Positions 1 to 64,000 of a stretch of 64,000 nt of DNA are shown piece after piece (within the stretch, counting starts at the first letter, position 1; each line of letters opens with the position of its first letter). The position numbers and the translations under genes were made by a program. Below the pieces are notes generated by a model. The model was not told the origin of the DNA, did not search any database, and was given only the letters and a program-made list of their open reading frames with translations. Location of the stretch: the NCBI GenBank assembly GCA_964629815.1, contig CAZVTA010000003.1, positions 112,721-176,720 on the forward strand, in the 5' to 3' direction. This DNA is from an uncultured Candidatus Saccharibacteria bacterium (GTDB lineage Bacteria; Patescibacteriota; Saccharimonadia; Saccharimonadales; AWTP1-31).

Positions 1-518
1 CCGACACCCAGGAATTTATGTGTCAAAAGCCATATCTTGTACGGTAGATTAATAAAGAATGTGATTATGAGTAGAACCACCAAAAACATGAAGCCGATAG
101 ATCCGTAAAGGATATCTAATCGCTCCAAATTTGGTATTAATAGATCAGCGGCGGACTCGATTGAGCTGGGCACTAAACGCAGGCTTAGTGCCAACGGGTG
201 TGCGATAAGTGTAACGAGGGCTAAACCCCCAATAAGGTGGTGAGCGATATACACTTTATTAAGTCCGCCGAACAGATTTTCTAGAAACTTTATGCGTGTA
301 CTAAGGAAAAGGTTGAATGCATACATGGTAAGCCCAATAAGGCCACTGAGCTTACCAATGCTGTGTAGCGTTGCGACGGGTGTGCCAAAACTGTATGACA
401 AAGGTTCCAGCGTCATCCATCTGATTGCCGGTACAAGACATAAGAATGCCAGAAGTGGCCAGCCAATTTTTCGTGTAAATCGGAACAGGTCAAATTTTGC
501 TAACTGCATATCTAGCAT
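1..518 (-). CDS. Ferric-reductase-like transmembrane domain protein (N-terminal part; runs off left window edge)
   Basis: Own minus-strand translation from ATG at 518: MLDMQLAKFDLFRFTRKIGWPLLAFLCLVPA...NKVYIAHHLIGGLALVTLIAHPLAL... Several TM helices with His pairs as in heme-b ferric reductase/MsrQ-like domains. Not in the ORF track because there is no stop inside the window. Confidence 0.5.
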   Translation of the reverse strand, partial: MLDMQLAKFDLFRFTRKIGWPLLAFLCLVPAIRWMTLEPLSYSFGTPVATLHSIGKLSGLIGLTMYAFNLFLSTRIKFLENLFGGLNKVYIAHHLIGGLALVTLIAHPLALSLRLVPSSIESAADLLIPNLERLDILYGSIGFMFLVVLLIITFFINLPYKIWLLTHKFLGV

Positions 519-550
519 TAAGCATAACAGACATTGTGCATAAAAGGCAT

Positions 551-2326
551 CTAGTCTTCTATGAAGCCACCCGATTGATGGTTCCATAGGTCAGCGTAGA
601 TACCCTTTTTCTGTATGAGCTCGCTATGGGATCCTTGTTCGGCGATGCGCCCATTGCTGAGTACAATGATGCGGTCCATTTTTTGCACAGTGCTCAACCG
701 GTGCGCAATGACAACGGTGGTTCGTCCGTCGATGAGTTTCCAAAGTGCCTCTTGAATTAGTACTTCGCTTTCAGAATCGAGTGCGCTCGTTGCCTCGTCT
801 AGGACCACGATTGGCGCATCTTTGATCATTGCACGGGCAATAGCAATGCGTTGTCTTTGACCGCCCGATAGCTTGACGCCCCGCTCGCCAACCAATGTGT
901 CATATCCGTCGGGTAAATCTTTAATGAATTCATGCGCATTTGCGAGTCTTGCAACCTGTTCAATCTCTTTCTTCGATGCATTTGGTTTACCGTAGGCAAT
1001 ATTCTCTGCCAGCGAACGGTGAAAGAGCAAGGGCTCTTGCGGTACGTAGGTGATTTTTTTGTGCAAGTCATCTTGTGTAATGCTTCGTACATCTTGTCCG
1101 TCTACCTTTACCGAGCCGTCCGAGATGTCGCTAAATCGTAGCAATAAGCGAGTAAGTGTGGACTTGCCTGAGCCAGAGTGTCCAACAAGACCTATTTTTT
1201 CACCCGGTCGTATATGCAGATTAAAGTTATTGAACAAGGCTTTTTTATTGCCGTCGTGCGTAAATGAAACGTTTGCAAATTCAACTTCTCCATTGCCCAC
1301 TGCCACAGTTTCTGGAGAAACCGGGTCTTTTATTTTTGGCTCAAGCGTCAATATTTTTGCCATGTCGCTTGCATCGCCAAGTGCGCGGTTGTAATTTCGT
1401 AACGAGCTGTTACTGAAGTTGAAAAGCTGGTCGGCAATGGTAGCCGAGTAGTTTAATATCAAAAACACTGTTGCTACGTTTGCGCCATAGTTCACTATGC
1501 TTATGGCTGCAGCAATAAGCGCTGTTATCTGCATAATGCGCGTAAACATAGAAAAGACGGTTATTTGTAGCAAAAAATAGCGAATTACACGGTATAACGA
1601 CTTCTGGGTATTCCGCGTGTATCTACTGAAGCGTGCGTCTTCGTGTTTCTTTGCAGAGTAGCTCTTGATAGCAAGTATATTGGTGATGCTGTCAGCTAAA
1701 GCTCCAGTCTGTTTGCTTTCGGTTGTAGCATGGTGAGCCCCGGCTTTTCGTGATTTGTTGGTCAGTAGAACAGCGCTTGTAATAAACAGGACCACTACAA
1801 TGTTAAACAGGATAACGAACAAAGGGGCGCGCTTATATAGTAGTATCGACGTAAAGAATACGCCCCACAACAAAGGCAGCGTGCCGTAAATAGTAGTATC
1901 GGCAATACGGACGTATGCGCCGACCAGCTTGTTTGTTTGCGACACAAGCGAGCCCGTAAAGTGATTGGCATGAAAATCAGCACTTAAGCTTAGAAGATGG
2001 CTATGTACTTTCTCGGCCAGCGATTTTGTAACACGACCTTCTAACGGCCATGTCGAGAAATCTACTATACGCCATGTAAGTACGCCGAAAAGCATGATCG
2101 CCGCATACCAAAAAAGCTGCGGGCCAAAACTTGCTAGCACATTACCTTTTTCATATGCACCCCGTGCAAGTTTGTCGAGTATGTTTGCTGCAATAAGTGG
2201 GGGGAGAAAATTATTAACGAAAGTTGTAACTGGTATAGTGACTAACGCGACCAATACCAGCAGGGGGTGTCTTGAAACATGCTCCCAATAGAGTTTTAAT
2301 GTGGTTTTTGCATGAATGGATTTCAT
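551..2326 (-). CDS. ABC exporter, fused permease + ATPase (MsbA-like type I exporter)
   Basis: 591 aa; TM-rich N-terminal half; Walker A GHSGSGKST, signature LSGGQRQR, Walker B VVLDEATSALD. Confidence 0.9.
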   Translation of the reverse strand: MKSIHAKTTLKLYWEHVSRHPLLVLVALVTIPVTTFVNNFLPPLIAANILDKLARGAYEKGNVLASFGPQLFWYAAIMLFGVLTWRIVDFSTWPLEGRVTKSLAEKVHSHLLSLSADFHANHFTGSLVSQTNKLVGAYVRIADTTIYGTLPLLWGVFFTSILLYKRAPLFVILFNIVVVLFITSAVLLTNKSRKAGAHHATTESKQTGALADSITNILAIKSYSAKKHEDARFSRYTRNTQKSLYRVIRYFLLQITVFSMFTRIMQITALIAAAISIVNYGANVATVFLILNYSATIADQLFNFSNSSLRNYNRALGDASDMAKILTLEPKIKDPVSPETVAVGNGEVEFANVSFTHDGNKKALFNNFNLHIRPGEKIGLVGHSGSGKSTLTRLLLRFSDISDGSVKVDGQDVRSITQDDLHKKITYVPQEPLLFHRSLAENIAYGKPNASKKEIEQVARLANAHEFIKDLPDGYDTLVGERGVKLSGGQRQRIAIARAMIKDAPIVVLDEATSALDSESEVLIQEALWKLIDGRTTVVIAHRLSTVQKMDRIIVLSNGRIAEQGSHSELIQKKGIYADLWNHQSGGFIED

Positions 2327-2580
2327 ATGCAGCCTCCTGCTGCAGTTTAGTTAAGGGTGATGATATTTTTTGTGGTTAACAACGAACCGGTGCGTTTAAG
2401 CTTGGTCGCTGCAGGCGACCGAAGAGACGCTGAGATAGCTAAAAGAGCTATACATGATGTTGTGGCCGCCTTTCCTTTATGTTGACAATTACAACAACTG
2501 TAGCATAAGCGCACCGAAAAAAACAAGTGAACAGAATGAAAAGTTGTAAAAAAGACAAGATAATGATATAATACATAATT

Positions 2581-2886
2581 ATGAATGCAGATTCTATGGA
2601 TGTTATGCCATTGGGTGAATGCGAATTCCGTACTGGGCTTATGGAAGAGCTTGATAAGGCTCAAGAAGAGTTTAAACGACACGATCTAGGTGGTCACTTA
2701 GATCCACGAGCAATTGGCAACGAAGGTCTAATGGCTCGTGCCGAACGGCGCGTTGAAGAACTTGCTCGTCTTATTACTAATTGCGCACTGCTTTGTCAGA
2801 GCTGTGGAATTGAGAGTATGTCGCGCAATAATCCTATTACTACGCCGGTATCTCGTGCAGAATGTCCCATGAAAAACCAGCAATAA
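2581..2886 (+). CDS. Hypothetical small protein
   Basis: 101-aa ORF; TTGTAA-17-TATAAT promoter-like sequence (2544-2572) ends 8 nt before the ATG; no recognisable motif. Confidence 0.4.
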   Translation: MNADSMDVMPLGECEFRTGLMEELDKAQEEFKRHDLGGHLDPRAIGNEGLMARAERRVEELARLITNCALLCQSCGIESMSRNNPITTPVSRAECPMKNQQ

Positions 2887-2924
2887 GCTTGCAATAACAG
2901 GGGTAAACGGTATACTAGATTCGT

Positions 2925-3806
2925 ATGAATAAAGTCATCTTATATTACAAATTTGTACCTGTTACAGACCCTGCAATGACTGTTCGGTGGCAGAAAGAGT
3001 TGTGCGCACGTTTGCAGCTAAAAGGCCGCATAATCGTGAGTAAGCACGGCATTAACGGTACGCTTGGGGGTGATATCGAAAACCTACGCGAGTACAAACG
3101 CGAAATGAATCGATCGGTTGTATTCAAGGGGATTGTATATAAGTGGAGCAATGGTAATGGCGAAGAGTTTCCTCGTTTGAGCGTAAAAGAGCGTCCGGAG
3201 CTTGTCGCTTTTGGTGTGCCCGACGAAGTGCAGGTTGACGAAAAGGGTGTTGTTGGCGGCGGCAAGCACCTAAAGCCCGAGGCACTTCATAAGCTCATGG
3301 CAGAAAAGGGCAACGATGTAGTTTTTTTTGATGGACGTAACGCGTACGAAGCAGCCGTTGGAAAATTCAAAGATGCTATTGTTCCTGAAACCGAGACAAC
3401 ACACGATTTTATTTCGGAAATTGAAAGTGAAAAGTACGACAATATTAAGGACAAGCCAGTTGTTACCTACTGTACCGGTGGAGTACGCTGCGAAATTTTA
3501 AGTGCCCTTATGAAGAAACGCGGCTTTAAGGATGTTTATCAAATTGACGGTGGTATTGTGAAGTACGGCGAGAAGTATGGTGATGATGGCCTATGGGAAG
3601 GTTCGTTATATATATTCGACGGCCGTATGAATCATCGTTTTTCTGACAAGTCCCAAGATATTGGTACATGCATTTACTGCAATAAAAATACCAGTCGGTA
3701 TATAAATTGTGCCGATGTATCGTGCAACAAACTTGTATTGGTTTGTGAACAATGTGATCAAAAAACACACTGCAAAACACACCAAAAGCAGACCACTAGA
3801 GTGTAG
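2925..3806 (+). CDS. trhO: Rhodanese-domain tRNA uridine(34) hydroxylase family (UPF0176/TrhO-like)
   Basis: 293 aa; rhodanese active-site loop CTGGVRCE; C-terminal Cys-rich tail; TATACT box at 2911-2916, 8 nt before the ATG. Confidence 0.75.
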   Translation: MNKVILYYKFVPVTDPAMTVRWQKELCARLQLKGRIIVSKHGINGTLGGDIENLREYKREMNRSVVFKGIVYKWSNGNGEEFPRLSVKERPELVAFGVPDEVQVDEKGVVGGGKHLKPEALHKLMAEKGNDVVFFDGRNAYEAAVGKFKDAIVPETETTHDFISEIESEKYDNIKDKPVVTYCTGGVRCEILSALMKKRGFKDVYQIDGGIVKYGEKYGDDGLWEGSLYIFDGRMNHRFSDKSQDIGTCIYCNKNTSRYINCADVSCNKLVLVCEQCDQKTHCKTHQKQTTRV

Positions 3807-3822
3807 TAAAACTTACATTTAT

Positions 3823-4010
3823 TTGACATACCAACCACTTTATTGATATTTGTGGTATTACAACTGAGTGTTGGTTGTAGACAATGAAACATAACTCGTA
3901 TTTGGACGCTTGAGTTATGTGGAGTCAGTAGCGTAACCGGGCAACCAAACTTTCTCTGCTATAACGGCTCGAGAGGTTTGGACCCTAACAGGCCAAACCT
4001 CTTTTGTATT
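3823..4010 (+). promoter_or_regulatory. Candidate leader/attenuator: promoter-like TTGACA (3823-3828), hairpin 3890-3919, mutually exclusive antiterminator (3945-3956 with 3971-3981) and terminator (3971-3981 with 3993-4002, then TTTGTATT)
   Basis: Segments CCAAACTTTCTC / GAGAGGTTTGG / CCAAACCTCT read directly. The middle segment can pair with either neighbour. No obvious promoter lies between the terminator and the SD-led ATG at 4083. Confidence 0.4.
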
Positions 4011-4082
4011 AGCTAAATAAATATGCAAAGTGAGCGAGTCTAGTGACTGAGCCTAGCTACGCATATGCCAAAAGGAGATACA

Positions 4083-6986
4083 ATGCCCGAACACAGCCCT
4101 GCACGCTATTCGGAAGAGCTTACAAAATTAATGGCGTGTACAGATAATGATTCCTTAGTGCGCGTACATGATGCACTGTATGTTCGTGATGGCGAAGACT
4201 GGCAGTACCTACACCATGTAGGCGGAGTGCGACTATATGATCCTCGATACGACGAAGTGAAAACAAATGGCCAGCCCCAAGAACTGAAGCCGTGGGAGCA
4301 GTTTGTGCTAAACGGTGATTTTACAGTAATTGGCGACTACTTTCGCGACGGTAGACATCGCGATGTTGGTGCACGAGTACTTGGGGTTGAAGCAACAGAT
4401 TTATGTGCAGATGCACTACGAGAAGAGTTGGTAAGAGGCAAGGACCAGCTTGTATCGTTTGGCCAAGCCGGTAAAACGGTTGCGGTTGCCGCAGGCGATG
4501 GGGTAGTGTTTATGGCCCGGAAGACAGGCGAACATTCTAAGCAAATTGTCGCAGCAGCGGCTGCATCTGCCGTGCTATTTGGTGGTGTTGGGCTGCGTAT
4601 GGATCATATGGTTCCCGAACAGCCCGTGCCCACAGAACAAGCGCACGCCGCGACGCGGGGCGTTTCGATTGCAGTGCACGTAGATTCAACGACGGATGTC
4701 GAGGATTTGTCGTATCAGGTTGGTATGCCGCTCGAGCAAGTGCGACTTTCTGCCGACGGCAAAACGGCACACGTTACTATTCCACAGCCAACAATATTAC
4801 CAAAAATGACGCATGAACAAGAGACAGAACTTGCAACTCAGCTTGGTATTGATCCTCAGGTTATGAAAGCTGCCAACGAAGATACAACGAGCACAATTGT
4901 GCCGGTTCAGGACCTCGAGTTGGTACAGGTTACGGCGATAAGCCCAAATACTAAAGCAGTAGCGCAGGCGGTAGGCTTGCATGAGCAGGCAGTACAGGCA
5001 GTAACGATTGGCGATGAACATATGCTTGCCATGAGAACGCACATGATTGATGCCGACCCAACGGTTTGGGAAGACATGGCTTCCATCGTTTCTGTCGCAG
5101 CAAATTTACCTGAAAACGCTCAACAAAAAACTACGGTGGTTGAGGGCCAGACACCTGCAGAAGTGGCGCCGACACCGCAACCTGCACCCGAAGTTATAAC
5201 TCCCGAAGCAAAATATCATAAAGACATAGCAGAGGTGCAAAAAGCGCTCGAACATGCAGTTCAGACAGGGGGAGACCTTGGTCCGTTAAATCATATGGTA
5301 GTCTATTCGCCGTTATTTAACCCACGGCACGATTTGCCAGGCGATCTTGAATCTACTCGGCGTATACGATATATGCCACCTTCAAATCTGATGGAAATAC
5401 CCGGTTTGAAATACGAGTTTTCTCGTGGGGCGGGCGATATGCAGCGCTATGCAACTAATGAGACGGTCGCGACCACACTATACCTAGCGTATGCTTACCA
5501 ACAATATCTTGCACAGCATCCAGAATTACAGGCTACAATTGGCAACTCGTGTTTGCGGATTGGTGATTTGTCTGCAAAACACGATCATAAAACACACCAT
5601 GGTTCCATGGTGGACTACACTTCAAGCTTAAACTGCGACGTTCAGCACGGTCACCAGGTGGCAGATGGTCCTGTATTGTGGCTCAACCGTTCAACCGGCG
5701 GTGTGAGCGGAAGAATTGAAAATCCGCATTATGACCGAGCTATGGACATGTTCTTGCTGCAGGCACTAATGGGGGCTCATATTGGCGACAACTCATTAGT
5801 AGGCTCGATCCTCTACAACATTGATGGTGTAGATGTGCCGCGTTTGAAGAAGGCTGCAAACCATAGCAATCACGCTCATATAAATACAGCACCAGCGTTT
5901 AAAGATCTGCACCTGAAGGAATTTGCAGTTGGGGGTGAGCGTCCAGAGCTTAATCTAGATGGTTTGCGGGCAAGCGTGTTTGGTGATTACGTCCAAGGTT
6001 ACGGAGTGCCTGGTGTAAGTGATATGCCCCTATCCACGCTTGAGCAGCCAACTCAGCCGGCTCCCGTCGCACCTGAAGCAGTGGTAGCTGCGCAGGAAGT
6101 TACTGCTTCGCCTGAAGATCAATTTAAGTGGCATGTTGGTATGCTATTGAACGAAATTGCAGCCGGCGAGGGTGGGTATGATTCGGTTAACCGTGGTGTT
6201 GCCGGCGACACAAAAGTTGGCAGCGAAGCCTACCAGCGATTGTTTAGTGGACGGCAGTTGTCGCAGCTGACGATTGCAGAAATTCAGGCTAGCGATGCGT
6301 TTGCGGTGGGTAAATATCAGTTCATACCAAAAACCCTCGAGTCTGCAGTTCGTGCTTTGGGATTCGATAGAAATCGTGTGTTCGATTCTGCAACACAAGA
6401 TGAACTTGCAACAAAGTACTTGTTGTTCGCCAAGCGCCCAGCGTTAGCCAACTATTTGCGTGGTCAGTCAGACGACGTAAATGCTGCGGTTACTGCGCTG
6501 TGTATGGAGTTTGCGTCGATGCCGTGTCTCGACGGTACAGGGCATTACGATGGTGATCGTGCTGGCAATAACGCTGTGGGTGGTACAGAACGCGTCGCCC
6601 ATATACGGGCGCTGCTTACAAATGTGCGCAACGCCTTTGTTGGCTCGATCCTTACGGCCTATGCAGAAGCAAATTTGCCACCGGTTGAACCAGAAGAGGT
6701 TCCGATAGCCCCGACTCCGCCTATAACGCCATCTACGACCGCGGCGGTGCAGGCCGAGCCAGAAGTAGTACCACCGGTAACTGAAGCTGAAACATCTCGC
6801 GGTGCAGCACAGCAGGACGACGTGACTGGCCCAATTGTTTCGCTTTCGGAAGAAAGTGTGCGGCGAGTGCTGGGTTCGGTGATCGATGATGAAAACCGTA
6901 TTAACGATGCACTACAACAACTACAGGTTAATGACGAAGGTAGATACCAAATATCTACACAGCAGTTAATAGAGTTATCACAATAA
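4083..6986 (+). CDS. Large membrane-anchored putative cell-wall hydrolase: LAS-type metallopeptidase-like region + lambda-lysozyme/lytic-transglycosylase-like domain, Pro/Ala-rich linkers
   Basis: Start moved to the ATG at 4083, preceded by AAAGGAGA. One TM (QIVAAAAASAVLFGGVGL). HKTHHGSMVD (~5578-5616) plus NHSNHAHI (~5859-5885) resemble the HxxH..D / HxH motifs of MepA/M15-like LAS peptidases. EGGYDSVN...VGKYQFIPKTL...FDSATQDELA (~6166-6420) resembles phage lambda R-type lysozymes. Confidence 0.55.
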   Translation: MPEHSPARYSEELTKLMACTDNDSLVRVHDALYVRDGEDWQYLHHVGGVRLYDPRYDEVKTNGQPQELKPWEQFVLNGDFTVIGDYFRDGRHRDVGARVLGVEATDLCADALREELVRGKDQLVSFGQAGKTVAVAAGDGVVFMARKTGEHSKQIVAAAAASAVLFGGVGLRMDHMVPEQPVPTEQAHAATRGVSIAVHVDSTTDVEDLSYQVGMPLEQVRLSADGKTAHVTIPQPTILPKMTHEQETELATQLGIDPQVMKAANEDTTSTIVPVQDLELVQVTAISPNTKAVAQAVGLHEQAVQAVTIGDEHMLAMRTHMIDADPTVWEDMASIVSVAANLPENAQQKTTVVEGQTPAEVAPTPQPAPEVITPEAKYHKDIAEVQKALEHAVQTGGDLGPLNHMVVYSPLFNPRHDLPGDLESTRRIRYMPPSNLMEIPGLKYEFSRGAGDMQRYATNETVATTLYLAYAYQQYLAQHPELQATIGNSCLRIGDLSAKHDHKTHHGSMVDYTSSLNCDVQHGHQVADGPVLWLNRSTGGVSGRIENPHYDRAMDMFLLQALMGAHIGDNSLVGSILYNIDGVDVPRLKKAANHSNHAHINTAPAFKDLHLKEFAVGGERPELNLDGLRASVFGDYVQGYGVPGVSDMPLSTLEQPTQPAPVAPEAVVAAQEVTASPEDQFKWHVGMLLNEIAAGEGGYDSVNRGVAGDTKVGSEAYQRLFSGRQLSQLTIAEIQASDAFAVGKYQFIPKTLESAVRALGFDRNRVFDSATQDELATKYLLFAKRPALANYLRGQSDDVNAAVTALCMEFASMPCLDGTGHYDGDRAGNNAVGGTERVAHIRALLTNVRNAFVGSILTAYAEANLPPVEPEEVPIAPTPPITPSTTAAVQAEPEVVPPVTEAETSRGAAQQDDVTGPIVSLSEESVRRVLGSVIDDENRINDALQQLQVNDEGRYQISTQQLIELSQ

Positions 6987-6995
6987 GGAGTGTAT

Positions 6996-8057
6996 ATGAA
7001 CAGAAATAGAGACGAAATTTTAGATAGTTTTCCCGAGGGTGAAGAGTTGTTTGCTGATCGCCGTGAACCACAAGTGGGCACGATCACAGAGCCTCGACAG
7101 GGTGTTTCGTACGCCATACCCGCTCGCCCAAGTAAGGCTGAACGCACTGTACGACCTGAACGAGCAAAACCACGTCTTGGTATCCGGGCAAAACTCGTCG
7201 GTCTTGCCGCCATTGCTGCTAGTGCAACTCTTGCAGCCGACAGACTGGGAGTTATCGACATACCAATCCCCGACCTTAACCCGTCACCAGGTCAGGAGGC
7301 GGGTACCTTTGCCATGTCAGATGTCGTAATGTCTAAGTTCAAGGCAAGCAGCAGTAATGCCACGGGCAACGTTACTGTTTCGGTCGCCAGTATGACCCAG
7401 CAGTGGGTTGATAAGCCAGAAGCTGGCGAGAAGCTCAATCCACACGAAACCATGGTACTGCGAAATGGTAAGTACCAAGCGGTGTGGGGAGTACAGGGCT
7501 TATGGCAGGCGAATAAAACGCAAGCTGGTGTAGAGGTTTTGTTGCCGGCAGTAACGGCGCTTAATCTCGATACTACGAAAGACCCGGTTGTTGACGAGAG
7601 TAAATCAAGTCGAGCAGCCGTGCAGAAACTGGGGGGTATTTTTGGGGGAGATACCGATGATGCAACGCCGCGAAAAAACGCACGAAAGGCACTACGCGAA
7701 TGGATGTCTGACCCACGAAAAAGCGGTCAATATCAGACGCTACTTGCCTGCACGGCAATCGCAGGCGCTGCCGATAATGCGGGCAGTTTACTCCAGGCTA
7801 TGGATGTGGCGGCAAATGTCGAACGGTATTATCCTCCTCGCTCTGAAAAACCAGCGGTTCTTGAGAATGCTCCGACAATATCGTTCCGTATCCCTGACCC
7901 CACAAAGCAAAAAACAACTCTCGGTATGTCAGATTGTCTCGATGAACTCGACGGAATTGGCTACAGCAGCAAATTGGGTGCAAGTGAGCAAAAAAGCATC
8001 ATTGGTATGGGGTCGACCACTATTGGTTCACTCAAACTAGACCCACAGGTGCAGTAA
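6996..8057 (+). CDS. Hypothetical single-pass membrane protein
   Basis: AGGAG SD 6 nt before the ATG at 6996; TM LVGLAAIAASATLAA; starts 10 nt after the upstream hydrolase gene, so probably co-transcribed. Confidence 0.6.
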   Translation: MNRNRDEILDSFPEGEELFADRREPQVGTITEPRQGVSYAIPARPSKAERTVRPERAKPRLGIRAKLVGLAAIAASATLAADRLGVIDIPIPDLNPSPGQEAGTFAMSDVVMSKFKASSSNATGNVTVSVASMTQQWVDKPEAGEKLNPHETMVLRNGKYQAVWGVQGLWQANKTQAGVEVLLPAVTALNLDTTKDPVVDESKSSRAAVQKLGGIFGGDTDDATPRKNARKALREWMSDPRKSGQYQTLLACTAIAGAADNAGSLLQAMDVAANVERYYPPRSEKPAVLENAPTISFRIPDPTKQKTTLGMSDCLDELDGIGYSSKLGASEQKSIIGMGSTTIGSLKLDPQVQ

Positions 8058-8083
8058 GCCCGTTTTCGACGTATACTATAGGG

Positions 8084-9577
8084 GTGAATACAGCGCTCAA
8101 AGAAAAGTTACAGTCATTGCCAAATGCTCCTGGTGTTTATTTTCATAAAGATGCAGCCGGGCACATTATTTATGTGGGTAAAGCGGCAGTTTTAAAAAAC
8201 CGAGTCCGTCAGTATTTTCAGGCATCGCGAAACCGTGACCCGAAAACCGAGCTACTTGTAAGTGAAATTGCCGACACAGACTGGCAAGTGGTCGATAGCG
8301 AGATAGAAGCACTGTTCCTCGAAGCAGAACTCATCCGGCGGTATTTGCCACGTTACAATATCTTGTTGCGCGACGATAAGTCGACCAGTTTTGTTCGAAT
8401 TGATTTCAAGGCACGGTATCCAACCGTAACGCTCACGCGACGACCACTCGACGATAGTGCAACGTATTACGGGCCGTATCTTAGTACTATTGGTTTAAAG
8501 CGGGCGCTCAAATATTTGCGGCGAATTTTTCCCTATTCAACACATACAGTTTTACCAAAACGAGCCTGTTTACAGGCGCACATTGGCCTGTGTCCAAACC
8601 CAGAGAGTGGTGAGCTCGATGAAAAGCAATATAAACACGAACTCAAGCGCTTAGTGCGCGTTTTGCAGGGGCAACGCGCAACACTCATTAAAGACTTTGA
8701 AAAAGATATGAACACGGCCGCTAAGCGTGGCGAATATGAGCAAGCTGCAAAACTCAGAGACAGGTTGTTTGCCCTCAAGAATCTTGGTCAGCAAGTTATT
8801 TTTAGCGATAAAGAATTCCAAGACCTCAGCAAAGACCATGCACTCGTAGAGCTGACCGACCTGCTAGGTCTCACTAAAGTACCAAAACGCATCGAAGGGT
8901 TTGATATTAGTCATATGAGTGGTACCGACACGGTTGCCAGTATGGTGGTGTTTACGAATGGCGTATCAGACAAAGCCAACTATCGAAAATTTAAAATGCG
9001 CATACCCGGCAACGATGATTTTGTACATATGCACGAGGCGATCTCGCGGCGCTTTAGCGAGGCGAATGTCAAGAAATGGGGTAAACCCGATTTATTACTG
9101 ATCGATGGTGGTAAAGGGCAGCTTTCCATGGCGCTCAAAGCCTTACAAGAGCGGGGTATAGAGCTTCCGGCAATTGGGCTCGCTAAAAAACAAGAAGAAA
9201 TTGTTATTAAGAAAGACTGGCACCCAGTGCAACTTAATCACGAATATGCCACGAAGCAGCGCGCTTATATTTTCGACAGCAATGATTTTGTGCGAATAGA
9301 TTTACCGGACAGTTCACACGTCGTTAAGTTGCTACAGCGTATACGCGATGAGTCGCATCGGTTTGCGGTCAGCTATCATTCTGTTTTAAAGGTGAAGCGC
9401 CAAACGGCTAGTCTTTTGGACGAGGTGCCCGGTATTGGCCCAGTACTAAAAAAACGCTTACTTACGACCTTTGGTAGTCTAATGGGCGTGCAACAAGCAC
9501 GGAATGCAGATCTTGTGCGAGTGCTCGGTGAAAAACAAGCGGTCATTTTACGGCAATACTTGCGGGCACATAAATAG
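8084..9577 (+). CDS. uvrC: Excinuclease ABC subunit C (compact, 497 aa)
   Basis: GIY-YIG N-terminus (GVYFHKDAAGHIIYVGKAAVLKNRV), UVR motif (EYEQAAKLRDRLFAL), C-terminal HhH (VPGIGPVLKKRLL). GTG start 6 nt after TATACT (8072-8077). Confidence 0.9.
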   Translation: MNTALKEKLQSLPNAPGVYFHKDAAGHIIYVGKAAVLKNRVRQYFQASRNRDPKTELLVSEIADTDWQVVDSEIEALFLEAELIRRYLPRYNILLRDDKSTSFVRIDFKARYPTVTLTRRPLDDSATYYGPYLSTIGLKRALKYLRRIFPYSTHTVLPKRACLQAHIGLCPNPESGELDEKQYKHELKRLVRVLQGQRATLIKDFEKDMNTAAKRGEYEQAAKLRDRLFALKNLGQQVIFSDKEFQDLSKDHALVELTDLLGLTKVPKRIEGFDISHMSGTDTVASMVVFTNGVSDKANYRKFKMRIPGNDDFVHMHEAISRRFSEANVKKWGKPDLLLIDGGKGQLSMALKALQERGIELPAIGLAKKQEEIVIKKDWHPVQLNHEYATKQRAYIFDSNDFVRIDLPDSSHVVKLLQRIRDESHRFAVSYHSVLKVKRQTASLLDEVPGIGPVLKKRLLTTFGSLMGVQQARNADLVRVLGEKQAVILRQYLRAHK

Positions 9578-9597
9578 TGCTATACTAGATAGCTGTC

Positions 9598-10821
9598 ATG
9601 GAGGAAAAGTTTACGGCCGCGTTCTTTGCGGCAAATCGTGAGCGTCTGCGGACGTTATTTGTAGGCAAGGCGCCTATTGTGCTTACAGCCAATGGCTTGC
9701 TTCAAAAATCAGCGGATACCGCCTTCCCATTCAAGCAGGACACCAGCTTTTGGTATTTTACGGGCATTACCGAACCCGATATTATCTTGGTAATTGATAA
9801 GCACAAAGAGTACCTTATTGTCCCCGACCGCGAGCCTATAAGAGAGGCGTTCGACGGTGCAATACAACACGAACAACTTACTCAGCAGTCGGGTATCGAG
9901 CAGGTTTTCGGCGAAGCCGACGGTTGGCGCCAACTGTCGGCCAAGGTCAAAAAAGTAAAACATATAGCCTCGCTCTCAGCGGCGCCCGCATATATTGATC
10001 ACTACGGTATGTTTACAAACCCAGCACGTGCCCGTTTAATGGCTAGAATAACCGAAATCAATCCATCTGTTGAGTTTCTCGACTTGCGGCCACATGTCAT
10101 AAAAATGCGCTCAGTAAAACAACCAGCAGAGCTGGCCGCCATTGAACAGGCGGTCGATAGCACGGTTACTGCGTTTAAGAAAATATCAAAAAAACTTACA
10201 CACTATGAGACCGAAAAAAATGTTGAACATGCATTTACCCAAGAGTTTATGAAGCACGGGCTTGTTCATGCCTACGACCCAATTGTTGCCACAGGAGCCA
10301 ATGCATGCACATTGCACTATGTCGATAACACGACTACGCTTGGGCAAAAAGACCTATTGCTTATAGATATTGGCGCCGAAGTAGACGGCTATGCTGCGGA
10401 TATAACGCGCACCTACGCCCTGGGTCCTGTGGGTCGCCGCAAACAGGCAGTATATAAAGCGGTCGTAGACGTGCAAGACTTCGCTTTTAGTTTGTATCGT
10501 CCCGGGGTTACAGTTCGTGCAGTCGAAAAACAAGTACAGCAATATATGGGTGAAAAGCTACGAGAGCTGGGACTTATAAAGAATATCGAAGCCGAAGAGA
10601 TTCATCGATACTATCCCCATGCAACCTCTCATTTCCTTGGACTCGATGTGCACGATATTGGCGATTATGATGCCTTACTCGAACCAAATATGGTACTGAC
10701 TGTCGAACCGGGTATTTACATCCCAGAAGAAGGTATTGGTATTCGCATTGAAGACGATATCGTCATAACCAACGAAGGAAACACGATATTGTCTCGTAAG
10801 TTGCCGCGAGACATAGTCTAA
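9598..10821 (+). CDS. M24B Xaa-Pro aminopeptidase family
   Basis: 407 aa; metal-ligand motifs DIGAEVDGYAADITRT, HATSHFLGLDVHD, EPGIY..GIRIED. Confidence 0.85.
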   Translation: MEEKFTAAFFAANRERLRTLFVGKAPIVLTANGLLQKSADTAFPFKQDTSFWYFTGITEPDIILVIDKHKEYLIVPDREPIREAFDGAIQHEQLTQQSGIEQVFGEADGWRQLSAKVKKVKHIASLSAAPAYIDHYGMFTNPARARLMARITEINPSVEFLDLRPHVIKMRSVKQPAELAAIEQAVDSTVTAFKKISKKLTHYETEKNVEHAFTQEFMKHGLVHAYDPIVATGANACTLHYVDNTTTLGQKDLLLIDIGAEVDGYAADITRTYALGPVGRRKQAVYKAVVDVQDFAFSLYRPGVTVRAVEKQVQQYMGEKLRELGLIKNIEAEEIHRYYPHATSHFLGLDVHDIGDYDALLEPNMVLTVEPGIYIPEEGIGIRIEDDIVITNEGNTILSRKLPRDIV

Positions 10822-10845
10822 GTGTGGTACAATAATACTTAAGCT

Positions 10846-11208
10846 ATGAAACGTCCACTTTCACGTTTTCTATTACGATGGTTCGTCTGCGCACTAGGCC
10901 TCTGGGTTGCAGCCGGATTGCTCGGTGGCCGTGTAGATTATGGTCAGCGACTCGGTGTTATTATTGTTTCGGGTCTTATCTTGGCGCTTGTAAATGCAGT
11001 CATCAAACCAATTGTTATAATTCTGTCTTTACCTGCCATTTTGTTTAGCCTTGGATTGTTCATGATTGTCATCAATGGGTTGATGGTAATGTTGGTTAGT
11101 AAGCTCTACGGCCCGTTGCAAGTTACTAACTTTGGTGCCGCAATGCTTGCTGGTATGGTCATTGGCTTGGTAAACTACTTAGTGACCACTATCTTGGAGG
11201 AAAAATGA
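10846..11208 (+). CDS. Phage-holin-4/DUF360-like small membrane protein
   Basis: 120 aa, 4 TM; LVNAVIKPIVIILSLPAILFSLGLFMIVINGLM pattern typical of the family. Confidence 0.65.
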   Translation: MKRPLSRFLLRWFVCALGLWVAAGLLGGRVDYGQRLGVIIVSGLILALVNAVIKPIVIILSLPAILFSLGLFMIVINGLMVMLVSKLYGPLQVTNFGAAMLAGMVIGLVNYLVTTILEEK

Positions 11209-11417
11209 ACATATTCAACTATATTACGATTGGTACGGCAGTTCTGCTGGTTATTTTGATTCTGATTCAAACACGTGGCGCTAGTTTAGGCGCAGGTCTC
11301 GGCGGGGGTGGCGAAATTAATTCTGTGCGACGTGGATCCGACAAAACAATACACCAACTAACCATCCTGTTGGTTGTGGTCTTTGCTTTGTCTTTGGTTC
11401 TTGGCGTTATAGTCTAG
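11205..11417 (+). CDS. secG: Preprotein translocase subunit SecG
   Basis: 70 aa, two TM; IQTRGASLGAGLGGGGE loop; ATGA overlap with the upstream gene. Confidence 0.7.
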   Translation: MNIFNYITIGTAVLLVILILIQTRGASLGAGLGGGGEINSVRRGSDKTIHQLTILLVVVFALSLVLGVIV

Positions 11418-11424
11418 GAGCACT

Positions 11425-13212
11425 ATGGTAGATCGAACTACAAAACTTCGTTGGCGTCGTCGATTTAGACGAAGTCAAAAGCAGGTTGAAGATCTGGGCG
11501 TACAGGCAGAAGAACAGTTAGAGAAGAATTTTTTTAAACGACTGAGTCGCTTAACCAAGGTTCGTCGATTCGTGACGGCATGGGTGCTGTTATTTGTTTT
11601 TCTTATAGCAGGTGTCTTGTATCAGGCGCGAGGTTTGGGTAAATTTTATCTAACGCCACAGCCTGCAACAGGGGGCATTTTTACCGAAGGAATCGTTGGC
11701 ACGTTTACTAACGCCAATCCAATCTATGCATCGGGAAGCGTCGACAACAGTGTAGCGCGACTTGTATTTGCAGGCTTGTTTAAATTCGATCAAAACAACA
11801 AGCTTATTGGCGATCTGGCCCGTACCTGGGAAGTAGACGAGAGTGGCAAAACATATACCGTAAAGCTCAAGCCAAATCTTAAGTGGCACGACGGCAAAGA
11901 TATTACCTCGCAAGATGTTGTTTATACCTATAGCATGATCAAAAACCCCGATGCAAAATCGGTACTGGCGAGCAGCTGGCAAGGTATCAAGGTAGAAGCG
12001 AAAGATAAGCTAACCATTGTGTTTACATTACCAAACCCACTCAGCGCATTTCCGTATTCTATGACAAACGGTATTGTGCCCAAACATAAACTCGACGGTA
12101 TACCGCCATCGCAGCTCCGTTCGGTTTCGTTTAACGCAACCAGCCCTGTCGGCTCGGGCCCGTTCAAGTGGGAGGCGGTAGAAGTGCTGGGTGGCGACGA
12201 TAGCGATAGTAGGGAACAGCGTATTGCTTTGCTGCCATTCGACGGCTATAACGGTGGCACTCCAAAAATAGACAAATACATTATTCGTGCTGCACGTAAC
12301 GAAGATAAGTTAATCGAAGCATTTAAAAACAAGAGTATCGACTCAATAGCAGGCCTCTCAAAGATGCCCGAAGCATTGTCAGACGACAAAGCTGTTAACG
12401 AATTTAATATTCCGCTTACCAGCGAAGTCATGGTATTCCTTAAGACCAATGTCGAAGGCTTAAACGACATTAAGGTGCGCCAAGCTATTGCGTATGCAAC
12501 AGATACGGGTAAGATTGTCGACGAAATTGGTCGGCCTGTTTCGCCAGTTCAGTCGCCGCTTTTGCCTGGACAAGTTGGGTACGATAAGTCAGTGCTGCAA
12601 AAAACCAACAATCTAGAAGAAGCAAAGAAATTACTGGATCAGGCTGGTTGGGCGTTGGGCGCAGATGGCTTGCGCTATAAAAACAATCGTCCATTAAGCT
12701 TTAAGTTTTACACTCAATCAAACCCAACATACGACTATGTCGCACAGTCATTAAAAGCGCAGTGGAAACGTGTTGGTGTAGATGCTGAGATTATTTCACA
12801 AGAAGATGTCGACTTTCAGTCTACGCTGAGCGCTCATATTTACGACGCTCTATTGTATGGCATAGCACTTGGACCAGACCCAGATGTGTTTGTGTACTGG
12901 CATAGTTCTCAGGTAGACCCTCGCGCGCCGGTACGATTAAACTTCTCAGAGTACAAATCGGGAGCAGCCGATAAAGCTCTTGAGGGTGGGCGGACACGTA
13001 ACGACCCTCTTGTGCGTGCGGCCAAGTACAAGCCGTTTCTAGAAGCGTGGCGAAACGATGTGCCGGCTATTGCGCTATATCAGCCAAAGTATTTGTATGT
13101 AACTCGACTCAAGATTGCAAACTTTGCGCCGAGCGCGCTCAATAGTGGAACAGACCGCCTCAATAATGTAGTTAACTGGCTTATTCGTGAGCAAGACCAA
13201 GTTATAAAATAA
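11425..13212 (+). CDS. ABC-type substrate-binding protein, family 5 (peptide/nickel), N-terminal TM anchor; no cognate permease adjacent
   Basis: 595 aa; family-5 SBP-like sequence throughout (..KWHDGKDITSQDVVYTY.., ..PDPDVFVYWHSSQ..). Confidence 0.75.
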   Translation: MVDRTTKLRWRRRFRRSQKQVEDLGVQAEEQLEKNFFKRLSRLTKVRRFVTAWVLLFVFLIAGVLYQARGLGKFYLTPQPATGGIFTEGIVGTFTNANPIYASGSVDNSVARLVFAGLFKFDQNNKLIGDLARTWEVDESGKTYTVKLKPNLKWHDGKDITSQDVVYTYSMIKNPDAKSVLASSWQGIKVEAKDKLTIVFTLPNPLSAFPYSMTNGIVPKHKLDGIPPSQLRSVSFNATSPVGSGPFKWEAVEVLGGDDSDSREQRIALLPFDGYNGGTPKIDKYIIRAARNEDKLIEAFKNKSIDSIAGLSKMPEALSDDKAVNEFNIPLTSEVMVFLKTNVEGLNDIKVRQAIAYATDTGKIVDEIGRPVSPVQSPLLPGQVGYDKSVLQKTNNLEEAKKLLDQAGWALGADGLRYKNNRPLSFKFYTQSNPTYDYVAQSLKAQWKRVGVDAEIISQEDVDFQSTLSAHIYDALLYGIALGPDPDVFVYWHSSQVDPRAPVRLNFSEYKSGAADKALEGGRTRNDPLVRAAKYKPFLEAWRNDVPAIALYQPKYLYVTRLKIANFAPSALNSGTDRLNNVVNWLIREQDQVIK

Positions 13213-13274
13213 TTTTGCATTTATTTACTCTATGATATAGTCAAAGCATAAAGACTTTATACGGTAGAGTTGGT

Positions 13275-13685
13275 ATGCAAAAACAAATATTTAAAACAAA
13301 GTTACGTACATTACTGATTGCGCTGGTTTTCGGCATTGTCGGCTGTGCATTGGTGGTAAGTAGCTTTGCGCAGTCGCGTGTAGACACGACCAATCCGGGA
13401 ACAATAGAGGTTCAGAAGATACGAATCGATGGTGCTGCCAACGAATTCGAATTCTCTGTTGCAAACAAGCTAACGTATTGCTTTATAGACAAAGGAATCC
13501 CTAGCGGTGGAGCAGCACTGAAGATAATGAAGCCGCGCGATCTACAAGACAAGATAACTCGCGTTGCCGAAGATACGGTGAAAGGTGAACTCTATTGCTT
13601 TAGGGTAGATAAAGCTTACAGCAATGTTCGCATGCAACTCATTGCGAAAGATGTAAATTCGGTCGTTTCGTTAAGTATTCGCTAA
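13275..13685 (+). CDS. Hypothetical secreted/anchored protein
   Basis: 136 aa with N-terminal signal/anchor LLIALVFGIVGCALVV. Confidence 0.5.
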   Translation: MQKQIFKTKLRTLLIALVFGIVGCALVVSSFAQSRVDTTNPGTIEVQKIRIDGAANEFEFSVANKLTYCFIDKGIPSGGAALKIMKPRDLQDKITRVAEDTVKGELYCFRVDKAYSNVRMQLIAKDVNSVVSLSIR

Positions 13686-13930
13686 ACGCGAACGCGTAAA
13701 TCTACTACATCAATCTCTGGTTGCTGTAAAACTAAGGCAACCATTTCTGACATACGCTCGCCACGATTATGGCCTATTGCATAGGCACCGTCTACAAGGA
13801 TTTCATCGAACGCGACTTTGCAGGCAGTTTCATAATCAAGCCCCATGTCTCGGAGGACCGTAAAACCGGCGTTACTTATCCATGCTTTTTCGATGAGTCT
13901 GTCTTGGTCGAATTGGTGTTCCATAAGCAT
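13682..13930 (-). CDS. Hypothetical small acidic protein
   Basis: 82 aa. TTGACT-16-TACAAT lies in the 38-nt gap upstream, with the second ATG 6 nt after the -10 box (leaderless layout). Confidence 0.4.
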   Translation of the reverse strand: MLMEHQFDQDRLIEKAWISNAGFTVLRDMGLDYETACKVAFDEILVDGAYAIGHNRGERMSEMVALVLQQPEIDVVDLRVRV

Positions 13931-13968
13931 ATTGTATGACGTTGTGCCGTTTAGTCAATGTCTGCTGA

Positions 13969-14196
13969 TTATGGCTGTACGCCCAGTATGCGATGAGTTG
14001 TCCGGATCCGTTTTGAAACGCCGGCTGGATTACGCGCATCAAGGTACGCAATGGCTTCATCTCTGCCAAGCATATCGCTGAGGCTCGCAACTTTACCGAT
14101 GGTCAATTCCCTGCCTACGGCCGTACTTTCTTGTGGCACTAGTTTTTGCTCAGGGATGGTCTGTTCGTTTCTCTCCATAGCTGTATTGAAATACAA
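13969..14196 (-). CDS. Hypothetical small protein
   Basis: 75-aa ORF upstream of, and in a different frame from, 13682-13930; no motif. Confidence 0.3.
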   Translation of the reverse strand: MYFNTAMERNEQTIPEQKLVPQESTAVGRELTIGKVASLSDMLGRDEAIAYLDARNPAGVSKRIRTTHRILGVQP

Positions 14197-14229
14197 AACG
14201 TCGATTGTGTAAAGACAGCGCGACAGTTG

Positions 14230-14529
14230 CTAGCGGTACATTAGTATGCCGACAATCATGATAACTTGCACTATAAGCCAGAGCGTATTTAGGACTATGA
14301 TTTGCGTATGCTTATATAAGTATCCGAACATAAGAAAGGGTATACAGCCAATACAATATAAAACCCACATGGCTAAGGATATTCCGGTAGAATCTTTGCT
14401 CTGGAACAAAAGCACAATTTGAGGAATTGCAGTCAAGGGCATTAATACTGCAAAAATAGAACAGACACGATTAATGAGTCGTTTTTCGTCTTTTTTAGAT
14501 ATGAAAAAGTGGTAACTTCTGTTTGGCAT
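14230..14529 (-). CDS. PQ-loop / SemiSWEET-like 3-TM protein
   Basis: 99 aa, 3 TM, PQ motif (LTAIPQIVLL). Clear paralog of 22772-23107. Confidence 0.6.
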   Translation of the reverse strand: MPNRSYHFFISKKDEKRLINRVCSIFAVLMPLTAIPQIVLLFQSKDSTGISLAMWVLYCIGCIPFLMFGYLYKHTQIIVLNTLWLIVQVIMIVGILMYR

Positions 14530-14561
14530 ATATCGTTGTTGACGATTTTATTTTAGCATAA

Positions 14562-14583
14562 GAAAAACGGCGCAACGCGCCGC
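14562..14583 (-). terminator. Hairpin GCGGCGC-GTT-GCGCCG + TTTTTCT closing the tRNA-Leu(CAG) complex
   Basis: Read on the minus strand directly after the duplicated ..CATCCGCACCA. Confidence 0.6.
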
Positions 14584-14606
14584 TAATTCTGACTTGAGCC
14601 TATTTC

Positions 14607-14746
14607 TGGTGCGGATGAGATGGCTTGTTCAGTTCCATCCGGAATATGAGCAGTGCGAACGAGCCGTTAGGCGAGCTTTAGGGGGAGGGGTACGAAATTT
14701 GGATTCACTCCATATTCGTACCGGAGGGGTTCACCCCTCCTGAATG
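14607..14746 (-). other. tRNA-Leu(CAG) 3'-half mimic with spacer. Hairpin GGAGGGG-TGAA-CCCCTCC is followed by a GGTACGAA/TTCGTACC hairpin. A T-arm-like hairpin GATGG-AACTGAACAAG-CCATC follows, and the mimic ends in T-CATCCGC-ACCA.
   Basis: The last 14 nt are identical to the tRNA 3' end (14747-14760). The pseudo T-stem differs from the real GGAGG/CCTCT by paired changes. Confidence 0.6.
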
Positions 14747-14833
14747 TGGTGCGGATGAGAGGACTTGAACCTCCACGGGGTTGCCCCCACTACGACCTGA
14801 ACGTAGCGCGTCTACCAATTCCGCCACATCCGC
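14747..14833 (-). tRNA. tRNA-Leu(CAG), type II, CCA encoded
   Basis: GCGGATG..CTACG-TTCAGGT-CGTAG..GGAGG-TTCAAGT-CCTCT-CATCCGC-ACCA folded by eye; 87 nt. Confidence 0.95.
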
Positions 14834-14917
14834 ATATGATTTGAATGTTAAAGGTACTTCAGATATGTAGATAGTGGGGTCCCCACAAAATTGATAGATT
14901 TTGAGGGGTAAGGTGTT

Positions 14918-14958
14918 GCGCGTCTACCATTCGCTAGACAGCGAACCGCCACATCCGC
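14918..14958 (-). other. Pseudo 5' fragment of tRNA-Leu(CAG): acceptor 5' strand + D-arm, with the D-loop AAT replaced by a 16-nt hairpin TTCGCT-GTCT-AGCGAA
   Basis: GCGGATGTGGCGG[TTCGCTGTCTAGCGAA]TGGTAGACGCGC versus the real GCGGATGTGGCGGAATTGGTAGACGCGC. A TTGCAG-17-TATTAT promoter-like sequence lies just upstream. Confidence 0.6.
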
Positions 14959-15082
14959 ATGTGATTTGTATTAACAGATGACATAATAGTCTATATGAAA
15001 CGTCACTGCAAATCTCACACAGCGGTCGTTTCGTATGGTATGATATATGCCAGAACTACTAATGCTTTAACTTCGAGGGAAC

Positions 15083-16720
15083 ATGAGTAAAGTTGCACAT
15101 TATCTACAAGAACACTTATTGGGCGAAGTAAGCACATCTGCAGATGTACGACGATTCTTTTCTACCGATGGCGGCGTTTTCACGGTTACACCGTCGCTCG
15201 TGGTGTATCCGCGCAACGAAAACGATGTGCGCAAAACTGCACGGTTCACCTGGCAACTGGCCGAACGTGGCCGCGTTATCCCAATCACTGCTCGTGGTAT
15301 GGGCACCGACCAAGGCGGTGCGGCTATTGGGAGTGGTATCTCGCTGGTCTTTCCAGCCCATATGAACAAGATTCTCGAATTCGACGGCAAAACGGGCGAC
15401 GTAACGATCGAGCCGGGTATTATCTACGGCAAACTACAACAAACGCTTCATACTCATGGTCGTTTTTTGCCACCGTTTCCGTCTAGCGTGGAATATTCTT
15501 CTATCGGTGGGGCGATTGCCAATAATGCGGGTGGGGAAAAGACAGTCAAATATGGTAGTACCCGAAAGTTTGTAAAGAGTTTACGTGTTGTGCTGGCAAA
15601 TGGCGAAGTTATCGAAACCAAGCGTTTAAACAAGCGAGAACTCAGTAAAAAAATGGGCCTTTCGTCGTTCGAGGGCGAAATTTACCGTGCACTCGACGCC
15701 ATGTTCGACGAAAATAAGCCAATTCTCGATACGATGAACCTTAACGTAAGTAAAAACTCTGCCGGCTATGCCTTGCAAGAGGTAAAGGGCAAAGACGGTT
15801 CGTTCGACCTGACTCCATTGTTTGTGGGTTCTCAGGGTACACTTGGTATAGTCACCGAAGCGCTTATTAGTACCGAATTACACAATGCTAACACCACACT
15901 CATTGCAGCCTATTTCGACGATATTCGTGTTGCCGAAGAAGCCGTGCAGCAGCTCTTAAAACTTCCCGAACAACCAAGTGCTATAGAAGTAGTCGACGAA
16001 AACCTGCTGAAGTTTATTGATCAGCATAATCCAAACCAGCTAAAAGGTATCGTTACCAAACCATTCCACAAGCTCATTGTGTTGATAGAATTCGACAACT
16101 TAAACGTGCGTATACAAAAACGCATGGTCAAAAAGGCTGTTAAGATTCTGAATAACTACCAAGTAAAACACCAGGTAGAGACCGACGAAGAAGAAAAAGA
16201 AAAGCTCTGGAAGATTCGTCATAGTGCTGCAGCGGTTATTTCGCACGCCGAAGGTAACCTCAAGGCGCTGCCAATTATCGAAGATGGTATTGTACCGCTC
16301 GAACAATTCCAAGCATATCTGCACGGTGTGTATGAATTGTTTGCGAAGTATAATTTGCAGTCTGCTGTGTGGGGGCATGCCGGAAACGCCAACCTACATA
16401 TGCAGCCATTTCTTGACCTCAGCCAAGTAGGCGACAGACAAAAGGTCTTTAAGCTCCTTGAAGAATACTACACTATGGTTATTAGTATGGGCGGTAGCAC
16501 CAGTGGCGAGCATAGCGATGGCCGGTTGCGCGCACCATTCTTGCCGCGACTATATGGCAAAGAAGTATATGCGCTGTTCCAAAAAACCAAACAGATTTTC
16601 GACCCTTACGGAACACTCAACCCAGGTGTCAAGATAGACGTTACGCTCGACGACATCAAACCACTCTTGCGACACGAATATTCTATGGATCACTTAGCGG
16701 CGCATTTGCCACGGACATAA
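15083..16720 (+). CDS. FAD-binding oxidoreductase (GlcD / D-lactate dehydrogenase family)
   Basis: 545 aa; FAD-binding PCMH-type N-terminal region (..RGMGTDQGGAAIG.., ..GGAIANNAGGEK..). Confidence 0.8.
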   Translation: MSKVAHYLQEHLLGEVSTSADVRRFFSTDGGVFTVTPSLVVYPRNENDVRKTARFTWQLAERGRVIPITARGMGTDQGGAAIGSGISLVFPAHMNKILEFDGKTGDVTIEPGIIYGKLQQTLHTHGRFLPPFPSSVEYSSIGGAIANNAGGEKTVKYGSTRKFVKSLRVVLANGEVIETKRLNKRELSKKMGLSSFEGEIYRALDAMFDENKPILDTMNLNVSKNSAGYALQEVKGKDGSFDLTPLFVGSQGTLGIVTEALISTELHNANTTLIAAYFDDIRVAEEAVQQLLKLPEQPSAIEVVDENLLKFIDQHNPNQLKGIVTKPFHKLIVLIEFDNLNVRIQKRMVKKAVKILNNYQVKHQVETDEEEKEKLWKIRHSAAAVISHAEGNLKALPIIEDGIVPLEQFQAYLHGVYELFAKYNLQSAVWGHAGNANLHMQPFLDLSQVGDRQKVFKLLEEYYTMVISMGGSTSGEHSDGRLRAPFLPRLYGKEVYALFQKTKQIFDPYGTLNPGVKIDVTLDDIKPLLRHEYSMDHLAAHLPRT

Positions 16721-16727
16721 AACTTGT

Positions 16728-17021
16728 ATGATACGGTGGGAAGATCCTGTTACATATGTGGGCATTACTGGTGTGGTGCTGGTGTTGTTTTCTATTTATC
16801 GAACGAGTATTGGTCGCTGGACCAATAAGTCTTTTTGGTACGAGCTCGATGTTGTTTTTGGTGCGTCCATGGTGGCGTTTTATCAGCTGCATGTCGGTGC
16901 GTACGTTACTGTCGTTACCAACATTGCTTATGCTGTGGTTGCGTTTCGTGGCCTTACATCGTTCGCAGAACGATACACGGTCAAAAAGAAACGAACCAGC
17001 CGAAAAAAACCAAAACGCTAA
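16728..17021 (+). CDS. Small membrane protein with basic C-terminal tail
   Basis: 97 aa, 3 predicted TM, KKKRTSRKKPKR tail. Confidence 0.4.
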   Translation: MIRWEDPVTYVGITGVVLVLFSIYRTSIGRWTNKSFWYELDVVFGASMVAFYQLHVGAYVTVVTNIAYAVVAFRGLTSFAERYTVKKKRTSRKKPKR

Positions 17022-17029
17022 CTTATCGT

Positions 17030-17980
17030 TCAGTCAAGTAGCAGAAACTCATCTGCTTTAGTAGGCGCAAGTCCTTCGGGGCTTACGCCAATAGCAAGAA
17101 AATATGCAACATATCGATTCATAAAACGGCCCCACGCAAATAGTACGTCGTCGATTGCCGTGTACTGGCCTTGTTTTAAAACAACGCGTTTTGTGGTCTC
17201 GTCTATTTTACTTTCGTCTGTCACAAAGCCAGAGTGCGAACCTTCACCAACGATGCCACGCTGTTTTAAAAACGAATAGTTTTCTACCGTTGTTGCAAAG
17301 GCGGTCCGCGCTACGGGGCAGCCTACACTTTCTCGCTTTGGTATGCTTCTGTGTACGAGTGCGGTTGCTTCTCTTGTGAGGCTAATAGTATGTAGGCCAG
17401 ACTTGGTGTCTACGACTATCTCGTAGGGTGACAAGACAGCATTACTTGTGTTTTCAAAAAATGATGCATTGTCATACTCGAAGGCCTTGCTGAACGTAAG
17501 TTCAGTGCTGCATATTGGTCCAAAGTCGCGTGCATTAGGTTGGTATCGCCCAATTTGCGCAAGTGCCATACTGCCAAGCATCGAGCCAAACCACCCGGTT
17601 TGATACAGCTTGGCATGGTCGGCAAGACTGAGTGGCTCTTCAAGTAAGCCTTCGCGCAGGCAGAACTTACTTATATCGTTGCCAATTGCCCCTGCCATCA
17701 TTCCGGTAAAATGCCGGTCTGCAAAGCCGTGTTTATATACATCTCTGCCGGAAAATTCAGTGACGCCGTGTTGTTCTGCAAAGGTGTCCTTCGCATCGTC
17801 GCTTATTTCTAGATAGATCTGTGACTCTTTACCAATATCGACAGCATCGCCAAACAGACCGATTCGATGTGGCTTAAGGGCGTCTATATCTGGGACAAGA
17901 CTTGCCCGTGCATGGTGCGTATAAATAGCGGGCGCAACCGTACCATGAAACTCTTTTCGTAACGTGTGCATATCGGACAT
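17030..17980 (-). CDS. Hypothetical protein (orphan)
   Basis: 316-aa ORF with no motif recognised. Checked for tyrosine-recombinase R..HxxR..Y and found none. Confidence 0.55.
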   Translation of the reverse strand: MSDMHTLRKEFHGTVAPAIYTHHARASLVPDIDALKPHRIGLFGDAVDIGKESQIYLEISDDAKDTFAEQHGVTEFSGRDVYKHGFADRHFTGMMAGAIGNDISKFCLREGLLEEPLSLADHAKLYQTGWFGSMLGSMALAQIGRYQPNARDFGPICSTELTFSKAFEYDNASFFENTSNAVLSPYEIVVDTKSGLHTISLTREATALVHRSIPKRESVGCPVARTAFATTVENYSFLKQRGIVGEGSHSGFVTDESKIDETTKRVVLKQGQYTAIDDVLFAWGRFMNRYVAYFLAIGVSPEGLAPTKADEFLLLD

Positions 17981-18102
17981 ACTTAAAAGTAATAATACAA
18001 CAAAATCAACATAAAGTAAATAGATAGAGAAGGCAAGCGTTGAAGAAAGAGTTGCAAAATTTACAGTAATTCAGTAGTATATTGTAGTTCATTTACAGAT
18101 AG

Positions 18103-18189
18103 GCGCGAGTGCTGGAATTGGTAGACAGGCTACGTTGAGGTCGTAGTGTTCGTAAGGACGTGGAGGTTCAAGTCCTCTCTCGCGCACCA
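18103..18189 (+). tRNA. tRNA-Leu(GAG), type II, CCA encoded
   Basis: GCGCGAG..CTACG-TTGAGGT-CGTAG..GGAGG-TTCAAGT-CCTCT-CTCGCGC-ACCA; 87 nt. Confidence 0.95.
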
Positions 18190-18198
18190 AAACAATAT

Positions 18199-18227
18199 GC
18201 CGACCTCGAAGGTCGGCTTGTTGTTTT
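18199..18227 (+). terminator. Intrinsic terminator after tRNA-Leu(GAG)
   Basis: GCCGACC-TCGAA-GGTCGGC followed by TTGTTGTTTT. Confidence 0.7.
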
Positions 18228-18254
18228 GTAGCCGGTGGATTTGAACCGATAGGT

Positions 18255-18339
18255 GAGAAATGCCAGTGGCATTTTGCAAGGAAACCTTCTCTTGAAAACT
18301 TGTTTTCAAAGACGAAGTTTCGGGCCCGCAGAATGTGGG
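18255..18339 (+). ncRNA. 85-nt three-hairpin module, copy B
   Basis: GAGA-AATGCC/AGT/GGCATT-TT-GCAAGG-P2(AAACCTTCTCTTGAAAAC..TTTTCAAAGACGAAGTTTC)-GGG-CCCGCA/GAA/TGTGGG. Lies between ..ATAGGT and CAAGTCC.., which is a T-loop context. Confidence 0.6.
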
Positions 18340-18360
18340 CAAGTCCTCTCTCGCGCACCA
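18340..18360 (+). repeat. 21-nt direct copy of the tRNA-Leu(GAG) 3' end (T-loop CAAGT through ACCA)
   Basis: CAAGTCCTCTCTCGCGCACCA is identical to 18169-18189. Confidence 0.9.
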
Positions 18361-18371
18361 AGCAAAATAGT

Positions 18372-18400
18372 AACGACCGAAAGGTCGTTTTTGATTTTTG
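18372..18400 (+). terminator. Second terminator closing the Leu(GAG) complex
   Basis: AACGACC-GAAA-GGTCGTT followed by TTTGATTTTT. Confidence 0.65.
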
Positions 18401-18405
18401 TACGG

Positions 18406-18433
18406 TTGACAGATTGGTTGGCTGGTATATATT
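18406..18433 (+). promoter_or_regulatory. TTGACA-16-TATATT promoter; ATG at 18440 lies 6 nt after the -10 box (leaderless)
   Basis: Read directly. Confidence 0.55.
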
Positions 18434-18439
18434 GAGGTC

Positions 18440-18691
18440 ATGAAACATAATTTACAGAAGCCAGAAGTTTTGTGTGCACGGAATGTAATTATCTTTGAGT
18501 CGCCATACGCGGATGAGCCTCGATTAGATACGCCAGATGCAGGAAGTATGCTGAGCGAATATCCTCATGTGCCACCAGAAGTAGCCCGCGGTGCCCTTGA
18601 AAGCCTTACACAACTCGCAGATCTTGATATGCGTAGCCCAGAACGAGTTGCTGGGCTGCTTGCAATCGCAGACACTTTATCAGACCGATAA
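18440..18691 (+). CDS. Hypothetical protein (orphan cassette 1, gene 1)
   Basis: 83-aa ORF. Confidence 0.5.
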   Translation: MKHNLQKPEVLCARNVIIFESPYADEPRLDTPDAGSMLSEYPHVPPEVARGALESLTQLADLDMRSPERVAGLLAIADTLSDR

Positions 18692-18694
18692 TGT

Positions 18695-19234
18695 ATGACA
18701 AGCGAACGATATTTGTACGGACCCACAAATGGATTTGTAATTCCAGATAAAGCAGAGGTCAAAGCGCTGCCAAAAGGTATACGAAAATATACTGACAGAA
18801 TTGCGCCTCAAGGAAAGAGATGTCCTGACGGAATGTGGCGATCCGTTCCCGACGATGATTTTGCTTATGACGTTTACCTTACAAATGAAGAAGATGAGCT
18901 GTGGGTGAGACGCGCAACCCCATCGGTATTTCGTATGCAGGTACATACCCCACCGGGATTAAGCGGGGAGATAGAGCGTGTAATTTACAATTCGAGCGCA
19001 GGCAGTGCTGGAGTGTATGAATTTGGTGATTACGGTGCAGCAATCAGTATTGAGTCGGGCAATCCAGAAGAAATTGTTTCGATTCACAAGACAGACGATC
19101 CAGAAGGTTACCAACGTAAATTAAAATTTGTTTCTTGTTTACTGCTCGATAAATTGCTGCAGCGAAATCATTATAGGGAATTCTATCTTTCAAGAGCACT
19201 TGGGGGCGCCATGATTGACAGAGCGGTTGATTAG
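18695..19234 (+). CDS. Hypothetical protein (orphan cassette 1, gene 2)
   Basis: 179-aa ORF, 3-nt gap to the previous gene. Confidence 0.55.
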   Translation: MTSERYLYGPTNGFVIPDKAEVKALPKGIRKYTDRIAPQGKRCPDGMWRSVPDDDFAYDVYLTNEEDELWVRRATPSVFRMQVHTPPGLSGEIERVIYNSSAGSAGVYEFGDYGAAISIESGNPEEIVSIHKTDDPEGYQRKLKFVSCLLLDKLLQRNHYREFYLSRALGGAMIDRAVD

Positions 19235-19249
19235 GTTATATTAAAGGGC

Positions 19250-19555
19250 ATGCAAGAGCAACAGATTTCTCCAGGGGCAGCAACAAGAGCAAGAATAATG
19301 ACAACGGCCGAAGCGTGGCGTGCAACTTTGCACCCAAGCGATGCAGAATCATTGCGAAATCCTGCAGAACTGCTCGCTGCATTTCAGGATCACCAGATTT
19401 TTGCGAGTATGTTGGCCCGCGAGTTTCCTGAATCGATGCCTGGCCCCTACGAGCTATCTACCGAAGATATGGTTGTACTGCAAGGCTTGCGCCGTGCGCT
19501 GCCGTCTGCGGCCGATAGACTGTGGGAACAAGCCTATCCTATAGAAACCGCATAG
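19250..19555 (+). CDS. Hypothetical protein (orphan cassette 1, gene 3)
   Basis: 101 aa. TTGACA (19215-19220)-16-TATATT (19237-19242), ATG 7 nt later. Confidence 0.5.
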   Translation: MQEQQISPGAATRARIMTTAEAWRATLHPSDAESLRNPAELLAAFQDHQIFASMLAREFPESMPGPYELSTEDMVVLQGLRRALPSAADRLWEQAYPIETA

Positions 19556-19558
19556 CAT

Positions 19559-19918
19559 ATGGCACTTATTCGAGTTACTCATTTAGAATGTGGAGACGTA
19601 AAGCTTACTTCTAAAGATGTGAAGCTGTATACGTACGAAGGTAATGCCGAATGCCCGTCGGGCTGATATAGGTTTACGTGTTCAGAATGCGGCAAAATAG
19701 CATTGTATGATGCCGACCCGCAAGCTTTCGATATCTTACGTGCAGCAGGCTGCATAATAGAGGCGGTAAATGCGCCCGAGCATGATAGTAAAGAGGTTGA
19801 TTCAATAACGCTCCAGCAAGGTGTACTGTCTACAGATGAGGCTCTCGACACAATGAGGGCGCTCAATAGTGCGAGCGACCACCAAATTATGGAAATACTG
19901 ACCCGCAGCGTGCGCTAA
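19559..19918 (+). pseudogene. Cys-containing small ORF interrupted by an in-frame TGA (19664-19666); either two ORFs (35 aa + 71 aa) or a disrupted/recoded gene
   Basis: Own translation: MALIRVTHLECGDVKLTSKDVKLYTYEGNAECPSG*YRFTCSECGKIALYDADPQAF...; both parts are in the same frame. Confidence 0.35.
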
Positions 19919-19980
19919 GCCGCATTGTTGCATTTACAGATAAAAAAGGGTAAAATACTGCAGTTGCATACGTGCAAAAT

Positions 19981-20057
19981 GGGTTGTTAGCTCAGTTGGC
20001 TAGAGCATCTCGTTTACACCGAGGGGGTCGGGGGTTCGAGTCCCTCACAACCCACCA
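19981..20057 (+). tRNA. tRNA-Val(TAC), CCA encoded
   Basis: GGGTTGT..TCTCG-TTTACAC-CGAGG-GGGTC-GGGGG-TTCGAGT-CCCTC-ACAACCC-ACCA; 77 nt. Confidence 0.95.
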
Positions 20058-20065
20058 CGAAAACG

Positions 20066-20090
20066 GCCGGTCTTATCGACCGGCTTTTTT
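20066..20090 (+). terminator. Intrinsic terminator after tRNA-Val
   Basis: GCCGGTC-TTATC-GACCGGC followed by TTTTTT. Confidence 0.75.
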
Positions 20091-20134
20091 CGTGCTTCGG
20101 TGCGGTCTTGAATATCCGACCAAAGGGTCGGGGT

Positions 20135-20219
20135 GAGAAATGCCGGTGGCATTTTGCAAGGGAGCCAACTCTTACAAACTGGTTTGTAAAGATGTTGCGA
20201 CGGGCCTGCCAAAGGTAGG
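20135..20219 (+). ncRNA. 85-nt three-hairpin module, copy C
   Basis: GAGA-AATGCC/GGT/GGCATT-TT-GCAAGG-P2(GAGCCAACTCTTACAAAC..GTTTGTAAAGATGTTGCGAC)-GGG-CCTGCC/AAA/GGTAGG. Flanked by GGGTCGGGGT (20125-20134) and TCGAGTCCC.., so it sits inside a pseudo tRNA-Val T-loop. Confidence 0.6.
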
Positions 20220-20241
20220 TCGAGTCCCTCACAACCCACCA
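20220..20241 (+). repeat. 22-nt direct copy of the tRNA-Val 3' end
   Basis: TCGAGTCCCTCACAACCCACCA is identical to 20036-20057. It is followed by a 16-bp perfect hairpin (20241-20276). Confidence 0.9.
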
Positions 20242-20352
20242 AAGGATAAGTCCCATCAAGATGGGACTTATCCTTTGGCTCCGTGTAGTTTTTACAAAGG
20301 TGGTTGTTTGCGCTTCTGCTTTTGCTACAATCGAACACATTGAGGAGGGTAC

Positions 20353-20805
20353 ATGGAACATTCGCCGGAAATGACTTACGGTGCTAGCTCGCTCGGTGCC
20401 GCAAGCTCAGAAGCTCTGCAACAGCAATACCAAGCCGCACTCGGTCGTATAGAAGCGCGAGAAGACGGCGATTACCTAGATGGATACCCACTCCCACCGG
20501 ACAACGACGATGTATGGAAGACGCAGAGAATTGACGCAGACGTAACGCGTTTTATTGAGCCCTCAGTAGGGTTTGAGAGCGTTTGTTGGACTACTGAAAG
20601 GCGCATTTCGATCTTAGAAATTACCAACGCTGTGCAGCGGCAACGTAATATCCAAAGTATTATTAACGGCTGTGGGCCGTTTGATATTACTCCAGAACAG
20701 ACGGTGTTTATTGGCCTAGAGTTGATGCGTCAGGCAAAACCTAGTCGTATGCAAAAATTGGCAGCTTTTGTTGGCCGTATTGTGGAAGGAATTGCAGAAG
20801 CATGA
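20353..20805 (+). CDS. Hypothetical protein (orphan cassette 2, gene 1)
   Basis: 150 aa; TACAAT box and GAGGAGG SD upstream. Confidence 0.55.
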   Translation: MEHSPEMTYGASSLGAASSEALQQQYQAALGRIEAREDGDYLDGYPLPPDNDDVWKTQRIDADVTRFIEPSVGFESVCWTTERRISILEITNAVQRQRNIQSIINGCGPFDITPEQTVFIGLELMRQAKPSRMQKLAAFVGRIVEGIAEA

Positions 20806-20981
20806 CGCACGAGCAGATGGCAGAATCTTGCCCATACAGCGAAGAAGGCATTGCGGCGGTAGCAGCCGTGGTGGAAAAAATATTTGCTGGCCCCAGTCCA
20901 CAATATGTCGAATGGTTGTCGGGTTATTTGCAGCAACGGCACGAAGTAGCAGCACGTATTGGTTCACTGCCATTGTTCTAG
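20802..20981 (+). CDS. Hypothetical 59-aa protein (below the ORF-track cutoff)
   Basis: Own translation: MTHEQMAESCPYSEEGIAAVAAVVEKIFAGPSPQYVEWLSGYLQQRHEVAARIGSLPLF. ATGA overlap with the upstream stop. Confidence 0.45.
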   Translation: MTHEQMAESCPYSEEGIAAVAAVVEKIFAGPSPQYVEWLSGYLQQRHEVAARIGSLPLF

Positions 20982-21021
20982 ACGTGCGTGGTGCTATACT
21001 CGATATGAATGGAGGTATGCT

Positions 21022-21594
21022 ATGGCAGATCGTAGTGCAGAAAGTCCGTTGCTGGGTATAGAGCATGCTTGTGGCGGTTGCGAACAGGTTGACGTGTTAG
21101 AGCGTCAAGCAGGCGAGATATTACGTGCATCTGGCATGGTTGGGTTTGTGAACGAAGAAGGAACGGTTAGAGTGTGGGTCGGTAGAGATTCGATAGTCGA
21201 TCGACCGCGCGAAGAGCGTTTAGCGCAGGCTGGTATGGTTATTGATGCCGAGGTTCTGGGTAGTAACGATTCGCTGCGTTGTGCTGCTGGTTGCCTTTTG
21301 GCCGAAGTTTGCCTGAGCGATGTGTATAGGGATGTCAATGAATCGAATCATCAGTATAGGCAAGGCCATAAGTGGCACCAGATGCCGCTAGAAGATATTG
21401 TTGCCATGCCGCCACTCCTGTCCCCTGACGATGAGGTTACGAGATTTATAGAAGAGGCGTTTGGCGACACGGCAACGGAACATCAGGCTGCCGAAAGGCC
21501 TACGCACGGCACGGTGCATGTTCCACAGGTAGACGGTACAATAGAACGGTTTACCATTCGTCGCAGCGAAATTAATAGTAGTCAGGTACAGTAA
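21022..21594 (+). CDS. Hypothetical protein (orphan cassette 2, gene 3)
   Basis: Start moved to the ATG at 21022, which has a GGAGG SD 6 nt upstream; 190 aa. Confidence 0.55.
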   Translation: MADRSAESPLLGIEHACGGCEQVDVLERQAGEILRASGMVGFVNEEGTVRVWVGRDSIVDRPREERLAQAGMVIDAEVLGSNDSLRCAAGCLLAEVCLSDVYRDVNESNHQYRQGHKWHQMPLEDIVAMPPLLSPDDEVTRFIEEAFGDTATEHQAAERPTHGTVHVPQVDGTIERFTIRRSEINSSQVQ

Positions 21595-21603
21595 CCAATT
21601 ACT

Positions 21604-21846
21604 ATGGATATAGAACAGATACAACCAGCGGACAGTCCAGCGATTGCAAGGCTTCGGTTTACAGACGTAAACGGCAACGTCCAAGAGCGGAGCATACCAA
21701 CCAAGCCCATATTGAATATTGGTGAATGCGCATTAAGGACCGAGTGGCCAGAACCACCAGCCGAAGCGCCTTTGGGCAGGGCGATTATTCGTACCGATAC
21801 ATACCCGGGCTGGGTAACGGTTCCTACGCGGCTACTGTTGAGCTAA
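21604..21846 (+). CDS. Hypothetical protein (orphan cassette 2, gene 4)
   Basis: 80-aa ORF. Confidence 0.45.
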   Translation: MDIEQIQPADSPAIARLRFTDVNGNVQERSIPTKPILNIGECALRTEWPEPPAEAPLGRAIIRTDTYPGWVTVPTRLLLS

Positions 21847-21970
21847 CTCGATAAGGTGGGCAACAAAGTCCCACACTGGGTGTTCAAGCCGTGCGTAATA
21901 ATGACGCTGTTCGCCTTCGGGTGTTTCGACTCGGCGTATCATTCCTAGTCGTGCTAGGCACGCCATCTCT

Positions 21971-22041
21971 TGGTGGCTCCTCCCAGATCGCTTCACCGAA
22001 CTGGTCGTTCGCTCCGCTCACTTTTCCAGTTCTCGTCTGGG
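21971..22041 (-). other. tRNA-Phe 3'-half mimic: intact T-stem CCCAG/CTGGG with a 44-nt hairpin-forming insertion in the T-loop, then AGGAGCC-ACCA
   Basis: Minus strand: CCCAG-ACGAG[AACTGGAAAAGTGAGCGGAGCGAACGACCAGTTCGGTGAAGCGA]T-CTGGG-AGGAGCCACCA. The last 17 nt are identical to 22083-22099. Confidence 0.6.
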
Positions 22042-22048
22042 TACCATT

Positions 22049-22082
22049 AAAAAAGACCCCAGCTTTAGTGGGGTATTTTTAA
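22049..22082 (-). terminator. Terminator directly after tRNA-Phe
   Basis: Minus strand: AAAAATACCCC-ACTAAAGCT-GGGGTCTTTTTT. Confidence 0.7.
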
Positions 22083-22158
22083 TGGTGGCTCCTCCCAGAC
22101 TCGAACTGGGGACACAAGGCTCTTCAGGCCTCTGCTCTACCAACTGAGCTAAAGAGCC
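22083..22158 (-). tRNA. tRNA-Phe(GAA), CCA encoded
   Basis: GGCTCTT-TA-GCTC..GAGGC-CTGAAGA-GCCTT-GTGTC-CCCAG-TTCGAGT-CTGGG-AGGAGCC-ACCA; 76 nt. Confidence 0.95.
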
Positions 22159-22217
22159 ACAACCCGTCTATTTTATGAGAAAAAACACTTTTCGGCAAGG
22201 GTAGGGCGGTTAATAAC

Positions 22218-22349
22218 TTGCAAAAACACATTTGTCGTATACAATAGGCAAAAGTATGAACAGTATTTGTATGGCAAAGAAGACAAAGCGACAGCCCTAG
22301 CCGAAGCGGCCTTTTTTGACATGAAGCCCCGCCTCGGCGGGGTCTTTTT
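22218..22349 (+). ncRNA. Candidate small transcript: TTGCAA-16-TACAAT promoter, about 100 nt, two tandem terminators (22300-22317, 22327-22349)
   Basis: GCCG-AAG-CGGC + CTTTTTT, then CCCCGCC-TC-GGCGGGG + TCTTTTT. Contains only a 14-codon ORF (MNSICMAKKTKRQP). Confidence 0.3.
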
Positions 22350-22421
22350 ATGCTGTATGTCGATAAAAAGATTCATCTAGGGCCAGCACAGACAATGCTA
22401 ACTTTAAATGAACTGTAATAT

Positions 22422-22775
22422 ATGGAAAATAACAGAACTATACCAATTCAACCAGACATTGAGCCACTTGTGCCGTTACTCATGGTAGAGGCTATCCGCG
22501 AATCAGGGCAGTTGGCTGTATCGGGGCGGCCATTGTTTGTGATGGGTGGCGAAAAAGAACGCTATTATAACGACACGGTTATAGAGCTAGACGTGCCGCT
22601 GTACATATCGGCACTGCGTTCGATTCGCATTCCGCTTCTTGGGCACTCGCATCTCGAAAAAGTGTTCATCGGTGAGTACCCAGTGCTTACGGGTATACAC
22701 CAGGTTACGGGCGAAGACTACATGTTTGGCATACGGCCAGAGCTGAACTTCGACTGGTGCGACAACGCGGTCTAA
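22422..22775 (+). CDS. Hypothetical protein
   Basis: 117-aa ORF. Confidence 0.5.
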   Translation: MENNRTIPIQPDIEPLVPLLMVEAIRESGQLAVSGRPLFVMGGEKERYYNDTVIELDVPLYISALRSIRIPLLGHSHLEKVFIGEYPVLTGIHQVTGEDYMFGIRPELNFDWCDNAV

Positions 22776-23107
22776 TACCACTTGGCGCCGTACATAAGCC
22801 CACCAATGATGATCAGCTGCTGTAAGACGAGCCAGCACGCCTGGTAAAATATAATAACCTTTTCTTTATGGACGATTCCGTACCATAACCATACAAGCGT
22901 AAACAGCTGGTAGCCCACCCACGAACTAATGGCTATGCCCTCAGCGGACTTGTCGCGAAAAATCACATAAAGCTGCGGTATCGTTACGATTGGTTCAATG
23001 GCGGCCACAAGGTAAGTGAGCCGGTCTACGAGCAGGGGCTTGGCCTGTTTTTTTACAATGAGGGCTTTGCGGGCTTTGGTGTGTTGGTGTTGCCGAAATT
23101 TTGTCAT
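22772..23107 (-). CDS. PQ-loop / SemiSWEET-like 3-TM protein (paralog of 14230-14529)
   Basis: 111 aa; VTIPQLYVIF PQ motif; aligns along its length with the 99-aa paralog. Confidence 0.6.
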   Translation of the reverse strand: MTKFRQHQHTKARKALIVKKQAKPLLVDRLTYLVAAIEPIVTIPQLYVIFRDKSAEGIAISSWVGYQLFTLVWLWYGIVHKEKVIIFYQACWLVLQQLIIIGGLMYGAKWY

Positions 23108-23184
23108 GCTTATGCTTTAACTTTACTTCATACTAACAAATCTTGAGTTATTGCACAAAATGCCGTATAATCTCAATCTGTTAT

Positions 23185-23306
23185 GCGGGTCTAGCTCAGT
23201 TGTTTAGAGTGAGAGCTGCCTGAGGCAGGTCGCAAGGAAACCTTCTCTTGAAAACTTGTTTTCAAAGACGAAGATTCGGGGTCGCGGAACGTGACCGTCC
23301 TTGCCA
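23185..23306 (+). other. Pseudo 5' half of tRNA-Gly(GCC) (positions 1-24, then anticodon stem/loop CGTCCTTGCCA) interrupted by the 85-nt module
   Basis: GCGGGTCTAGCTCAGTTGTTTAGAG is identical to 23357-23381. TTGAGT-17-TATAAT promoter at 23143-23171. TTTAGAGT (23203-23210) can pair with ACTCTAAA (23321-23328). Confidence 0.6.
23211..23295 (+). ncRNA. 85-nt three-hairpin module, copy E
   Basis: GAGA-GCTGCC/TGA/GGCAGG-TC-GCAAGG-P2 (identical to copy B except 1 nt)-GGG-GTCGCG/GAA/CGTGAC. Confidence 0.6.
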
Positions 23307-23356
23307 GGCCAAGGTTGTCTACTCTAAAATCAAGAGATGTTCGTTTAGCAATATAT

Positions 23357-23433
23357 GCGGGTCTAGCTCAGTTGTTTAGAGCGCGTCCTTGCCAAGGACG
23401 AGGCCAGGGGTTAGAGTCCCCTGACCCGCACCA
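23357..23433 (+). tRNA. tRNA-Gly(GCC), CCA encoded
   Basis: GCGGGTC..CGTCC-TTGCCAA-GGACG-AGGCC-AGGGG-TTAGAGT-CCCCT-GACCCGC-ACCA; 77 nt. Confidence 0.95.
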
Positions 23434-23505
23434 AGAAAAGAGTCTTGTCCGATAGGGCAGGGCTTTTTTCTTGGCTTCGGTTACAGATTCTAACACCTGC
23501 CAAAA

Positions 23506-23541
23506 GAGGCCAGGGTGAATAGTGCCAGTCTTGCACCACCA
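23506..23541 (+). other. Degenerate tRNA-Gly 3'-part mimic ending GCACCACCA
   Basis: GAGGCCAGGG matches 23400-23409 (G + variable loop AGGCC + T-stem AGGG). It then diverges (TGAATAGTGCCAGTCTT) and ends GCACCA+CCA. Followed by the 9-bp hairpin ATGACCCCC/GGGGGTCAT (23549-23572). Confidence 0.45.
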
Positions 23542-23578
23542 AAAATGCATGACCCCCATTTTCGGGGGTCATTTCATG

Positions 23579-24067
23579 CTATAGCATTTTAACCATAACG
23601 AGCTTACCGAGTTTGTGGCCAACTTCAGTAAACCCAAGCTTTTCGGTCAGTAACTTGCTATCCGCATTGCATTTTGCTATGAAACCTTTGTGCCCGTATT
23701 TCGCGACCATTTCTGGTGTCGACGCAGCATTCAGTAGTCCTGCAACTGTCTTTGTGCCTACGCCTTGGTTTCTGAATTGAGGCAGGGTGATTATGCCCCC
23801 GACGACTGCAAGGTTTTTGCCGTCGTATTTTTCGAAACCAGTCACTCCTGCGTAGCTCATAACATCGCAATGAAACACCCAATGTGGCGACATAAATTCG
23901 CTAACCATAGCCATACCTATTGGGTGATTTTTAATAGTGATTGGGTCTAATGCTTTCATGTCTTCTTGCGAAGACAGCTCACATATTTCTTCAAAATCTA
24001 GTTCTAAGAACGCATCGCCGCTTGGCTCGTAATATATCGTGTCATGCGGTACTAATTCGTATTTCAT
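23579..24067 (-). CDS. GNAT-family N-acetyltransferase
   Basis: Start moved to MKYELVPHD (AAGGA SD). Motif A: ITLPQFRNQGVGTKTVAGLL. Confidence 0.65.
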   Translation of the reverse strand: MKYELVPHDTIYYEPSGDAFLELDFEEICELSSQEDMKALDPITIKNHPIGMAMVSEFMSPHWVFHCDVMSYAGVTGFEKYDGKNLAVVGGIITLPQFRNQGVGTKTVAGLLNAASTPEMVAKYGHKGFIAKCNADSKLLTEKLGFTEVGHKLGKLVMVKML

Positions 24068-24357
24068 ACAATATCCTTTCAAATAAAAACGCCCCGTTGT
24101 CGGAGCGATGAAAGGCATTATTTTGTTATATTTTAGACACTACAAGCATCGCTCCCGTATATACGAGCGCGTCGAGTCTGAATAAATGTGCCTAGATAGT
24201 ACATAACATTATTAAACACTAACGTATTATAGTAGTCAAATATTTTTTGTATGCGCGCTACAAAATTTTCATACATTTAGCCTGTATATGGTGAAATCGT
24301 AAAAGACGCGCTACAATAGGTAACTATTACATAACTAATACAAGAAGGAGCACGTAT

Positions 24358-24549
24358 ATGGTCACAGGATACTGCGTTAAATGTAAAGAAAAAGGTGTAG
24401 AGCTAACAGATGCAGAAGTAGTACAAACTGCAAAAGGTGGCTACATGGCCAAAGGCAAGCACGCTGTATGCGGAACCACCGTTTGCGCCATGATGTCGAA
24501 AGAAAATGCCGAAAAGGCAGTAGAAGGCGGCGCCAAGAAGTCTTACTAA
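24358..24549 (+). CDS. Small zinc-ribbon protein (DUF5679-like)
   Basis: 63 aa; GYCVKCKEK...VCGTTVC pattern; AAGGAG SD; terminator at 24573-24600. Confidence 0.5.
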   Translation: MVTGYCVKCKEKGVELTDAEVVQTAKGGYMAKGKHAVCGTTVCAMMSKENAEKAVEGGAKKSY

Positions 24550-24572
24550 AATATTTTGTAGGATTATACAAA

Positions 24573-24600
24573 ACACCCCGCCTGGGGTGTTTTTAGTTTT
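24573..24600 (+). terminator. Intrinsic terminator
   Basis: ACACCCC-GCCT-GGGGTGT followed by TTTTAGTTTT. Confidence 0.75.
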
Positions 24601-24655
24601 TCATTTCAATGGTTCGTCTATTATATAAATATTTCAGGTATGCTATAGTGGACGC

Positions 24656-25369
24656 ATGATTCAAGACAGAGTAGTGGTGCCAGAAGCAGCAATTGCTGAT
24701 TTAACCGCCGTGGGTTTCCCGCTACTAGAAGGTGTAGAAGGCGATGAGCTCGTAAAAATTACAAATGCTCCGTGTGGCATGGAAGGATATGTAAAGGCAG
24801 AACACTTCATGCCACGTGCGTACGATTTGTATAACCCTTATCGGGCGACAAGACAAAGCACATTAGAATTTACACGAGGCGTGCACTTTAATGCGGTTGT
24901 TGAGCGTTATCTTGGGCGAAATTCATTGAATTTCGCGGATGGTGTCATCGGTGAGCTTATGCTGCACGCCGCCATCAATAATTGTGCGAGTATTGCGGCA
25001 ACGGCAGTGCGTATTGTGCTAGACCAAGAGCCAGATGGGCACTTTGAAGCTGCGGTGTGGGATGATGGTATATCGCACGAAGGCGTACAAGAAGCAACAG
25101 AATATCTACACGAAGATGAGTTTGGAGATTTAGAGAACCCTCATTCAAAACCAATGGGTGAAACAGATGCGGTATTGGGCCCCATGGCTGTTCGCGCCGT
25201 TACAACGGTCACAGCATTGCTGGGCGGCGAACTGAGTCTTATGAGTGCAGGAACGAAAGTAACCGTTCGGCACGATAAAGCGGCTGGTACATATGATTTT
25301 ACCGACGGTAAATGCCCAGTTACATCTGGCAACGTAATTGCGATGAAATTTCCATCACAACGATGGTAG
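24656..25369 (+). CDS. Hypothetical protein with weak GHKL/anti-sigma-kinase-like motifs
   Basis: 237 aa. ELMLHAAINNCASIA (N-box-like), VWDDGIS (G1-like) and a Gly-rich region. Leaderless layout: TGCTATAGT, then 6 nt, then ATG. Confidence 0.4.
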   Translation: MIQDRVVVPEAAIADLTAVGFPLLEGVEGDELVKITNAPCGMEGYVKAEHFMPRAYDLYNPYRATRQSTLEFTRGVHFNAVVERYLGRNSLNFADGVIGELMLHAAINNCASIAATAVRIVLDQEPDGHFEAAVWDDGISHEGVQEATEYLHEDEFGDLENPHSKPMGETDAVLGPMAVRAVTTVTALLGGELSLMSAGTKVTVRHDKAAGTYDFTDGKCPVTSGNVIAMKFPSQRW

Positions 25370-25396
25370 TGTGCTCTTTTTTGATATGATGAGGGT

Positions 25397-26116
25397 ATGA
25401 TTGAGGTTACGAACGAGACATATAACGGGCACACAATTGCCGTGGCGCACCACAACACTCACTCTAAACAGCTTGTTATCTTTTGTCATGGATACAGAGG
25501 TTCATCTATTGGCCCTAGTCGTAATTTTGTACGGGTTGCACAGATGCTTGAAGAGGCGGGCATATCGAGCCTTCGCTTTGACCAGTATGGTAGCGGAAAC
25601 TCGGATGGTGATTTTTACGAATCAAGTTTTAATGACTGGATAGCGACAACAAGAGCTATTACAGAACAGCATCTCGCCAAAGGACACCAAGTTATTTTAT
25701 TTGGTCAAAGTATGGGAGCGGCAGCTGTTATCGCTGCTGGAGCCGATTTGCGTGACATTACTGCCGTAGTTGCATGGGTGCCGGATCCAAGCGTAGACGA
25801 TCTAATCTTGCCTAAAAGTGGGTTTATGGAAGAAGGTGGCCAACGTGTGCAATCGGCTTTCTGGAAAGAAGCTCATGAAGTGAACGTTGCAGATAAACTC
25901 GCAGGTCTGAAGGCAAACGCGCTTATTATTCAGTGTACAGGCGACGAATATGTAGATGCAGCAAATCGTGCCGCAATTGCTGCAAGCGCGCAGCCTAATC
26001 ACAGCGTGCTTGATTTTGAAGGTTATACGCATAGTAGCTGGACGTATGATCAGGCCGAACCCGTATTGCAGAAAAGCGTGGACTTTATTGTTCGATCGTT
26101 TAGACAGAGCTCATAG
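25397..26116 (+). CDS. Alpha/beta hydrolase
   Basis: 239 aa; nucleophile elbow GQSMGAA; C-terminal His region. Confidence 0.75.
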   Translation: MIEVTNETYNGHTIAVAHHNTHSKQLVIFCHGYRGSSIGPSRNFVRVAQMLEEAGISSLRFDQYGSGNSDGDFYESSFNDWIATTRAITEQHLAKGHQVILFGQSMGAAAVIAAGADLRDITAVVAWVPDPSVDDLILPKSGFMEEGGQRVQSAFWKEAHEVNVADKLAGLKANALIIQCTGDEYVDAANRAAIAASAQPNHSVLDFEGYTHSSWTYDQAEPVLQKSVDFIVRSFRQSS

Positions 26117-26158
26117 TTTCCCCGTCAAATCGGTGTCTGAATCTGATATCATAAGCCC

Positions 26159-26722
26159 ATGGATACATTTCTTGGTGGCGCGGCAGTCGTTGTAGGCTTT
26201 ATTGGGTATGTTCCGTACTTTACGACTATATTAAGTGGAAAAACAAAACCCCATGCTTTTACTTGGTTTGTGTGGGGTTTACTGACTGCAATTGCATTCG
26301 GTGGCCAGATTGTAGGCGGAGGTGGCGCTGGTACTTGGGTGACGGGTTTTACTGCGATAATTAGCTTTGTTATTTTTGGACTGGCGCTTTTTAGGGGTAA
26401 ACGTGATTTTCCGCTTGCAGATTGGCTGTGTCTTAGTGGCTGTCTTTTGGCGTTATTAGTGTGGTTTCTAACCGATAGTCCTTTAGGCGCAATTGTGCTC
26501 ATAACGCTTATAGATTTGCTGGCGTTTGTTCCGACGTTTCGTAAAACATATCGTTCCCCAGAGAGCGAGCCGGCTGCAACCTATGTGCTGAGCGCTATAA
26601 AATTTGTCTTTGGTATAGCGGCGTTACAAAGTTTTTCGGTCCTGACGGTTCTGTATCCAGCTTCGCTTGTGCTGACTAATGGGTTGTTTGTAGTAATGCT
26701 TCTGGTTCGAAGAAGCAATTAA
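26159..26722 (+). CDS. Multi-pass membrane protein
   Basis: 187 aa, about 6 TM; TGATATCAT box 6 nt before the ATG. Confidence 0.5.
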   Translation: MDTFLGGAAVVVGFIGYVPYFTTILSGKTKPHAFTWFVWGLLTAIAFGGQIVGGGGAGTWVTGFTAIISFVIFGLALFRGKRDFPLADWLCLSGCLLALLVWFLTDSPLGAIVLITLIDLLAFVPTFRKTYRSPESEPAATYVLSAIKFVFGIAALQSFSVLTVLYPASLVLTNGLFVVMLLVRRSN

Positions 26723-26841
26723 GCCCTAAAGAGGCAATGAAGTAGTATGAAGTTCGAGATACATTTTGCGGGCAATTAATAAAACCGTAGGCGAAGAGGT
26801 TGTGGTGGCAATAAAAGAGCGCTTCGAATAACTTGGTTGGC

Positions 26842-27360
26842 TTAGTGTTTGATAAGGCGGGGAATTCGGAACGGGCTGACGTACAAAAAAGCCAGAATAG
26901 CAATACAAACCGCCATAGTTTGCGTAGACATGTCGGTAATAAAGAGTGCGATCATTAAAATCGTGCTCGCGTCTATGGGTACGCCAATAAAGTAGTTTTT
27001 GGTCTTTTTCCGATTAATATTGTAACGCGCTAAACGTAGTGCGCCACAGATTGGTATCAGTGCAGCGAGTGCAGTTAGCCAATCGGTTTGATAGTAGCTC
27101 ATAATAATGATAAATGGTGTTGCACCAAAACTGACGAGGTCTGCGAGCGAATCGAGTTCGGCGCCGAAGTCGGATTCTTGGCCAAGGTAGCTGGCTAGTT
27201 TGCCGTCGAGAATATCAAAGAGCATTCCGATTAACAAGGCAATAACCGCAGCAGTAAAGCGACCATGGATTGCGGCGTACATGCTGCCCAGCCCAGCTGC
27301 TAAGTTGGCGATAGTTGCGATGTTTGCAGGCTTAAAACCTCTAAGAATTGATTTGTGCAA
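26842..27360 (-). CDS. pssA: CDP-diacylglycerol--serine O-phosphatidyltransferase
   Basis: CDP-alcohol phosphatidyltransferase motif DILDGKLA..GAELDSLADLVSFG. Confidence 0.8.
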   Translation of the reverse strand: MHKSILRGFKPANIATIANLAAGLGSMYAAIHGRFTAAVIALLIGMLFDILDGKLASYLGQESDFGAELDSLADLVSFGATPFIIIMSYYQTDWLTALAALIPICGALRLARYNINRKKTKNYFIGVPIDASTILMIALFITDMSTQTMAVCIAILAFLYVSPFRIPRLIKH

Positions 27361-27964
27361 TGATTGTTTCTCCGGCTATTACTTTTTGGCCGACTGTTAC
27401 TTTAAGCATAACAGATTTGGGCACAACGAGTGTAACTTGCGAGCCAAGATTAATAAGGCCGACAATCTGACCAGTATTGACCGCTTCCTTTACTTTTACA
27501 AATGTCTCGATTCGGCGCGCTAAGAATCCGGCAATTTGGATCATTTTGACCTTAACGTACTTACCAGCAATAACAATTTCGGTTTTTTCGTTTACTAACC
27601 CTGCTTCGAGCGAATTTACTGGTAGGAGCTTACCATCTGAATGGTTAATGCTGGTAATAGTGCCTGCTATTGGAGCTCGGTTGTAGTGTACGTCGAGTGG
27701 TGACATAAATATCGACACGATGTAACCAGAAGGTGCTACGTCGTTGGTGAGTGTAGATATTTTTCCAAGAATCCTGTGATTTCCCTTAAACATGTCGGCA
27801 TGGTTTTGTGTAAAGGGAACGATAGCAATAACTTTGCCATCTGCAGGTGAAACCACAACGTTGCCTTCGGGGATGGTGCGTTCTGGGTTGCGCAAGAAAA
27901 CAAGTTTCCAAAACAGCAAACCCACCAAAGCAATGGCAAGAAATAGAAGGGCAAGTAGGATCAT
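27341..27964 (-). CDS. psd: Phosphatidylserine decarboxylase proenzyme (short type)
   Basis: 207 aa; N-terminal TM; LGS self-cleavage site (INLGSQVTLV); overlaps pssA. Confidence 0.8.
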   Translation of the reverse strand: MILLALLFLAIALVGLLFWKLVFLRNPERTIPEGNVVVSPADGKVIAIVPFTQNHADMFKGNHRILGKISTLTNDVAPSGYIVSIFMSPLDVHYNRAPIAGTITSINHSDGKLLPVNSLEAGLVNEKTEIVIAGKYVKVKMIQIAGFLARRIETFVKVKEAVNTGQIVGLINLGSQVTLVVPKSVMLKVTVGQKVIAGETIIAQINS

Positions 27965-28041
27965 GATAAATGTAACTATACACGATTAAACACAAGCAGA
28001 AAAACATAGACAAAAAGCAATAAATATGTTAAAATAAATAC

Positions 28042-28512
28042 ATGCGTGGTGATTTAGAAATAGCGTTTTTTGAACGCAATTTTGGTGGGTATTCGGACGA
28101 AACCCAAGCTGTACTGCTTGAAGCACGTCAGGGTATGACGCCATTTGAAATTGCAAGCAAACGTCAGTCTATGAAAGCTAGTGCACGGCACGAGCGTATT
28201 TTGTTTGCTTTGAATTCACTCAGCCAGCGGACTCCTTGGCGAGTGCTGCGGGAAGCTGCTGTTATACCCGAGCGGTTTTCTATTGTCGACAAAGACTTAC
28301 TCATGAAAGACGTACAGATTATAGAAGGTACGTATCGTGCAGATTTGTATAGAGCCGACCTAGATGAGCACATAGCTCGCGAAGACAGATTTGCTCGTTC
28401 TGCACGGGCAATCTTAGAGATTTCAGGCCCTTTACTACCGGTGGATGGTCAGTATATTCAGACTTATGCAGTAAGTGAGCACGGCAAAAGAGTATTGACA
28501 CAAACTAATTAA
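28042..28512 (+). CDS. Hypothetical protein
   Basis: 156 aa; TAAAAT box 6 nt before the ATG. Confidence 0.5.
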   Translation: MRGDLEIAFFERNFGGYSDETQAVLLEARQGMTPFEIASKRQSMKASARHERILFALNSLSQRTPWRVLREAAVIPERFSIVDKDLLMKDVQIIEGTYRADLYRADLDEHIAREDRFARSARAILEISGPLLPVDGQYIQTYAVSEHGKRVLTQTN

Positions 28513-28549
28513 ACTGTTAATGTATAATCTTTGTGTTTAAGAAAATAGT

Positions 28550-28774
28550 ATGATTGAACGAGAACCAACTCCTAGCTTTGAATCTGTTCCACGCCCAGTG
28601 CGTGTCTTTATGGCTATTGGCGACAGGGCGCTTAATTTGCTCGATCGTGTACAGAAGAATCCTGGTCCGGTGGAAAATTTAGAGGAAATTAGCGCACGGC
28701 ACGATGCCATGGTGGCAGACGTCGATGCCATGCTTGCTCGTATAGCCGAAGCTCTCCCGACAGAAGACTGTTAG
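28550..28774 (+). CDS. Hypothetical small protein
   Basis: 74-aa ORF. Confidence 0.4.
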   Translation: MIEREPTPSFESVPRPVRVFMAIGDRALNLLDRVQKNPGPVENLEEISARHDAMVADVDAMLARIAEALPTEDC

Positions 28775-28815
28775 TTTGACCACTTTTTTGCTAGTATAGA
28801 AGAGTTCTTTTTACT

Positions 28816-28889
28816 GGCGCCTTGGCGGAGTGGTTACGCAGCGGTCTGCAAAACCGCGTACACCGGTTCAAATCCGGTAGGTGCCTCCA
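28816..28889 (+). tRNA. tRNA-Cys(GCA)
   Basis: GGCGCCT..GCGGT-CTGCAAA-ACCGC..CCGGT-TCAAATC-CGG..GTGCC-TCCA; 74 nt. Confidence 0.9.
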
Positions 28890-28901
28890 AATCGTTTACT
28901 C

Positions 28902-28989
28902 GGGCGAGTGGCGGAATTGGTATACGCGGCGGACTTAAAATCCGCTGGTCTAAACAACCTTGAGGGTTCAAGTCCCTCCTCGCCCACCA
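28902..28989 (+). tRNA. tRNA-Leu(TAA), type II
   Basis: GGGCGAG..GCGGA-CTTAAAA-TCCGC..GAGGG-TTCAAGT-CCCTC-CTCGCCC-ACCA; 88 nt. Confidence 0.9.
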
Positions 28990-28993
28990 CGAT

Positions 28994-29024
28994 GAAACTT
29001 CGGTATTCTACCGAAGTTTTTTTC
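28994..29024 (+). terminator. Intrinsic terminator after the tRNA pair
   Basis: AAACTTCGGT-ATTCTA-CCGAAGTTT followed by TTTT. Confidence 0.8.
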
Positions 29025-29086
29025 ATGAAATTCTCAGCCAAAATGCTATACTAGTAGTACAACTAATAGGTAGGAGTTACGAACAA

Positions 29087-29641
29087 ATGATGATTGCGTT
29101 AATTATCGTAGGGGTGTTGGTGCTGGGGCTTATTGTTATTTATAACGGTTTGGTGCGCGCAAACGTACGTGTAGATGAAGCATGGAGCGACATTACGGTT
29201 CAGTTGAAGCGTCGAGCCGATCTGATACCTAACCTTATCGAAACGGTTAAGGGTTACGCCAAGCACGAAAAAGAAGTATTCGAGAATGTTACCAAAGCAC
29301 GTTCTGCTATTTTGGGTGCAAAAACGGTAGACGAAACCGCCAAAGCTGACAATATGTTTACCGACGCCCTGAAGAGTGTGTTTGCAGTGGCGGAAAATTA
29401 CCCGCAACTAAAAGCTAATGAAAACTTCGCTCAGTTACAGGCTGACTTAACAGACACTGAAGATAAAATCCAAGCGTCACGACGATTTTATAACGGTTCT
29501 GCACGAGATTTGAATATTAAGATTCAAACTTTCCCTACAAACATCTTTGCAGGTATGCTGGGCTTCAAAAAGCGCGAATTCTTTGAGCTCGACGAAGCGG
29601 AAGCTGCTAAAGCAGCGAAAGCTCCAGAAGTTAAGTTCTAG
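29087..29641 (+). CDS. LemA family protein
   Basis: 184 aa; N-terminal TM; [37 protein letters not shown] pattern. Confidence 0.85.
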
Positions 29642-29655
29642 TTAGCAGGCTGGCT

Positions 29656-30114
29656 GTGAAGGTATCGATTAACGGTGAGTACGATTTTGAAGCGACGCCT
29701 GTAGAGCCGAGTGTGCTTGAACAGGCCTTCGATGTGCTAAAACCATACGACGACGGGTTGCGCCGTACGGTTGAAGCCTATGGCAATCGTATTATGCATT
29801 TCGTCATGGGACGCACTACTAATGCGCTAATGGTACAGATGCTTCTCGACAATTATCATCAGTCGGGAGTTGACGAAGAAGGGCAACCACTGCACGAGGC
29901 AGGCCATATTGAAATAGCAACGTTGACTCATACATACGGCATTGACGAAGACTTTCAGGAGCTTGTGGTTGTACGCACCCCAGGTATAGTGCCCGATGTA
30001 GTCATTAACGATGTTCATCAAATATTACCATCAATGCTGCGCCTAACACTGCAGCGTCAGGAATATCTTGATAAATTGTTTGGTAGCAAGCAAGGAATAC
30101 CTGCCCATGTATGA
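29656..30114 (+). CDS. Hypothetical protein
   Basis: 152 aa; GTG start; 8-nt overlap with htpX. Confidence 0.45.
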   Translation: MKVSINGEYDFEATPVEPSVLEQAFDVLKPYDDGLRRTVEAYGNRIMHFVMGRTTNALMVQMLLDNYHQSGVDEEGQPLHEAGHIEIATLTHTYGIDEDFQELVVVRTPGIVPDVVINDVHQILPSMLRLTLQRQEYLDKLFGSKQGIPAHV

Positions 30115-30991
30115 CCAGATAGCTGCGAATAAACGTAAAAGTGCACTCATTATGGCCTTGTTTGTTGGTTTTGCTGCAGCAATAGCCTACATTGCTGCAG
30201 TATTTGTTGGTGGCGACACGAGCTATGCGCCGTTTGCGATTGTTGCGTCGTTTGTATACGTATTGTTCAGCTATTTTGCTGGATCCAAAATGGCACTCGC
30301 ACTTAATGGAGCGCGTGAGGTTACAAAACGCCAAGAGCCCCGTTTATATAAAACAGTCGAGAATTTGGCAATTACCGAAGGCATGCCTATGCCCAAGGTT
30401 TATGTTATAGACGATGCAGCACCCAATGCATTTGCATCTGGTCGTGATCCAAACCACGCGGTGGTGGGCGTGACGCGTGGGCTGATTGATATGATGGACG
30501 ACGCCGAGCTTGAAGGAGTAATGGCGCACGAACTAGGGCACGTCAAAAACTATGACATTCGCGTAAGCCTCATAGCTTTTGCGCTTGCGTCGGTGATTGG
30601 CATTATTAGCGACATGGTTATTCGCATGTGGTTTTGGGGTGGTGGGCGTGACGATGATGACGGACCAGCGAGTAACCCTGTTTTTATGGCAATTGGTGTG
30701 CTGGCTATAATTCTATCCCCCATTGTGGCATTGCTGGTTCAGATGGCTATTTCACGCCGCCGTGAATATTTGGCAGATGCGACTGGCGCACTTACTACAC
30801 GATACCCAGAAGGTTTAGCACGGGCGCTTGAAAAAATTGGCAAAAGTGGCTCGGTGCTCAAACGTCAGAATACCAGTACAGCGCACCTCTTTTTTGCAAA
30901 CCCTCTTAAAGGTAAAAGCATATCGAATATGTTTAGTACACACCCGCCCATTGAAGATAGAATTGCCAGATTAAACAAGATGGGGCGATAG
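30107..30991 (+). CDS. htpX: M48 zinc metalloprotease HtpX
   Basis: Start moved to MYDQIAANKRK. HELGHVKN (HExxH), TM segments, EYLADA downstream. Confidence 0.85.
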   Translation: MYDQIAANKRKSALIMALFVGFAAAIAYIAAVFVGGDTSYAPFAIVASFVYVLFSYFAGSKMALALNGAREVTKRQEPRLYKTVENLAITEGMPMPKVYVIDDAAPNAFASGRDPNHAVVGVTRGLIDMMDDAELEGVMAHELGHVKNYDIRVSLIAFALASVIGIISDMVIRMWFWGGGRDDDDGPASNPVFMAIGVLAIILSPIVALLVQMAISRRREYLADATGALTTRYPEGLARALEKIGKSGSVLKRQNTSTAHLFFANPLKGKSISNMFSTHPPIEDRIARLNKMGR

Positions 30992-30992
30992 C

Positions 30993-33913
<2,921 letters not shown>

Positions 33914-33928
33914 GAGTAAACTAGCACT

Positions 33929-34129
33929 ATGGAACAATTGCCTCCTGCTGAAAGAGAGCCACATACTCACATAAGAACGCAGCAAGAGCTGATTGATGGT
34001 ATAAATGACTTAATTGAAGAGTATACATCACGACCATTATTGGATGGTGAAGAAGTTAACCTGAATGCTGCGTACCGTTTACGACAGAAAATTACTGGTG
34101 AAGCCCCGCCAGACGACTGGGTTTATTGA
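33929..34129 (+). CDS. Hypothetical small acidic protein
   Basis: 66 aa; TAAACT box 6 nt before the ATG. Confidence 0.4.
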   Translation: MEQLPPAEREPHTHIRTQQELIDGINDLIEEYTSRPLLDGEEVNLNAAYRLRQKITGEAPPDDWVY

Positions 34130-34133
34130 TAAT

Positions 34134-34517
34134 TTACTGAAGTGTGCCAATCTTTAGGTTTGCTAGCATGTTATAGGCTTTGTTTGGGTGTCCATTGCGT
34201 CCCCCTTGTGTCTTGAATGCGTTTGTAGCATCTTGGCCGCACATACTCACAATCTCTTGTGCTCCCCCGGGATGTTTGTTGATGTATTTGGTGACGTCGT
34301 ACACCGATCCGTCAATAATGAGCCAACAGTCATTTTCTGAGGCGTGTTCTGCGACCTGTTGTGGAGTATATGTGCTCGTAGTTGATGATTGCTTTGTGCT
34401 TGTTGATGTGGAAATAGTCGAATTTGAAGAAGAATTGTCACTGGACGTATTTATTAGTAGAAATAGACCACTTCCTAAGCCAAGAATTACAATTAGAGTA
34501 ATAATTATTTTTTTCAT
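34134..34517 (-). CDS. Cytochrome b5-like heme-binding domain protein, membrane anchored
   Basis: Start moved to MKKIIITLIVILGLG. S/T-rich linker. ENDCWLIIDGSVYDVTKYINKHPGG. Confidence 0.7.
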   Translation of the reverse strand: MKKIIITLIVILGLGSGLFLLINTSSDNSSSNSTISTSTSTKQSSTTSTYTPQQVAEHASENDCWLIIDGSVYDVTKYINKHPGGAQEIVSMCGQDATNAFKTQGGRNGHPNKAYNMLANLKIGTLQ

Positions 34518-34717
34518 ACCGATATAGTATGTCAGCAATACTGAGAATTTGCCAAGAGCTTGCAAATCAAGCACAAGCGTTGTATATATAAAGTAATCGT
34601 GCGCTTCAAGCGGCGCGTCCCAAAACAAACATTTGTGAAACAAACATCACCCGCCGCAGGGTGGGCGCGCACGAAAAAACCGGCTTATAGCCGGTTTTAA
34701 TTTGCGGTTACGTGCGT

Positions 34718-35026
34718 TTACTCGCCGTATACTTCGAGGCGACGACGTGCATCGTATATAGTAAGCCCTCCAAGGGTGGCAGCGAAACCGCCGCCTGCTA
34801 TACCACCAATAACTTTTGCGATTGCTTCGGGTCGAGAATCTGTATTTGCATCAGAGAACCATGCTTCGGTAACGCCAATTGCAAAGCCTGCGCCTCCTAG
34901 GGCTGCCATAAGCAGTCCGGCGCTTAGTTGTTTACGGAGTGTACTGATTCTGTAATCATGTTGCACATCTGCAGCAAGACGTTGCTCTTGTGTATTGGGG
35001 TCAAATGGGTTGGATTCGTTGGTCAT
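34718..35026 (-). CDS. Hypothetical Gly-rich membrane protein
   Basis: Start moved to MTNESNPFD so it does not overlap tRNA-Ala. Terminator ACCGGCT-TAT-AGCCGGT at about 34678-34700. Confidence 0.5.
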   Translation of the reverse strand: MTNESNPFDPNTQEQRLAADVQHDYRISTLRKQLSAGLLMAALGGAGFAIGVTEAWFSDANTDSRPEAIAKVIGGIAGGGFAATLGGLTIYDARRRLEVYGE

Positions 35027-35061
35027 AACAAAATAGTAACACAAAAATAGTGAAAAAGCAA

Positions 35062-35138
35062 TGGTGGAGCTACGGGGACTCAAACCCCGGACCTCAGCGC
35101 TGCCAGCGCTGCGCTCTAATCAACTGAGCTATAGCCCC
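35062..35138 (-). tRNA. tRNA-Ala(GGC), G3:U70 present
   Basis: GGGGCTA..CAGCG-CTGGCAG-CGCTG..CGGGG-TTTGAGT-CCCCG-TAGCTCC-ACCA; 77 nt. Confidence 0.95.
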
Positions 35139-35217
35139 ATTACAATAAAACAGATGTATTTTACGGCAAAAATCGTCTTTTGTCACGATTACACACCGGG
35201 GCTGTTACAATATGGTT

Positions 35218-36120
35218 ATGTCAATACATCAAACACTTACACCTGAAGAAACCAAAACAACAAATACATTTCGAACAATCTTACTCGTCTTAGTGCTCGG
35301 GTTGGTAATAGGAGTTGTCCTTATCTGGCAGACGGTTTATACCTCGGCCGAGAATGTATTTTGGGGTATGATACGCAATAATCTGTCTACTAACGGTGTT
35401 ACGCGTACGGTATCAAATGAATACCAGGGGCAAACATATGAGCAAGTGGCGCATGTTGGGTTTGGCTCCAATCCGTTTGCACATACCGTAGTGCAGATTA
35501 CTCAGCAGCAAAATGATACGAAAACGGATGTTATAACTGAGTCGATAGGTACACGGAACGCTGACTATAACCGGTACATAAAAATTGAAACAAACGAAAA
35601 GGGCAAGGATGGTCAAGTACTAAACACGAATCAGATTGTAGGTAAGTGGGGTAAAAATGAAGATGCAAGTACAGTTAGCGGATATGCACAGTCGGTACAA
35701 GGGCTTGTTGCATTTGCTAACTTGCCCACACAAGTGCGCAACGATGTTGTGAAGCGAATGCGTACCGACAATATTTATACGGTAGATTTTTCGACGGCGA
35801 AGCCACGCAAAGAAGGAAAAAAGGCTGCTTGGTCGTATCAAGTTGAAGTTGACGTGTATAAATTTCTGCAGGTTTTGCAATTAGTGAGTCAGTATAATGA
35901 CTTAAACAAAGAGGCTGCAATTAATCCCGATGACTACAAAGACCAAGGAAAGTTGCAAATGACCATGGTGGTCGACAAGGCGTCTCGTCAGTTGCTTTCG
36001 ATAGAACAGCAGGGTCAGACCCAAAAGTATAGTGGTTACGGATTAAGAAATACTATCGCACTACCTACGGATACAATCAGCCAACAAGAATTCGAATCTA
36101 AACTACAAACCCTTCAATAG
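35218..36120 (+). CDS. Hypothetical membrane-anchored extracytoplasmic protein
   Basis: Start taken at the second ATG, 6 nt after TACAAT (35206-35211). TM ILLVLVLGLVIGVVLIW. Confidence 0.55.
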   Translation: MSIHQTLTPEETKTTNTFRTILLVLVLGLVIGVVLIWQTVYTSAENVFWGMIRNNLSTNGVTRTVSNEYQGQTYEQVAHVGFGSNPFAHTVVQITQQQNDTKTDVITESIGTRNADYNRYIKIETNEKGKDGQVLNTNQIVGKWGKNEDASTVSGYAQSVQGLVAFANLPTQVRNDVVKRMRTDNIYTVDFSTAKPRKEGKKAAWSYQVEVDVYKFLQVLQLVSQYNDLNKEAAINPDDYKDQGKLQMTMVVDKASRQLLSIEQQGQTQKYSGYGLRNTIALPTDTISQQEFESKLQTLQ

Positions 36121-36158
36121 CACATGCAATAAAGACGCGGATATTCTATACTTCTTAT

Positions 36159-36914
36159 ATGCAGATTGTGGTAAATGGTCTCCTGACAACGTATACGACT
36201 GAGGGCACAGGTAAAAACAAAGTTGTTTTGCTTTTACATGGCTGGGGGGATACGCATAAGACATTTTTATCACTAGTTGAATACTTGAAGAATGAGTATA
36301 TGGTTGTAGCTCTTGACCTGCCAGGCTTTGGAGGTACTCAGGCGCCTCCTACAGCATGGACGCTTAGTGACTACGCGCGTTTCGTGCAGCAGTTTTGTAA
36401 AAAAATATCAGAGAGTCCGACGGTGCTTATAGGGCACTCTAACGGTGGCGCGATTGCACTGCGATCTATTTCAATGAGGCTGTTCCATGTAGATAAATTG
36501 ATACTCATTGCTTCCTCTGGAATTCGTGGTGAATATAAGGGAAGAAATAAAGTACTACGCATCATGACCAAGACAGGAAAACTTTTTACCATGCTGTTAC
36601 CCCTATCGGCCAAGCGAAGAATACGTCAAAAAGTATACAGCACCATTGGATCGGATATGCTTGTCGCCGAACATTTGCAAGAAACATTCAAGAATATTGT
36701 TTCAGACGATGTGCGCGATGATGCAAAGACGGTAAACTGTGCTACGCTGCTGATTTATGGCGATGAAGACCATGCAACACCTGTAGTTTGGGGCAGTAAA
36801 ATCCACGAATTAATTACAGGGTCTCGCATGGAAGTTATAAAGGGCTCGGGACATTTTGTTCATCATGATGCAGCAGAACAAGTAAATGGTTTAATAAAAG
36901 ATTTTATAGCATGA
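36159..36914 (+). CDS. Alpha/beta hydrolase
   Basis: 251 aa; HGWGD, GHSNGG nucleophile elbow, C-terminal GSGHFVHHD. Confidence 0.75.
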   Translation: MQIVVNGLLTTYTTEGTGKNKVVLLLHGWGDTHKTFLSLVEYLKNEYMVVALDLPGFGGTQAPPTAWTLSDYARFVQQFCKKISESPTVLIGHSNGGAIALRSISMRLFHVDKLILIASSGIRGEYKGRNKVLRIMTKTGKLFTMLLPLSAKRRIRQKVYSTIGSDMLVAEHLQETFKNIVSDDVRDDAKTVNCATLLIYGDEDHATPVVWGSKIHELITGSRMEVIKGSGHFVHHDAAEQVNGLIKDFIA

Positions 36915-38338
36915 AATTTCCTAAGCGGTTTCGCTCACCAACAACTATCGTTTATATGCTTCAGAATACGGAGTATGATACTAATCAATACATAGCGTGG
37001 CTTAGAAGGACCAAAGACTTTTCACGGGTTATGTATCGTAGAAAACTTGAAAAAACACGACGCGCAAGATTGCTTTTGTGGGTGCTGCGATGGTTATATT
37101 TAGTGCAACTTGCACTGTGCTTAGCTGTCTTGTGCTGGAGCCTTGCTAGCTCAAATTATATACTTGCAGTTGTTGCACTCGTCTTGGCATCTATTACAGA
37201 TAATATCTGGTCATTCCTTGTTATTGTGCCGTTGCAGGTGGTACGAGTTCTGATTGTAGGGCCAAAGAATCGACGACTCATCGCCAACTCTCGAACTGTA
37301 TTTTCTAATACAAAAGCAATAAAAATTGCTGTTGCAGGTAGTTATGGTAAGACGACCATGAAAGAGTTACTCAAGACGGTTCTACAAGAAGGTCTTCGGG
37401 TCGCAGCAACACCAGGGAATAAAAATGTATCGGTATCGCACGCTGCTTTTGCTACTAAACTAAAAGGTGATGAGCAAGTTGTAATTATTGAGTACGGTGA
37501 AGGTGCTCCAGGCGATGTAGAACAGTTTAATCAAATCATCAAGCCAAATATCGGCGTGATTACTGGTATAGCTCCTGCGCATCTTGATAAATATGGTACG
37601 GTTGAAAATGCAGCAAAAGATATTTTGTCTCTTGTTTCGTATGTAGGCAAAGAAAACGCCTACCTGAATGCAGATTCGGTAATGCTGACGAAACACATAG
37701 ATAAAGCAAGCCAAACGTATAGTCGAGCGAGTGTTTTGGGATGGCGCATTTCTGGTATAGCTACTAATGTTACCGGCACGGATTTTATTCTGACAAAGGA
37801 TAAAAAATCAATAAAGCTACATACGGACTTGATTGGTGAGCATCTTGTTGGATCGGTGGCGCTTGTGGCCGTTTTGGCTTTACAATTGGGACTTACAAAG
37901 GAACAGGTAGTTACTGGTATTGCAAAGACAAAGCCATTTGAGCATCGAATGCAAGCAAGAGCTCTTTCTGGTGGGTGGATCATTGATGATACGTATAATG
38001 GTAATCTTGAAGGAGTCAGAGCAGGTCTTGAGCTACTGAGCGGTTTAAGTGCTCAAAGAAAAATATATGTAACCCCAGGGCTCGTAGATCAGGGAAACGA
38101 AAGCCAACGGGTGCATACGGAGATTGGTAAGTTAATTGCTCGCGCTCATCCGGACATAGTTGTACTAATGGAAAATTCGGTAACAGAATGGATTCGTTTG
38201 GCACTTGTTGGTGCTGGTTTTAAGGGTGAGGTAAGAGTTGAGTCGGATCCCTTGCGCTTCTATAGTAATATCGAGCATTTCATTGCTGCTGGTGACATTG
38301 TATTGATGCAAAACGATTGGACCGATAATTACAATTAA
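36911..38338 (+). CDS. Mur ligase family protein (MurF-like) with an N-terminal multi-TM extension
   Basis: 475 aa; about 115-aa TM-rich N-terminus, then P-loop AVAGSYGKTTMKE and Mur ligase middle and C-terminal domains. ATGA overlap with the upstream gene. Confidence 0.65.
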   Translation: MKFPKRFRSPTTIVYMLQNTEYDTNQYIAWLRRTKDFSRVMYRRKLEKTRRARLLLWVLRWLYLVQLALCLAVLCWSLASSNYILAVVALVLASITDNIWSFLVIVPLQVVRVLIVGPKNRRLIANSRTVFSNTKAIKIAVAGSYGKTTMKELLKTVLQEGLRVAATPGNKNVSVSHAAFATKLKGDEQVVIIEYGEGAPGDVEQFNQIIKPNIGVITGIAPAHLDKYGTVENAAKDILSLVSYVGKENAYLNADSVMLTKHIDKASQTYSRASVLGWRISGIATNVTGTDFILTKDKKSIKLHTDLIGEHLVGSVALVAVLALQLGLTKEQVVTGIAKTKPFEHRMQARALSGGWIIDDTYNGNLEGVRAGLELLSGLSAQRKIYVTPGLVDQGNESQRVHTEIGKLIARAHPDIVVLMENSVTEWIRLALVGAGFKGEVRVESDPLRFYSNIEHFIAAGDIVLMQNDWTDNYN

Positions 38339-38385
38339 GTACATATAATTGTAACAACAATGATATTGTATGGTATGATTCCTGT

Positions 38386-39552
38386 ATGAAAACGGTAGCG
38401 GTAATATTTGGCGGCAAAACTGCCGAACACGACGTTTCAATCATAACTGCGCTTGCGGCCGTTATTAGGCCTCTTGAGCTTTTAGATGAGTATGAGGTCA
38501 TACCGGTATACATAGCTAAAGACGGAACATGGTACTCAGATGATAAATTAATGGATATAGACTTGTATCGTTCCGGAAGAATTGACGAATTTTTGCACAA
38601 AGCACCTAAGGTTCATATAGAATTTGGCAAGGGTTTAACAATTGTGAAGTCTAGTCAATTTGCTGGACGGAAGCGGTACAAAAAAATAGACATTGTTTTT
38701 CCTGCCATGCACGGAACGCATGGCGAGGACGGAGAACTGATGGGTGTACTCGAGATGGCCAATGTGCCATATGTAGGTTGCGGTGTTGCTGCGAGCGCCA
38801 TTGCAATGGATAAAGTACTCTCAAAGCAGATAGCAGCCAGTGCGAACATACCAAGTACGCCATGGATATGGTTTAAGGCAAATGATTTAGAAAAAAATTA
38901 TTCATCTGTGATTGAGCGAATAAAGCCACTAAAACTTCCGTTGTTTGTTAAGCCAGCAAGGCTCGGGTCTAGTATTGGTATATCTAAAGTAACAGATGAC
39001 GTGCAACTCAATAATGCATTAGAAGTGGCGGCACACTTCGATGACAAAATTATTGTTGAACAGGGTGTTGCTAATCTAATCGAGGTAACGCTACCGATTG
39101 TCGGAAATGAACATCCAGAACCAGCATTTCTTGAACAGCCACTACTTAAGTCAGAAGATTTTTTTGACTTTGAAACCAAGTATATGGGACAAGGTAAGAA
39201 AATGGGTAAGAAGCTAGGTAATAAGCGTGGATCGCAGGGTTATAGTAAGATACCTGCTGAATTGCCAAAACAAATCTATGATATGGCAGTAAAGACTGGA
39301 CTTCAGGTTTATAGTGCAGTTGGCTGTGAGGGTATTGCAAGGGTTGATATGCTTATTGATAGTAAGGCCGAGAAAGTGTACTTTAACGAAATAAATCCTA
39401 TGCCTGGAAGTTTGTACGCTCACAACTGGCGTGCAAAAGGCGTTTCGAGTGTTGAGCTGATAGCGAGGCTGTTACGTTTGGCAGAAGAGCGTTATGCAAA
39501 GAAACAAAAAATCGAAACAACCTTCGTGACGAATTTTTTAAAACAGTTCTAA
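38386..39552 (+). CDS. ddl: D-alanine--D-alanine ligase
   Basis: 388 aa; ATP-grasp; FPAMHGTHGEDGELMGVLE; PLFVKPARLGSSIGI; RVDMLID..YFNEINPMPG. Confidence 0.9.
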   Translation: MKTVAVIFGGKTAEHDVSIITALAAVIRPLELLDEYEVIPVYIAKDGTWYSDDKLMDIDLYRSGRIDEFLHKAPKVHIEFGKGLTIVKSSQFAGRKRYKKIDIVFPAMHGTHGEDGELMGVLEMANVPYVGCGVAASAIAMDKVLSKQIAASANIPSTPWIWFKANDLEKNYSSVIERIKPLKLPLFVKPARLGSSIGISKVTDDVQLNNALEVAAHFDDKIIVEQGVANLIEVTLPIVGNEHPEPAFLEQPLLKSEDFFDFETKYMGQGKKMGKKLGNKRGSQGYSKIPAELPKQIYDMAVKTGLQVYSAVGCEGIARVDMLIDSKAEKVYFNEINPMPGSLYAHNWRAKGVSSVELIARLLRLAEERYAKKQKIETTFVTNFLKQF

Positions 39553-39559
39553 CGTTCCC

Positions 39560-40228
39560 ATGATCAGTTTAGCTGAAATAGATTTTGAATCAGAGCTCTC
39601 TCGTGTTGAGGCAGAGACCGCTATTGAAAGGCGGTGGATGGATGATGCAGGTGTTCGTCTATTTGAGACTGATGAAGAAATTATCCAGGTGCGCGAGAAA
39701 GGTGGTCTTGTGGAGGTGCAGTCGGTAAATCCAGGCTTTGCGTTGAGACGGTATTTGCGAGAATGGAAAGTTGAACATTGCGATCCGGCGCACCCAAGGC
39801 ACTATTCACCACCATATCTGCGGGTTGATTCTTATGATATGATGCTTAGTATTATTGACCAGTGGCGTGGTCGAGTTGGCGACGATCTCTTGTTATCAAT
39901 AACTTCCCTTGTTAGAAGCCGTAGATATCAATCACGGTTGGCGGAACGCAGTTCCTTGGCTATCTCTACACCCGGTCTACGCAGTAGCCATGAAGCAGGA
40001 CTTGCCTTCGATGTGGATGCGTGTGGTTTTTATCGTAGGTTGAATGATAGGCTTTTGCCATTCAACCCTCGTGTTGAAGGGTATGATGCTGAAGTGGCGA
40101 GGAACTTAAGAGTTGAGCTTCTGGGCTCTCTTGCAGTATTTAAGGACCAAATCAATGTTGTTGATGAGTTTTCTGGAACTGACCGACATTGTTTTCATGT
40201 AGCCGTCAGACCACAAGAACTTGCTTAG
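39560..40228 (+). CDS. Peptidase M15 (VanY-like D,D-carboxypeptidase / LAS superfamily)
   Basis: Exact SxHxxGxAxD motif (SSHEAGLAFD) and a distal HCFHV. Confidence 0.55.
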   Translation: MISLAEIDFESELSRVEAETAIERRWMDDAGVRLFETDEEIIQVREKGGLVEVQSVNPGFALRRYLREWKVEHCDPAHPRHYSPPYLRVDSYDMMLSIIDQWRGRVGDDLLLSITSLVRSRRYQSRLAERSSLAISTPGLRSSHEAGLAFDVDACGFYRRLNDRLLPFNPRVEGYDAEVARNLRVELLGSLAVFKDQINVVDEFSGTDRHCFHVAVRPQELA

Positions 40229-40258
40229 TGTTCCATTCCGATTTGCTATACTATAAGC

Positions 40259-42157
40259 ATGAGCACAAAGCGCTTGTTTTTTGTAGTGGGTCTGATATCG
40301 CTCGTGGTCACTTCTCTTAGTGGTACGGTATTTGCCGATACTAAGCAATTTGTTGTTAACTCTGTTCTCGATACTGCAGATGTTAAAGTTGGCGATGGTG
40401 TTTGTAGAACCGCAGAATCGGTATGTACGCTTAGGGCAGCAATCGAAGAAGCAAACAAAGAAACAAAGAGCACGCAGGTTGGTATAAGTTTTGCGGGGCT
40501 TGATAATGGCACTCAGACTATTGTATTAACATCGGCTTTGCCAGCGCTACAAAGAAGTATTTTTATTGATGGATATACAAAAAAAGACAGCCGCGAGAAT
40601 ACCGCAAAGTCTCCGTTGCCGTTTGATGGTGCAATAGGTGTTGCGATTGATGGGTCGAAGGTTACGTCTCAAGATGGTTTAGTAGTGGCCGCCAATGATA
40701 TACGCATTCGCGGCATAGCACTGTGGGGTTTTTCTGGATCGAGCAGCGCAATTTATATTGATGCGAACAATGCAGTGATAGAAGGAAATTATGTTGGCTT
40801 GACCGGGTCGGGGAGTATGACAGCGGAAACAAAGACCTATAATGCAATCTATGTATCAGATAAAGCAGTTGGTGCGCGTATCGGCGGCTTACGGGCTTCG
40901 GAACGTAATATTTTTGCATCCACCGCCAGCTTGGCAGGTGCAGTTGTAGAGCTGCGCGGACAGAAGCCTGAACTCTACGGCAACTATATTGGTGTCAAGC
41001 AAGATGGTAAGTCTGCTTCGAGCTGTGGTACGGGTGTAATTGTTGCAGGAACGGGTGCACTTATTGGATCGGGTGCTGAAGGTGCAGAAAATGTTATTAG
41101 TTCGTGTAGTTCCTATCAGATGCTCGTTACGGGCGCTAAGGCAAGAATACAAGGTAACCGCATAGGTACTGATTACACGGGAAGAAAAAGTGCAGATTTA
41201 GTGAATGGTGTGGGCATACTGTTTCAAGATGGCGCTGCGCAAAATATGTTTGGCGGTGTCAATCCAGGCGATGGTAATATTGTCGCGGGCGTGAGTGGTA
41301 TAGGGGTTGGGGTTCTCAAAAATCAAGACACCATGACACCAACACAAAATGCAATTTTAGGTAACGCTATTTTTGCGGTATCGCCAAAGACAGCATTTGG
41401 ACAGGTCAATAATAGTACGGGTATAGATTATTTTGTCGTTGGCGAACGAGATACGGCGGGCTTACCAACTAAGTATTTGTATACGGGGCCAACGCCCAAT
41501 GATTCGGGCGATATCGATACAGGCCCGAATGATTTTATGAATGAACCAGTACTTTTAAGTGCTCGACAAAATGGCGATTCTTTAGATATAGACTTTACGC
41601 TCGATACGGCCGATTCACAGCAGAATCTATACCGAGTAGAATTCTTTCTCAATGAAGATGCAGGAGGTAATACGCATGGCCCGGGTGAGTTATTAATTGG
41701 CTATGTTACCCAGAATCCAGGGCAAAACAAGCGTGCGACACTCAGATTACCTAGTGGTACGTCGGCTATAGGTAGAAAGATATCGGCGACCGCAACTGCT
41801 GTCAATGGCTCGAGTAATACCTTGGCAGATTTTGGATCTACGAGTGAGTTCGCTAAGAATATTGTTGTCAGCGATCGAACGCCAGTACAGGCGGGTATTA
41901 ACTTCTTCAGCCAGGCCACCTTGGCGCTGCAGATTGTAATTGGGGCTATCACACTGCTTATTGCAGCCACACTTTGGTATATACAGCGCGATTATCGTAA
42001 GCACAAGCAGCCACTCGTCCAAGTTGACCCGTATATTTCCTATACGCCATGGCATCATTTGCGAGTAGTGGTGTGGCCGCGACTACGTTATAGGGTGCAA
42101 TCGCTTTTGCCAAAAAGACGAAAACCGACTGTTTTGCCGCTCCGGCCCAAGCAGTAA
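40259..42157 (+). CDS. Surface protein with a predicted right-handed beta-helix region, signal peptide, C-terminal TM anchor + conserved basic tail
   Basis: 632 aa. GDGVCRTAESVCTLRAAIEEAN motif, common at the start of beta-helix adhesin-like proteins. Gly/Asn-rich repeats. C-terminal TM and the tail DYRKHKQPLVQVDPYISYTPWHHLRVVVWPRLRYR. Confidence 0.6.
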   Translation: MSTKRLFFVVGLISLVVTSLSGTVFADTKQFVVNSVLDTADVKVGDGVCRTAESVCTLRAAIEEANKETKSTQVGISFAGLDNGTQTIVLTSALPALQRSIFIDGYTKKDSRENTAKSPLPFDGAIGVAIDGSKVTSQDGLVVAANDIRIRGIALWGFSGSSSAIYIDANNAVIEGNYVGLTGSGSMTAETKTYNAIYVSDKAVGARIGGLRASERNIFASTASLAGAVVELRGQKPELYGNYIGVKQDGKSASSCGTGVIVAGTGALIGSGAEGAENVISSCSSYQMLVTGAKARIQGNRIGTDYTGRKSADLVNGVGILFQDGAAQNMFGGVNPGDGNIVAGVSGIGVGVLKNQDTMTPTQNAILGNAIFAVSPKTAFGQVNNSTGIDYFVVGERDTAGLPTKYLYTGPTPNDSGDIDTGPNDFMNEPVLLSARQNGDSLDIDFTLDTADSQQNLYRVEFFLNEDAGGNTHGPGELLIGYVTQNPGQNKRATLRLPSGTSAIGRKISATATAVNGSSNTLADFGSTSEFAKNIVVSDRTPVQAGINFFSQATLALQIVIGAITLLIAATLWYIQRDYRKHKQPLVQVDPYISYTPWHHLRVVVWPRLRYRVQSLLPKRRKPTVLPLRPKQ

Positions 42158-42196
42158 CCTTTTGCAAATAACAGATTACAGGCTATACTTGAGTCG

Positions 42197-45091
42197 ATGA
42201 AACGATATAACCCAAAAGACATAGAACCCAAGTGGCAAAAGATTTGGCAAGAGATGGGGGTGTATACAACCGACCTAGCTAGCAAAAAGCCAAAATATAT
42301 GGGCATGAGTATGTTCAATTACCCGAGCGGTGCCGGTATACACGTTGGCCATGCAATGAACTATACGATTAGCGATGTAAAAGCTCGCTTTAAGCGCCAA
42401 CAGGGATACGAAAGTTATCATCCGGTAGGTTGGGATTCGTTTGGATTGCCCGCAGAAAACTATGCGATTAAGGCTGGAGTTTCGCCGCAAGAAAGCATGG
42501 CTACTATTATTCCTGACTACCACAAACAATACCAGGCCATGGGTTGGAGTAATGACTGGGAAAAAGAAATCACAACCAGCTTGCCCGAATACTACAAATG
42601 GACACAGTGGATTTTTGTAAAAATGTACGAGCAGGGACTAGCTTATCAAGATAGTCGCTGGCAGTGGTGGTGCGACAAATGCCAGACCGTACTTGCAAAC
42701 GAACAAGTTATTGACGGTAAGTGCTGGAGGCATGATGGTTCGGATGATCCGCAGGTAGAAAAGAAAGAAGTTAAACAGTGGTTCTTCAAAATAACCGATT
42801 ATGCAGACGAGCTACTCGAGGCAACCGATGCGTTAGATTGGACTGAAAGTGTAAAATTGGCTCAAAAGAACTGGATCGGCCGCAGTCAAGGGGCAGAAAT
42901 TGAGTTTGGCGTCAAAGACTCAGACACAAGAATTACAGTATTTACGACAAGACCCGATACTGTGTATGGCGTTACATTTATGGTGCTTGCGCCAGATCAT
43001 GAGCTTGTAAAAGAGTTGACCGCAAAAGATAAGCGTAGTGAAGTTAGTGCCTACGTTAAGGAGACTGCTAAAAAAACCGATGTCGAGCGCCAAGCTGCTA
43101 AGGAAAAAACTGGTGTATTTATCGGCGCATATGCAATTAACCCCGCAAACAACGAAGAAATCCCTATCTACATTGCCGACTATGTGCTTTCTGGCTATGG
43201 TACGGGTGCCATTATGGCCGTACCAGCTCACGATGAGCGTGACTATGCATTTGCGAAAGCGTATAGCCTACCGGTCGCCTATGTGGTCGAGCCAACTTTT
43301 GGTACTCCACAAGGTGATGATACGCATAAAAAAGCTGTGTATGCTATTGTGAGGAATCCAAAAAATAATCACATAATTGTCTTAGACTGGGGTCCTCGCC
43401 AAGAACGACACGGTGGCTATATGCTTATTGGTGGTGGGCTTGAAGAGGGTGAGAATTATGTAGATGCTGCAAAGCGAGAGATCTCCGAAGAAACAGGGTA
43501 CAAGAATTTTAAACTAGTAAAAGAAACGGACTTTCTCGGACATGGGTATTTTTACTCGAACACCAAGCAAAAAAATATGCATGCCAGCGGCAAGGGATTA
43601 TTATTCGATCTGATTGATGAAGAAAAAACTGAAACGAATCTTGACGAAGGAGAAAAGGATAAATTTACGGTAACATGGCAACCGGCTCATCGTGTAGCAA
43701 CAATGTTAGATGATGGCATACACGAGGCGATGTTTCGTCGTTTAGTACTCGATGAAGTTTATAGCGGTGAAGGGGTTTTGGTTGAGTCTGGTGCATATGA
43801 TGGTATGCTCTCCAGCGAGGCGAGAGAAAAAATTGTAGCCGACTTAGAGCGTAAGGGGCTAGCAAAAGTTCGCATCAATTATCGTATGCGCGATTGGAGC
43901 ATTAGTCGTCAGCGTTACTGGGGTGCGCCAATACCCGTAGTAAATTGTGATTCATGTGGGCCGGTTATTCTGAGCGAAGATGACCTGCCAGTTGTATTGC
44001 CTGAATTAACCGACTTCAAACCAAGTGGTGATGGCCGTAGTGCTTTAGCACGAGCAAAAGACTGGCTTACGACTACCTGTCCAAAATGTGGTGGCCAGGC
44101 CGAGCGCGAAACGGACACGATGGACACATACGTTTGTAGTAGCTGGTATATGCTGCGGTATCTCGACCCACACAACCAAGAACAGATATTTAACAGCGAA
44201 ATTGCTAATGCATGGATGCCGGTCGATTTTTATAATGGTGGCGATCATGCCACTGCCCACCTACTGTATGCACGTTTCATTACCCGCTTTCTCTACAAAA
44301 TGGGGCTACTCGTTAATCCAGAACCCTTTAAACGGATGCTTTATAACGGTAAAGTAACTGCTAGTGATGGCAGTGTGTTTTCGAAATCGAAGGGCAATGG
44401 ACCAGATCCTCTTAAGATTATCGAGCAAGGCTACGGAGCAGATGCGCTGCGTACCTATCTGATGTTCGCTGCGCCTCTAGAGCTTGGAGCGCGGTGGGAT
44501 GAGCAAGGTGTGCCGGGTACTTACCGCTTTTTAACACGCGTATGGAACTTAACTCAAGAGTATAACGCAACTACGGCTGTAGAGCTTGATGAAAAGCAGC
44601 ATAAACAGGTACTCGGAATTGTGCACAAGGCGGCACGTAAGGTAACGGAAGATATCGAAGAAGATCGGTATAATACTGCTATTTCCGCCTGTATGGAAGC
44701 GGTTAATAAATTGTATTTGGCAAAAACTAAACTGCCGTTTGGAACGTCTCCACTGTGGCAAGAGGCAATTGAATTTATTGTTCAGCTGATTGCGCCGTTT
44801 GCGCCACATGTCGCCGACGAACTTTGGCAGCAGCTGGGTCACAGTGATTCAGTACACAAGGATCATTGGCCACAGTGGCAGAAAGAATATCTTATCGACG
44901 ATACAATCACAATTGTCGTACAGGTGAATGGCAAGGTGCGCGCACAGCTACAGGTTGCCGCAGATACAGCTAAAGAAGAGATATTGGCGCTTGCCAAGGC
45001 AAACGAGCATGTACAGACATTTCTAGCAAAAGGCGCTATCAAGAAAGAAATTTTCGTACCAAACAAACTTGTCAATCTCGTAGTTTCATAG
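42197..45091 (+). CDS. leuS: Leucine--tRNA ligase with an inserted Nudix-box domain
   Basis: 964 aa. HVGH and FSKSKGN class I motifs; CP1 editing TTRPDT..AVPAHDERDY. About 150 extra aa follow, containing GGLEEGENYVDAAKREISEETGY (43433-43501). Confidence 0.95.
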   Translation: MKRYNPKDIEPKWQKIWQEMGVYTTDLASKKPKYMGMSMFNYPSGAGIHVGHAMNYTISDVKARFKRQQGYESYHPVGWDSFGLPAENYAIKAGVSPQESMATIIPDYHKQYQAMGWSNDWEKEITTSLPEYYKWTQWIFVKMYEQGLAYQDSRWQWWCDKCQTVLANEQVIDGKCWRHDGSDDPQVEKKEVKQWFFKITDYADELLEATDALDWTESVKLAQKNWIGRSQGAEIEFGVKDSDTRITVFTTRPDTVYGVTFMVLAPDHELVKELTAKDKRSEVSAYVKETAKKTDVERQAAKEKTGVFIGAYAINPANNEEIPIYIADYVLSGYGTGAIMAVPAHDERDYAFAKAYSLPVAYVVEPTFGTPQGDDTHKKAVYAIVRNPKNNHIIVLDWGPRQERHGGYMLIGGGLEEGENYVDAAKREISEETGYKNFKLVKETDFLGHGYFYSNTKQKNMHASGKGLLFDLIDEEKTETNLDEGEKDKFTVTWQPAHRVATMLDDGIHEAMFRRLVLDEVYSGEGVLVESGAYDGMLSSEAREKIVADLERKGLAKVRINYRMRDWSISRQRYWGAPIPVVNCDSCGPVILSEDDLPVVLPELTDFKPSGDGRSALARAKDWLTTTCPKCGGQAERETDTMDTYVCSSWYMLRYLDPHNQEQIFNSEIANAWMPVDFYNGGDHATAHLLYARFITRFLYKMGLLVNPEPFKRMLYNGKVTASDGSVFSKSKGNGPDPLKIIEQGYGADALRTYLMFAAPLELGARWDEQGVPGTYRFLTRVWNLTQEYNATTAVELDEKQHKQVLGIVHKAARKVTEDIEEDRYNTAISACMEAVNKLYLAKTKLPFGTSPLWQEAIEFIVQLIAPFAPHVADELWQQLGHSDSVHKDHWPQWQKEYLIDDTITIVVQVNGKVRAQLQVAADTAKEEILALAKANEHVQTFLAKGAIKKEIFVPNKLVNLVVS

Positions 45092-45105
45092 TTTAATTCA
45101 TTCTT

Positions 45106-45960
45106 ATGAATTTGAATTTGTCGGCGCCGCAAGGCTATGGGAAACACGAAACAGGTGGTGAGCATGCAATGAAACACATGCATGATCCATACGAGTTCTG
45201 CCGTATACGGCAATCTACTTTTGGTGATGGTATCGCGCATCGTGACCCAACAGAAATTCTTCATATCATGCAAGAAGAGCGAGACGGCGGTCTATTAAAT
45301 GTACTTACAAGCGACGCTCGTCATGCACTGGCTATGGTGGGTGGTGCTTTTTATCGTAACGAGTTTCCGCATGGAAAACGCATTATTTCGGTCGACGCAA
45401 GCGATGTTGTTCTTGCTTCAGAACATCGTCGGCGCGGAGCTGGTTCTTGGTTATTGTCTCGACTTATGATGTCTGGTGGGTATTATCATGCACGGGGTCA
45501 ATCACAAATGTTTGCCACCGATTTAAGTATTACAGATGATAATGCAGTTATGGCCGACTGGCAACGGCAAAAAGCTCAAGAAATAGGTATGGCGCAGCGG
45601 AATGGTCGATTGCACTATTATCTACCCGGGCCGTATGCGCACGTTAAAAATCCTATAGGCGAGCTGGCGGGAACGTTAGAGCAAGTTGAACTACATAAGT
45701 ATACCGGAAGCATACCTTTTAGTAGGGGTGAAGCTGAGCCAGATCGGCGATATGTATTTCGTCAAGGAATGACTATTGGATGGGTTCAACGCAATGAGAC
45801 AAACCAAGACAACCTAGGCGATTTTTGTCGCGAATACTTAATAAAAAATATGCTCGATGATACATCGTATACCCAAGTATTGCATGACGAACTGTTCGCT
45901 ATAACTTCACTACTCAATACTTCTTCCGTGCGCGAACAACTTGAAGCTATGGATGCGTAA
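45106..45960 (+). CDS. Hypothetical protein with a GNAT-like motif A
   Basis: 284 aa; SEHRRRGAGSWLLSRL. Confidence 0.45.
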   Translation: MNLNLSAPQGYGKHETGGEHAMKHMHDPYEFCRIRQSTFGDGIAHRDPTEILHIMQEERDGGLLNVLTSDARHALAMVGGAFYRNEFPHGKRIISVDASDVVLASEHRRRGAGSWLLSRLMMSGGYYHARGQSQMFATDLSITDDNAVMADWQRQKAQEIGMAQRNGRLHYYLPGPYAHVKNPIGELAGTLEQVELHKYTGSIPFSRGEAEPDRRYVFRQGMTIGWVQRNETNQDNLGDFCREYLIKNMLDDTSYTQVLHDELFAITSLLNTSSVREQLEAMDA

Positions 45961-46498
45961 CCGGAGCTATAGTGCTTGCCGAATCAAGGAATGCTTTAGC
46001 TTCGGCAGTTTGTTTTGCGAGATATTTGCTCGATCCGCATAATTTTACAGGATCATTAGATTGGAAATCCTCATATATCGCTTCAGCTGTGTCGGGATTG
46101 GCGTGTATATCTCGAGCCAGACGTTCAGTGGCCGTAATTGGGTCGTTGGCAAACATGGCGTACGTAAATAGTTCGCAATCTACACGTCTATCGATTTCAG
46201 CGCGGGCGTTTTGCGTCAGTTTGACTGCAGATGCAGTTATGCCCAAGCTGAGAGTCGCTATCACGCCAATTGCTATTCGGCCCAAAACAACACGATGATG
46301 CCGTTCTTGTATGCTGAGTGTGGTGGCATTTTTGCTTTCCGGCGAAGTCAGATATCGCATCTTACGACCTAGTCGCTCGGTAACGGATAGTTCTATTGGG
46401 TCGAGAGGTTGTAGCGTGAGCGGCTGCAATTGATTAACGCCCCGAGTATATACAGAGGGGGCTTGCTGGTTTACTGGTCGGTGTTTAGGTCGAGGCAT
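45947..46498 (-). CDS. Hypothetical single-pass membrane protein
   Basis: 183-aa ORF; TM IAIGVIATLSLGITA. Confidence 0.5.
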   Translation of the reverse strand: MPRPKHRPVNQQAPSVYTRGVNQLQPLTLQPLDPIELSVTERLGRKMRYLTSPESKNATTLSIQERHHRVVLGRIAIGVIATLSLGITASAVKLTQNARAEIDRRVDCELFTYAMFANDPITATERLARDIHANPDTAEAIYEDFQSNDPVKLCGSSKYLAKQTAEAKAFLDSASTIAPVTHP

Positions 46499-46950
46499 AG
46501 TTTAAGGATTTTACCGTTAGCTTCAGCAGTTTGCCAGGTCTTGTTTTCAGCATCGGGTGCTTCACCAATTACATAGCCACCTTGAAACTGTTCACCGCTC
46601 GTGTCGCCGTATGCAAGGCCGTCGCCAATATCTTTTACTATCAGGTTTGAGCCTTCGGGTGTGTGCGTATCAACACATTCCTGAATAACTGCAGTTCTGC
46701 GATTTTCTTCTGCCTCAGAATCAATAACAAGATTTGCAACAAGCGCAACGCTCGCTAATCCAAGTGCGAGTGTGCTGCGGCGCACACCGTAACGGTAGGC
46801 GCTTGATTCGTGTCGAGACGATGCACCCAGACGGCCTAAAAAGACCATTGTCGAATAATGGGCATCAAGCAGTCGCTCGCGTAATTTTACATTCCACGGC
46901 TGACGTGCTTCGAAACGATCTACTGCATCTATAACGTTATTGTTTTTCAC
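46471..46950 (-). CDS. Hypothetical single-pass membrane protein
   Basis: 159-aa ORF; TM LALGLASVALVANLVI; overlaps the downstream gene. Confidence 0.5.
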   Translation of the reverse strand: MKNNNVIDAVDRFEARQPWNVKLRERLLDAHYSTMVFLGRLGASSRHESSAYRYGVRRSTLALGLASVALVANLVIDSEAEENRRTAVIQECVDTHTPEGSNLIVKDIGDGLAYGDTSGEQFQGGYVIGEAPDAENKTWQTAEANGKILKLCLDLNTDQ

Positions 46951-47066
46951 CGAACCATTTTATAACAATAAGCACAATAAGTCAATACCTTTACCACTTG
47001 TGTTTTAGGGGATAACAGCGTATAATTGGTTTCAAATACTAATTGTAAACGGAGTGCTGATTCCCT

Positions 47067-47216
47067 ATGGGTAAGCCAAAAAAACGAACCAGTCCACGTC
47101 GTACCGGTATGCGTCGCAGCCACCTAGTGGTTAAGCTGGCACGTGCGGTAAACGCAAAATCGCCAATCAAGGCATATACAACGCGCAGAGAAAGCGCTAA
47201 AAGCCTCAGCAAATAA
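47067..47216 (+). CDS. rpmF: 50S ribosomal protein L32
   Basis: Own translation (49 aa, below the ORF-track cutoff): MGKPKKRTSPRRTGMRRSHLVVKLARAVNAKSPIKAYTTRRESAKSLSK. bL32 N-terminal signature; GGAG SD. Confidence 0.8.
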   Translation: MGKPKKRTSPRRTGMRRSHLVVKLARAVNAKSPIKAYTTRRESAKSLSK

Positions 47217-47279
47217 TCAGAACTTTTGAGCTATACTTTAAACGTATACGATAACTTAAGTTTTTAGGAATTTAACAAT

Positions 47280-47762
47280 ATGGCATCTAATCGTCACCTT
47301 GGCAGAATCGTTGCACTTCAAACGCTCTACGAGCAAGATTTTCGTCGTGACTGCGGTGATGAACATGTTGATATGGCGGAAGTGCTCGATCGCAACATTG
47401 AGCGCTATAAAGAAACAGTCGACGATAAAGATTTTGTGGCGCAGCTTACCAAAGAGGTTGAGCGCTATGCAAGCCAGCTCGATGTTATTATTCAGCCTAT
47501 AGCTCCTGAGTGGCCTATTGATCAAATTGCACGAATGGACCGCCTCGTGTTGCATATGGGTACCTATGAGCTACTTTGTGTTAATGATGTGCCGGCTAAA
47601 GTTGTCATAAACGAGGCAGTAGAACTTGCCAAGGCCTTTGGTGGCGAAAATAGCTCTAAGTTTATCAATGGCGTGCTTGGGACTATTTATCGACAATTCC
47701 TCGATGGTAGCCTGAAGATTCCTGAAGCATTTACGGTTACGCGTACGAAAGAAGAACAATAA
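47280..47762 (+). CDS. nusB: Transcription antitermination factor NusB
   Basis: 160 aa; RIVALQTLYEQDF.., VVINEAVELAKAFGGENSSKFINGVL. Confidence 0.85.
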   Translation: MASNRHLGRIVALQTLYEQDFRRDCGDEHVDMAEVLDRNIERYKETVDDKDFVAQLTKEVERYASQLDVIIQPIAPEWPIDQIARMDRLVLHMGTYELLCVNDVPAKVVINEAVELAKAFGGENSSKFINGVLGTIYRQFLDGSLKIPEAFTVTRTKEEQ

Positions 47763-47764
47763 CT

Positions 47765-48274
47765 ATGAAACGACCTAAACCAATTCCCGGCTTACAAGGA
47801 TTTCGCAAGTTTGTGCGTCGTCGTCCAGCTATTAGCGAGGTGGTGCGTGAACCGACCGCTGGCGGTATTGTGTATCGACGAAACAAGCAAACAAATGATG
47901 TAGAAATCTTGCTTATTCAAGATGCAAAGGACCGTTGGACCATTCCAAAAGGCCATATCGAAGAGGGCGAAAGTGCCAAACAAACAGCAGCACGAGAAGT
48001 TGGTGAAGAGACCGGCCTAAAAGAGATGAAGGTTCTGAATTGGCTTGGTAAAATCAACTTTCGATATCGTCGCATCAATAGTCTTGTACTTATGACCACA
48101 GAAATATTTCTTATCAAGGCGCTTGGCGATACCGACGATCTACAGAAAGAAGAATGGATGAATGGTATTGCGTGGTTTCCGTCTAAAGAAGCGCTCGAAA
48201 AAATCGAGTACGAAGACATTGGAAAATTAATTTTATTAGCATTAAAAAAGATTCGAGAAGATGCAAGACTATAG
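47765..48274 (+). CDS. Nudix hydrolase
   Basis: Nudix box GHIEEGESAKQTAAREVGEETGL. Confidence 0.85.
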   Translation: MKRPKPIPGLQGFRKFVRRRPAISEVVREPTAGGIVYRRNKQTNDVEILLIQDAKDRWTIPKGHIEEGESAKQTAAREVGEETGLKEMKVLNWLGKINFRYRRINSLVLMTTEIFLIKALGDTDDLQKEEWMNGIAWFPSKEALEKIEYEDIGKLILLALKKIREDARL

Positions 48275-48980
48275 TGCATACCAACAATTCGCCAAAGATG
48301 TTCTTGGCGTAACCTTCAACAACATTGATCTACTGGTAACAGCGTTTACTCACCGATCGTATGTAAATGAACATCGTAAGACCGCCAGCGAACATAACGA
48401 GCGATTAGAATTTCTTGGAGACGCCGTGCTTGAGCTGGTTGTTACTAATTATCTGTTCTCTAATTTTACCGAACCAGAAGGCATTCTTACCAACTGGCGT
48501 AGTGCACTTGTTCGAACGGAAAGTATTAGTGCTGCCGCGGCAAATAATAGCTTCGAACCACTGCTTCGCCTAAGTCGTGGTGAACGACGCGGAACCGAGC
48601 GGGCGAGAGCGCAAATTTTAGCCAATGCGTACGAAAGTGTCATCGGTGCGTTGTATCTCGACCAGGGATACGAGGCAGCCCGGGAATTTATTACAAACAC
48701 GCTACTGGTTACATTTCAGAAAATTCTTGAGACTGGTTCGTGGATGGATCCAAAATCTCACCTTCAAGAAGTTGCCCAAAGCAAGGATGGTTTTACGCCG
48801 GTGTATCGAGTGCTGAGTGAAGAAGGTCCAGATCATGAAAAAATCTTTACCGTTGGGGTCTATGTAAACAATACGCTCAAAGGCCAAGGAAGTGGCCCGA
48901 GTAAGCAAGAGGGTCAGCAAAAAGCTGCCGAACAGGCTTTAATGGCATACAACGAAGTAGATAAGAAGACAAAGCATTGA
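48261..48980 (+). CDS. rnc: Ribonuclease III
   Basis: ERLEFLGDAVL signature and a C-terminal dsRBD. Confidence 0.9.
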   Translation: MQDYSAYQQFAKDVLGVTFNNIDLLVTAFTHRSYVNEHRKTASEHNERLEFLGDAVLELVVTNYLFSNFTEPEGILTNWRSALVRTESISAAAANNSFEPLLRLSRGERRGTERARAQILANAYESVIGALYLDQGYEAAREFITNTLLVTFQKILETGSWMDPKSHLQEVAQSKDGFTPVYRVLSEEGPDHEKIFTVGVYVNNTLKGQGSGPSKQEGQQKAAEQALMAYNEVDKKTKH

Positions 48981-49004
48981 CAAAAATAGCAGAGGTAGTA
49001 TAAT
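48977..49004 (+). promoter_or_regulatory. TTGACA-16-TATAAT promoter; ATG at 49012 lies 7 nt after the -10 box
   Basis: Read directly. Confidence 0.6.
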
Positions 49005-49011
49005 ATTTTTT

Positions 49012-49374
49012 ATGAATGCAGATTTTGAGGTCGGTAGACCATATATGGAACAAGTCCTTGCAAGTTCGTATCATTTACAGTGGCTCGTAAAGCTAGGGGC
49101 AGCCGCTGTTGAACCCTATATTCGTAACACGGCAAGCCCTTCTTTCCCTGATTGTGTCCGAGGTTCGGTTACGGGGAATAACGGTACCTATGTAAGCTTT
49201 GAGTCAATTGATCCTAGTCGCCATGCAGTTATGACGATGCAAAGAGTTGTTGGTGGGTTTTCTGAAGCAGTTATGCCAGTAAAAGTTGCTGAATCGGGTG
49301 AGGGATTTTACTATGGTTTACCTACGAGATTATCAGCACATCAAGCAAGACTGCTCGCAGCCGGTCTCAAGTAG
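49012..49374 (+). CDS. Hypothetical protein
   Basis: 120-aa ORF in a leaderless layout. Confidence 0.5.
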   Translation: MNADFEVGRPYMEQVLASSYHLQWLVKLGAAAVEPYIRNTASPSFPDCVRGSVTGNNGTYVSFESIDPSRHAVMTMQRVVGGFSEAVMPVKVAESGEGFYYGLPTRLSAHQARLLAAGLK

Positions 49375-49399
49375 TACCTTACGGGATGAATTAGTCTTG

Positions 49400-49428
49400 T
49401 TGACAAAAGCGCGACTTACCTCTATAAT
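49400..49428 (+). promoter_or_regulatory. Consensus TTGACA-17-TATAAT promoter of the rpsP operon
   Basis: Read directly; 48 nt upstream of the rpsP ATG. Confidence 0.65.
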
Positions 49429-49476
49429 TATGACCAAATTGTTCATAAAACAGTAGAAAAAGGATTTTAGATACAT

Positions 49477-49914
49477 ATGTTAGCTATTCGTTTGCAACGC
49501 ACCGGACGTAAAGGTCATGCTCAGTTTCGCATGGTCGTACAGGAATCACGCCTTACACCAACCAGTGGGCGCGTTGTAGCACAGCTTGGTACCTACAATC
49601 CACACACAAAGTCGCTCACTGTAGATGCCAAAAAGACTCAGTTCTATCTGACCAATGGTGCGCAACCTTCTGATAAAGTCGTTCGACTACTCTCGAGCGA
49701 AAAGAGCGTAACACTGCCTTCTTGGGTTGTGGCGTCTGAGGCAAAGAATCGTACGATTCGTAATCCGGAAAAATTGCGCAAGAACCAACCAAAAGAAGAG
49801 GCTCCTATAGAAGAGCCAGAAGCGGCTGCAGAAGAAGCGGTAGCAGAGGATGCTCCACAAGAAGATGCAGCACAGCTAGAGGCAGATGCCCCTAAAGAAG
49901 ACACAGCTGCGTAG
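49477..49914 (+). CDS. rpsP: 30S ribosomal protein S16 with an acidic Ala/Glu-rich C-terminal extension
   Basis: MLAIRLQRTGRKGHAQFRMVV.. N-terminus; about 60 extra C-terminal residues. Confidence 0.9.
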   Translation: MLAIRLQRTGRKGHAQFRMVVQESRLTPTSGRVVAQLGTYNPHTKSLTVDAKKTQFYLTNGAQPSDKVVRLLSSEKSVTLPSWVVASEAKNRTIRNPEKLRKNQPKEEAPIEEPEAAAEEAVAEDAPQEDAAQLEADAPKEDTAA

Positions 49915-49935
49915 TAAGACCAAGAAATACACAAT

Positions 49936-49960
49936 AGCCCCGTAAGGGGCTTTTTGTTTG
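49936..49960 (+). terminator. Intrinsic terminator after rpsP
   Basis: AGCCCC-GTAA-GGGGCT followed by TTTTGTTTG. Confidence 0.75.
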
Positions 49961-50009
49961 TTATGGTACTGATGGTATAATAAGTTTGTTAAGTAACAGG
50001 GAGTCTGTC

Positions 50010-50429
50010 ATGAGCAGTATTGACCAGCAGTTTGTAGAGTTTATTGTTAAGTCACTTGTCAGTAAGCCCGATGCGGTTGTTATTGAACGACGTATAGACG
50101 AAAAGGGTGTGCTACTAGAACTAACCGTTGATCCAGAAGATCTTGGCCGTATTATCGGCAAGCGAGGAGCAACGGCGCAAAGTTTGCGAACATTATTGCG
50201 TGCACTTGGTACCAAGAACGACGCACGCTTTAACCTCAAGATTGTCGACAATGGTCCACAAGATGGTAAACGATCTCAGCAATCAGAAGAAGCATCGGTT
50301 TCTAACAACAGCGAGCCAGCACAAACAGCTCCAGAGGCAGAAGACGACGATGCAGAGGAAGAGCCTACAAGCGACGTTGTAAGCAAAACACGCCAAGAGC
50401 TTGCCGAACTCGACGACCTCGATCTGTAA
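50010..50429 (+). CDS. KH-domain RNA-binding protein (YlqC/UPF0109-like) with an acidic tail
   Basis: Start moved to MSSIDQQ (AGGGAG SD). LELTVDPEDLGRIIGKRGATAQSLR. Confidence 0.8.
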   Translation: MSSIDQQFVEFIVKSLVSKPDAVVIERRIDEKGVLLELTVDPEDLGRIIGKRGATAQSLRTLLRALGTKNDARFNLKIVDNGPQDGKRSQQSEEASVSNNSEPAQTAPEAEDDDAEEEPTSDVVSKTRQELAELDDLDL

Positions 50430-50617
50430 GCCGCTCTGCTTGCATAATCGGTTTGAGTCAGGTAGACTATATACGAGTCGAAAACGACCAAAACAAAGAT
50501 CTAGAAGCTCATTGCGAGCCATCTCTACTGAGAGGTAGACATGGGAGCTTTATGTGGCAAAACATCCGGTAGCATTTAGCGAACCGGATTTTTTGTTTAT
50601 CTGGTACAATAAACGAA

Positions 50618-51268
50618 GTGAAAATTCAAATTATTACCCTATTTCCCGAAATGTTTCCAGGTGTTATGAACGCCAGTATGCTTTGGAAGGCTCAAGATAA
50701 AAAGCATCTAGATATTAGCTATATTAATCTCCGTAATTATGGTATTGGCCCGAGACAGCAAGTTGATGACACTCCATATGGTGGTGGCGATGGCATGCTA
50801 CTCAAGCCAGAGCCGTTATTTGCAGCGGTAGAGGCCACCAAACAAAACGATCCAACCGCGTTGGTACTACTTATGACGGCACGCGGCGAGCGCTGGGTGC
50901 AAGCAAAAGCTCAGGAATTGGCCGATCAAGACAAGGGTCTTATAATTATCTGTGGTCGTTATGAAGGTTACGATGAACGAATAGTTACGGTTGTTGATCG
51001 ACAGTTGTCGGTTGGTGATTATGTTTTAACGGGTGGTGAGCTGCCAGCAATGATTATTGTCGATAGTATTATCCGACTTATCCCCGGTGTGCTCGGCGGC
51101 GAAACAAGTGCAGCAATAGAGAGTTTTAGCGATGGCAAAACACTGGAATTCCCGCAGTATACTCGTCCGGAAGAGTTTAAGGGCATGAAAGTTCCCGACG
51201 TTCTACTGAGTGGCAATCACGCAGAAATTGCCCGCTGGCGCGAAGAAAATAGCAGCCAGGCTTCTTAG
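50618..51268 (+). CDS. trmD: tRNA (guanine37-N1)-methyltransferase
   Basis: GTG start 7 nt after TGGTACAAT. MKIQIITLFPEMF.., GRYEGYDERI, LTGGELPAMIIVDS. Confidence 0.9.
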   Translation: MKIQIITLFPEMFPGVMNASMLWKAQDKKHLDISYINLRNYGIGPRQQVDDTPYGGGDGMLLKPEPLFAAVEATKQNDPTALVLLMTARGERWVQAKAQELADQDKGLIIICGRYEGYDERIVTVVDRQLSVGDYVLTGGELPAMIIVDSIIRLIPGVLGGETSAAIESFSDGKTLEFPQYTRPEEFKGMKVPDVLLSGNHAEIARWREENSSQAS

Positions 51269-52176
51269 ATCTTTAGCCACAATTTGTGTAGCTTTTGAGC
51301 GAATGCTTGTTTGCGAACAGCAGGACCATAGCGCTTGAATATGTAGCCAACACCAACGTAGGCTGCAAATGCATAGATAATGCCTAAGATAGCGTCTATG
51401 GCGTAATGCTCTCCTTGGTATACGGTTCCAACGTAGATCATCAATGGATAGATACACGCTAGAGCAGCCCACTTACGCCCGAATAATTTATTAATCATGA
51501 GTACAAAAAGGGTTGCGTATGCAGCATGCAGTGAAGGCACGGCTGCAACAGGGTTGGGGGCTATTTTGTTGTAAACCGAAGGGAAGTCATGAATGCCAAG
51601 CGAAAACCATACGTCACTCGATATGCGGCGGATGGGCTCAATCAGTCCTTGGTCCGATGCCATCCATGGTGGGGCTGCCGGAAACAATGTGTAGGTTAGA
51701 AAGCCCGAAAAAGACAAGGCAACATACGTAGCCATGTATTGCCAGTAAAAAGAATCTTTTACCTTCCAAACAACAATAGCTAAGCCTAACGGAAAAATAA
51801 AATGGAGCATATAAAAAATATAGAACGCAAAATCATACCATTGTATCGAGCCGTGCCACCAATGCTGTTGTAGCCAGCTAGTAGGTAGTGCCGAGAAGAT
51901 CCAGCGGTCTGCAGATGGCATCCATAAGTAATTTACGCGCGCGCCCAGATTGTCGGCAAAGCCGCGAAAAGACTCGTAAGTTAGTAACAAGAGTACAAAT
52001 GGTAGAAAACGTTTAAGCATTTCCTTTGCTTGGCCGAAAATCATAAAGACAAGTGTGAGAAAAACCAATAACTTATCGGGCGTTGGCCAGCTGGGGGTGC
52101 GAAGAAACAGTATGATGCATGCGATTGATCCGCACACTCCAACTAGCCGTCCGAAGTTTTGACGGGACATTTTCAT
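51265..52176 (-). CDS. PAP2-superfamily membrane protein (AUR1/PAP2_3-like)
   Basis: Start moved to MKMSRQ, 2 nt after the upstream stop. VPSLHAAYA and GEHYAIDAILG motifs; multi-TM. Confidence 0.65.
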   Translation of the reverse strand: MKMSRQNFGRLVGVCGSIACIILFLRTPSWPTPDKLLVFLTLVFMIFGQAKEMLKRFLPFVLLLLTYESFRGFADNLGARVNYLWMPSADRWIFSALPTSWLQQHWWHGSIQWYDFAFYIFYMLHFIFPLGLAIVVWKVKDSFYWQYMATYVALSFSGFLTYTLFPAAPPWMASDQGLIEPIRRISSDVWFSLGIHDFPSVYNKIAPNPVAAVPSLHAAYATLFVLMINKLFGRKWAALACIYPLMIYVGTVYQGEHYAIDAILGIIYAFAAYVGVGYIFKRYGPAVRKQAFAQKLHKLWLKI

Positions 52177-52177
52177 G

Positions 52178-52981
52178 CTAAATGCTAATGTCTCGCGAGT
52201 TAAAGAAGAAGATTCCGCCAATAGTGCTGATTACTGTAATCAGTACAAATACAATACACGAAACAAGGGGTAGGTGCGCGTTACTAAGTACGGTTACTGC
52301 ATCAAAATAATGAAAGACACTTGCATACTTAAGTCCTTCGAGACTTGGTTTTATGCCAGAAACGACATTTAACACGTACATCAGAAATAGTGTTCCGCCG
52401 ACGATACCGTATACTTTACTGCGATCTTTCATAATAGACGATACCATCATGCCCGTGCTAAAAACAGCGAGTGAAAACAGTGCACAAAAAACAGCGCACA
52501 ATAGAAAGTTTCTTGGGTGAATGTTAAGCTTATAGATCCAGCCGATTGGTATTGGTGCGAGAATCGACGCACATATAAATAGCCCAATACTTAGTGCGCC
52601 GCTTAGGTACTTGCTCATAAATAAACGCGTGCGACTGATTGGTTGTGCTAGCAAGGTGCCAATGGTATTACGTTCAATTTCACCGGCAATGGCATTGCCG
52701 GCACGAGACAGCCCAAGCATAATAACAAGCAAAGGCCACATGAGGCTGAATAGTTCATATGATAAAAATGACTCTATAGTCTCAAAGCCTGCCCCCTCAA
52801 TCTTGAAGGCCTTTTTGAGGGCATCTGGGTAGGTTTCGACGAGCTTATTGAGGCTTGCAGCTTGATCTCGTACGGTTGGAAATAGAATGATATACAACCA
52901 GGTGAGAAGTAGTGCTACGACGACGTAAATGGTTAGAGAAACTTTGCGTTCACGAATTTCGTGTTTAATAAGGGGCCACAT
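52178..52981 (-). CDS. ABC-2 type transporter permease
   Basis: 267 aa, 6 TM; overlaps the stop of the ATPase gene. Confidence 0.7.
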   Translation of the reverse strand: MWPLIKHEIRERKVSLTIYVVVALLLTWLYIILFPTVRDQAASLNKLVETYPDALKKAFKIEGAGFETIESFLSYELFSLMWPLLVIMLGLSRAGNAIAGEIERNTIGTLLAQPISRTRLFMSKYLSGALSIGLFICASILAPIPIGWIYKLNIHPRNFLLCAVFCALFSLAVFSTGMMVSSIMKDRSKVYGIVGGTLFLMYVLNVVSGIKPSLEGLKYASVFHYFDAVTVLSNAHLPLVSCIVFVLITVISTIGGIFFFNSRDISI

Positions 52982-53850
52982 TATCGGTAGTACTCCATAA
53001 ATATATCTTCCAAGTTTGCGTGGGTAATCTCTATATCTTTAATCGGATATTTGCTTGCGGCTTCAATAGTCTCTTGGACGCTTCCTTTGACTCGAAGCAA
53101 AAGGTGTTTGTCACTTTGATGAACAATTGTTATGTTGCTGTCAGAAAAATCTTTGATGTTGATACGTTTGCCGCTGGTAAGTGTTATGTTGTGGATACTC
53201 ATAGCGCGTATTCGCTCCATGCTTTCGTGAGCCACAATGGAACCATCTTTAATGACACCAACTTTATGACATATTTTTTCGACCTCTGGCAAATTGTGCG
53301 AGGAAATAAAAACCGATCCTCCCGCTTGACTGTACTCTTTTAAGATATCGTAAATTTCCTGCTGTAGTAATGGGTCAAGCCCTTTGGTTGGCTCATCAAG
53401 AATCAGTAGCTTAGGCTTACCCATAACGGCTAATAAAAACGCAAGCTTTTGGCGGTTTCCTGTCGATAGATTGCGCACTTGCATTGTGAGGTCGAGTCCT
53501 AGTCGTGATGCGAGTTCGGCAGGTTTGGCTGTTTTTCGGGTATTGGCATAAAAAGCAACATGTTCTGCGCCGGTCCAGTGCTCGTACAGCTGCGATTCCG
53601 CAGGCAAATAGCCGATAAGTTGTTTTACTAGGGCTGATTCATTTTGGGCATCGTGTCCCGACACGGAAATAGTGCCCTCCTGTGGTCGGATAAAATCCAT
53701 GATGCATCGAATAGTGGTTGTTTTGCCGGCGCCATTGGGCCCTAAAAAGCCAAAGATCTCACCAGGATTAATCTGGAAGCTGACATTGTGTATGCCACGT
53801 CCATTGCTATAAGTTTTTGTAACATTATGTAGTCGTAGTACAGCAGCCAT
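52981..53850 (-). CDS. ABC transporter ATP-binding protein
   Basis: Walker A GPNGAGKTT, signature LSTGNRQK, Walker B LLILDEPTKGLD. Confidence 0.9.
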   Translation of the reverse strand: MAAVLRLHNVTKTYSNGRGIHNVSFQINPGEIFGFLGPNGAGKTTTIRCIMDFIRPQEGTISVSGHDAQNESALVKQLIGYLPAESQLYEHWTGAEHVAFYANTRKTAKPAELASRLGLDLTMQVRNLSTGNRQKLAFLLAVMGKPKLLILDEPTKGLDPLLQQEIYDILKEYSQAGGSVFISSHNLPEVEKICHKVGVIKDGSIVAHESMERIRAMSIHNITLTSGKRINIKDFSDSNITIVHQSDKHLLLRVKGSVQETIEAASKYPIKDIEITHANLEDIFMEYYR

Positions 53851-53910
53851 TAGAACTATTGTAGCAGAGCACTAGCAGGTCATGATAGAATATAAATACA
53901 AGGAGGATGT

Positions 53911-54288
53911 ATGCAACTGATTAAGCCAGTATACGCACATTGTGATCTACCATGTGGTGTATACGATCCTGCTCAAGCACGCATTGAAGCTGAGTCGGTA
54001 TTCATGATCATGTCTAAGTATGCATCCCAGCACGACGAGGATAAAATTCGCGCTATTGTCATCAAAGAGCAACGTGCCGAACTAGTAAAACACCATTTGT
54101 GGGTTTTGTGGAGTGATTACTTTAAGCCAGAACATCTTAAACAATTCCCAGACTTACACGATTTGTTTTGGCGGGCAACAAAAGCTGCAAGCGATACCAA
54201 GAAGTCTGTTGATCCTACAGTAGGGCAAAAGCTTCTTGATTTGATTGCAGAAATAACGAAAGTATTCGATGCTACCAAAAAAGGCTAA
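53911..54288 (+). CDS. sodN: Nickel superoxide dismutase precursor
   Basis: Ni-hook HCDLPCGVYDP directly after the 9-aa propeptide MQLIKPVYA; AAGGAGG SD. Confidence 0.9.
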   Translation: MQLIKPVYAHCDLPCGVYDPAQARIEAESVFMIMSKYASQHDEDKIRAIVIKEQRAELVKHHLWVLWSDYFKPEHLKQFPDLHDLFWRATKAASDTKKSVDPTVGQKLLDLIAEITKVFDATKKG

Positions 54289-54565
54289 GCCAAGCGGCTT
54301 CCCGATTTTTTTGAGACGAATACAAGGCGAAAGCATGCTACCAAAATACCGACCTGGTAAGATAGTTGTGTGCACGCGACGCTTTCGTATTGTGTATCCT
54401 GGCGATGTTATTATTTTTCTCCACGAAGGCCGCGAAAAAATAAAAAGAGTTCGTGCCGTGAAGCAGGAACATGTATACGTAATTGGCGATAACCCAACAG
54501 GTAGTACTGACAGTCGTCACCATGGATGGATTCATATCGATGCCATCGTCGCTGTTGTGTTATAA
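54269..54565 (+). CDS. sodX: NiSOD maturation protease (S26 signal-peptidase-like, SodX)
   Basis: GESMLP Ser motif, KIKRV, GDNPTGSTDSRHHG; overlaps the sodN end. Confidence 0.7.
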   Translation: MLPKKAKPSGFPIFLRRIQGESMLPKYRPGKIVVCTRRFRIVYPGDVIIFLHEGREKIKRVRAVKQEHVYVIGDNPTGSTDSRHHGWIHIDAIVAVVL

Positions 54566-54600
54566 ATGCAATTTAGTTGCAAAATGATATACTAAACTCC

Positions 54601-55017
54601 ATGAGTTCTGATATTTTGGCTGCAAAACTCCGTGCGGCGAACTATAGCGCCACCAAGCCGAGGCTAGCAGTGTTTACTATGCTTCGACAACACGACAGCA
54701 TTACTATTCGTGAACTTGTAGAGGGTTTGTGCGGTACTGTAGATCGGGCGAGCGTATATCGAACGATTGACCTGTTTGAAAAGTTAGATATTGTGCATCG
54801 AATATACAATGGCTGGAAGTACAAGCTCGAATTATCAGACGATTTTATGCATCACCATCATCACCTAACCTGTACTATATGTGGCCGCGTAATATCTATC
54901 GACGAAGACACTGAGCTCTCTAAAATCATCGACCGCATGAGTACGATGCATAATTTCACTGTTACGAACCACCAATTTGAACTAACTGGGGTCTGTCAGT
55001 CTTGCGCGACAGCTTAA
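54601..55017 (+). CDS. Fur-family metalloregulator (possibly Nur-like)
   Basis: Start moved to MSSDIL, 7 nt after TGATATACT. Winged helix; HHHHHLTCTICG..CQSC metal sites. Confidence 0.8.
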   Translation: MSSDILAAKLRAANYSATKPRLAVFTMLRQHDSITIRELVEGLCGTVDRASVYRTIDLFEKLDIVHRIYNGWKYKLELSDDFMHHHHHLTCTICGRVISIDEDTELSKIIDRMSTMHNFTVTNHQFELTGVCQSCATA

Positions 55018-56846
55018 GATTTCTGGGCGCGTTTTCGTTTGTTGTGGTCAAGCTCGCGTTTGCGAAGCCGTAGGTTAAGTGGAGTAACCTCGAGTAGTTC
55101 GTCGTTCTCGATAAAATCGATGCATTCTTCCAGGCTGAGTCTCGTAGGTGGTGTAAGCTGTACGACACCATCACTTGAAGAACTGCGCATGTTTGTGAGG
55201 TGCTTTGCTTTGCATACGTTTATTTCCATATCATCACCCCGGCGGTTAAGACCAACGATTTGCCCAGCATATACCTTTTCAGCGGGCCCAACAAAACATG
55301 TGCCTCGTTCTTCGGCTGTTTGTAGTGCATACGGCGTTGTTGTGCCGTTTTCAAATGCTACAAGTACACCGTTGCGTAACTGCTCAATTGGCGCGCCGAG
55401 CGGTTGATAGCCAATCATGAGTGAGTTCATGACGACGGTACCTTTGGTGTTAGTGATAAGTATATTACGTAAACCAAGCAGCGCACGGGTCGGTAACTCA
55501 TAGACAAGTTTCGTAACACCTTTTGGACTTGCAAATTGTTCTTTGAGCGTCGCCTTGCGCGAGCCGAGCTCCATTTGTATGCTCCCAACGTGTTCTGCAG
55601 GGACTTCTATCAAGAGCTCTTCGAGTGGTTCCATGGTCGTACCGTTTTCTTCTTTGGTCACAACCTGTGGTCGTCCAACTTCGAATTCAAAGCCTTCGCG
55701 TCGCATTGTTTCGATGAGCACGCTTAGGTGTAATTCGCCTCGTCCACTTACGAGGAAGCCAATGCCGTCTTCTTCAACCGATAGACCAATATTGGTTTCA
55801 AGCTCTTTCTTGAGGCGATCGCCAATTTGACGACTCGTGTTGAACTGGCTTTCTTGGCCTTTAAACGGGCTCGTATTTGGACCCAAATAAATTTTGAGTG
55901 TTGGTGCTTCAACTTCCAGTACTGGCAAAGCTTCTGGATTGTCGGTGTCGGCAACCGTTTCCCCAATTTGTGCATCGGTAAGGCCAGTGAGCTGCACGAT
56001 GTCGCCAGCTATACCGGCTTCTACTTCTTTGCGAGAAACGCCGTGGCTCATCAAGATACTGTCGATCTTTGCGCGTGTAATCGTTCCATCTTTCTTACAG
56101 AGGGCAACCTGTTGACCGGTTTTTACCGTGCCTCGATTGATACGACCAATGGCGTATTTGCCTTTAAAGCTATCCCAGTCGAGTGCGGTAATAAGCATTT
56201 GTAGTGGCTTGTCGACATCAACTTCAGGCTGGGGAACATGCTCGGTAATCGCATCAAATATAGGCTCGAGGTCCGCTGCGGTAGTGCTGTCTTCGGGGAT
56301 TTGTTTCCATGATTTACCTTCACGACCAATGGCGTAGAAGATAGGGTAGTGTAGCTGATCTTCGTGTACTGCTAGTTCTAGGAACAGATCGGCAAGTTCG
56401 TCCTCTACCTCTGCAATTCGGCTGCCTGGCTTATCGATCTTATTAATAACGACAATTGGCTTTAGCTCAGCAGCGAGTGCTTTCGATAAGACAAACTTCG
56501 TCTGGGGCATAGGACCTTCTTGGGCGTCTACAATCAGTAGGCAGCCGTCGGCCATATTGAGGGTTCGTTCTACTTCGCCGCTAAAGTCGGCGTGGCCTGG
56601 CGTATCAATAATATTTACGCGGTAGCCATTGTGCTCAACGGCAGTCACTTTTGCGGTGATGGTAATGCCTCGTTCGCGCTCTTGATCGCCGCTGTCCATG
56701 ATTAATTCTTGGCTCATTTCGGCTTGGTTGTCGCGAAAAGTATTGGACTGCTTTAATAGTCCATCGACGAGTGTGGTTTTGCCATGGTCGACGTGTGCGA
56801 TGATGGCGATATTGCGGATTTTGTCTGGTGTTATATTCATAAGCAA
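55014..56846 (-). CDS. typA: Translational GTPase TypA/BipA
   Basis: 610 aa; AHVDHGKTT, DTPGH, NKID G-motifs; EF-G-like domains. Confidence 0.95.
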   Translation of the reverse strand: MLMNITPDKIRNIAIIAHVDHGKTTLVDGLLKQSNTFRDNQAEMSQELIMDSGDQERERGITITAKVTAVEHNGYRVNIIDTPGHADFSGEVERTLNMADGCLLIVDAQEGPMPQTKFVLSKALAAELKPIVVINKIDKPGSRIAEVEDELADLFLELAVHEDQLHYPIFYAIGREGKSWKQIPEDSTTAADLEPIFDAITEHVPQPEVDVDKPLQMLITALDWDSFKGKYAIGRINRGTVKTGQQVALCKKDGTITRAKIDSILMSHGVSRKEVEAGIAGDIVQLTGLTDAQIGETVADTDNPEALPVLEVEAPTLKIYLGPNTSPFKGQESQFNTSRQIGDRLKKELETNIGLSVEEDGIGFLVSGRGELHLSVLIETMRREGFEFEVGRPQVVTKEENGTTMEPLEELLIEVPAEHVGSIQMELGSRKATLKEQFASPKGVTKLVYELPTRALLGLRNILITNTKGTVVMNSLMIGYQPLGAPIEQLRNGVLVAFENGTTTPYALQTAEERGTCFVGPAEKVYAGQIVGLNRRGDDMEINVCKAKHLTNMRSSSSDGVVQLTPPTRLSLEECIDFIENDELLEVTPLNLRLRKRELDHNKRKRAQKS

Positions 56847-56915
56847 AAATAAAGAGTCACGAAACGTGACTGCATTTCTAAGTTATTCTAACACAAACAT
56901 AAGCTTTTGAAAAGA

Positions 56916-57710
56916 TTAGCCGCGTGGTTTTCGAGGAAAAAATACGCTTGTTCGTTTTGCGTAGGCCTGAAAATCTGGATTGTCTTTGTATTTTTTCTCG
57001 AGCATGGGTATGCCGGATACGAAGATAATAAGGTAAGAGATAGTTGCGGGCCCGAGAAGGCCAAGTAACTTAATATTCGTTGATATGTCGGTAGCGGCAA
57101 GCACGAGCCATACGCCCCACCACTGGGTAACTTCTCCGAAATAATTGGGGTGGCGTGTATAGTTCCATAGACCTTGGTTCATGATCTTGCCTTTATTTTT
57201 TGGGTTGGCAATGAACTGGCGTAGTTGCCAGTCGCCAACCGTTTCGAAATAAAACCCAAGGCCCCATAGTAAAATACCTGCCCACAGCCAGGCGGGGATA
57301 ATTACAGTGTTTTGTATGCCAACCGTATATAAAACGGGGGAAACAACTACGAGCATAAAAAGTCCTTGCAATATAAAGACTTGCAAATATGTACGAATGA
57401 CAAACCACTTGCCCCACTCATCACGCCATTGTTTGTATCTAAAATCTTCGTGTTTGCCGTGATTACGCGTGTAGATGTGTATAGCAAGCCGCAATCCCCA
57501 AAGTGTGGTGAGTATCAGGGCAACGATGCTCGCTTGCTGGCTTGTACGATGTTTCGCAAAAGTCCACCATGCGGTAGCAATAAACCCAAGACCCCACGCG
57601 ATATCGGCGACATCGTTACGTTTTTTGAGTTGGCTCCATAAAAACCAAGCGGTCATATAACAAAAAATAAAGAGTGCCCCCGAACCTATAAGAGAAAGTG
57701 CTGTATCCAT
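56916..57710 (-). CDS. DUF1295 / steroid-5-alpha-reductase-like membrane protein
   Basis: 264 aa, multi-TM; [20 protein letters not shown]. Confidence 0.7.
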
Positions 57711-57821
57711 ATAGGCAATTATACAACACTGTTTTTATATAAAATTCAAAATTCGTGTATTCATGCGGTACAATATCTTTGTAATAACAATAATGCCTAT
57801 TAAGGTACCTCGGAGGGAATA

Positions 57822-58124
57822 ATGGATCCAACACAAGATCAGCCTGCTGTACCAACGCCAAGCGTTGACCCAGCTGCACCAGCACCGGCTCCAGCGCCAG
57901 CAGAAAGCGCTACACCAGACATCACTGTAAGTGCGCCAATGGCAGATATACCAACGCCAAGCGTTGACCCAGCTGCACCAGCACCTGTAGAGCCTGCACC
58001 GGCTGTAGAACCTGCGCCAGTTGTAGAGCCTGCACCGGCTCCAGCTGACCCAGCTGCACCAGCACCGGCTCCAGCAGAAGAGGGTGCGCCCGCAGAAGCG
58101 CCACAGCAATTCGGATCATTCTAA
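57822..58124 (+). CDS. Pro/Ala-rich low-complexity protein
   Basis: 100 aa. GGAGGG SD. DNA-level repeats (CCAACGCCAAGCGTTGACCCAGCTGCACCAGCACC at 57852 and 57951). Terminator at 58143-58172. Confidence 0.45.
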   Translation: MDPTQDQPAVPTPSVDPAAPAPAPAPAESATPDITVSAPMADIPTPSVDPAAPAPVEPAPAVEPAPVVEPAPAPADPAAPAPAPAEEGAPAEAPQQFGSF

Positions 58125-58176
58125 GACAATGAATCGGAGCGAATACCCCCAATAACAAGGGGGTATTTTTATACAA

Positions 58177-58689
58177 ATGAGTGGATATAAAGGACACATA
58201 ACAGGCGCGGTCTTAGCGAATACTGTACTCGTTGGCGGTATGGCGGTTTCCCCATGGGAATTTACGAATCGTGCCAGCATACTTATGAATAACTGGCAGT
58301 TTATTGCGGCAATGTATGTTATTGCGATTCTTTTTGGATTATGGCCCGACGTAGATACTAATAGCAAAGGACAGAATATTTTTTTTGCCATAGCGTTTAC
58401 GCTCGACATTGTCCTTATTGCTACCGGCAAAACCGAAACTGCCGCTTACCTCGGATTGCTGGCCATGACGCCCATTATTGGAAGGCATCGTGGGTGGACA
58501 CATAGCAAGCTTGCGGCTTTGTTAGTGCCGCTACCTATTGTACTTGTGCCATACATGAACCGAAGTACGTTGCTTGCGGCTTCATGCGTGTTATATGCTG
58601 CTGCCGTAACTGGATACCTCAGTCATTTGCTACTCGATGGTCTTTTGGTTAAGGGAATACGCTTCTCTGGTAAGTGGAATGATCGTTAA
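58177..58689 (+). CDS. Membrane-bound metal-dependent hydrolase (YdjM/DUF457-like)
   Basis: 170 aa, 4-5 TM; GRHRGWTHS motif. Confidence 0.55.
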   Translation: MSGYKGHITGAVLANTVLVGGMAVSPWEFTNRASILMNNWQFIAAMYVIAILFGLWPDVDTNSKGQNIFFAIAFTLDIVLIATGKTETAAYLGLLAMTPIIGRHRGWTHSKLAALLVPLPIVLVPYMNRSTLLAASCVLYAAAVTGYLSHLLLDGLLVKGIRFSGKWNDR

Positions 58690-58998
58690 ATGAGCATGGA
58701 AATTATCGATGGTTATGTTGCGCTACGCCGAACATGCCGGGATTTCATGGGATATAACGGGGTAGCTTCAAATCCTGGTTTTTCTGATGACGACATCGCG
58801 GTTGGAATGCATGAACTACTGCTTGGTGCCTGTGCTTTACCTATTGGGATGGGGCCTGAGCGTGGTCAGACAGACACGTTCGATACGTTTGTGCGTTTTC
58901 GAACGGGAATAGAATCGATTTTGCGTATGGCAAACATAGAGTTGCCCGAACCGGTTACAGCCGAGAGTATTACGCAGGCGTTGTCGCACAAGGTTTAA
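58690..58998 (+). CDS. Hypothetical protein
   Basis: 102-aa ORF. Confidence 0.4.
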   Translation: MSMEIIDGYVALRRTCRDFMGYNGVASNPGFSDDDIAVGMHELLLGACALPIGMGPERGQTDTFDTFVRFRTGIESILRMANIELPEPVTAESITQALSHKV

Positions 58999-59264
58999 TA
59001 TTTGCGTATTTGTTTGCGTTCTCTATCTGCGGGATAGATTTGTAAACTGAGGCGGTATTTAAGCAAGGGGATTGTTACGACTTTTACGTGGTGCATAAGG
59101 CCATATCGTATGCGGGGGTCAGCTTGTTTAAGAGGTGACTTGTGGTTCTGGTAATCGATAAATACGTAGAGGATTGTTCCGAGTACAATGAGGCCCAGTG
59201 CGCTTAATAGTAAGGCGAATGGGCGCACGGTGTCTAAGGAAAAAATTGCTATAAGCATTATCAC
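58995..59264 (-). CDS. Stand-alone copy of the TM + basic-tail anchor module found at the C-terminus of 40259-42157
   Basis: DYQNHKSPLKQADPRIRYGLMHHVKVVTIPLLKYR versus DYRKHKQPLVQVDPYISYTPWHHLRVVVWPRLRYR, about 50% identity over 37 aa (aligned by eye). Confidence 0.5.
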   Translation of the reverse strand: MIMLIAIFSLDTVRPFALLLSALGLIVLGTILYVFIDYQNHKSPLKQADPRIRYGLMHHVKVVTIPLLKYRLSLQIYPADRERKQIRKY

Positions 59265-59362
59265 TTACTAATTATAGCAAAACCAGTCTATTGTTCGCTT
59301 GTCATTTGTTTTAGACAAAAGTTCGCTTATACTTAAAATGAAGCATAAGCGAGATAAAGAAT

Positions 59363-60289
59363 ATGAATTTTGCACACGTTAAGTGGTTTGTAGAAAACGA
59401 TGAAATCGTAAAGTTTAGCAAAAATAATTTTTCAATGAGCGATAGTTTTGCTCTTGGGGTGTGGCTGCTTGTACTTGCCATCATCGCCGCAGCGTACATG
59501 ATCGATAGGAAGGCAGTTTCGCCTCCGAAAAAGTGGATGCAGTTTGTTAGTAATCACAAAAAAGGTATTTTACGGGCGTTTTCGGTATTATTTGGCGTGT
59601 TTATGATTTGTACGGGTCTAATGTGGAATTTTGTACTCTCCCCAGAAATCGTGGCAGATGCCAATACGTTTACGCAACTGCTACGCGCGTTTGAAGTGGC
59701 GCTTGGTGTACTGTTTGTTGTCGGTTTTAAGCCCTACGTTTCGGCAATCGGTCTTGTTGTGTTGTATGTTTTGTGCGGCTTTGTAGATGGCATGGAATTT
59801 TGGTTGGAGAATCTGCTGATAGCAGGTAGTGCTATCTTTTTGCTTATACAGTACGCTCCAAAGCAATCATGGCTTGCTAAAAAGCAAGCGTATGCTGTGC
59901 CGGTAGCACGTATTACCACAGGAATATCATTGGTTGTTATGGCTTTTACCGAAAAACTACTACACCCTGAAATGAGCTTGCAATTTTTGAGTACTCATCA
60001 CTGGAATATCTTGGCAAATTTGGGCCTGAGCTCAATAAGTGATGAGCGATTTGTTTTGATAGCAGGGGCTGTTGAATTGCTGTTTGGGGTATTGTTTATA
60101 CTTGGTGTGCTCACACGAGTCAGCACCATCGCCATTGGCTCAATTTTTGGCATTTCAGTGGTAACCATGCTAGTGAGCACCGGCAAATGGGAAGTCGAAG
60201 ACCTGCCAGTATATGCGCTGGCAGTCATTTTACTTGCTTATGGCTCGGGTTCTCGTTGGAGGGTTGGATCGGGAAAAGACGTTATATAG
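59363..60289 (+). CDS. Multi-pass membrane protein (possibly DoxX-like)
   Basis: 308 aa, about 8 TM; N-terminal AHVKWF. Confidence 0.5.
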   Translation: MNFAHVKWFVENDEIVKFSKNNFSMSDSFALGVWLLVLAIIAAAYMIDRKAVSPPKKWMQFVSNHKKGILRAFSVLFGVFMICTGLMWNFVLSPEIVADANTFTQLLRAFEVALGVLFVVGFKPYVSAIGLVVLYVLCGFVDGMEFWLENLLIAGSAIFLLIQYAPKQSWLAKKQAYAVPVARITTGISLVVMAFTEKLLHPEMSLQFLSTHHWNILANLGLSSISDERFVLIAGAVELLFGVLFILGVLTRVSTIAIGSIFGISVVTMLVSTGKWEVEDLPVYALAVILLAYGSGSRWRVGSGKDVI

Positions 60290-60330
60290 TTCAGGCGTAT
60301 CCTAGGTGTGCAATGTATACTTAGATATAC

Positions 60331-61254
60331 ATGCCGCAGTATCAAAGAAATAAATACATACCAACGCGTGCGTACTACCAGCCGCAAGCATCAGTTAAAG
60401 CAAAACCAAAACGACGGTCATTTTGGGTATTTTTAGTGGCAGTGTTACTCGTTGGCTATTTTGTGCTAAAACCATCGGGAAGTAGTGTTGTTAAATCGGT
60501 TGCGGAGCCTGCTGTAAAAGAACCCGAAAAGCCTGCAAAAAAAGACATGGCTCAGTTTGCAGGCCAGCTCGATACGATCATGGCATCAGAGCCCCAGCTT
60601 AATATTGGCGTTAGTGTCGTCGATCTTGTGCACGGCAGTGCCTATAATTACGGTGTGCAAGAACCGTATGTGGCCGCCAGCATTTCAAAGTTATTGACCG
60701 CAACGTATTACTTGCAAACCATTGAAGAAAACGACGAGTCTCTCGATGATCAGATTGGAGCACTCTCTGGCAAAGAACAGCTACGCATGCTTATCGAAAA
60801 AAGCGACCAAACTGCGTGGGTTGCCATTAACGATGAAATTGGCCGCCCCAACCTGGAAAAATATGCAATTAAGCACGGGTTTGCAGAATATAGCGTAGAG
60901 TCTAACCATGTACGGCCAAGTCAGATAGCTGCGTTCTTAAAGGAACTGTACTCGGGCAAACTTTTAAACAAGAACAATACCGCCCGGTTGTTAGGACATA
61001 TGAAAAATGCCAGCGAGCCACAGTATGTTGCCGATGTCGCTAAGCCGTACGCAACTGTCTATCATAAGACAGGTTATTTAAAAGACCGCGTACACGATGC
61101 AGCAATTATCGACAACGGAACCTACCCATTTGCTTTGGTTATATTTACCAAAGCAAAAGGCGATTACGACTTTTTAGAAGGAAAAAAGTTACTCAACACT
61201 ATTACCGAAGATGTTTTAGTGGCTTTCGACATCAAACAAGCGTCTGCTCAGTAA
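60331..61254 (+). CDS. Class A beta-lactamase-like serine hydrolase, membrane anchored
   Basis: SxxK (ASISK) and KTG (HKTGY) motifs; N-terminal TM. Confidence 0.65.
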   Translation: MPQYQRNKYIPTRAYYQPQASVKAKPKRRSFWVFLVAVLLVGYFVLKPSGSSVVKSVAEPAVKEPEKPAKKDMAQFAGQLDTIMASEPQLNIGVSVVDLVHGSAYNYGVQEPYVAASISKLLTATYYLQTIEENDESLDDQIGALSGKEQLRMLIEKSDQTAWVAINDEIGRPNLEKYAIKHGFAEYSVESNHVRPSQIAAFLKELYSGKLLNKNNTARLLGHMKNASEPQYVADVAKPYATVYHKTGYLKDRVHDAAIIDNGTYPFALVIFTKAKGDYDFLEGKKLLNTITEDVLVAFDIKQASAQ

Positions 61255-61302
61255 CAATACTTATGCTTGCAAAATCGGTCTTCAGAGAAGATAGTTACAC
61301 AT

Positions 61303-61629
61303 ATGGAATCATTTTTTGAAGAAGCAGATACACCAGATGGCGAGCAAGCGGTGTTAATTGATTACGGCGACATAACCCTAGAGCTCCATGCTGACAACAC
61401 GCATATACGAGAATATCGCGAAGGCGATGGTGCATACAATCATGTATTTCATGTGCCAGGTGGTAGTTTCGAAGGTGCTGTTATGTTTGCAGCCGAGCCA
61501 GAGGTAATCGAACTGCTTGGTGAAGTAGGTGTTGTTACGGTTATACACGAAGCGCTCGACGATGTTGCGATCGACTTTATGCGTACGCAGATTGTTGGCT
61601 CATTTGAAACGCTTCTAAGCGACGAGTAG
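61303..61629 (+). CDS. Hypothetical acidic protein
   Basis: ATG start preferred over the TTG at 61267; 108 aa. Confidence 0.4.
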   Translation: MESFFEEADTPDGEQAVLIDYGDITLELHADNTHIREYREGDGAYNHVFHVPGGSFEGAVMFAAEPEVIELLGEVGVVTVIHEALDDVAIDFMRTQIVGSFETLLSDE

Positions 61630-61690
61630 CCTACCGATTCTTGCTGTGTTTTCCAGACTGTAGGATACTGTATGTAGCAAAAGGAGATAT

Positions 61691-62257
61691 ATGAATCATA
61701 AAAAACTTATCATTATTACGGCGCTAGCGGTGTTGGTCGTTGGCGGAGGAGTCTTTGTATTCACAATGAACAAAGACGACAAAAACGTTTCTCAATCGAC
61801 CACTCAAACACAAACCGCTGATACAAATACGCAAGAGCATGAGGGTAATCACGCTATGGAGCAAGGAAATATATACTCGTTGGTAGATATTGGCCATGCT
61901 CACAAATGTACGTTTACCTATAATGGTTCAAACGGCACCGGCACAGGAACCATGTACACAAACGGTAAGGGCAATGGACTTATGACGATAGATGTTAAAA
62001 CCGCTGAAGGAAAAACAGGCACAATAAATACTCTTCTGCTCGCCGATGATGCGTATGGCTGGACACAAATAAACGGAAGCACTATTGGATTTAAATTTAA
62101 GAAATCAAGTGTGCAAGCGGATGCAAAGAAAGCTGCAGGCTCGGCAACAACCGATCCGTCCCAGAAGTTTGATCTGGCATGCGAAAATTGGACAGTAAAT
62201 GATTCATTATTCGTTGTGCCGTCGAATGTGCAGTTTATGAGCCTCCCCACAAACTAG
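61691..62257 (+). CDS. Hypothetical anchored/secreted protein
   Basis: 188 aa; AAGGAG SD; N-terminal TM LIIITALAVLVVGGGVFVF. Confidence 0.55.
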   Translation: MNHKKLIIITALAVLVVGGGVFVFTMNKDDKNVSQSTTQTQTADTNTQEHEGNHAMEQGNIYSLVDIGHAHKCTFTYNGSNGTGTGTMYTNGKGNGLMTIDVKTAEGKTGTINTLLLADDAYGWTQINGSTIGFKFKKSSVQADAKKAAGSATTDPSQKFDLACENWTVNDSLFVVPSNVQFMSLPTN

Positions 62258-62307
62258 CAGAATAACGAATACAATTTGGCTAACATATTGTATGCTATGA
62301 TATTTTC

Positions 62308-63018
62308 ATGAGTGAACAGAGAAGAGCGAATGTAATCACAGTACGGTATAGGCCCGATTTAGCAGAAGACGCGGTAGTGTTAACACATGCCGGCACTTAT
62401 GGTAATGAATGTAAGCGGTATATCGATGGTATCGTGGGGATTGGCCGTTCTGTAACGGCGTTTGCTCTTGAAGACGGTGTGTATAGTGAGTTAGAAAATA
62501 AGTCACGGTCTCAATTCCGTGCAATATTAGACGATGTGCCGCAACGTCGTCTACAAAGTTGGGCAGACCGGCAGGTTCGCGGTATGCAACGTCGCCTTGG
62601 GACCGAACACACAAAAGTTATTTCTGATTTCAGATCGAAAGAAGAGGCTCGTAACAGTGAGCGCACCGTCCAAATTGGGGGGTATCTGCCAGGAGAGTAT
62701 ACTGATATTAGCTTTCGTGTAGCGCGGGCACTTAGGGAGCTAAGATATGGCGATTTTAGACTCGCTATTAATACCGATTTCTTTTCAAGAGGACATCGCG
62801 ATGACCATAATAGCTACTTTGTTTTTGGTATGGGAAACGGTACCGGAGACGATGCTACTGGTTCGTGGATGCCATTCTATGATGCGAGAAACCGTGCCAT
62901 AGATCAATATTCTAAAATGCGCTCTGAGGGTGCACCCTATGTACGTGCGATTGGGTCAATTTCGTTTGCACATCTTGCGCAAGAAGCTATGGCACGAGTA
63001 AATGGCGTGCGAAGTTAG
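62308..63018 (+). CDS. Hypothetical protein
   Basis: 236 aa; TGCTATGAT box 6 nt before the ATG. Confidence 0.5.
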   Translation: MSEQRRANVITVRYRPDLAEDAVVLTHAGTYGNECKRYIDGIVGIGRSVTAFALEDGVYSELENKSRSQFRAILDDVPQRRLQSWADRQVRGMQRRLGTEHTKVISDFRSKEEARNSERTVQIGGYLPGEYTDISFRVARALRELRYGDFRLAINTDFFSRGHRDDHNSYFVFGMGNGTGDDATGSWMPFYDARNRAIDQYSKMRSEGAPYVRAIGSISFAHLAQEAMARVNGVRS

Positions 63019-63554
63019 ATGGATTGTATTTTGGTGGACAGGGTTCGCATGGTATTACAGTTGCGAATAGTGATGTTTTTGTAGAGTTCTGTCCCGATAA
63101 TTTTACGCATGCCACTCGTACTAATTTGGGTTCGATCAATATGCCAGATAATTGCACCGGGGGTGTATAGTGCGCTATCGACGCCCTCTCGTAATGGTAG
63201 AGCATGGAGGGTTTTTGGTGAATCGATACCTTCCCATAGCAGCAGTACGTCGCACTTATTGGAGGTATCATTGCGCCACCCGCGGGGTATTTTACCCGCA
63301 ATTGCAGTTAATTCTTCGTCGGTTTTAACAAGGACTGGTACGCCGAATCCAAATTCTTCGGTTATGGCACGAGATATGCGGTCGGTAATCTTTGCTGTAG
63401 ACGCTTCGGTGCTCGAAAATAGCACATTGCCAGAGTTTATGTAGGTTGTTACCTGGGTAAAACCAAGACCTTCCATAACGCTTTTTAATGTCTTCATCTC
63501 AACGCGGCTATTACCGCCAACATTGATGCCTCGAAGAAAAGCAACATACTTCAT
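63015..63554 (-). CDS. DUF1697 family protein
   Basis: MKYVAFLRGINVGGNSRVEMKTLK N-terminal signature. Confidence 0.75.
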   Translation of the reverse strand: MKYVAFLRGINVGGNSRVEMKTLKSVMEGLGFTQVTTYINSGNVLFSSTEASTAKITDRISRAITEEFGFGVPVLVKTDEELTAIAGKIPRGWRNDTSNKCDVLLLWEGIDSPKTLHALPLREGVDSALYTPGAIIWHIDRTQISTSGMRKIIGTELYKNITIRNCNTMRTLSTKIQSI

Positions 63555-63576
63555 GGCATTATCATAACAAAGTGCG

Positions 63577-64000
63577 TTAAGAACTTTGGCCTTGAGCTTG
63601 AGCAGGGGTTATTTCTTTATACAAGCAACCCACAGGGTTTTGTGTACTTACGTCATACAGGTCGAGTCCGCTAATTTTCTCCCAGGCTGCTTGCATACTG
63701 CTTAGCTGTTGTATGGTCGAATCTTTTATAGAGTCATCGAGCAAGGTCGTAGGACATATGTGTTTAGTATTTGAATCATTAGTGCCATGGTTTATTTGTA
63801 TTTCAAAACGCAACAGACCGTTGTTTTGTCGGGCGGGTTTACCAATGATGTCGCCAGCTTTGACCTTGTCGCCCTTTTTGATCTGTAAATCGATAACATG
63901 ATCATAGCCAATTATCCATTGAGTGTCGTCATTGGTGCCAAGAAACACTTCACTATCTTTGCTTTCGGGCTGTTCTTGTATAAACATAACAACGCCGTCT
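63577..64000 (-). CDS. LytM/M23-like domain protein, C-terminal part (may continue beyond the window)
   Basis: KKGDKVKAGDIIGKP...LLRFEIQ resembles the M23 barrel, but the HxH His residues appear substituted. The frame is open to the window edge. Confidence 0.4.
   Translation of the reverse strand, partial: DGVVMFIQEQPESKDSEVFLGTNDDTQWIIGYDHVIDLQIKKGDKVKAGDIIGKPARQNNGLLRFEIQINHGTNDSNTKHICPTTLLDDSIKDSTIQQLSSMQAAWEKISGLDLYDVSTQNPVGCLYKEITPAQAQGQSS

Follow-up and report, generated by a model that had tools for sequence, protein, structure and literature searches.

Structured inserts within partial tRNA gene copies as candidate non-autonomous insertion elements of Saccharibacteria

A duplicated tRNA 3′ end is the textbook scar left at the attachment site of an integrative element. 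The DNA analyzed here, a 64,000-nucleotide stretch from an uncultured Saccharibacteria bacterium (the window), carries several such duplications, each enclosing only about 100-170 nt without genes. The original prediction described five of eight tRNA genes as sharing a single layout, wherein the tRNA is followed by a hairpin, a spacer, a second copy of its own 3′ end through CCA (the mimic) and another hairpin. This arrangement raises the question of what the units are and why the mimics are present.

Copies of tRNA ends beside their genes

ARAGORN places eight tRNA genes in the window, at the positions originally given. Direct repeats of the 3′ end, on the same strand as the cognate tRNA and 95 to 165 nt away, are exact downstream of four of them. 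On the forward strand, the 3′ end of tRNA-Leu(GAG) (18169-18190) recurs at 18340-18361 (21-22 nt, with 22 of 22 identical), and that of tRNA-Val(TAC) (20036-20057) recurs at 20220-20241 (22 of 22). On the reverse strand, the 3′ end of tRNA-Phe(GAA) (22083-22099) recurs at 21971-21987 (17 of 17, or 20 of 21 with one gap), and that of tRNA-Leu(CAG) (14747-14767) at 14607-14627 (19 of 21, with the last 14 nt exact). The copy for tRNA-Gly(GCC) (23357-23433, forward) is degenerate, as approximately 30 of 44 aligned columns match between tRNA positions 34-77 and 23498-23538, with CCA extending to 23541. As predicted, the same repeat search of the window found no downstream 3′-end copy for tRNA-Cys, Leu(TAA) or Ala.

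Terminator-like hairpins lie both behind each tRNA and behind each mimic in the window, again in agreement with the prediction. They follow tRNA-Leu(GAG) (18199-18217) and its mimic (18372-18389), tRNA-Val (20065-20085) and its mimic (a long palindrome at 20242-20276, recognized by sequence), all on the forward strand. On the reverse strand, they follow tRNA-Phe (22056-22074), tRNA-Leu(CAG) (directly 3′ at 14723-14740, by sequence) and the Leu(CAG) mimic (14566-14584). Another hairpin follows the degenerate Gly mimic (23549-23572).

The downstream search with tRNA 3′ ends that had been proposed as a check was run on 77 related loci plus the window. Exact copies of at least 12 nt were present within 400 nt downstream of 48 of 103 tRNAs, versus 0 of 104 in the same search upstream. 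Furthermore, 5′-end copies lie upstream of 27 of 104 tRNAs, versus 0 of 103 in the downstream control. These differences exclude a chance origin. The 3′-end duplication is therefore real, but it is not the whole pattern because an equivalent 5′-end version also exists.

A structured core inside truncated tRNA copies

Immediately 5′ of the Leu(GAG) and Val mimics is a core of approximately 87 nt with three hairpins (18253-18339, 108 bits with model R1, and 20133-20219, 98.8 bits; both forward). A third core (23209-23295, forward, 99.3 bits) is located upstream of tRNA-Gly, after an exact copy of the first 24 nt of that tRNA. The three score 99-108 bits, versus 12 bits or less for the antisense strand; all had been missed in the original prediction. 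Each core comprises, in order, GTGAGA, hairpin 1, YGCAAGG, a 17-bp hairpin 2, CGGG and hairpin 3. We found 94 copies in the 77 Saccharibacteria/Patescibacteria loci (519 kb), with up to five per 8 kb, and some 90 units from about 50 species carry the core in one common register, with 27 invariant columns. Comparisons with Rfam, phages, plasmids, the literature and known ribozyme families returned no match. The core is the best-defined member of a family of small structured non-coding elements that is spread across Saccharibacteria and had not been described before.

Covariation supports the structure. In the core alignment, 95.9% of cells are paired, and 18 of 32 pairs have changed on both sides, yielding 304 compensatory cells, a level reached by 0 of 500 shuffles. 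Sliding the structure by 1-3 columns reduces pairing to 29-48%. The structure is strand-specific (125 G·T versus 5 A·C cells), and 60 of 67 sequences keep one particular G·T pair. Triloops of the C-GAA-G type, which are especially stable in DNA hairpins, cap two of the three hairpins.

The hosts of the cores are truncated tRNA copies. Excising the core leaves a detectable tRNA in just 1 of 86 cases, and an intact copy of the same tRNA always adjoins the interrupted one. In the downstream type, the tRNA is followed by a terminator, a degenerate antisense T-arm, an approximately 10-nt copy of the 5′ side of the T-stem, the core, a mimic running from the 3′ part of the T-loop to CCA, and a terminator. 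The upstream type is its mirror image, consisting of a promoter, an exact 5′ part of the tRNA, the core, an approximately 10-nt continuation with an inverted copy, a promoter and the tRNA. Given these two layouts, the mimic represents the part of the tRNA that lies past the insertion and not an independent decoy gene, so its description as a free-standing 3′-end copy has to be abandoned for that of a flank of a structured insert in a truncated tRNA copy. Likewise, the T-arm pairing noted for the Leu(CAG) and Phe mimics can be seen in their sequences, but it reflects this architecture of T-stem 5′ copy, insert, and T-loop 3′ part to CCA, and is no demonstration of tRNA-like function. The degenerate antisense T-arm copies in the spacers had also been overlooked, as had the mirror-image layouts upstream of tRNA-Gly (23185-23208) and tRNA-Leu(CAG) (14915-14971).

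The Leu(GAG) and Val units of the window, on the forward strand, are of the downstream type. Behind tRNA-Leu(GAG) (18103-18189) is a left arm (18228-18252) with the antisense-T-arm-like GGATTTGAACC, predicted to pair with CAAGTCC of the mimic (helix A), and the mimic is an exact copy of tRNA positions 67-87 (T-loop C56 to CCA; 18340-18360). Behind tRNA-Val (19981-20057), the left arm (20097-20132) combines a degenerate antisense T-arm (GGTCTTGAATATCCGACC), a loop and a 9-nt copy of tRNA positions 45-53 (GGGTCGGGG) into hairpin B. The core there replaces GGT of the T-arm copy, and the mimic is an exact copy of positions 56-77 (T55 to CCA).

The Gly locus carries both layouts, all on the forward strand. 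Upstream, a promoter-like site (23143-23171; TTGAGT, 17-nt spacer, TATAAT) precedes the exact copy of positions 1-24, the core replaces GCG (positions 25-27), and the tRNA copy resumes from position 28 with a GGCC insertion (23296-23314). This last segment forms the hairpin CCTTG-CCAGGC-CAAGG, which is kept in four species, and its TTGCCA may serve the real tRNA-Gly as a −35 box. Downstream, an antisense T-arm remnant (GATTCTAACACCTG; 23486-23499) and the degenerate copy of positions 34-77 (23498-23541), which ends in GCACCACCA, are a decayed unit without a core.

The same slot is also taken by at least four unrelated structured inserts, including those at the Phe and Leu(CAG) loci. Of the five tRNAs for which one 3′-end layout had been proposed, Leu(GAG) and Val have the core next to the mimic, Phe and Leu(CAG) have different inserts, and the Gly downstream unit is decayed. 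Between the terminator and mimic of tRNA-Leu(CAG) (14747-14833, reverse), the insert (14628-14722) reads GAGCTTTAGGGGGAG plus a hairpin on the forward strand, a motif common to locus L031. The partial 5′ copy upstream of this gene (14915-14971, reverse) matches the tRNA exactly at positions 1-13 and nearly so at 14-31, carries 14 inserted nt in the D-loop and also repeats 13 nt of the 5′ leader. At tRNA-Phe (22083-22158, reverse), an antisense copy of the T-arm (22026-22041, reverse, 14 of 16 identical) precedes a short insert (21988-22025, reverse) composed of a T-stem 5′ copy (CCAGTTCG) and GTGAAGCGA, which is related to longer inserts in L090, L044 and L060 but truncated.

Constraint on the units and their tRNA-derived flanks

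About 75% of downstream units have a mimic without mismatch over 21-22 nt, whereas the adjacent terminator copy is mostly unrecognizable. The 40 nt beyond CCA have no similarity in about 35 loci and are exact only in L069, L076 and L008. The Lys(UUU) units of L017, L037 and L080 probably descend from one ancestor, because they have a common change (GGAGTG) beside the core; each mimic matches the tRNA of its own species. Similarly, each of four Gly(GCC) upstream units tracks the acceptor and D-loop differences of its own tRNA. One mimic in L007 differs from its tRNA (A58 to T). The view that mimics are maintained rather than decayed thus fits most downstream units, but not the Gly downstream case.

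These patterns bear on whether the units are passive scars, lacking both mobility and function, that were left by deleted large islands or by neutral template switching at tRNA/terminator palindromes. Duplicated 3′ ends would be expected of such scars, and the sense-antisense-sense layout formally equals a tandem inversion duplication that switches strand at the terminator loop and near position 42. However, neutral processes do not account for one 87-nt core with invariant columns and strong covariation in the same register across so many species, or for mimics that stay exact while neighboring duplicated sequence is randomized. Full-size elements between the repeats were sought in the related loci and none were found at any locus, nor were partial tRNA copies without an insert seen in the 77 loci and the window. 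We consider passive scars highly improbable, and the original view of small gene-free units rather than island remnants is borne out by units of about 130-185 nt that recur in about 50 related species.

Strong purifying constraint is evident from the invariant columns, the conserved G·T pair, the exact mimics and cross-species arrangements such as the Gly upstream unit, and it is equally compatible with a host function and with a selfish element. Each unit could be the gene or trailer for a structured small RNA with a cognate-specific tRNA-derived end (either a 22-nt 3′ tail that finishes in CCA or a 5′ portion that begins at +1) that serves as guide, decoy or processing signal, and with the core as a protein-binding scaffold. 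Possible roles include 3′ or 5′ maturation, RNase III or RNase P entry, titration of tRNA-binding factors and regulation of the neighboring tRNA gene. This is consistent with the strand-specific structure and its conserved G·U pair, with mimics that are bounded by exact mature tRNA ends and co-evolve with the cognate tRNA, and with the four-species conservation of the Gly upstream unit. Upstream units have their own TATAAT promoters, the core is co-oriented with the tRNA in 50 of 52 cases, sense folds better than antisense in 30 of 33 units, and a five-way junction with a single-stranded acceptor-CCA tail is recurrently predicted. Yet in most downstream units a promoter scan predicted no promoter of their own, and a canonical terminator precedes them, which makes RNA-based readings less probable. 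A host RNA is also difficult to reconcile with the unrelated inserts in the same slot, the variable presence among related species, and decayed units (the window Gly-downstream unit and L052). Overall, we judge it unlikely.

Insertion footprints and the origin of the units

Among the 52 cores with two flanks that map to the neighboring tRNA, exactly 3 nt are replaced in 50. The triplet always begins with G (GGT 26, GTT 10, GGC 4, GCA 4, GCG 3, GGA 2, GTG 1), and in most cases the right flank begins with a pyrimidine. Cores usually sit in the T-loop (G52/53-T54-T55), but they also occur at positions 24-27, in the anticodon loop and at the variable-loop/T-stem border. Two antisense cases keep the triplet rule on the other strand. 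Such exact replacement at several tRNA positions resembles an insertion footprint, unlike a designed host RNA. To our knowledge, it has no counterpart in known transposition chemistry.

An RNA-mediated route merits consideration, as cores interrupt the folded tRNA at its loops or junctions. Core RNA would be joined into exposed loops of tRNA or pre-tRNA by ribozyme-like or ligase-mediated chemistry that replaces three nucleotides, then reverse-transcribed and recombined at the tRNA gene, with the flank repeatedly refreshed from mature tRNA. In agreement with this route, identity in most units stops exactly where the mature tRNA does, at +1 and at CCA. In the three youngest units, it continues as far as the terminator U-tract extends, which is where the primary transcript ends. 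The terminal CCA is not diagnostic because it is genome-encoded here. The strand-specific, G·U-rich structure, the L007 substitution, and the short inner flank (about 10 nt) followed by an inverted copy, as from truncated snap-back cDNA, also agree. By contrast, antisense arms that copy the uninterrupted T-arm would not be expected from simple snap-back on a chimeric cDNA, the C-GAA-G-type triloops would rather suit DNA, no reverse transcriptase is present in the window or near the elements, and a ribozyme match is lacking. We assign this route a low probability.

The core is also found outside tRNA copies. In core-in-core insertions, GGT of CGG|GGT|CGCGG is replaced with no duplication (one further case is in L090), and a core occupies a terminator loop in L031 and a non-tRNA hairpin in L053. 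These placements, which also speak against a host RNA, together with occurrence at at least 12 tRNA species, lead us to infer that the core is mobile. Core similarity groups neither by tRNA type nor by genome, and the tandem units in L041, L029 and L007 are a further sign of mobility. In a between-species comparison, the Val site is occupied in the window but vacant in L090, a species with an almost identical left arm in its tRNA-Leu(GAG) unit. Among the 60 window ORFs scanned, none matched integrase, transposase, reverse-transcriptase or HUH-endonuclease families, and no protein family recurs beside cores in the related loci. The argument for mobility is therefore distributional.

On balance, we lean toward the units being non-autonomous insertion elements that colonize tRNA-gene hairpins, with the window carrying members of a Saccharibacteria-wide family. 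A cell would not survive plain insertion into an essential tRNA gene present in a single copy, and we hypothesize that insertions persist only where a partial sense-antisense-sense duplication accompanies them and preserves or restores an intact gene. Concerted evolution or selection would then hold the outer flank (the 5′ end from +1 or the 3′ end to CCA) identical to the functional tRNA. The antisense arm would be held complementary to the interrupted T-arm, and the core would therefore project as a branch from a T-arm-like duplex.

That duplex could alternatively be a recombination substrate. Miniature integrative elements might move as folded single-stranded DNA, in which the antisense arm and mimic form a T-arm-like duplex that imitates the double-stranded T-arm of the tRNA gene, and a host tyrosine recombinase carries out strand exchange within the T-loop. 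Since each unit would bring its own tRNA 3′ end and terminator, the tRNA would be regenerated and attL/attR-like repeats would result. However, bare 87-nt nested cores lack arms, the targets include several non-equivalent tRNA positions, both sides of genes and non-tRNA sites, and a different tRNA-specific arm would be needed for each of at least 12 tRNAs. Moreover, tyrosine recombinases leave a conserved overlap sequence rather than a 3-nt replacement, and no recombinase is linked to the units. We accordingly rate this mechanism as rather improbable, even though it would explain direct repeats from T-loop to CCA, as at tRNA-borne islands, and terminators beside the two repeats that are mostly unrelated, as if one had arrived with the element. 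The tandem units, the GAA-type triloops, the strand-specific folding, and the inverted T-arm halves separated by about 90 nt of structured DNA are likewise in its favor, and in these respects the units would be comparable to integron attC cassettes and to the XerCD-mediated integration of CTX phage.

Partial tRNA copies and a conserved core element

ARAGORN identifies eight tRNA genes in the window, with the same coordinates as those first reported. Repeat searches and local alignments bear out the original observation that the 3' end of five of these genes recurs in a second copy downstream on the same strand; this copy, here called the mimic, extends from the 3' part of the T-loop to CCA. 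The copies match their tRNAs at 22 of 22 nucleotides for Leu(GAG) (18340-18361), 22 of 22 for Val(TAC) (20220-20241), and 17 of 17 for Phe(GAA) (21971-21987). The copy of Leu(CAG) (14607-14627) matches at 19 of 21 positions, with the last 14 exact, and that of Gly(GCC) (23498-23541) is degenerate. Terminator-like hairpins are indeed located 3' of both the tRNA and the mimic, and tRNA-Cys, Leu(TAA), and Ala lack a 3'-end copy, as had also been claimed. A chance origin is excluded by the presence of exact repeats of 21 to 22 nucleotides within 200 nucleotides. When the window and 77 related Saccharibacteria or Patescibacteria loci (designated by L numbers such as L031) were examined together, exact 3'-end copies of at least 12 nucleotides were found no more than 400 nucleotides downstream of 48 of 103 tRNAs, compared to 0 of 104 in the upstream control. 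Likewise, 5'-end copies are present upstream of 27 of 104 tRNAs, compared to 0 of 103 in the downstream control. A partial 5' copy of tRNA-Leu(CAG) (14915-14971) is located upstream of that tRNA, and the window spacers also carry degenerate antisense copies of T-arms. The tRNA-Leu(GAG) gene itself (18103-18189) is absent from the whole-window Rfam list at the gathering threshold and scores 48.9 bits in a regional search; its missing entry is a filter effect, and the gene is not defective.

The mimics had been proposed to represent maintained structure rather than a passive scar. Maintenance is supported in part, but the object differs from, and is larger than, the one described. A core of approximately 87 nucleotides, which had been overlooked, lies directly 5' of the Leu(GAG) mimic (18253-18339) and directly 5' of the Val mimic (20133-20219), and a third copy (23209-23295) is located upstream of tRNA-Gly. 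Immediately 5' of the latter, tRNA-Gly positions 1-24 are copied exactly, and on its other side the tRNA sequence continues from position 28. Our covariance model of the core (R1) scores these three copies at 99 to 108 bits in the sense orientation and at no more than 12 bits in the antisense orientation, and it finds no further core copies in the window.

An exact-pattern scan over one genome per prokaryotic species returned 94 loci. The complete element is present in approximately 72 of these, nearly all labelled Saccharibacteria or Patescibacteria, and the remaining loci are chance matches within coding sequences of other phyla. In 519 kb of related loci, the covariance model recovers 94 copies, with a maximum of five per 8 kb. 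About half of the sampled Saccharibacteria tRNA genes are flanked by units, each consisting of a partial tRNA copy plus a core or another insert. Because these genomes are smaller than 1 Mb and include very little non-coding DNA, either the spread of the units must be driven or their upkeep must be paid for.

The alignment of 69 core copies contains 27 invariant and 25 nearly invariant columns. A three-hairpin structure is paired in 95.9% of cells, with changes on both sides in 18 of 32 pairs and 304 compensatory cells. None of 500 shuffles reached these values, and structures slid by one to three columns are only 29 to 48% paired. Furthermore, the fold is read on one strand only: cells with G·T (125) far exceed those with A·C (5), and 60 of 67 sequences keep one particular G·T pair. 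Within hairpin 2 (columns 36-37/74-75 of the core alignment A3), 24 of 67 sequences have tandem G·A/A·G in place of two adjacent A-U pairs. An identical tandem G·A occurs in the flank hairpin of the Lys(UUU) units of loci L017, L037, and L080, and this feature may be a protein-recognition or kink motif.

Rfam 15 includes no family for the core or the other inserts, whether the region is searched up to E = 5 or 16 loci at the gathering score, and the only matches are to tRNA, tmRNA, and the c-di-GMP-II riboswitch. We thus rejected known structured RNAs represented by Rfam covariance models (ribozymes, riboswitches, and guide-RNA scaffolds) as identities for the core, as well as a group I intron, which would span hundreds of nucleotides rather than 87. 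A hammerhead or HDV-like ribozyme, suggested by a GUGAGA motif and a 5' G, was likewise rejected, since the motifs misfit by eye and there is no model match. The riboswitch match is a cyclic-di-GMP-II aptamer at 3868-3951 (+) with a score of 68 bits (gathering score 53.5), and the 973-amino-acid ORF downstream of it (4065-6986) lacks a Pfam match.

Unit architecture and insertion junctions

Downstream-type units are found at Lys, Leu, Val, Met, Glu, Gln, Ser, Arg, and Pro tRNAs. The intact tRNA and its intrinsic terminator are followed by an arm resembling an antisense T-arm, a short loop, and an 8- to 12-nucleotide copy of the variable loop and the 5' strand of the T-stem. The core comes next, followed by an exact tRNA copy from T-loop position 55/56 to CCA and by a second hairpin. 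Upstream-type units occur at Gly, Pro, Gln, Trp, Ser, Arg, Leu, Phe, and Glu tRNAs and begin with a TATAAT-type promoter and an exact tRNA copy running from +1 to position 10, 24, 36, or approximately 52. On the 3' side of the core, 8 to 11 nucleotides continue the tRNA, usually with an inverted copy spanning the insertion point, and a second promoter-like stretch then precedes the intact tRNA.

Where both flanks of the core can be placed on the neighboring tRNA, exactly three tRNA nucleotides are missing at the core in 50 of 52 cases. The replaced triplets always begin with G (GGT 26, GTT 10, GGC 4, GCA 4, GCG 3, GGA 2, GTG 1), and the right flank of the core mostly begins with a pyrimidine. 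The core is on the strand of the tRNA in 50 of the 52 cases, and the two antisense cases keep the triplet rule on the other strand. The interrupted tRNA copies are always truncated: of 86 constructs with the core deleted and the triplet restored, just one yields an ARAGORN tRNA that spans the junction, and an intron within a complete tRNA was rejected on this basis. These data show that a conserved, strand-specifically structured 87-nucleotide element replaces G-N-N in truncated tRNA copies beside intact genes, and that the mimic is the outer flank of such a core insertion. A derivative of a MITE or DDE transposon was rejected because the two ends of the core (GTGAGA... and ...GTGAC/GGTAGG) do not form inverted repeats and the 3-nucleotide replacements carry no junction duplication.

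Minimum-energy folds of the 157-nucleotide downstream units return one recurrent structure. The left arm is predicted to pair with the first 8 to 10 nucleotides of the mimic, forming a helix that closes a junction of the flank hairpin and the three core hairpins and leaves the 3' strand of the acceptor stem and CCA as a tail. The sense strand is the more stable in 30 of 33 of these units.

On balance, we slightly favor a reading of the core and its sister inserts as non-autonomous insertion elements whose targets are G-N-N|Y sites in the loops of hairpins, chiefly the T-loop. Simple insertion of the core would be tolerated in non-essential targets. At single-copy essential tRNAs, the only events seen would be those in which a partial sense-antisense-sense duplication preserves an intact gene, with the outer flank then kept matched to the functional tRNA. 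The folding strand of the core could act as RNA, as suggested by G·U pairs, a loop of the CUUG type, and co-orientation with transcription, or as single-stranded DNA, as suggested by C-GAA-G and C-NGT-G triloops, which are unusually stable in DNA, and by the sense strand being the lagging-strand template for co-directional genes. Tandem inversion duplication by replication template switching would leave a sense-antisense-sense triplication with junctions at quasi-palindromes and no foreign sequence. Such an order, with a turnaround at the terminator, is present in the units; however, they invariably contain a conserved foreign insert, and only part of the antisense arm is specific for the tRNA. 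The units could also be passive island remnants or neutral replication scars, to which their layout is formally similar. This is very improbable given the conserved foreign insert and the differential conservation of unit parts.

Proposed mobility of the inserts and upkeep of the mimics

Several observations point to the core as an insertion element. Cores lie within cores in six loci (L090, L001, L009, L027, L030, and L059), where the nested copy, at the foot of hairpin 3, takes the place of GGT in CGG|GGT|CGCGG without flank duplication. In locus L031, a core occupies the loop of a terminator hairpin, and in locus L053 (5010-5190) a core flanked by a direct repeat of approximately 30 nucleotides sits in a hairpin loop of non-tRNA sequence that matches no Rfam family. 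The same tRNA carries cores of different sequence variants in different species, and the closest relative of a core is usually found at another tRNA in another genome. Nearest-neighbor analysis of cores is uninformative regarding vertical descent versus transposition, with few-state variable positions and one to three cores per genome. Units occur in tandem in two loci (L041 and L029) and on both sides of one tRNA in two others (L007 and L020). The tRNA-Val gene of the window carries a unit; in locus L090, which is related to the window species as judged from the nearly identical left arms of their tRNA-Leu(GAG) units, tRNA-Phe follows tRNA-Val 21 nucleotides later. An exact protein look-up for near-identical strains gave no record for one protein and a single 3.4-kb contig for the other. 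The slot of the core is also taken by at least four other structured inserts of unrelated sequence, among them the Phe and Leu(CAG) inserts of the window.

A second conserved motif, GAGCTTTAGGGGGAG plus a hairpin, is common to locus L031 (4268-4321) and the window (14673-14722, +). In the window, it is located between tRNA-Leu(CAG) and the mimic, antisense to the tRNA, and in locus L031 it is followed by the 87-nucleotide core inserted in the loop of the adjoining terminator hairpin. In locus L058 (approximately 6100-6490), a core and an entire tRNA-Leu(CAA) lie between the 5' and 3' fragments of another, older tRNA-Leu with the acceptor GCCGCAG/CTGCGGC, as if a tRNA-plus-element cassette had replaced the middle of the resident tRNA-Leu gene. 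The tRNA-Leu(CAG) gene and the gene for a FAD-linked oxidase are divergent in the window (14747-16720) and in locus L086 and co-directional in locus L076, and the order of Leu(CAG), Leu(GAG), Val, and Phe varies among related species (the window, L076, L086, and L032). Thus, tRNA-plus-element units coincide with local rearrangements.

No enzyme linked to these units was found. Pfam scans of 60 window ORFs revealed no integrase, recombinase, transposase, HUH-endonuclease, or reverse-transcriptase family, and all-against-all clustering of 736 ORFs from 75 loci produced housekeeping clusters only, with no protein family recurring beside cores. The elements are therefore non-autonomous. Relatives of the IS200/IS605 palindrome elements and TnpB/IscB guide RNAs were rejected because left flanks vary (...GG, ...GA, ...AG) where a fixed target tetranucleotide would be expected, and because neither TnpA nor TnpB was hit in the window or as a recurrent neighbor. 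A phage or plasmid origin was rejected as well, since a pattern scan of viral contigs and blastn searches of phage and plasmid collections found nothing similar to the core. The window is otherwise ordinary housekeeping chromosome (UvrC, LigA, LeuRS, RNase III, TrmD, and others). Between 18440 and 22775, small ORFs of 71 to 211 amino acids without Pfam matches fill the DNA between tRNA genes, which makes this stretch an orphan-gene island with tRNAs and elements interspersed. In the leucyl-tRNA synthetase (42197-45091, +), the editing domain is followed by an inserted NUDIX domain at residues 377-502.

The 21- to 22-nucleotide mimic is exact in approximately three-quarters of downstream units. 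Only three loci (L069, L076, and L008) show identity over the 40 nucleotides past CCA; this stretch is recognizably related in approximately five (among them L034, with compensatory stem changes beyond CCA) and unrelated in approximately 35. Identity thus ends at the mature 3' end, and in upstream units it begins at +1. The Lys(UUU) units of L017, L037, and L080 share GGAGTG beside the core where the tRNA has GTCGTG, which argues for common ancestry of the three. Their mimics differ from each other at three to five positions, yet each agrees with the tRNA of its own locus, apart from one mismatch in L037. Likewise, each of four Gly(GCC) upstream units tracks the acceptor-stem and D-loop differences of its own tRNA, and the anticodon-stem part of these copies decays. 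Exact mimics beside diverged sequence require short-tract gene conversion, repeated re-copying, or selection; neutral decay cannot produce this pattern. The antisense arm was examined by an ungapped placement test, since with gaps the controls score just as high. Only the T-stem/variable part, which pairs with the inner flank, is tRNA-specific, with an identity of 0.48 versus 0.23 to 0.30 in controls. The acceptor part, which faces the 3'-terminal 12 nucleotides of the tRNA, is at chance level (0.31 versus 0.27), and a primer-binding site was rejected on this basis.

Co-evolution of this kind, together with conservation and the promoters of upstream units, would also be expected of a small RNA with a host function and a cognate-tRNA-specific end. 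We consider such a role unlikely, given that unrelated inserts are interchangeable, cores nest, some units have decayed, and terminators precede the downstream units. Mobility could also be RNA-mediated, with the core joined into tRNA loops and then reverse transcribed. The short inner flanks and an identity bounded by mature or primary-transcript ends fit this scheme, but neither a reverse transcriptase nor a ribozyme match was found, and we regard it as improbable. The tRNA-Val mimic of locus L007 (3147-3168) differs from its tRNA only at T-loop position A58, which is T in the mimic. Where present, m1A58 causes reverse-transcriptase misincorporation, and this single case is only a hint of an RNA-mediated origin.

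Miniature integrative elements with a folded single-strand att site might also be considered, on account of the T-loop-to-CCA repeats, the unrelated terminators, and the inverted T-arm halves approximately 90 nucleotides apart. The several target positions, the bare nested cores, and the 3-nucleotide replacement make this explanation quite doubtful.

A bolder version of the insertion-element reading has a substantial chance of being right, although it is less likely than not: the core and its sister inserts would form a novel type of mobile nucleic acid, which enters tRNA hairpins in their folded form by a categorically new mechanism. The invader would be RNA or folded single-stranded DNA and would need no element-encoded protein. 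Its antisense arm would pair with the T-arm to guide replacement of exactly three nucleotides, and the mimic would be continually re-copied from the functional tRNA, such that each unit matches its cognate tRNA. If so, these ultra-small bacteria would harbor a tRNA-templated, self-renewing element that acts on the translation apparatus as a parasite or a domesticated regulator.

Relation to known systems

The exact 3-nucleotide replacement fits no class tested (integrase islands, MITE-type transposons, IS200/IS605 relatives, or introns), and a new insertion or recombination mechanism may be directly discoverable from these units. Mimics that co-evolve with their cognate tRNAs provide a natural system for the study of concerted evolution over tracts of 20 to 50 nucleotides. 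On the practical side, assemblies break at tRNA loci because of the units, which may also confuse tRNA annotation, and the cores can be annotated with the covariance model built here.

Our search of full-text literature found no description of these units. The nearest paper (2026, PMC13011429) deals with Patescibacteria tRNA genes that are complete and carry group I introns at position 35/36. The host phylum is shared, as is the occurrence of tRNA-gene insertions overlooked by annotation tools, but the core matches no intron model and sits in truncated copies.

Integrases of the tyrosine family place islands and prophages in tRNA genes, leaving tRNA 3'-end repeats as attL/attR, with sublocations in the T-loop and anticodon loop. 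Our units resemble these in their direct repeats from T-loop to CCA (14 to 22 nucleotides exact in the window and 21 to 22 in most related loci), in the regeneration of a functional tRNA beside a displaced fragment, and in tandem accretion at one tRNA. However, the units are only 130 to 185 bp, and the 95 to 185 nucleotides between repeats are ORF-free, with neither an integrase nor cargo or any other gene. They also differ in their 5'-side versions, their several insertion positions, their 87-nucleotide core that replaces exactly 3 nucleotides at the junction, and their lack of matches to viral or plasmid DNA in the collections searched.

Mobile non-canonical tRNA introns in Thermoproteales are related short introns at many tRNA positions. 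The cores are likewise related short elements at non-canonical positions (approximately 25/26, 37-39, 45-49, and 53-56) of many tRNAs. In contrast, the genes interrupted by the archaeal introns are complete and functional, and the splicing endonuclease excises the introns, whereas the cores occupy truncated, almost never restorable copies in a bacterial host, always alongside an intact gene.

Recombination sites formed by single-stranded DNA hairpins include integron attC sites and the attP(+) hairpin of CTX phage, which is used by XerCD. As with these sites, inverted half-sites approximately 90 nucleotides apart fold on one strand, structure is more conserved than sequence, tandem arrays occur, and the enzyme is supplied by the host. 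However, the target is the tRNA T-arm rather than attI or dif, the integron integrase and phage are absent, and the bulged segment of the unit is highly conserved in sequence.

Finally, REP/REPIN sequences, Rickettsia palindromic elements, Correia elements, and MITEs are small, non-autonomous, structured bacterial repeats. The units share with them their short, non-coding, hairpin-forming, and multi-copy nature, persistence in reduced genomes, possible occurrence inside RNA genes, and promoters or terminators that they carry or abut. The core further resembles REP sequences in having a conserved 5' GT(G/A)-type motif followed by a hairpin. REP/REPIN elements mobilized by a RAYT (Y1 HUH) transposase would have a conserved 5' tetranucleotide plus a palindrome and a cognate RAYT gene in the genome; the core has a 5' GTGA-plus-hairpin motif, and no Y1 transposase was found among the window ORFs scanned. 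Compared to all of these repeats, the core lacks terminal inverted repeats and target-site duplications, showing a 3-nucleotide replacement instead. It also has a strict tie to partial tRNA copies, a strand-specific G·T-rich fold, and no cognate transposase among the window ORFs or neighboring genes. When tested, the core family does not qualify as an integrase island, a MITE, an intron, a known RNA family, or an IS200/605 relative, and we conservatively place the units within the broad kind of small non-autonomous structured insertion elements.

Follow-up and report, generated by a model that had tools for sequence, protein, structure and literature searches.

In the window, the whole stretch of 64,000 nucleotides of Candidatus Saccharibacteria DNA analysed here, an intact tRNA-Leu(CAG) gene lies between a 5′ and a 3′ fragment of itself. 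How did these fragments arise, and do they serve the tRNA? Partial tRNA genes are generally set aside as scars of integration or noise in the annotation. Those described here are polar and recurrent, co-evolve with the functional gene and mostly frame a covarying module, and the extra DNA at many tRNA genes (about 200 nt) needs explaining in a phylum of tiny, streamlined genomes. Self-copy units at many Saccharibacteria (TM7) tRNA genes are apparently an undescribed habit.

Anatomy of the tRNA-Leu(CAG) locus

The intact tRNA-Leu(CAG), with an encoded CCA, was located at 14833-14747 on the minus strand (ARAGORN; Rfam RF00005, 54.2 bits). The initial annotation had placed it between its own 5′ and 3′ partial copies, and all of the elements listed there were recovered in position. 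The features that follow are on the minus strand and are given in the order in which they are read.

A promoter-like sequence, TTGCAG-17-TATTAT (15011-14983), lies 5′ of the upstream partial copy. The annotated motif is present but is treated as a candidate only, the single site observed being no excess over the 2.1 expected by chance. Next comes a duplicated leader, ATACAAATCACAT (14971-14959), identical at 11 of 13 positions to the real leader (14846-14834). The 5′ partial copy reproduces tRNA nucleotides 1-13 (14958-14946; 13/13 identical), carries the 16-nt hairpin TTCGCT-GTCT-AGCGAA in place of the D-loop AAT (14945-14930) and resumes with nucleotides 17-28 (14929-14918; 12/12 identical). 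The anticodon region beyond it is rearranged, with the hairpin CCCCTCAAAAT/ATTTTGTGGGG within 14917-14874 and a variable-arm-like hairpin, GTGGGGACCCCAC, at 14886-14874 (compare the real variable arm, GTGGGGGCAACCCCGTGG). Since the leader is duplicated beside the 5′ copy, genomic DNA and not mature tRNA was duplicated.

Downstream of the tRNA, the hairpin GGAGGGG-TGAA-CCCCTCC (14740-14723) has no T-run; comparison with the type-D layout defined below assigns it the position of a first terminator. Besides this hairpin and CCCCTCAAAAT/ATTTTGTGGGG, the annotated GTGGGG/CCCCAC hairpin and the second CCCCTCC were each found. A further hairpin, GGTACGAA...TTCGTACC (14722-14689), contains GGAGTGAATCC; by eye it bears a weak likeness to GGTATGAAAGTCTTGAACC, an inverted T-loop segment that the Leu-CAG unit of L082 has at this position. 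An inverted copy of the motif ATGAGCAGTGCGAACGAGCC (as read on the plus strand) occupies 14665-14646. This motif is sense-oriented in other 3′ units, as GTGAGCAGAGCGAACGGGAGG in L124, L117 and L147 and as GTGAGCGGAGCGAACG in the Phe unit of the window, the likeness being about 16/19 nt by eye. A degenerate T-arm (GGATGG...CCATC) and the 3′ partial copy follow (14640-14607). The annotated 3′ part held in so far as the last 14 nt of the tRNA including CCA, TCTCATCCGCACCA, are copied exactly (14620-14607); its T-arm is just loosely T-arm-like. Typical members of the family described below have 21-22 nt in the place of these 14. The unit is closed by an intrinsic terminator (14584-14566, within 14584-14563).

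No exact match of 13 nt (upstream) or 14 nt (downstream) was obtained in 2000 shuffles per 300-nt flank; a chance origin of the flanking copies is excluded. The 5′ copy is identical in an independent assembly (Logan contig L001).

Self-copy units at other tRNA genes

A tRNA gene was counted as a member of the family if an exact copy of its own 5′ end was present upstream (type U) and/or of its own 3′ end, through CCA, downstream (type D), on the same strand and within about 300 nt. The window tRNA-Leu(CAG) fits this layout and polarity, its upstream copy amounting to 13 + 12 nt and its downstream copy to 14 nt. Among 136 tRNAs, 15 had a downstream 3′ piece, seven an upstream 5′ piece and two both; the reverse polarity (3′ piece upstream or 5′ piece downstream) was found at none.

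Self-pieces accompany five of the eight tRNAs in the window (Leu-CAG, Leu-GAG, Val, Phe and Gly), and at three of these loci (Leu-GAG, Val and Gly) the self-piece holds a conserved module of about 90 nt. The Leu(GAG) unit (18190-18360, plus strand; 112.6 bits) consists of a terminator, an inverted T-loop piece, the module (18242-18348) and a 21-nt exact 3′ copy (18340-18360). In the Val(TAC) unit (20058-20241, plus strand) the module occupies 20122-20228 (105.2 bits) and a 22-nt exact 3′ copy 20220-20241. The unit upstream of Gly(GCC) (23185-23304, plus strand) begins with a 25-nt exact 5′ copy (23185-23209); its module (23198-23304; 104 bits) is inserted after the D-arm and is followed by an anticodon-arm piece. 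Downstream of the same gene a decayed 3′ unit was recognized by eye (23470-23541, plus strand), in which an inverted 3′ half and GGCCAGGGT precede roughly the first 13 nt of the module, and CTTGCACCACCA and a terminator follow. The Phe 3′ unit (22082-21971, minus strand) is module-less and runs from a terminator through an inverted T-arm (CCCAGACGAGAACTGG), GTGAGCGGAGCGAACG and a T-arm with a 7-nt insert to a 17-nt exact 3′ copy (21987-21971). Searches with the covariance model R1 (cmsearch, filters off) found no module at Leu-CAG (14562-14975) or in the Phe flanks.

The copies follow their parents closely. In 24 of 35 tabulated type-D units the piece after the module equals the 3′ end of the parent (9-22 nt, mostly 21-22), although acceptor stems vary among species. 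Type-U 5′ pieces are exact over 25-54 nt. Terminators (L006, L057) and promoter/leader (L007) were duplicated as well, which places the duplication at the DNA level, and tandem units occur in L007, L013 and L125. An inverted 3′ half beginning TGG was present in almost every type-D unit inspected (32 aligned). Its pairing with the 3′ piece is imperfect (77% Watson-Crick); the mismatches show a strand asymmetry (G-U 58 versus A-C 29, 2:1) that is suggestive, not decisive. The same tRNA has the same type in many species: Val-TAC units are type D, and Lys units share the junction GACACGCCAAAGGGTGTC.

The conserved module

The module is a three-helix RNA of about 90 nt with strong covariation. A strict search pattern retrieved 72 stretches from GTDB species genomes, essentially all of them Candidatus Saccharibacteria/Patescibacteria MAGs. 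In an alignment of 66 copies, some invariant columns of which were forced by the strict pattern, 96.7% of cells were paired and 17 pairs had changed on both sides. The covariation score for the 66 copies was 0.414; shuffles scored 0.148, and slid structures did not exceed 0.061. Helix 3 retains a G-U pair in 55 of the 66, which points to the tRNA-sense strand as the folding strand. According to RNAalifold the T-stem closes the module, with covariation.

The modules adjoin intact tRNAs of 14 amino-acid types and are on the same strand as the tRNA except in two cases (L022 and L050). Most are inserted in the T-loop of the partial copy, at nucleotides 54|55/56; the anticodon loop and the position following the D-arm are occasional sites. 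A complete tRNA-Lys, interrupted by the module, stands alone in L032; removal of the module would leave a T-loop of 6 nt.

With Rfam at E <= 5, the module was unmatched in 14300-24000, where nothing was returned beyond a c-di-GMP-II riboswitch, tRNAs and chance matches; at the gathering thresholds the whole window gave these same classes and nothing else. The module was not found in viral contigs, and phage records gave generic tRNA matches only. Full-text literature searches returned no mention of it, and the work that surfaced, on tRNA group I introns in Patescibacteria, integration-derived tRNA fragments and inverted triplication models, was unrelated.

The tRNA-Leu(CAG) locus in other species

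Beside the same FAD-oxidase gene, tRNA-Leu(CAG) occurs in all states: without pieces, with the 5′ piece only, the 3′ piece only or both, and with or without modules. L082 and L095 have modules to either side of it, and L084, L090, L096, L122 and L130 on one side; in most loci of this neighbourhood there is none. L082 has two modules within one upstream pseudo-tRNA. An exact-protein look-up of the neighbouring oxidase returned only one 3.4-kb contig.

The 5′ pieces of L014, L057, L125 and L141 also have a hairpin after nucleotide 13. Nucleotides 1-13 of the 5′ piece match the tRNA of the same species (GCGGATG, GGGGATG or GCGGACG), as does the 3′ piece (CATCCGC or CATCCCC). The D-loop hairpin of the window recurs at the same position in L141 (TTCGCTGTACAGCGAA), and in other species a different hairpin of the CTGCG-TGAAA-CGCAG type is found at this site, a compensatory change. 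Comparison of orthologous loci, which had been proposed as a check, gave a divided answer. Most syntenic Leu-CAG loci have no pieces whatever, so that no essential role can be claimed; but the hairpin-bearing 5′ piece is kept between the window and L141 at 34/38 nt, though the oxidases are just 65% identical, and its conservation between such distant species argues for some constraint.

The nested geometry itself recurs, both at Gly in the window and at the Leu-CAG loci of L057, L082, L095 and L122. Its explanation by insertion of a tRNA cassette into a tRNA gene already present is not supported: the 5′ and 3′ pieces occur independently at other tRNAs, each with its own duplicated leader/promoter or terminator, and the copies on the two sides of the L082 gene overlap within the T-arm and so are not halves of one split gene. 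The earlier interpretation as a whole is partly supported.

Interpretation

On a balance only slightly above even, we favour the reading that the Leu-CAG fragments are local, DNA-level partial duplications and form a reduced member of a family of parent-tracking copies that frame the module. Its observed basis is the duplications and their polarity, the family with its covariation, the co-variation of copies with parents and the variable states of Leu-CAG across species. The upstream fragment is a copy of the leader and 5′ part, and the downstream fragment of the 3′ part and terminator. Members of the family were found almost exclusively in Candidatus Saccharibacteria MAGs, with an upstream copy, a downstream copy or both. 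In most of the members found, the copy would act as a tRNA-shaped frame around the module; in type D its T-stem would close the module, ahead of the acceptor 3′ strand, CCA and terminator. An inverted, decayed 3′ half between the terminator of the parent and the frame gives a direct-inverted-direct order, of the kind made by template switching at hairpins, and the units may have formed in this way. That copies stay identical to the parent as the parent changes between species amounts to concerted evolution, through gene conversion or selection. The pieces would be co-transcribed with the tRNA, whose derived parts may provide a frame and a processing context for the embedded RNA. The window Leu-CAG would then be a member that keeps both frames, with short hairpins and rearranged remnants at the place of the module. 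As the covariance model finds no module in its flanks, its membership rests on layout and orthologues.

A bolder proposal, which we regard as possible but doubtful, is that the module represents a functional RNA of a new class (ribozyme, aptamer or protein-binding domain), hosted in tRNA-identical frames and acting on the tRNA life cycle. Exact 5′ or 3′ tRNA fragments could be released or presented; with their ends at the T-loop, 37/38 or 25/26, the pieces could have a part in repair or regulation or act as decoys. Another possibility is a switch between a normal and a module-interrupted precursor. On this view, Leu-CAG would possess in its hairpin-bearing leader copy a smaller, second module of the same system.

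The module may instead be selfish, a mobile intron-like or MITE-like element that targets tRNA-shaped DNA at GGT/GAGT-containing sites (nucleotides 25/26, 37/38 and 54/55). Insertions would survive only in one copy of a transient duplication, the partial copies would be debris and the Leu-CAG pieces scars left after loss of the module. We consider this unlikely, in spite of the patchy presence at orthologous Leu-CAG loci, the paired modules in the single L082 pseudo-tRNA, the tandem units, the rare opposite-strand copies, the lone interrupted tRNA-Lys and the modules that are truncated at the Gly and Phe loci of the window. The units have no linked transposase, integrase or reverse transcriptase, and viral contigs yielded no copy. 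Compensatory changes keep the helices in each copy, so that structure is selected copy by copy; the constancy of type per tRNA across species (Val-TAC; Lys) indicates old vertical inheritance; and the Leu-CAG 5′ piece is conserved across distant species while lacking a module.

It is improbable that the outer pieces pair, in a long precursor, into an acceptor-like helix with CCA that directs or regulates RNase P, 3′ processing or stability of the enclosed tRNA. The helix, suggested in the initial annotation, is indeed part of both the minimum-energy and the centroid fold predicted for 14562-14975 (minus strand; z = -4.8), the pieces co-vary with the tRNA, and the window and L141 share the hairpin-bearing 5′ piece. 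However, the outer strands are complementary automatically because both copy acceptor strands, and their pairing is therefore not independent evidence; the predicted fold that contains the helix fails to form the real cloverleaf. Single-sided units are moreover the rule, both pieces occurring at only the two tRNAs counted above, which rules out an outer helix as the general function, and a hairpin in terminator position separates the tRNA from the 3′ piece.

There is very little chance that the 3′ copy is a displaced att half-site from an island or prophage since almost wholly deleted. Integration classically leaves a direct, exact repeat of the tRNA 3′ end downstream of the gene (PMC9897764), but just 126 nt, without an ORF of at least 50 aa, separate the tRNA from the copy, and integrase domains were absent from the neighbouring ORFs. 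Integration at the 3′ end does not make 5′ copies with duplicated leaders, and the arrangement recurs at many tRNAs and in many species with a conserved structured module that viral contigs lack.

Equally remote is a decayed array of three head-to-tail Leu-CAG genes, the first having lost its 3′ and the third its 5′ part. The leader and the 3′ end/terminator are indeed duplicated in direct orientation, but the inverted 3′ halves, the hairpin insertions at fixed positions and pieces that are 100% identical beside unrelated spacer would be left unexplained, as would conservation of the 5′ piece next to neighbour proteins of 65% identity and the sharing of the module with other tRNAs; no three intact tandem genes were seen among about 45 syntenic loci.

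Reverse transcription of mature tRNA (lengths like those of tRF-3 or a primer-binding site) was discarded since terminators and promoters/leaders are duplicated too, and a simple intron since host copies are partial and excision in L032 would not restore a 7-nt T-loop. A guide RNA (TnpB/Cas12k-like) would be compatible with the layout, a scaffold plus a 21-22-nt tRNA-identical 3′ end whose target is preceded by GGTT; it is unsupported, with no linked nuclease seen among the window genes, the units at 14 tRNA types make a linked nuclease gene unlikely, and a tRNA frame accords better with T-stem closure and the 5′ pieces.

A functional module would be a new class of tRNA-linked RNA in Saccharibacteria, and a selfish one a new kind of tRNA-targeting miniature element that survives by duplication of its target. 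Either reading bears on tRNA annotation in these genomes. Some Saccharibacteria are now culturable and transformable, which makes the self-copy units a tractable test case.

Comparison with known systems

Like the partial tRNAs at attL/attR of integrative elements, the units have an exact direct copy of the 3′ end downstream of an intact gene. In contrast to such scars, they have no integrase or cargo between repeats only 110-190 nt apart, and they possess 5′ copies with leaders, co-evolution with the parent, a structured module and an inverted 3′ half. That tRNA gene fragments commonly stem from integration is recognised (PMC9897764).

Intron-containing tRNA genes share with the units a structured RNA in a tRNA loop. 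Archaeal tRNA introns are found at non-canonical positions. Group I introns occur in tRNAs of the same phylum, Patescibacteria, which is unusually rich in tRNA introns (PMC13011429). In the units, however, the host copy is partial with an intact gene beside it, and the module, at about 90 nt, is far below group I size; Rfam gave no intron match (E <= 5, 14300-24000), and tRNA-Leu(CAG) is intact.

Tandem inversion duplications (TIDs) are known in bacteria. These and the products of the ODIRA model, in which inverted triplications arise by template switching at short inverted repeats (PMC4689423), resemble the units in their direct-inverted-direct order and in junctions at natural hairpins (terminator, tRNA arm). 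The units differ in being tens of nucleotides in scale, old and retained across species; their third copy equals the first and carries the additional module, and the inverted copy decays.

Split and permuted tRNA genes (Nanoarchaeum, Cyanidioschyzon) likewise have separate 5′ and 3′ pieces and complementary flanks and include the case of a reduced-genome episymbiont. Here the pieces are not needed to produce the tRNA, which has an intact gene of its own between or beside them.

tmRNA, the bacterial Y-RNA-like YrlA and engineered tRNA scaffolds are tRNA-framed or tRNA-like RNAs, and as in the units an RNA domain is set in a frame of T-arm, acceptor 3′ strand and CCA. Unlike theirs, the frame of the units is a copy of the neighbouring tRNA, which it tracks, and differs between loci.

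The tRNA-Leu(CAG) locus

The intact tRNA-Leu(CAG) gene was located with ARAGORN and Rfam at 14833-14747 on the minus strand, the strand of all of the following parts. Upstream of it lie a 13 nt leader repeat (14971-14959; 11/13 identical), an exact repeat of tRNA nt 1-13 (14958-14946), the hairpin TTCGCT-GTCT-AGCGAA (14945-14930), which replaces AAT inside the upstream copy, an exact repeat of tRNA nt 17-28 (14929-14918) and the variable-arm-like GTGGGGACCCCAC (14886-14874). Downstream come a loose T-arm and the 14 terminal 3' nt of the tRNA with CCA (14640-14607; 14620-14607 exact), then a terminator (14584-14566). Matches as long as those in either flank were obtained in 0/2000 shuffles, which excludes chance, and an identical 5' copy was present in an independent Logan assembly. 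The nesting of the gene between 5' and 3' parts of itself, as proposed in the initial annotation, was thus confirmed; the promoter-like site proposed upstream of the 5' copy is only a candidate, its frequency being no higher than chance. No ORF of at least 50 aa was found within 14529-15083. Directly after the terminator comes an ORF of 99 aa (14230-14529, minus strand) whose PQ-loop/MtN3 (SemiSWEET-like) matches are weak.

Other tRNA genes in the window

All eight window tRNAs were searched against the window using short-word BLAST. Self-pieces (partial copies of a tRNA gene beside its intact parent gene) were found at four tRNAs besides Leu(CAG): 3' copies of 21 nt at Leu(GAG) (18340-18360), 22 nt at Val(TAC) (20220-20241) and 17 nt at Phe(GAA) (21987-21971), and a 25-nt 5' copy at Gly(GCC) (23185-23209). 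Cys, Leu(TAA) and Ala(GGC) had none. Within or adjoining the self-pieces of Leu(GAG), Val and Gly is a common sequence in the order GGTGAGA, hairpin, GCAAGG, long bulged hairpin, GGG, hairpin.

The tRNA-Leu(GAG) gene (18103-18189, plus strand) escaped detection when Rfam was run on the whole window at gathering thresholds; searched alone, its region scored 48.9 bits (gathering score 29). The miss is a filter effect and the gene is not defective. In several related genomes (loci L076, L112, L140, L141 and L146) the Leu(GAG), Val, Phe and Gly genes are tightly clustered, whereas in the window (18103-23433) they are spread across 5.3 kb with Phe inverted. Small ORFs between them (18695-19234, 20353-20805 and 20959-21594) gave no Pfam match. 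The cluster looks like an insertion/inversion hotspot. Elsewhere, a Cyclic-di-GMP-II riboswitch aptamer (3868-3951, plus strand; Rfam RF01786, 68.1 bits, gathering score 53.5) lies upstream of a 973-aa ORF (4065-6986).

The module family

The module, a conserved three-helix RNA element of ~90 nt (covariance model R1), had no match in Rfam 15, even at E <= 5. When 185,579 species genomes were searched with a strict module pattern, 72 stretches were identified, essentially all in Candidatus Saccharibacteria (TM7) or Patescibacteria MAGs; the window is therefore assigned to a Saccharibacterium. Viral contigs contained none. In an alignment of 66 copies, some invariant columns of which were imposed by the strict search pattern, the three helices were 96.7% paired, 17 pairs had changed on both sides and the covariation score was 0.414 (0.148 for shuffles, <= 0.061 for slid structures). 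Every module copy is under structural selection. Retention of a G-U pair in helix 3 (55/66 copies) suggests that the tRNA-sense strand is the one that folds.

The module adjoins an intact tRNA (Leu, Val, Met, Lys, Gln, Glu, Ala, His, Pro, Gly, Ser, Phe, Arg or Trp), on the same strand except in two cases. Some modules are nested doubles, and different middle modules occur in L031, L057, L117, L124, L138 and L147. A nested second unit, GTGAGA-hairpin-GCAAGGA-hairpin, was observed between the long and last hairpins in L003, L015, L020, L026, L040, L042 and L096; this suggests that the module is assembled from a sub-motif that can repeat.

Unit layouts and copy identity

Units with a downstream 3' copy (type D) run in the order tRNA, terminator, inverted decayed copy of the tRNA 3' half (beginning with TGG, the complement of CCA), direct variable loop and T-stem 5' strand, module, tRNA nt 55/56 to CCA and second terminator. 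Units with an upstream 5' copy (type U) consist of a promoter and leader, the tRNA 5' part to the insertion point, the module, a short stretch of tRNA (after which an inverted T-arm segment, also short, is often present), a second promoter/leader and the intact tRNA. The module is inserted mostly in the T-loop, after the D-arm in Gly, Phe, Ser and the first module of L082, and in the anticodon loop in Pro-GGG. The T-stem closes the module, with covariation (RNAalifold, 22 type-D units). At L032 1650-1790 (plus strand) a complete tRNA-Lys(UUU) with its T-loop interrupted by the ~90-nt module stands alone; excision of the module would leave a 6-nt T-loop. ARAGORN made no call for this interrupted gene. 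The contig also carries, at a separate site (L053), an intact Lys(UUU) that has a type-D unit of its own.

The post-module piece was 100% identical to the 3' end of its neighbour in 24 of the 35 tabulated type-D units, exact pieces measuring 9-22 nt (mostly 21-22 nt). This identity persists despite species-variable acceptor stems (for Val, CACAACCC, CATCACCC and CAGCGCCC). Type-U 5' pieces are exact across 25-54 nt in several species.

tRNA-Leu(CAG) across species

The comparison drew on 80 metagenomic loci that encode the neighbouring FAD-linked oxidase at 64-78% identity. About 45 contained tRNA-Leu(CAG), mostly just upstream of the oxidase gene on either strand. The flanking fragments, which the initial annotation proposed to compare with orthologous loci, were absent from most syntenic loci and present in a subset, as 5' pieces (L082, L084, L095, L122 and L141), 3' pieces (L117, L124, L130, L138, L142 and L147) or, at some loci, both. 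R1 detected two modules in one upstream pseudo-tRNA and one downstream in L082, modules on both sides in L095 and on one side in L084, L090, L096, L122 and L130. Genome loci gave further examples in L014 (syntenic) and L057; in the latter, 5' pieces stand in tandem and the 3' piece, exact over 22 nt, is accompanied by an identical terminator.

The Leu-CAG 5' piece always reproduces nt 1-13 of the parent tRNA (GCGGATG, GGGGATG or GCGGACG), with a hairpin at a fixed position after it: TTCGCTGTNNAGCGAA in the window and L141, and of the CTGCG-TGAAA-CGCAG type in L014, L057 and L125; L004 and L048 carry a leader of the latter type at Leu-TAG genes. The window and L141 5' pieces are 34/38 identical beside an otherwise unrelated spacer (oxidases only 65% identical), which speaks for the piece being under constraint. 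A further conserved leader element (tRNA nt 1-13, CTGCG-TGAAA-CGCAG, ..GTAGACGCG.., GTCCGAAATGAC, TAAACTA) was observed upstream of both Leu(CAG) and Leu(TAG) tRNAs in L004, L014, L048, L057 and L125, in tandem in L057 and L125.

Across L074-L153, which share the FAD-oxidase gene, Leu(CAG) is found about 100-400 nt upstream of that gene on either strand (for example plus in L074 and L080, minus in L076 and L090). The tRNA gene has repeatedly changed orientation, in keeping with the inverted tRNA pieces that surround it.

The 80 oxidase loci and the window, a set not chosen for the module, were used to score polarity in 136 tRNAs. A 3' piece (exact, >= 12 nt) lay downstream in 15/136, a 5' piece upstream in 7/136 and both in 2/136; the reverse arrangement occurred in 0/136.

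The R1 module is absent from the window Leu-CAG locus, though both frames (type U and type D) are there. In its place stand the hairpin of the D-loop, an anticodon region in rearranged form, two hairpins past the tRNA, the degenerate T-arm and, at 14665-14646 (minus strand), an inverted copy of a motif that is sense-oriented in other 3' units. We read this locus as a reduced or remodelled family member. Gly of the window is a second nested case, with a module-bearing type U and a decayed type D.

Origin of the units

Each unit is a partial duplication made locally at the DNA level; the polarity is strict and the layout direct-inverted-direct. The terminator is part of the duplication in L006 and L057 and the promoter/leader in L007; the source was therefore genomic DNA, and copying from mature tRNA was ruled out. 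Between the direct copies and the parent gene, evolution is concerted. Since the flanking sequences share no homology, the sharp limits of identity (nt 55/56 and CCA) fit maintenance by either conversion or selection. Natural hairpins (the terminator and the tRNA arms) may have been the sites of template switching that created the duplications, by analogy with inverted-triplication models (PMC4689423). The units would be co-transcribed with the tRNA, its derived parts providing closure of the embedded RNA (T-stem) and a CCA end/terminator or leader/promoter. The outer acceptor-like helix proposed in the initial annotation does form in silico, but it is an automatic result of copying and cannot be a general function because most units are one-sided.

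A selfish tRNA-targeting mini-element would account for the patchiness, tandem or double modules and truncated copies, but has no linked enzyme and fits poorly with copy-by-copy compensatory change and long vertical retention. The layout is compatible with guide RNAs, a reading that is otherwise unsupported. Integration scars or a decayed triple array of tRNA genes leave the 5' copies, inverted halves, fixed-position hairpins and conserved module unexplained.

Comparison with known systems

A full-text literature search found no description of the module or arrangement. Among the nearest known systems are att-site tRNA fragments (PMC9897764) and the tRNA introns of Patescibacteria (PMC13011429); inverted triplications, tRNA-framed RNAs and split tRNA genes are also near. 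The self-copy units do not match the defining features of any of these five. Partial tRNA gene copies as such are of an already known kind; the module family may be a new RNA class.

Follow-up and report, generated by a model that had tools for sequence, protein, structure and literature searches.

Why should a short non-coding module recur inside fragments of tRNA sequence, next to intact copies of the same tRNA genes? The question arises from a 64,000-nt stretch of DNA from an uncultured Candidatus Saccharibacteria bacterium (the window), in which three copies of an 85-87 nt module were located at 18253-18339, 20133-20219, and 23209-23296. An earlier sequence-only reading had placed the copies in tRNA-derived sequence beside three uninterrupted tRNA species, and these coordinates and strings were confirmed: the host sequences adjoin intact genes for tRNA-Leu(GAG), tRNA-Val, and tRNA-Gly (ARAGORN). 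The three copies are 75-86% identical in pairwise comparison over 85 nt. The module pattern gave three matches in the window and none in 100 shuffles, and the tRNA-plus-module arrangement was seen again in other genomes; it is not a product of chance.

Three module units and their tRNA-derived flanks

Features of units B, C, and E are as follows.

18103..18189, + strand: intact tRNA-Leu(GAG), cognate of unit B (ARAGORN; Rfam tRNA model, 48.9 bits)
18199..18227, + strand: terminator T1, separating tRNA-Leu from unit B (terminator scan; stem of 8 bp including 6 GC pairs, then TTGTTGTTTT)
18233..18252, + strand: unit B spacer with a piece resembling an antisense T-arm (sequence)
18253..18339, + strand: module copy B (repeat family D1; covariance model R1, 103.1 bits, E = 3.5e-22)
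18340..18360, + strand: unit B tail (exact 21-nt match to tRNA-Leu(GAG) positions 67-87)
18372..18399, + strand: terminator T2, downstream of unit B (terminator scan)
19981..20057, + strand: intact tRNA-Val(TAC), cognate of unit C (ARAGORN; Rfam, 65.9 bits)
20065..20095, + strand: terminator T1, between tRNA-Val and unit C (terminator scan; 8-bp stem, then TTTTTTCG)
20104..20132, + strand: unit C antisense T-arm piece and hairpin P0 (sequence; fold of P0)
20133..20219, + strand: module copy C (repeat family D1; R1, 98.4 bits, E = 4.6e-21)
20220..20241, + strand: unit C tail, last 22 nt of tRNA-Val (exact match to tRNA positions 56-77)
20239..20280, + strand: long perfect palindrome after unit C, from the CCA onward (sequence)
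23143..23171, + strand: promoter-like site upstream of unit E, TTGAGT, 17 nt, TATAAT (promoter scan, 10/12)
23185..23209, + strand: unit E head, tRNA-Gly(GCC) positions 1-25 (exact 25-nt match)
23209..23296, + strand: module copy E (repeat family D1; R1, 93.8 bits, E = 5.7e-20)
23296..23328, + strand: unit E 3' part, tRNA-Gly positions 28-38 and then ACTCTAAA (sequence; fold)
23357..23433, + strand: intact tRNA-Gly(GCC), cognate of unit E (ARAGORN; Rfam, 67.5 bits)

Units B and C are trailers of their tRNA genes, and a degenerate antisense T-arm copy precedes the module in both. In unit B, 12 nt of the spacer (18237-18248) are the antisense of a tRNA-Cys T-arm. The module follows in the order GUGAGA, hairpin P1, UGCAAG, long hairpin P2, GGG, hairpin P3, and then the tail, CAAGTCCTCTCTCGCGCACCA, which supplies the remaining T-loop, the T-stem 3' strand, the acceptor 3' strand, and ACCA. 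GGATTTG in the spacer (18237-18243) can pair with CAAGTCC at the start of the tail (18340-18346) and is paired in this way in the RNAfold centroid. In unit C, the antisense piece is GGTCTTGA (20104-20111) and is followed by hairpin P0 (CCGACC-AAAG-GGTCGG, 20116-20131), whose 3' arm is the tRNA-Val variable loop plus T-stem 5' strand; antisense piece and P0 are common to five orthologous Val units. GGGTCGGGGT at 20125-20134 leads into the module, and the tail beyond it, TCGAGTCCCTCACAACCCACCA, is identical to the tRNA-Val 3' end at 22/22 positions. The palindrome after this tail occupies the place of T2 without a clean U-tract and was not called by the terminator scan.

Unit E is a leader. Its head consists of the acceptor 5' strand and the D-arm of tRNA-Gly, which had been recognized before at a length of 24 nt and actually spans 25 nt (28 nt counting an upstream TAT). 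The TATAAT, 13 nt ahead of the pseudo-tRNA start, is kept in orthologous Gly units. Downstream of the module, CGTCCTTGCCA (23296-23306) corresponds to tRNA-Gly positions 28-38, and this region has been reshaped into the hairpin CCTTG-CCAGGC-CAAGG (23299-23314), which is kept in 7 orthologous units. TTGCCA and TAAAAT (promoter scan, 23301-23330) together resemble a promoter for the real tRNA-Gly, and TTTAGAGT (23203-23210) could pair with ACTCTAAA (23321-23328).

The pseudo-copies are thus tRNA-derived, as had been proposed, but they are not whole tRNAs: B and C retain only about positions 42-53 and 56-77, and E only positions 1-25 and 28-38. The proposed closure of the module by a host helix is possible through the T-stem in B and C, with pairing of the antisense piece to the tail start as the alternative. 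Two or three further tRNA-fragment units were observed on the minus strand of the window (14606-14722, 14895-14955, and 21971-22055); these carry other inserts, without the 85-nt module.

Conserved fold of the module

The module is a real, conserved three-hairpin fold. In 110 distinct copies collected from Saccharibacteria/Patescibacteria assemblies and metagenomes, stem pairing was 95.2%, compared with 30-48% in slid controls, and double changes were present at 28/30 pairs. For the 23 genome copies, 94.5% of stem cells were paired and 18 pairs had double changes (shuffles 0/500). GUGA, GCAAG, and GG at the junctions are near-invariant, and one G.U pair in P3 is retained in 103/110 copies. The module recurs at well over 100 sites among Saccharibacteria-type bacteria, yet no family in Rfam 15 matches it, YrlA and tmRNA included, and no description was found in the literature searched.

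G.U cells outnumbered A.C cells (240 vs 43), and therefore the sense strand alone folds. A one-strand fold with G.T pairs would fit a folded single-stranded DNA site equally well. Integron attC sites and gene-cassette arrays are similar in that structure is kept more than sequence, in their one-strand fold, and, at some loci, in the recurrence of module units after single co-oriented genes. They differ in that no integron integrase was found with the module, its sites are tied to tRNA ends, and its promoters and terminators are placed as if for RNA. We infer that the module acts as RNA and not as folded single-stranded DNA.

Two layouts tied to tRNA genes

Two layouts recur. Trailers run from the tRNA through a terminator, the antisense T-arm piece, and the module to the last 20-22 nt of the tRNA through CCA; leaders run from a promoter through the tRNA 5' part and the module to the intact tRNA. 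Within the genome set, 34/44 copies have a tRNA gene no more than 150 nt away; L007, where the same DNA scaffold holds the module in inverted orientation, is the sole copy on the strand opposite to the tRNA. The sequence-only reading would have been undermined by copies lying mostly away from tRNA-like sequence, or by flanks alike only by coincidence. Neither was the case: flanks are conserved across genomes, and among 92 metagenome copies collected by a flank-independent pattern, 64 have a tRNA gene within 150 nt and always on the same strand, with 32 upstream, 32 downstream, and 23 isoacceptors represented.

As had been supposed, tRNA sequence flanks the module on both sides at loop or junction sites, namely the T-loop (54-56), the D-stem/anticodon-stem junction (26-27), and the anticodon loop (37-38). 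Tails start at tRNA position 56/57 and end through CCA, and heads cover positions 1-25, 1-37, or as far as the T-stem (up to ~64 nt in other genomes). The module was also found inside a partial copy of a non-tRNA hairpin. A -10 box with at least 5/6 bases at a tRNA-like distance is present in 17/37 leader units. Trailer units lack their own promoter and stand behind canonical terminators, so trailer RNA may be rare. The upstream spacer is complementary to the tail start with a mean z of -1.3 (25 units).

These sites suggested a tRNA intron or a split tRNA, in which the module would be spliced out, or the halves joined, to give a working tRNA. Insertion points do resemble those of archaeal non-canonical introns, with foreign RNA at a loop or junction and tRNA sequence continuing on both sides, and group I introns are known in Patescibacteria tRNA genes (PMC13011429). 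The reading is nevertheless hardly credible. Heads (to 25 or 37) and tails (from 42 or 56) do not complete one another, every pseudo-copy is without the acceptor strand of one side, and an intact cognate tRNA lies 35-92 nt from the module copies. No group I core was found in the 85-nt module. Over 80 boundary combinations, excision restored a tRNA in 0/44 copies, with 1 marginal case among 92, and the analogy with archaeal introns drawn earlier therefore fails.

The tRNA-derived ends evolve in concert with the cognate tRNA. Tails were identical to their own tRNA at 20/20 positions in 24/50 cases and were nearer to it than to the same isoacceptor at another locus in 76/78 informative comparisons; at one Gly leader (L118) whose tRNA has a D-loop deletion, the head has the same deletion. 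Seven tRNA-Gly(GCC) leaders share a common layout and the reshaped anticodon hairpin. Among five orthologous tRNA-Val trailers, the terminators differ completely, and the module stems show compensatory changes. Persistence of orthologues across species despite complete terminator turnover, stem compensation, and ends that follow the cognate tRNA speak against simple decay of redundant pseudo-copies. No grouping of module variants by tRNA or by genome was seen, and a unit at the same tRNA is present in some genomes and absent in others (seen at tRNA-Phe), which suggests turnover or mobility.

Cassette, mobile element, or tRNA scaffold

Both alternatives offered by the sequence-only reading, a non-autonomous element and a tRNA-scaffolded non-coding RNA, survive. 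Our preferred explanation, held at a probability of about 45%, is an old structured-RNA cassette that would be transcribed with tRNA genes and would have been built on, and spread via, tRNA homology. The module would be the conserved core of a small structured-RNA family, each copy set in a partial tRNA gene copy and probably read together with the neighboring intact gene. In the leader (E), the copied tRNA promoter region and first ~25 nt would drive the module, and transcription would continue into the real tRNA. In the trailers (B and C), the module would be reached past the tRNA terminator by read-through only, and the unit would end with the copy of the tRNA's last 20-22 nt and a second terminator. 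The tRNA-derived pieces and the short antisense piece may supply expression signals as well as closing helices, so that the module would form a four- or five-way junction. Units are presumed old and mostly vertically inherited, with duplication and exchange through recombination at tRNA homology; gene conversion, or selection for pairing with the cognate tRNA, would hold their ends identical to it. As a guess at function, the module could serve as a platform to which a protein or RNA binds whose targets are tRNA transcripts.

It is possible, though somewhat unlikely, that the module is instead the working core of a small non-autonomous mobile element at the DNA level, as a single-stranded DNA fold or an element-encoded RNA. 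Such a cassette would insert into tRNA and other hairpin RNA genes with a replacement gene end, so that the tRNA stays intact, and would spread by site-specific or homology-driven (Campbell-type or transformation-driven) recombination with an enzyme encoded elsewhere. The geometry (intact gene, insert, displaced gene end) is that of target-restoring insertion. Tails from T-loop to CCA match the ends of elements integrated in tRNA genes, which reportedly start in the T-loop and run through CCA (Williams 2002). The shuffling of variants among tRNAs and genomes, the variable presence at tRNA-Phe, the inverted copy L007, the same logic at a non-tRNA hairpin, and tandem block duplication at L059 are also in its favor, as are three loci (L028, L105, and L003) where arrays of tails with single genes between them look like repeated insertion events. 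Against it, searches of the window and of the surroundings of copies in 96 loci revealed no recombinase, transposase, or reverse transcriptase, and no endonuclease, integrase, or other linked protein gene was found traveling with the module. Terminal inverted repeats and target duplication are lacking, and 1-2 nt of tRNA are replaced instead. With respect to the tRNA, orientation hardly ever varies, and within-genome copies are just 75-86% identical. Orthologous units outlast their diverged surroundings with the fold kept in every copy, which is unexpected for decaying selfish copies.

MITEs, REP/REPIN sequences, and Rickettsia palindromic elements are likewise short, multi-copy, hairpin-rich, non-coding, and tolerated in gene-derived sequence; Rickettsia palindromic elements insert into genes, RNA genes included. 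The module differs from these in the same absence of inverted repeats and target duplication, its nearly fixed orientation to the host gene, its invariant unpaired bases and conserved G.U pair, and its low within-genome identity with long-term retention of orthologues.

An integrase-borne element is disfavored by the lack of any linked gene for a recombinase, reverse transcriptase, or endonuclease. The related idea that units are scars of larger integrated islands, with tails as attR, the module once adjoining attP, and the bodies later deleted, is very unlikely. As in attL/attR duplicates of tRNA genes, the 3' end of the tRNA is directly repeated from the T-loop through CCA, the intact tRNA and the displaced end standing at opposite sides, and accessory-type genes lie between repeated tails at L028 and L003. 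However, the repeats enclose about 150-190 nt and not kilobases (just 60-90 nt plus the module), no integrase gene was found at any place tested, and 5'-end duplicates are as common as 3'-end duplicates (32 vs 32). An 85-nt RNA-type fold lying exactly at the junction would not survive in >100 places if the units were random deletion scars, which would not follow later tRNA changes either.

A natural tRNA scaffold formed by strand exchange (a "long form") is unlikely. Here the copied gene end would pair with the partner strands of the intact tRNA while the antisense piece sequesters the tRNA's own end, and a complete tRNA body, with RNase P processing and a CCA end, would display the module from the T-loop or position 26. 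At their smallest, tails comprise exactly the T-stem and acceptor 3' strands plus ACCA, with no local partner for the acceptor strand, and heads and tails co-vary with the tRNA acceptor stem; gene conversion explains this co-variation equally well. The outer acceptor stem appeared in the minimum-free-energy and centroid folds of 2/2 window co-transcripts tested, and constrained folding favored the long form in 25/25 trailers and 34/36 leaders. Real trailers gave -8.7 kcal/mol against -4.5 kcal/mol for the shuffled-spacer control, and 14/25 beat at least 14/15 shuffles, but the control indicates that most of the preference comes from topology alone. Leaders showed no excess (-5.8 vs -5.4 kcal/mol), nor did window copies C and E, a strong terminator lies within the proposed trailer molecule, and the normal tRNA should win in folding during transcription.

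The structured-RNA cassette has close parallels in tRNA-linked or tRNA-mimicking non-coding RNAs such as bacterial YrlA/Y RNAs (PMC4201824). In these, as in tmRNA, tRNA-punctuated precursors (MALAT1-mascRNA, for example), and engineered tRNA scaffolds, tRNA-like parts are attached to a structured RNA; there and in the module units, these parts could give processing, a CCA end, and stability. The module's tRNA parts differ in being literal partial copies of the adjacent gene and not a free-standing mimic.

Module copies and partial tRNA copies in the window

Repeat finding in the window returned a single 85-nt family with copies at 18253, 20133 and 23209 (copies B, C and E of the three-hairpin module; 75-86% identity), and a degenerate pattern of the module gave three matches in the window versus none in 100 shuffles. 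The observation of the sequence-only reading is confirmed, and the strings it quoted were found at their coordinates by direct sequence check. Copy B continues into the final 21 nt of tRNA-Leu(GAG) and copy C into the final 22 nt of tRNA-Val, and copy E carries tRNA-Gly positions 1-25 on its 5' side and positions 28-38 on its 3' side. Eight tRNA genes were predicted in the window by ARAGORN, four of which are listed here with the partial duplicates that carry other inserts.

tRNA genes (ARAGORN) and module-free partial tRNA duplicates in the window (tail, copied tRNA 3' end; head, copied 5' end)
18103-18189, tRNA-Leu(GAG) gene
19981-20057, tRNA-Val gene
22083-22158, minus strand, tRNA-Phe gene
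23357-23433, tRNA-Gly(GCC) gene
14606-14722 and 14895-14955, minus strand, tail and head duplicates of tRNA-Leu(CAG) with other hairpin inserts and no module
21971-22055, minus strand, tail duplicate of tRNA-Phe with another hairpin insert and no module

In a trailer unit (copies B and C), a first terminator (T1) comes after the intact tRNA, then a degenerate T-arm copy in antisense, then a small hairpin that takes its 3' arm from the tRNA variable loop and the 5' strand of the T-stem (positions about 42-53). Next, the module replaces T54/T55, and after it come the remaining T-loop bases, the 3' strands of the T-stem and acceptor stem, and ACCA (56/57-77), and finally a second terminator (T2). 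A leader unit (copy E) often begins with a -10 box, and the tRNA 5' part and the module come next. Another 8-12 tRNA bases and a short piece in antisense then lead on to the intact tRNA, often by way of the promoter of the real tRNA. The -10 box was at a tRNA-like distance in 17 of 37 leader units, and the tRNA 5' part reached position 25, position 37 (tRNA-Pro(GGG)) or the T-stem. Immediately 5' of the module the base or bases were nearly always G or GG. In 25 units the spacer 5' of the module and the first 10 tail nucleotides were more complementary than in shuffles (mean z = -1.3), so that the junction could be closed either by the T-stem or by a spacer-tail helix.

Several local details were recorded alongside these layouts. 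The promoter-like site of the real tRNA-Gly (23301-23330, plus strand; TTGCCA, 18 nt, TAAAAT) is made up of what remains of the anticodon-loop sequence together with the antisense D-arm piece in unit E. In unit B, the antisense piece GGATTTGAACCG (18237-18248, plus strand) is an exact 12-nt match to the antisense of the tRNA-Cys (28816-28889) T-arm and is closer to it than to its own tRNA-Leu, which may hint at exchange between units or may be a coincidence of similar T-arms. In the tRNA-Phe unit, the T-stem CCCAG/CTGGG is kept around a 50-nt insert that holds one antisense and one sense copy of CCAGTTC.

The sequence-only reading had described the neighbouring tRNA genes as uninterrupted, and an intact cognate gene does adjoin the pseudo-copies. 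Its analogy with archaeal-type tRNA introns did not hold: excision at 80 boundary combinations, followed by ARAGORN, restored a tRNA in 0 of 44 copies and, in a further 92 copies (the matches listed), gave one marginal tRNA call from one boundary combination. Module junctions abut helix ends, one acceptor strand is missing from every pseudo-copy, and the module, at only 85 nt, had no Rfam intron match that would point to a group I core, even at E ≤ 10. An intron is a poor fit and extremely improbable. The nearest paper, on group I introns of Patescibacteria tRNA genes, concerns a different phenomenon (PMC13011429). A split tRNA was also rejected, given pieces that end at 25, 37 or 64 or begin at 42 or 56 and are not complementary halves, with the intact cognate gene 35-92 nt away.

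Fold, conservation and tRNA association of the module

A scan of one genome per species with the module pattern returned 36 stretches, about 24 of them true copies, nearly all in Saccharibacteria/Saccharimonadales assemblies, with single records labelled Patescibacteria and Parcubacteria. Because the pattern had a 15-nt P2 tip versus 14 nt in the window copies, window-like variants were missed and copies were under-counted. Plain MAFFT alignment of 23 copies gave hairpins of 7 bp (P1), 17 bp (P2, interrupted by a bulged C, one unpaired base and a bulged A) and 6 bp (P3). In this alignment 94.5% of cells pair and both sides have changed at 18 pairs, values reached by 0 of 500 shuffles, with 32-50% pairing in slid controls. 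From this alignment a covariance model (R1) was derived, which returned 44 copies from 27 sources. Metagenomes were then scanned with the module 5' half plus CGGG, a pattern blind to P2 and to the flanks, which gave at least 120 stretches, and R1 identified 92 copies in the 80 listed. Among 110 distinct copies, 95.2% of cells pair and double changes occur at 28 of 30 pairs, in an alignment that was fitted to the covariance model and is hence biased toward structure, whereas the 23-copy alignment is not. Compensatory changes in all of the module helices go beyond controls, which marks the module as a conserved structured RNA.

The P3 G.U pair was retained in 103 of the 110 copies, and G.U cells outnumber A.C cells by 240 to 43, so the sense strand alone folds. 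Unpaired GUGA, (Y)GCAAG and GG are near-invariant in these copies, as are the P1 loop NGU and the P2 loop CUNG; this owes partly to how the copies were found, and the same near-invariance was seen in the 23-copy set at positions outside the first pattern. Nested forms, in which UGAGA-P1-GCAAG-P2-GGG occurs twice before one P3, were found at three loci (L006, L020 and L021).

Rfam 15 gave no match to the module at gathering score and only chance-level matches at E ≤ 10; none of its known families, including ribozymes, riboswitches, YrlA and tmRNA, matches it, and no description was found in the literature searched. The module is a new RNA family. A resemblance of two of its strings, GGGUGAAA and GCAAGG, to the RNase P specificity domain was not borne out. 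In the Rfam E. coli rnpB alignment GGGUGAAA lies in J12/13 and GCAAGG in J5/15 of the catalytic domain, so that homology to J11/12-P12-J12/13-P13-P14 comes down to two short shared strings in different domains, and the module model scored 5 bits on E. coli rnpB (E = 0.23). A K-turn or C/D box (GUGAGA, GUGAC) was rejected since the supposed D box pairs within P3 and covaries and the tandem G.A pairs of P2 have no adjoining bulge, as was pairing of the P2 loop with the T-loop, for which no covariation was seen by eye.

Among the listed metagenome copies, which were found without regard to flanks, 64 of 92 have a tRNA gene no more than 150 nt away and are all on the tRNA strand (32 upstream and 32 downstream; 23 isoacceptors), and 10 of the remainder are at contig ends. 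For both sets together, with the metagenome part limited to the matches listed, 97 of 98 copies at this distance share the tRNA strand. The only inverted module in the genome set (L007) sits in an otherwise typical trailer scaffold. Units of this design with other inserts occur beyond the window as well: in a sample biased to module loci, a downstream tail copy was present at 39 of 126 tRNA genes (28 with module) and an upstream head copy at 37 of 130 (32 with module). A second recurring insert, ending ...AGCGAAAGTATTTTCTTTCG...AAGG, was found immediately 5' of the tRNA tail at L011, 3' of tRNA-Ser(TGA), and at L082, 3' of tRNA-Arg(CCT), and may be another module family using the tRNA-tail design.

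Age, turnover and competing explanations

Five orthologous tRNA-Val trailers have the same layout, both terminators of which lack common sequence between species, and their module stems carry compensating changes. Each tail is identical over 20 of 20 positions to its own tRNA, even as acceptor stems vary by species (CACAACCC, CATCACCC, CAGCGCCC); for trailers as a whole, such a 20/20 match was seen in 24 of 50 tails. Of 78 informative comparisons with the same isoacceptor from elsewhere, 76 placed the tail closer to its own tRNA. A junction at position 25 is common to seven tRNA-Gly(GCC) leaders, as is an anticodon hairpin of altered shape, CCTTGCCAGGCCAAGG, and the head of one of these leaders has the D-loop deletion of its own tRNA. 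Such identity implies gene conversion or selection for identity, and the tracking argues against passive decay.

We favor, at a probability of about 0.45 and thus tentatively, the reading that module units are an old structured-RNA cassette read together with tRNA genes. The pieces of tRNA gene would serve the cassette as promoter or terminator and as helix-forming arms, and the cassette would multiply and move by recombination through tRNA homology. The fold in every copy, the persistence of orthologs in very small genomes and the near-constant strand argue for selection on each copy as a folded strand and for a role of the direction of transcription. What speaks against an RNA cassette is that trailers lack promoters and stand behind good terminators.

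Several observations are signs of turnover. Module variants group neither by tRNA nor by genome. At tRNA-Phe, four loci had no unit, three had a unit with another insert and one had the inverted module, and L059 has two tandem blocks (promoter, pseudo-tRNA and module) 5' of tRNA-Gln and a trailer 3' of it. The main rival, somewhat unlikely in our estimation, is a non-autonomous DNA-level element that restores its target, which accounts well for the geometry and turnover but fits poorly with the long-term conservation, a missing enzyme and the lack of inverted repeats or target duplication. The module ends GGTGAGA and GTGACC are not inverted repeats in the manner of MITE/REP elements, and at the module borders 1-2 tRNA bases are replaced, with no target-site duplication. 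Unlike MITE/REP elements, the window copies are not near-identical, and copies near tRNA genes almost all have one orientation relative to the tRNA. Searches with Pfam among about 50 window ORFs gave no recombinase, transposase, reverse transcriptase or RNA ligase, and the window ORFs between tRNAs matched no Pfam family; no recurrent protein family occurred at more than 6 of 96 loci (617 ORFs within 3 kb, clustered).

Tails repeat after single co-oriented genes of unrelated, accessory type at L028, L105 and L003. At these loci (L028 600-4900, minus strand) as many as six copies of a single tRNA's 3' tail (Lys or Gly-like) lie within about 4 kb, often accompanied by a complete module unit, and two blocks of L028 are identical over at least the approximately 300 nt shown. 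These loci resemble a gene-cassette array that has a tRNA end as its anchor; no integrase was found among the genes between repeated tails. Further tail copies that would mark gene cassettes in the window were absent beyond the known units. Scars of integrase-borne islands fit poorly and are very doubtful: the tails match att duplicates of tRNA-integrating elements as 20-22 nt direct repeats from position 56/57 to CCA, but neither the window ORFs nor those between repeated tails include an integrase or recombinase. Small palindromic repeats are similar to the module in size and copy number, and tRNA-linked non-coding RNAs in design; against att duplicates, palindromic repeats and tRNA-linked non-coding RNAs alike, the module fails a defining test in each case.

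At L046, L054 and L089 the module also sits in an incomplete copy of the 5' part of a terminator-like hairpin, directly before the intact hairpin, an arrangement of the same logic with a non-tRNA host. On the 3' side of this hairpin is a conserved non-coding stretch, several hundred nt long; it had no Rfam family match, is absent from the window and shares the blocks CACCCTTCAACCCACC, GTTAAAGGGGTTAGT, AAGTGGAGGGTAACAACTT and TAAGGTGCGTAAGAGG.

Positions of the conserved non-coding stretch
L046, about 2250-3080, minus strand
L089, about 1350-1900, plus strand
L054, about 1-380, minus strand

It is also conceivable, though distinctly unlikely, that the units act by strand exchange, the copied gene end replacing the tRNA's own strand to give a complete tRNA body bearing the module. 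Read-through or leader transcripts would refold, RNase P would mature the product, whose end would be CCA, and the module or other inserts would be displayed from the T-loop or position 26, which would make the units a natural tRNA scaffold and a two-state switch between tRNA and a module-bearing tRNA-like RNA. The outer acceptor stem is predicted in minimum-free-energy and centroid folds, and the long form was favored in 59 of 61 constrained folding comparisons, but a shuffled-spacer control attributes most of this predicted preference to topology. In that control trailers alone keep an excess (-8.7 versus -4.5 kcal/mol), and the models give none in leaders or in window copies C and E.

Significance and other features of the window

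Even in the tiny streamlined genomes of Saccharibacteria and their relatives, many units of 150-300 nt are kept beside tRNA genes, which means that they are required or else persist very well. As a feature found across the phylum, the phenomenon is larger than could be seen in the sequence-only reading. We know of no precedent for a conserved fold within self-matching partial copies of an adjoining tRNA gene, in mirror-image leader and trailer layouts, and this, together with the new RNA family, places the units far from known kinds. If a functional RNA, the module would form a new class, widespread and linked to the expression of tRNAs, in a phylum with, to our knowledge, almost no known non-coding RNA biology. 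If a mobile element, it would have a new harmless way into essential single-copy genes, via a spare gene end. On either reading the fragments will confuse tRNA gene calls and island finders based on att sites. With its two layouts and its match to the adjoining tRNA, the design hints at a natural counterpart of the tRNA scaffolds with which recombinant RNAs are expressed, and under strand exchange Saccharibacteria tRNA genes would be a chassis for a small-RNA family.

The host is an ordinary bacterial chromosome (LeuRS, LigA, BipA, Mur ligase, UvrC, Ddl, NusB, RNase III and TrmD). Phage origin was rejected: a viral-contig scan gave one chance match within a coding region, and BLAST against phage records matched tRNAs only. 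Small ORFs without a Pfam family lie in runs between five clustered tRNA genes (18440-19918, 20353-21846 and 22422-22775), and an adjacent 316-aa ORF (17030-17980) has only three homologues among 5.8 billion proteins. A cyclic-di-GMP-II riboswitch (3868-3951, plus strand; 68 bits, above the Rfam cut-off), noteworthy for a Saccharibacteria-type genome, is 5' of a 973-aa ORF (4065-6986) without a Pfam family. In the leucyl-tRNA synthetase (42197-45091, plus strand) the editing domain is followed by an inserted NUDIX domain (residues 377-502).
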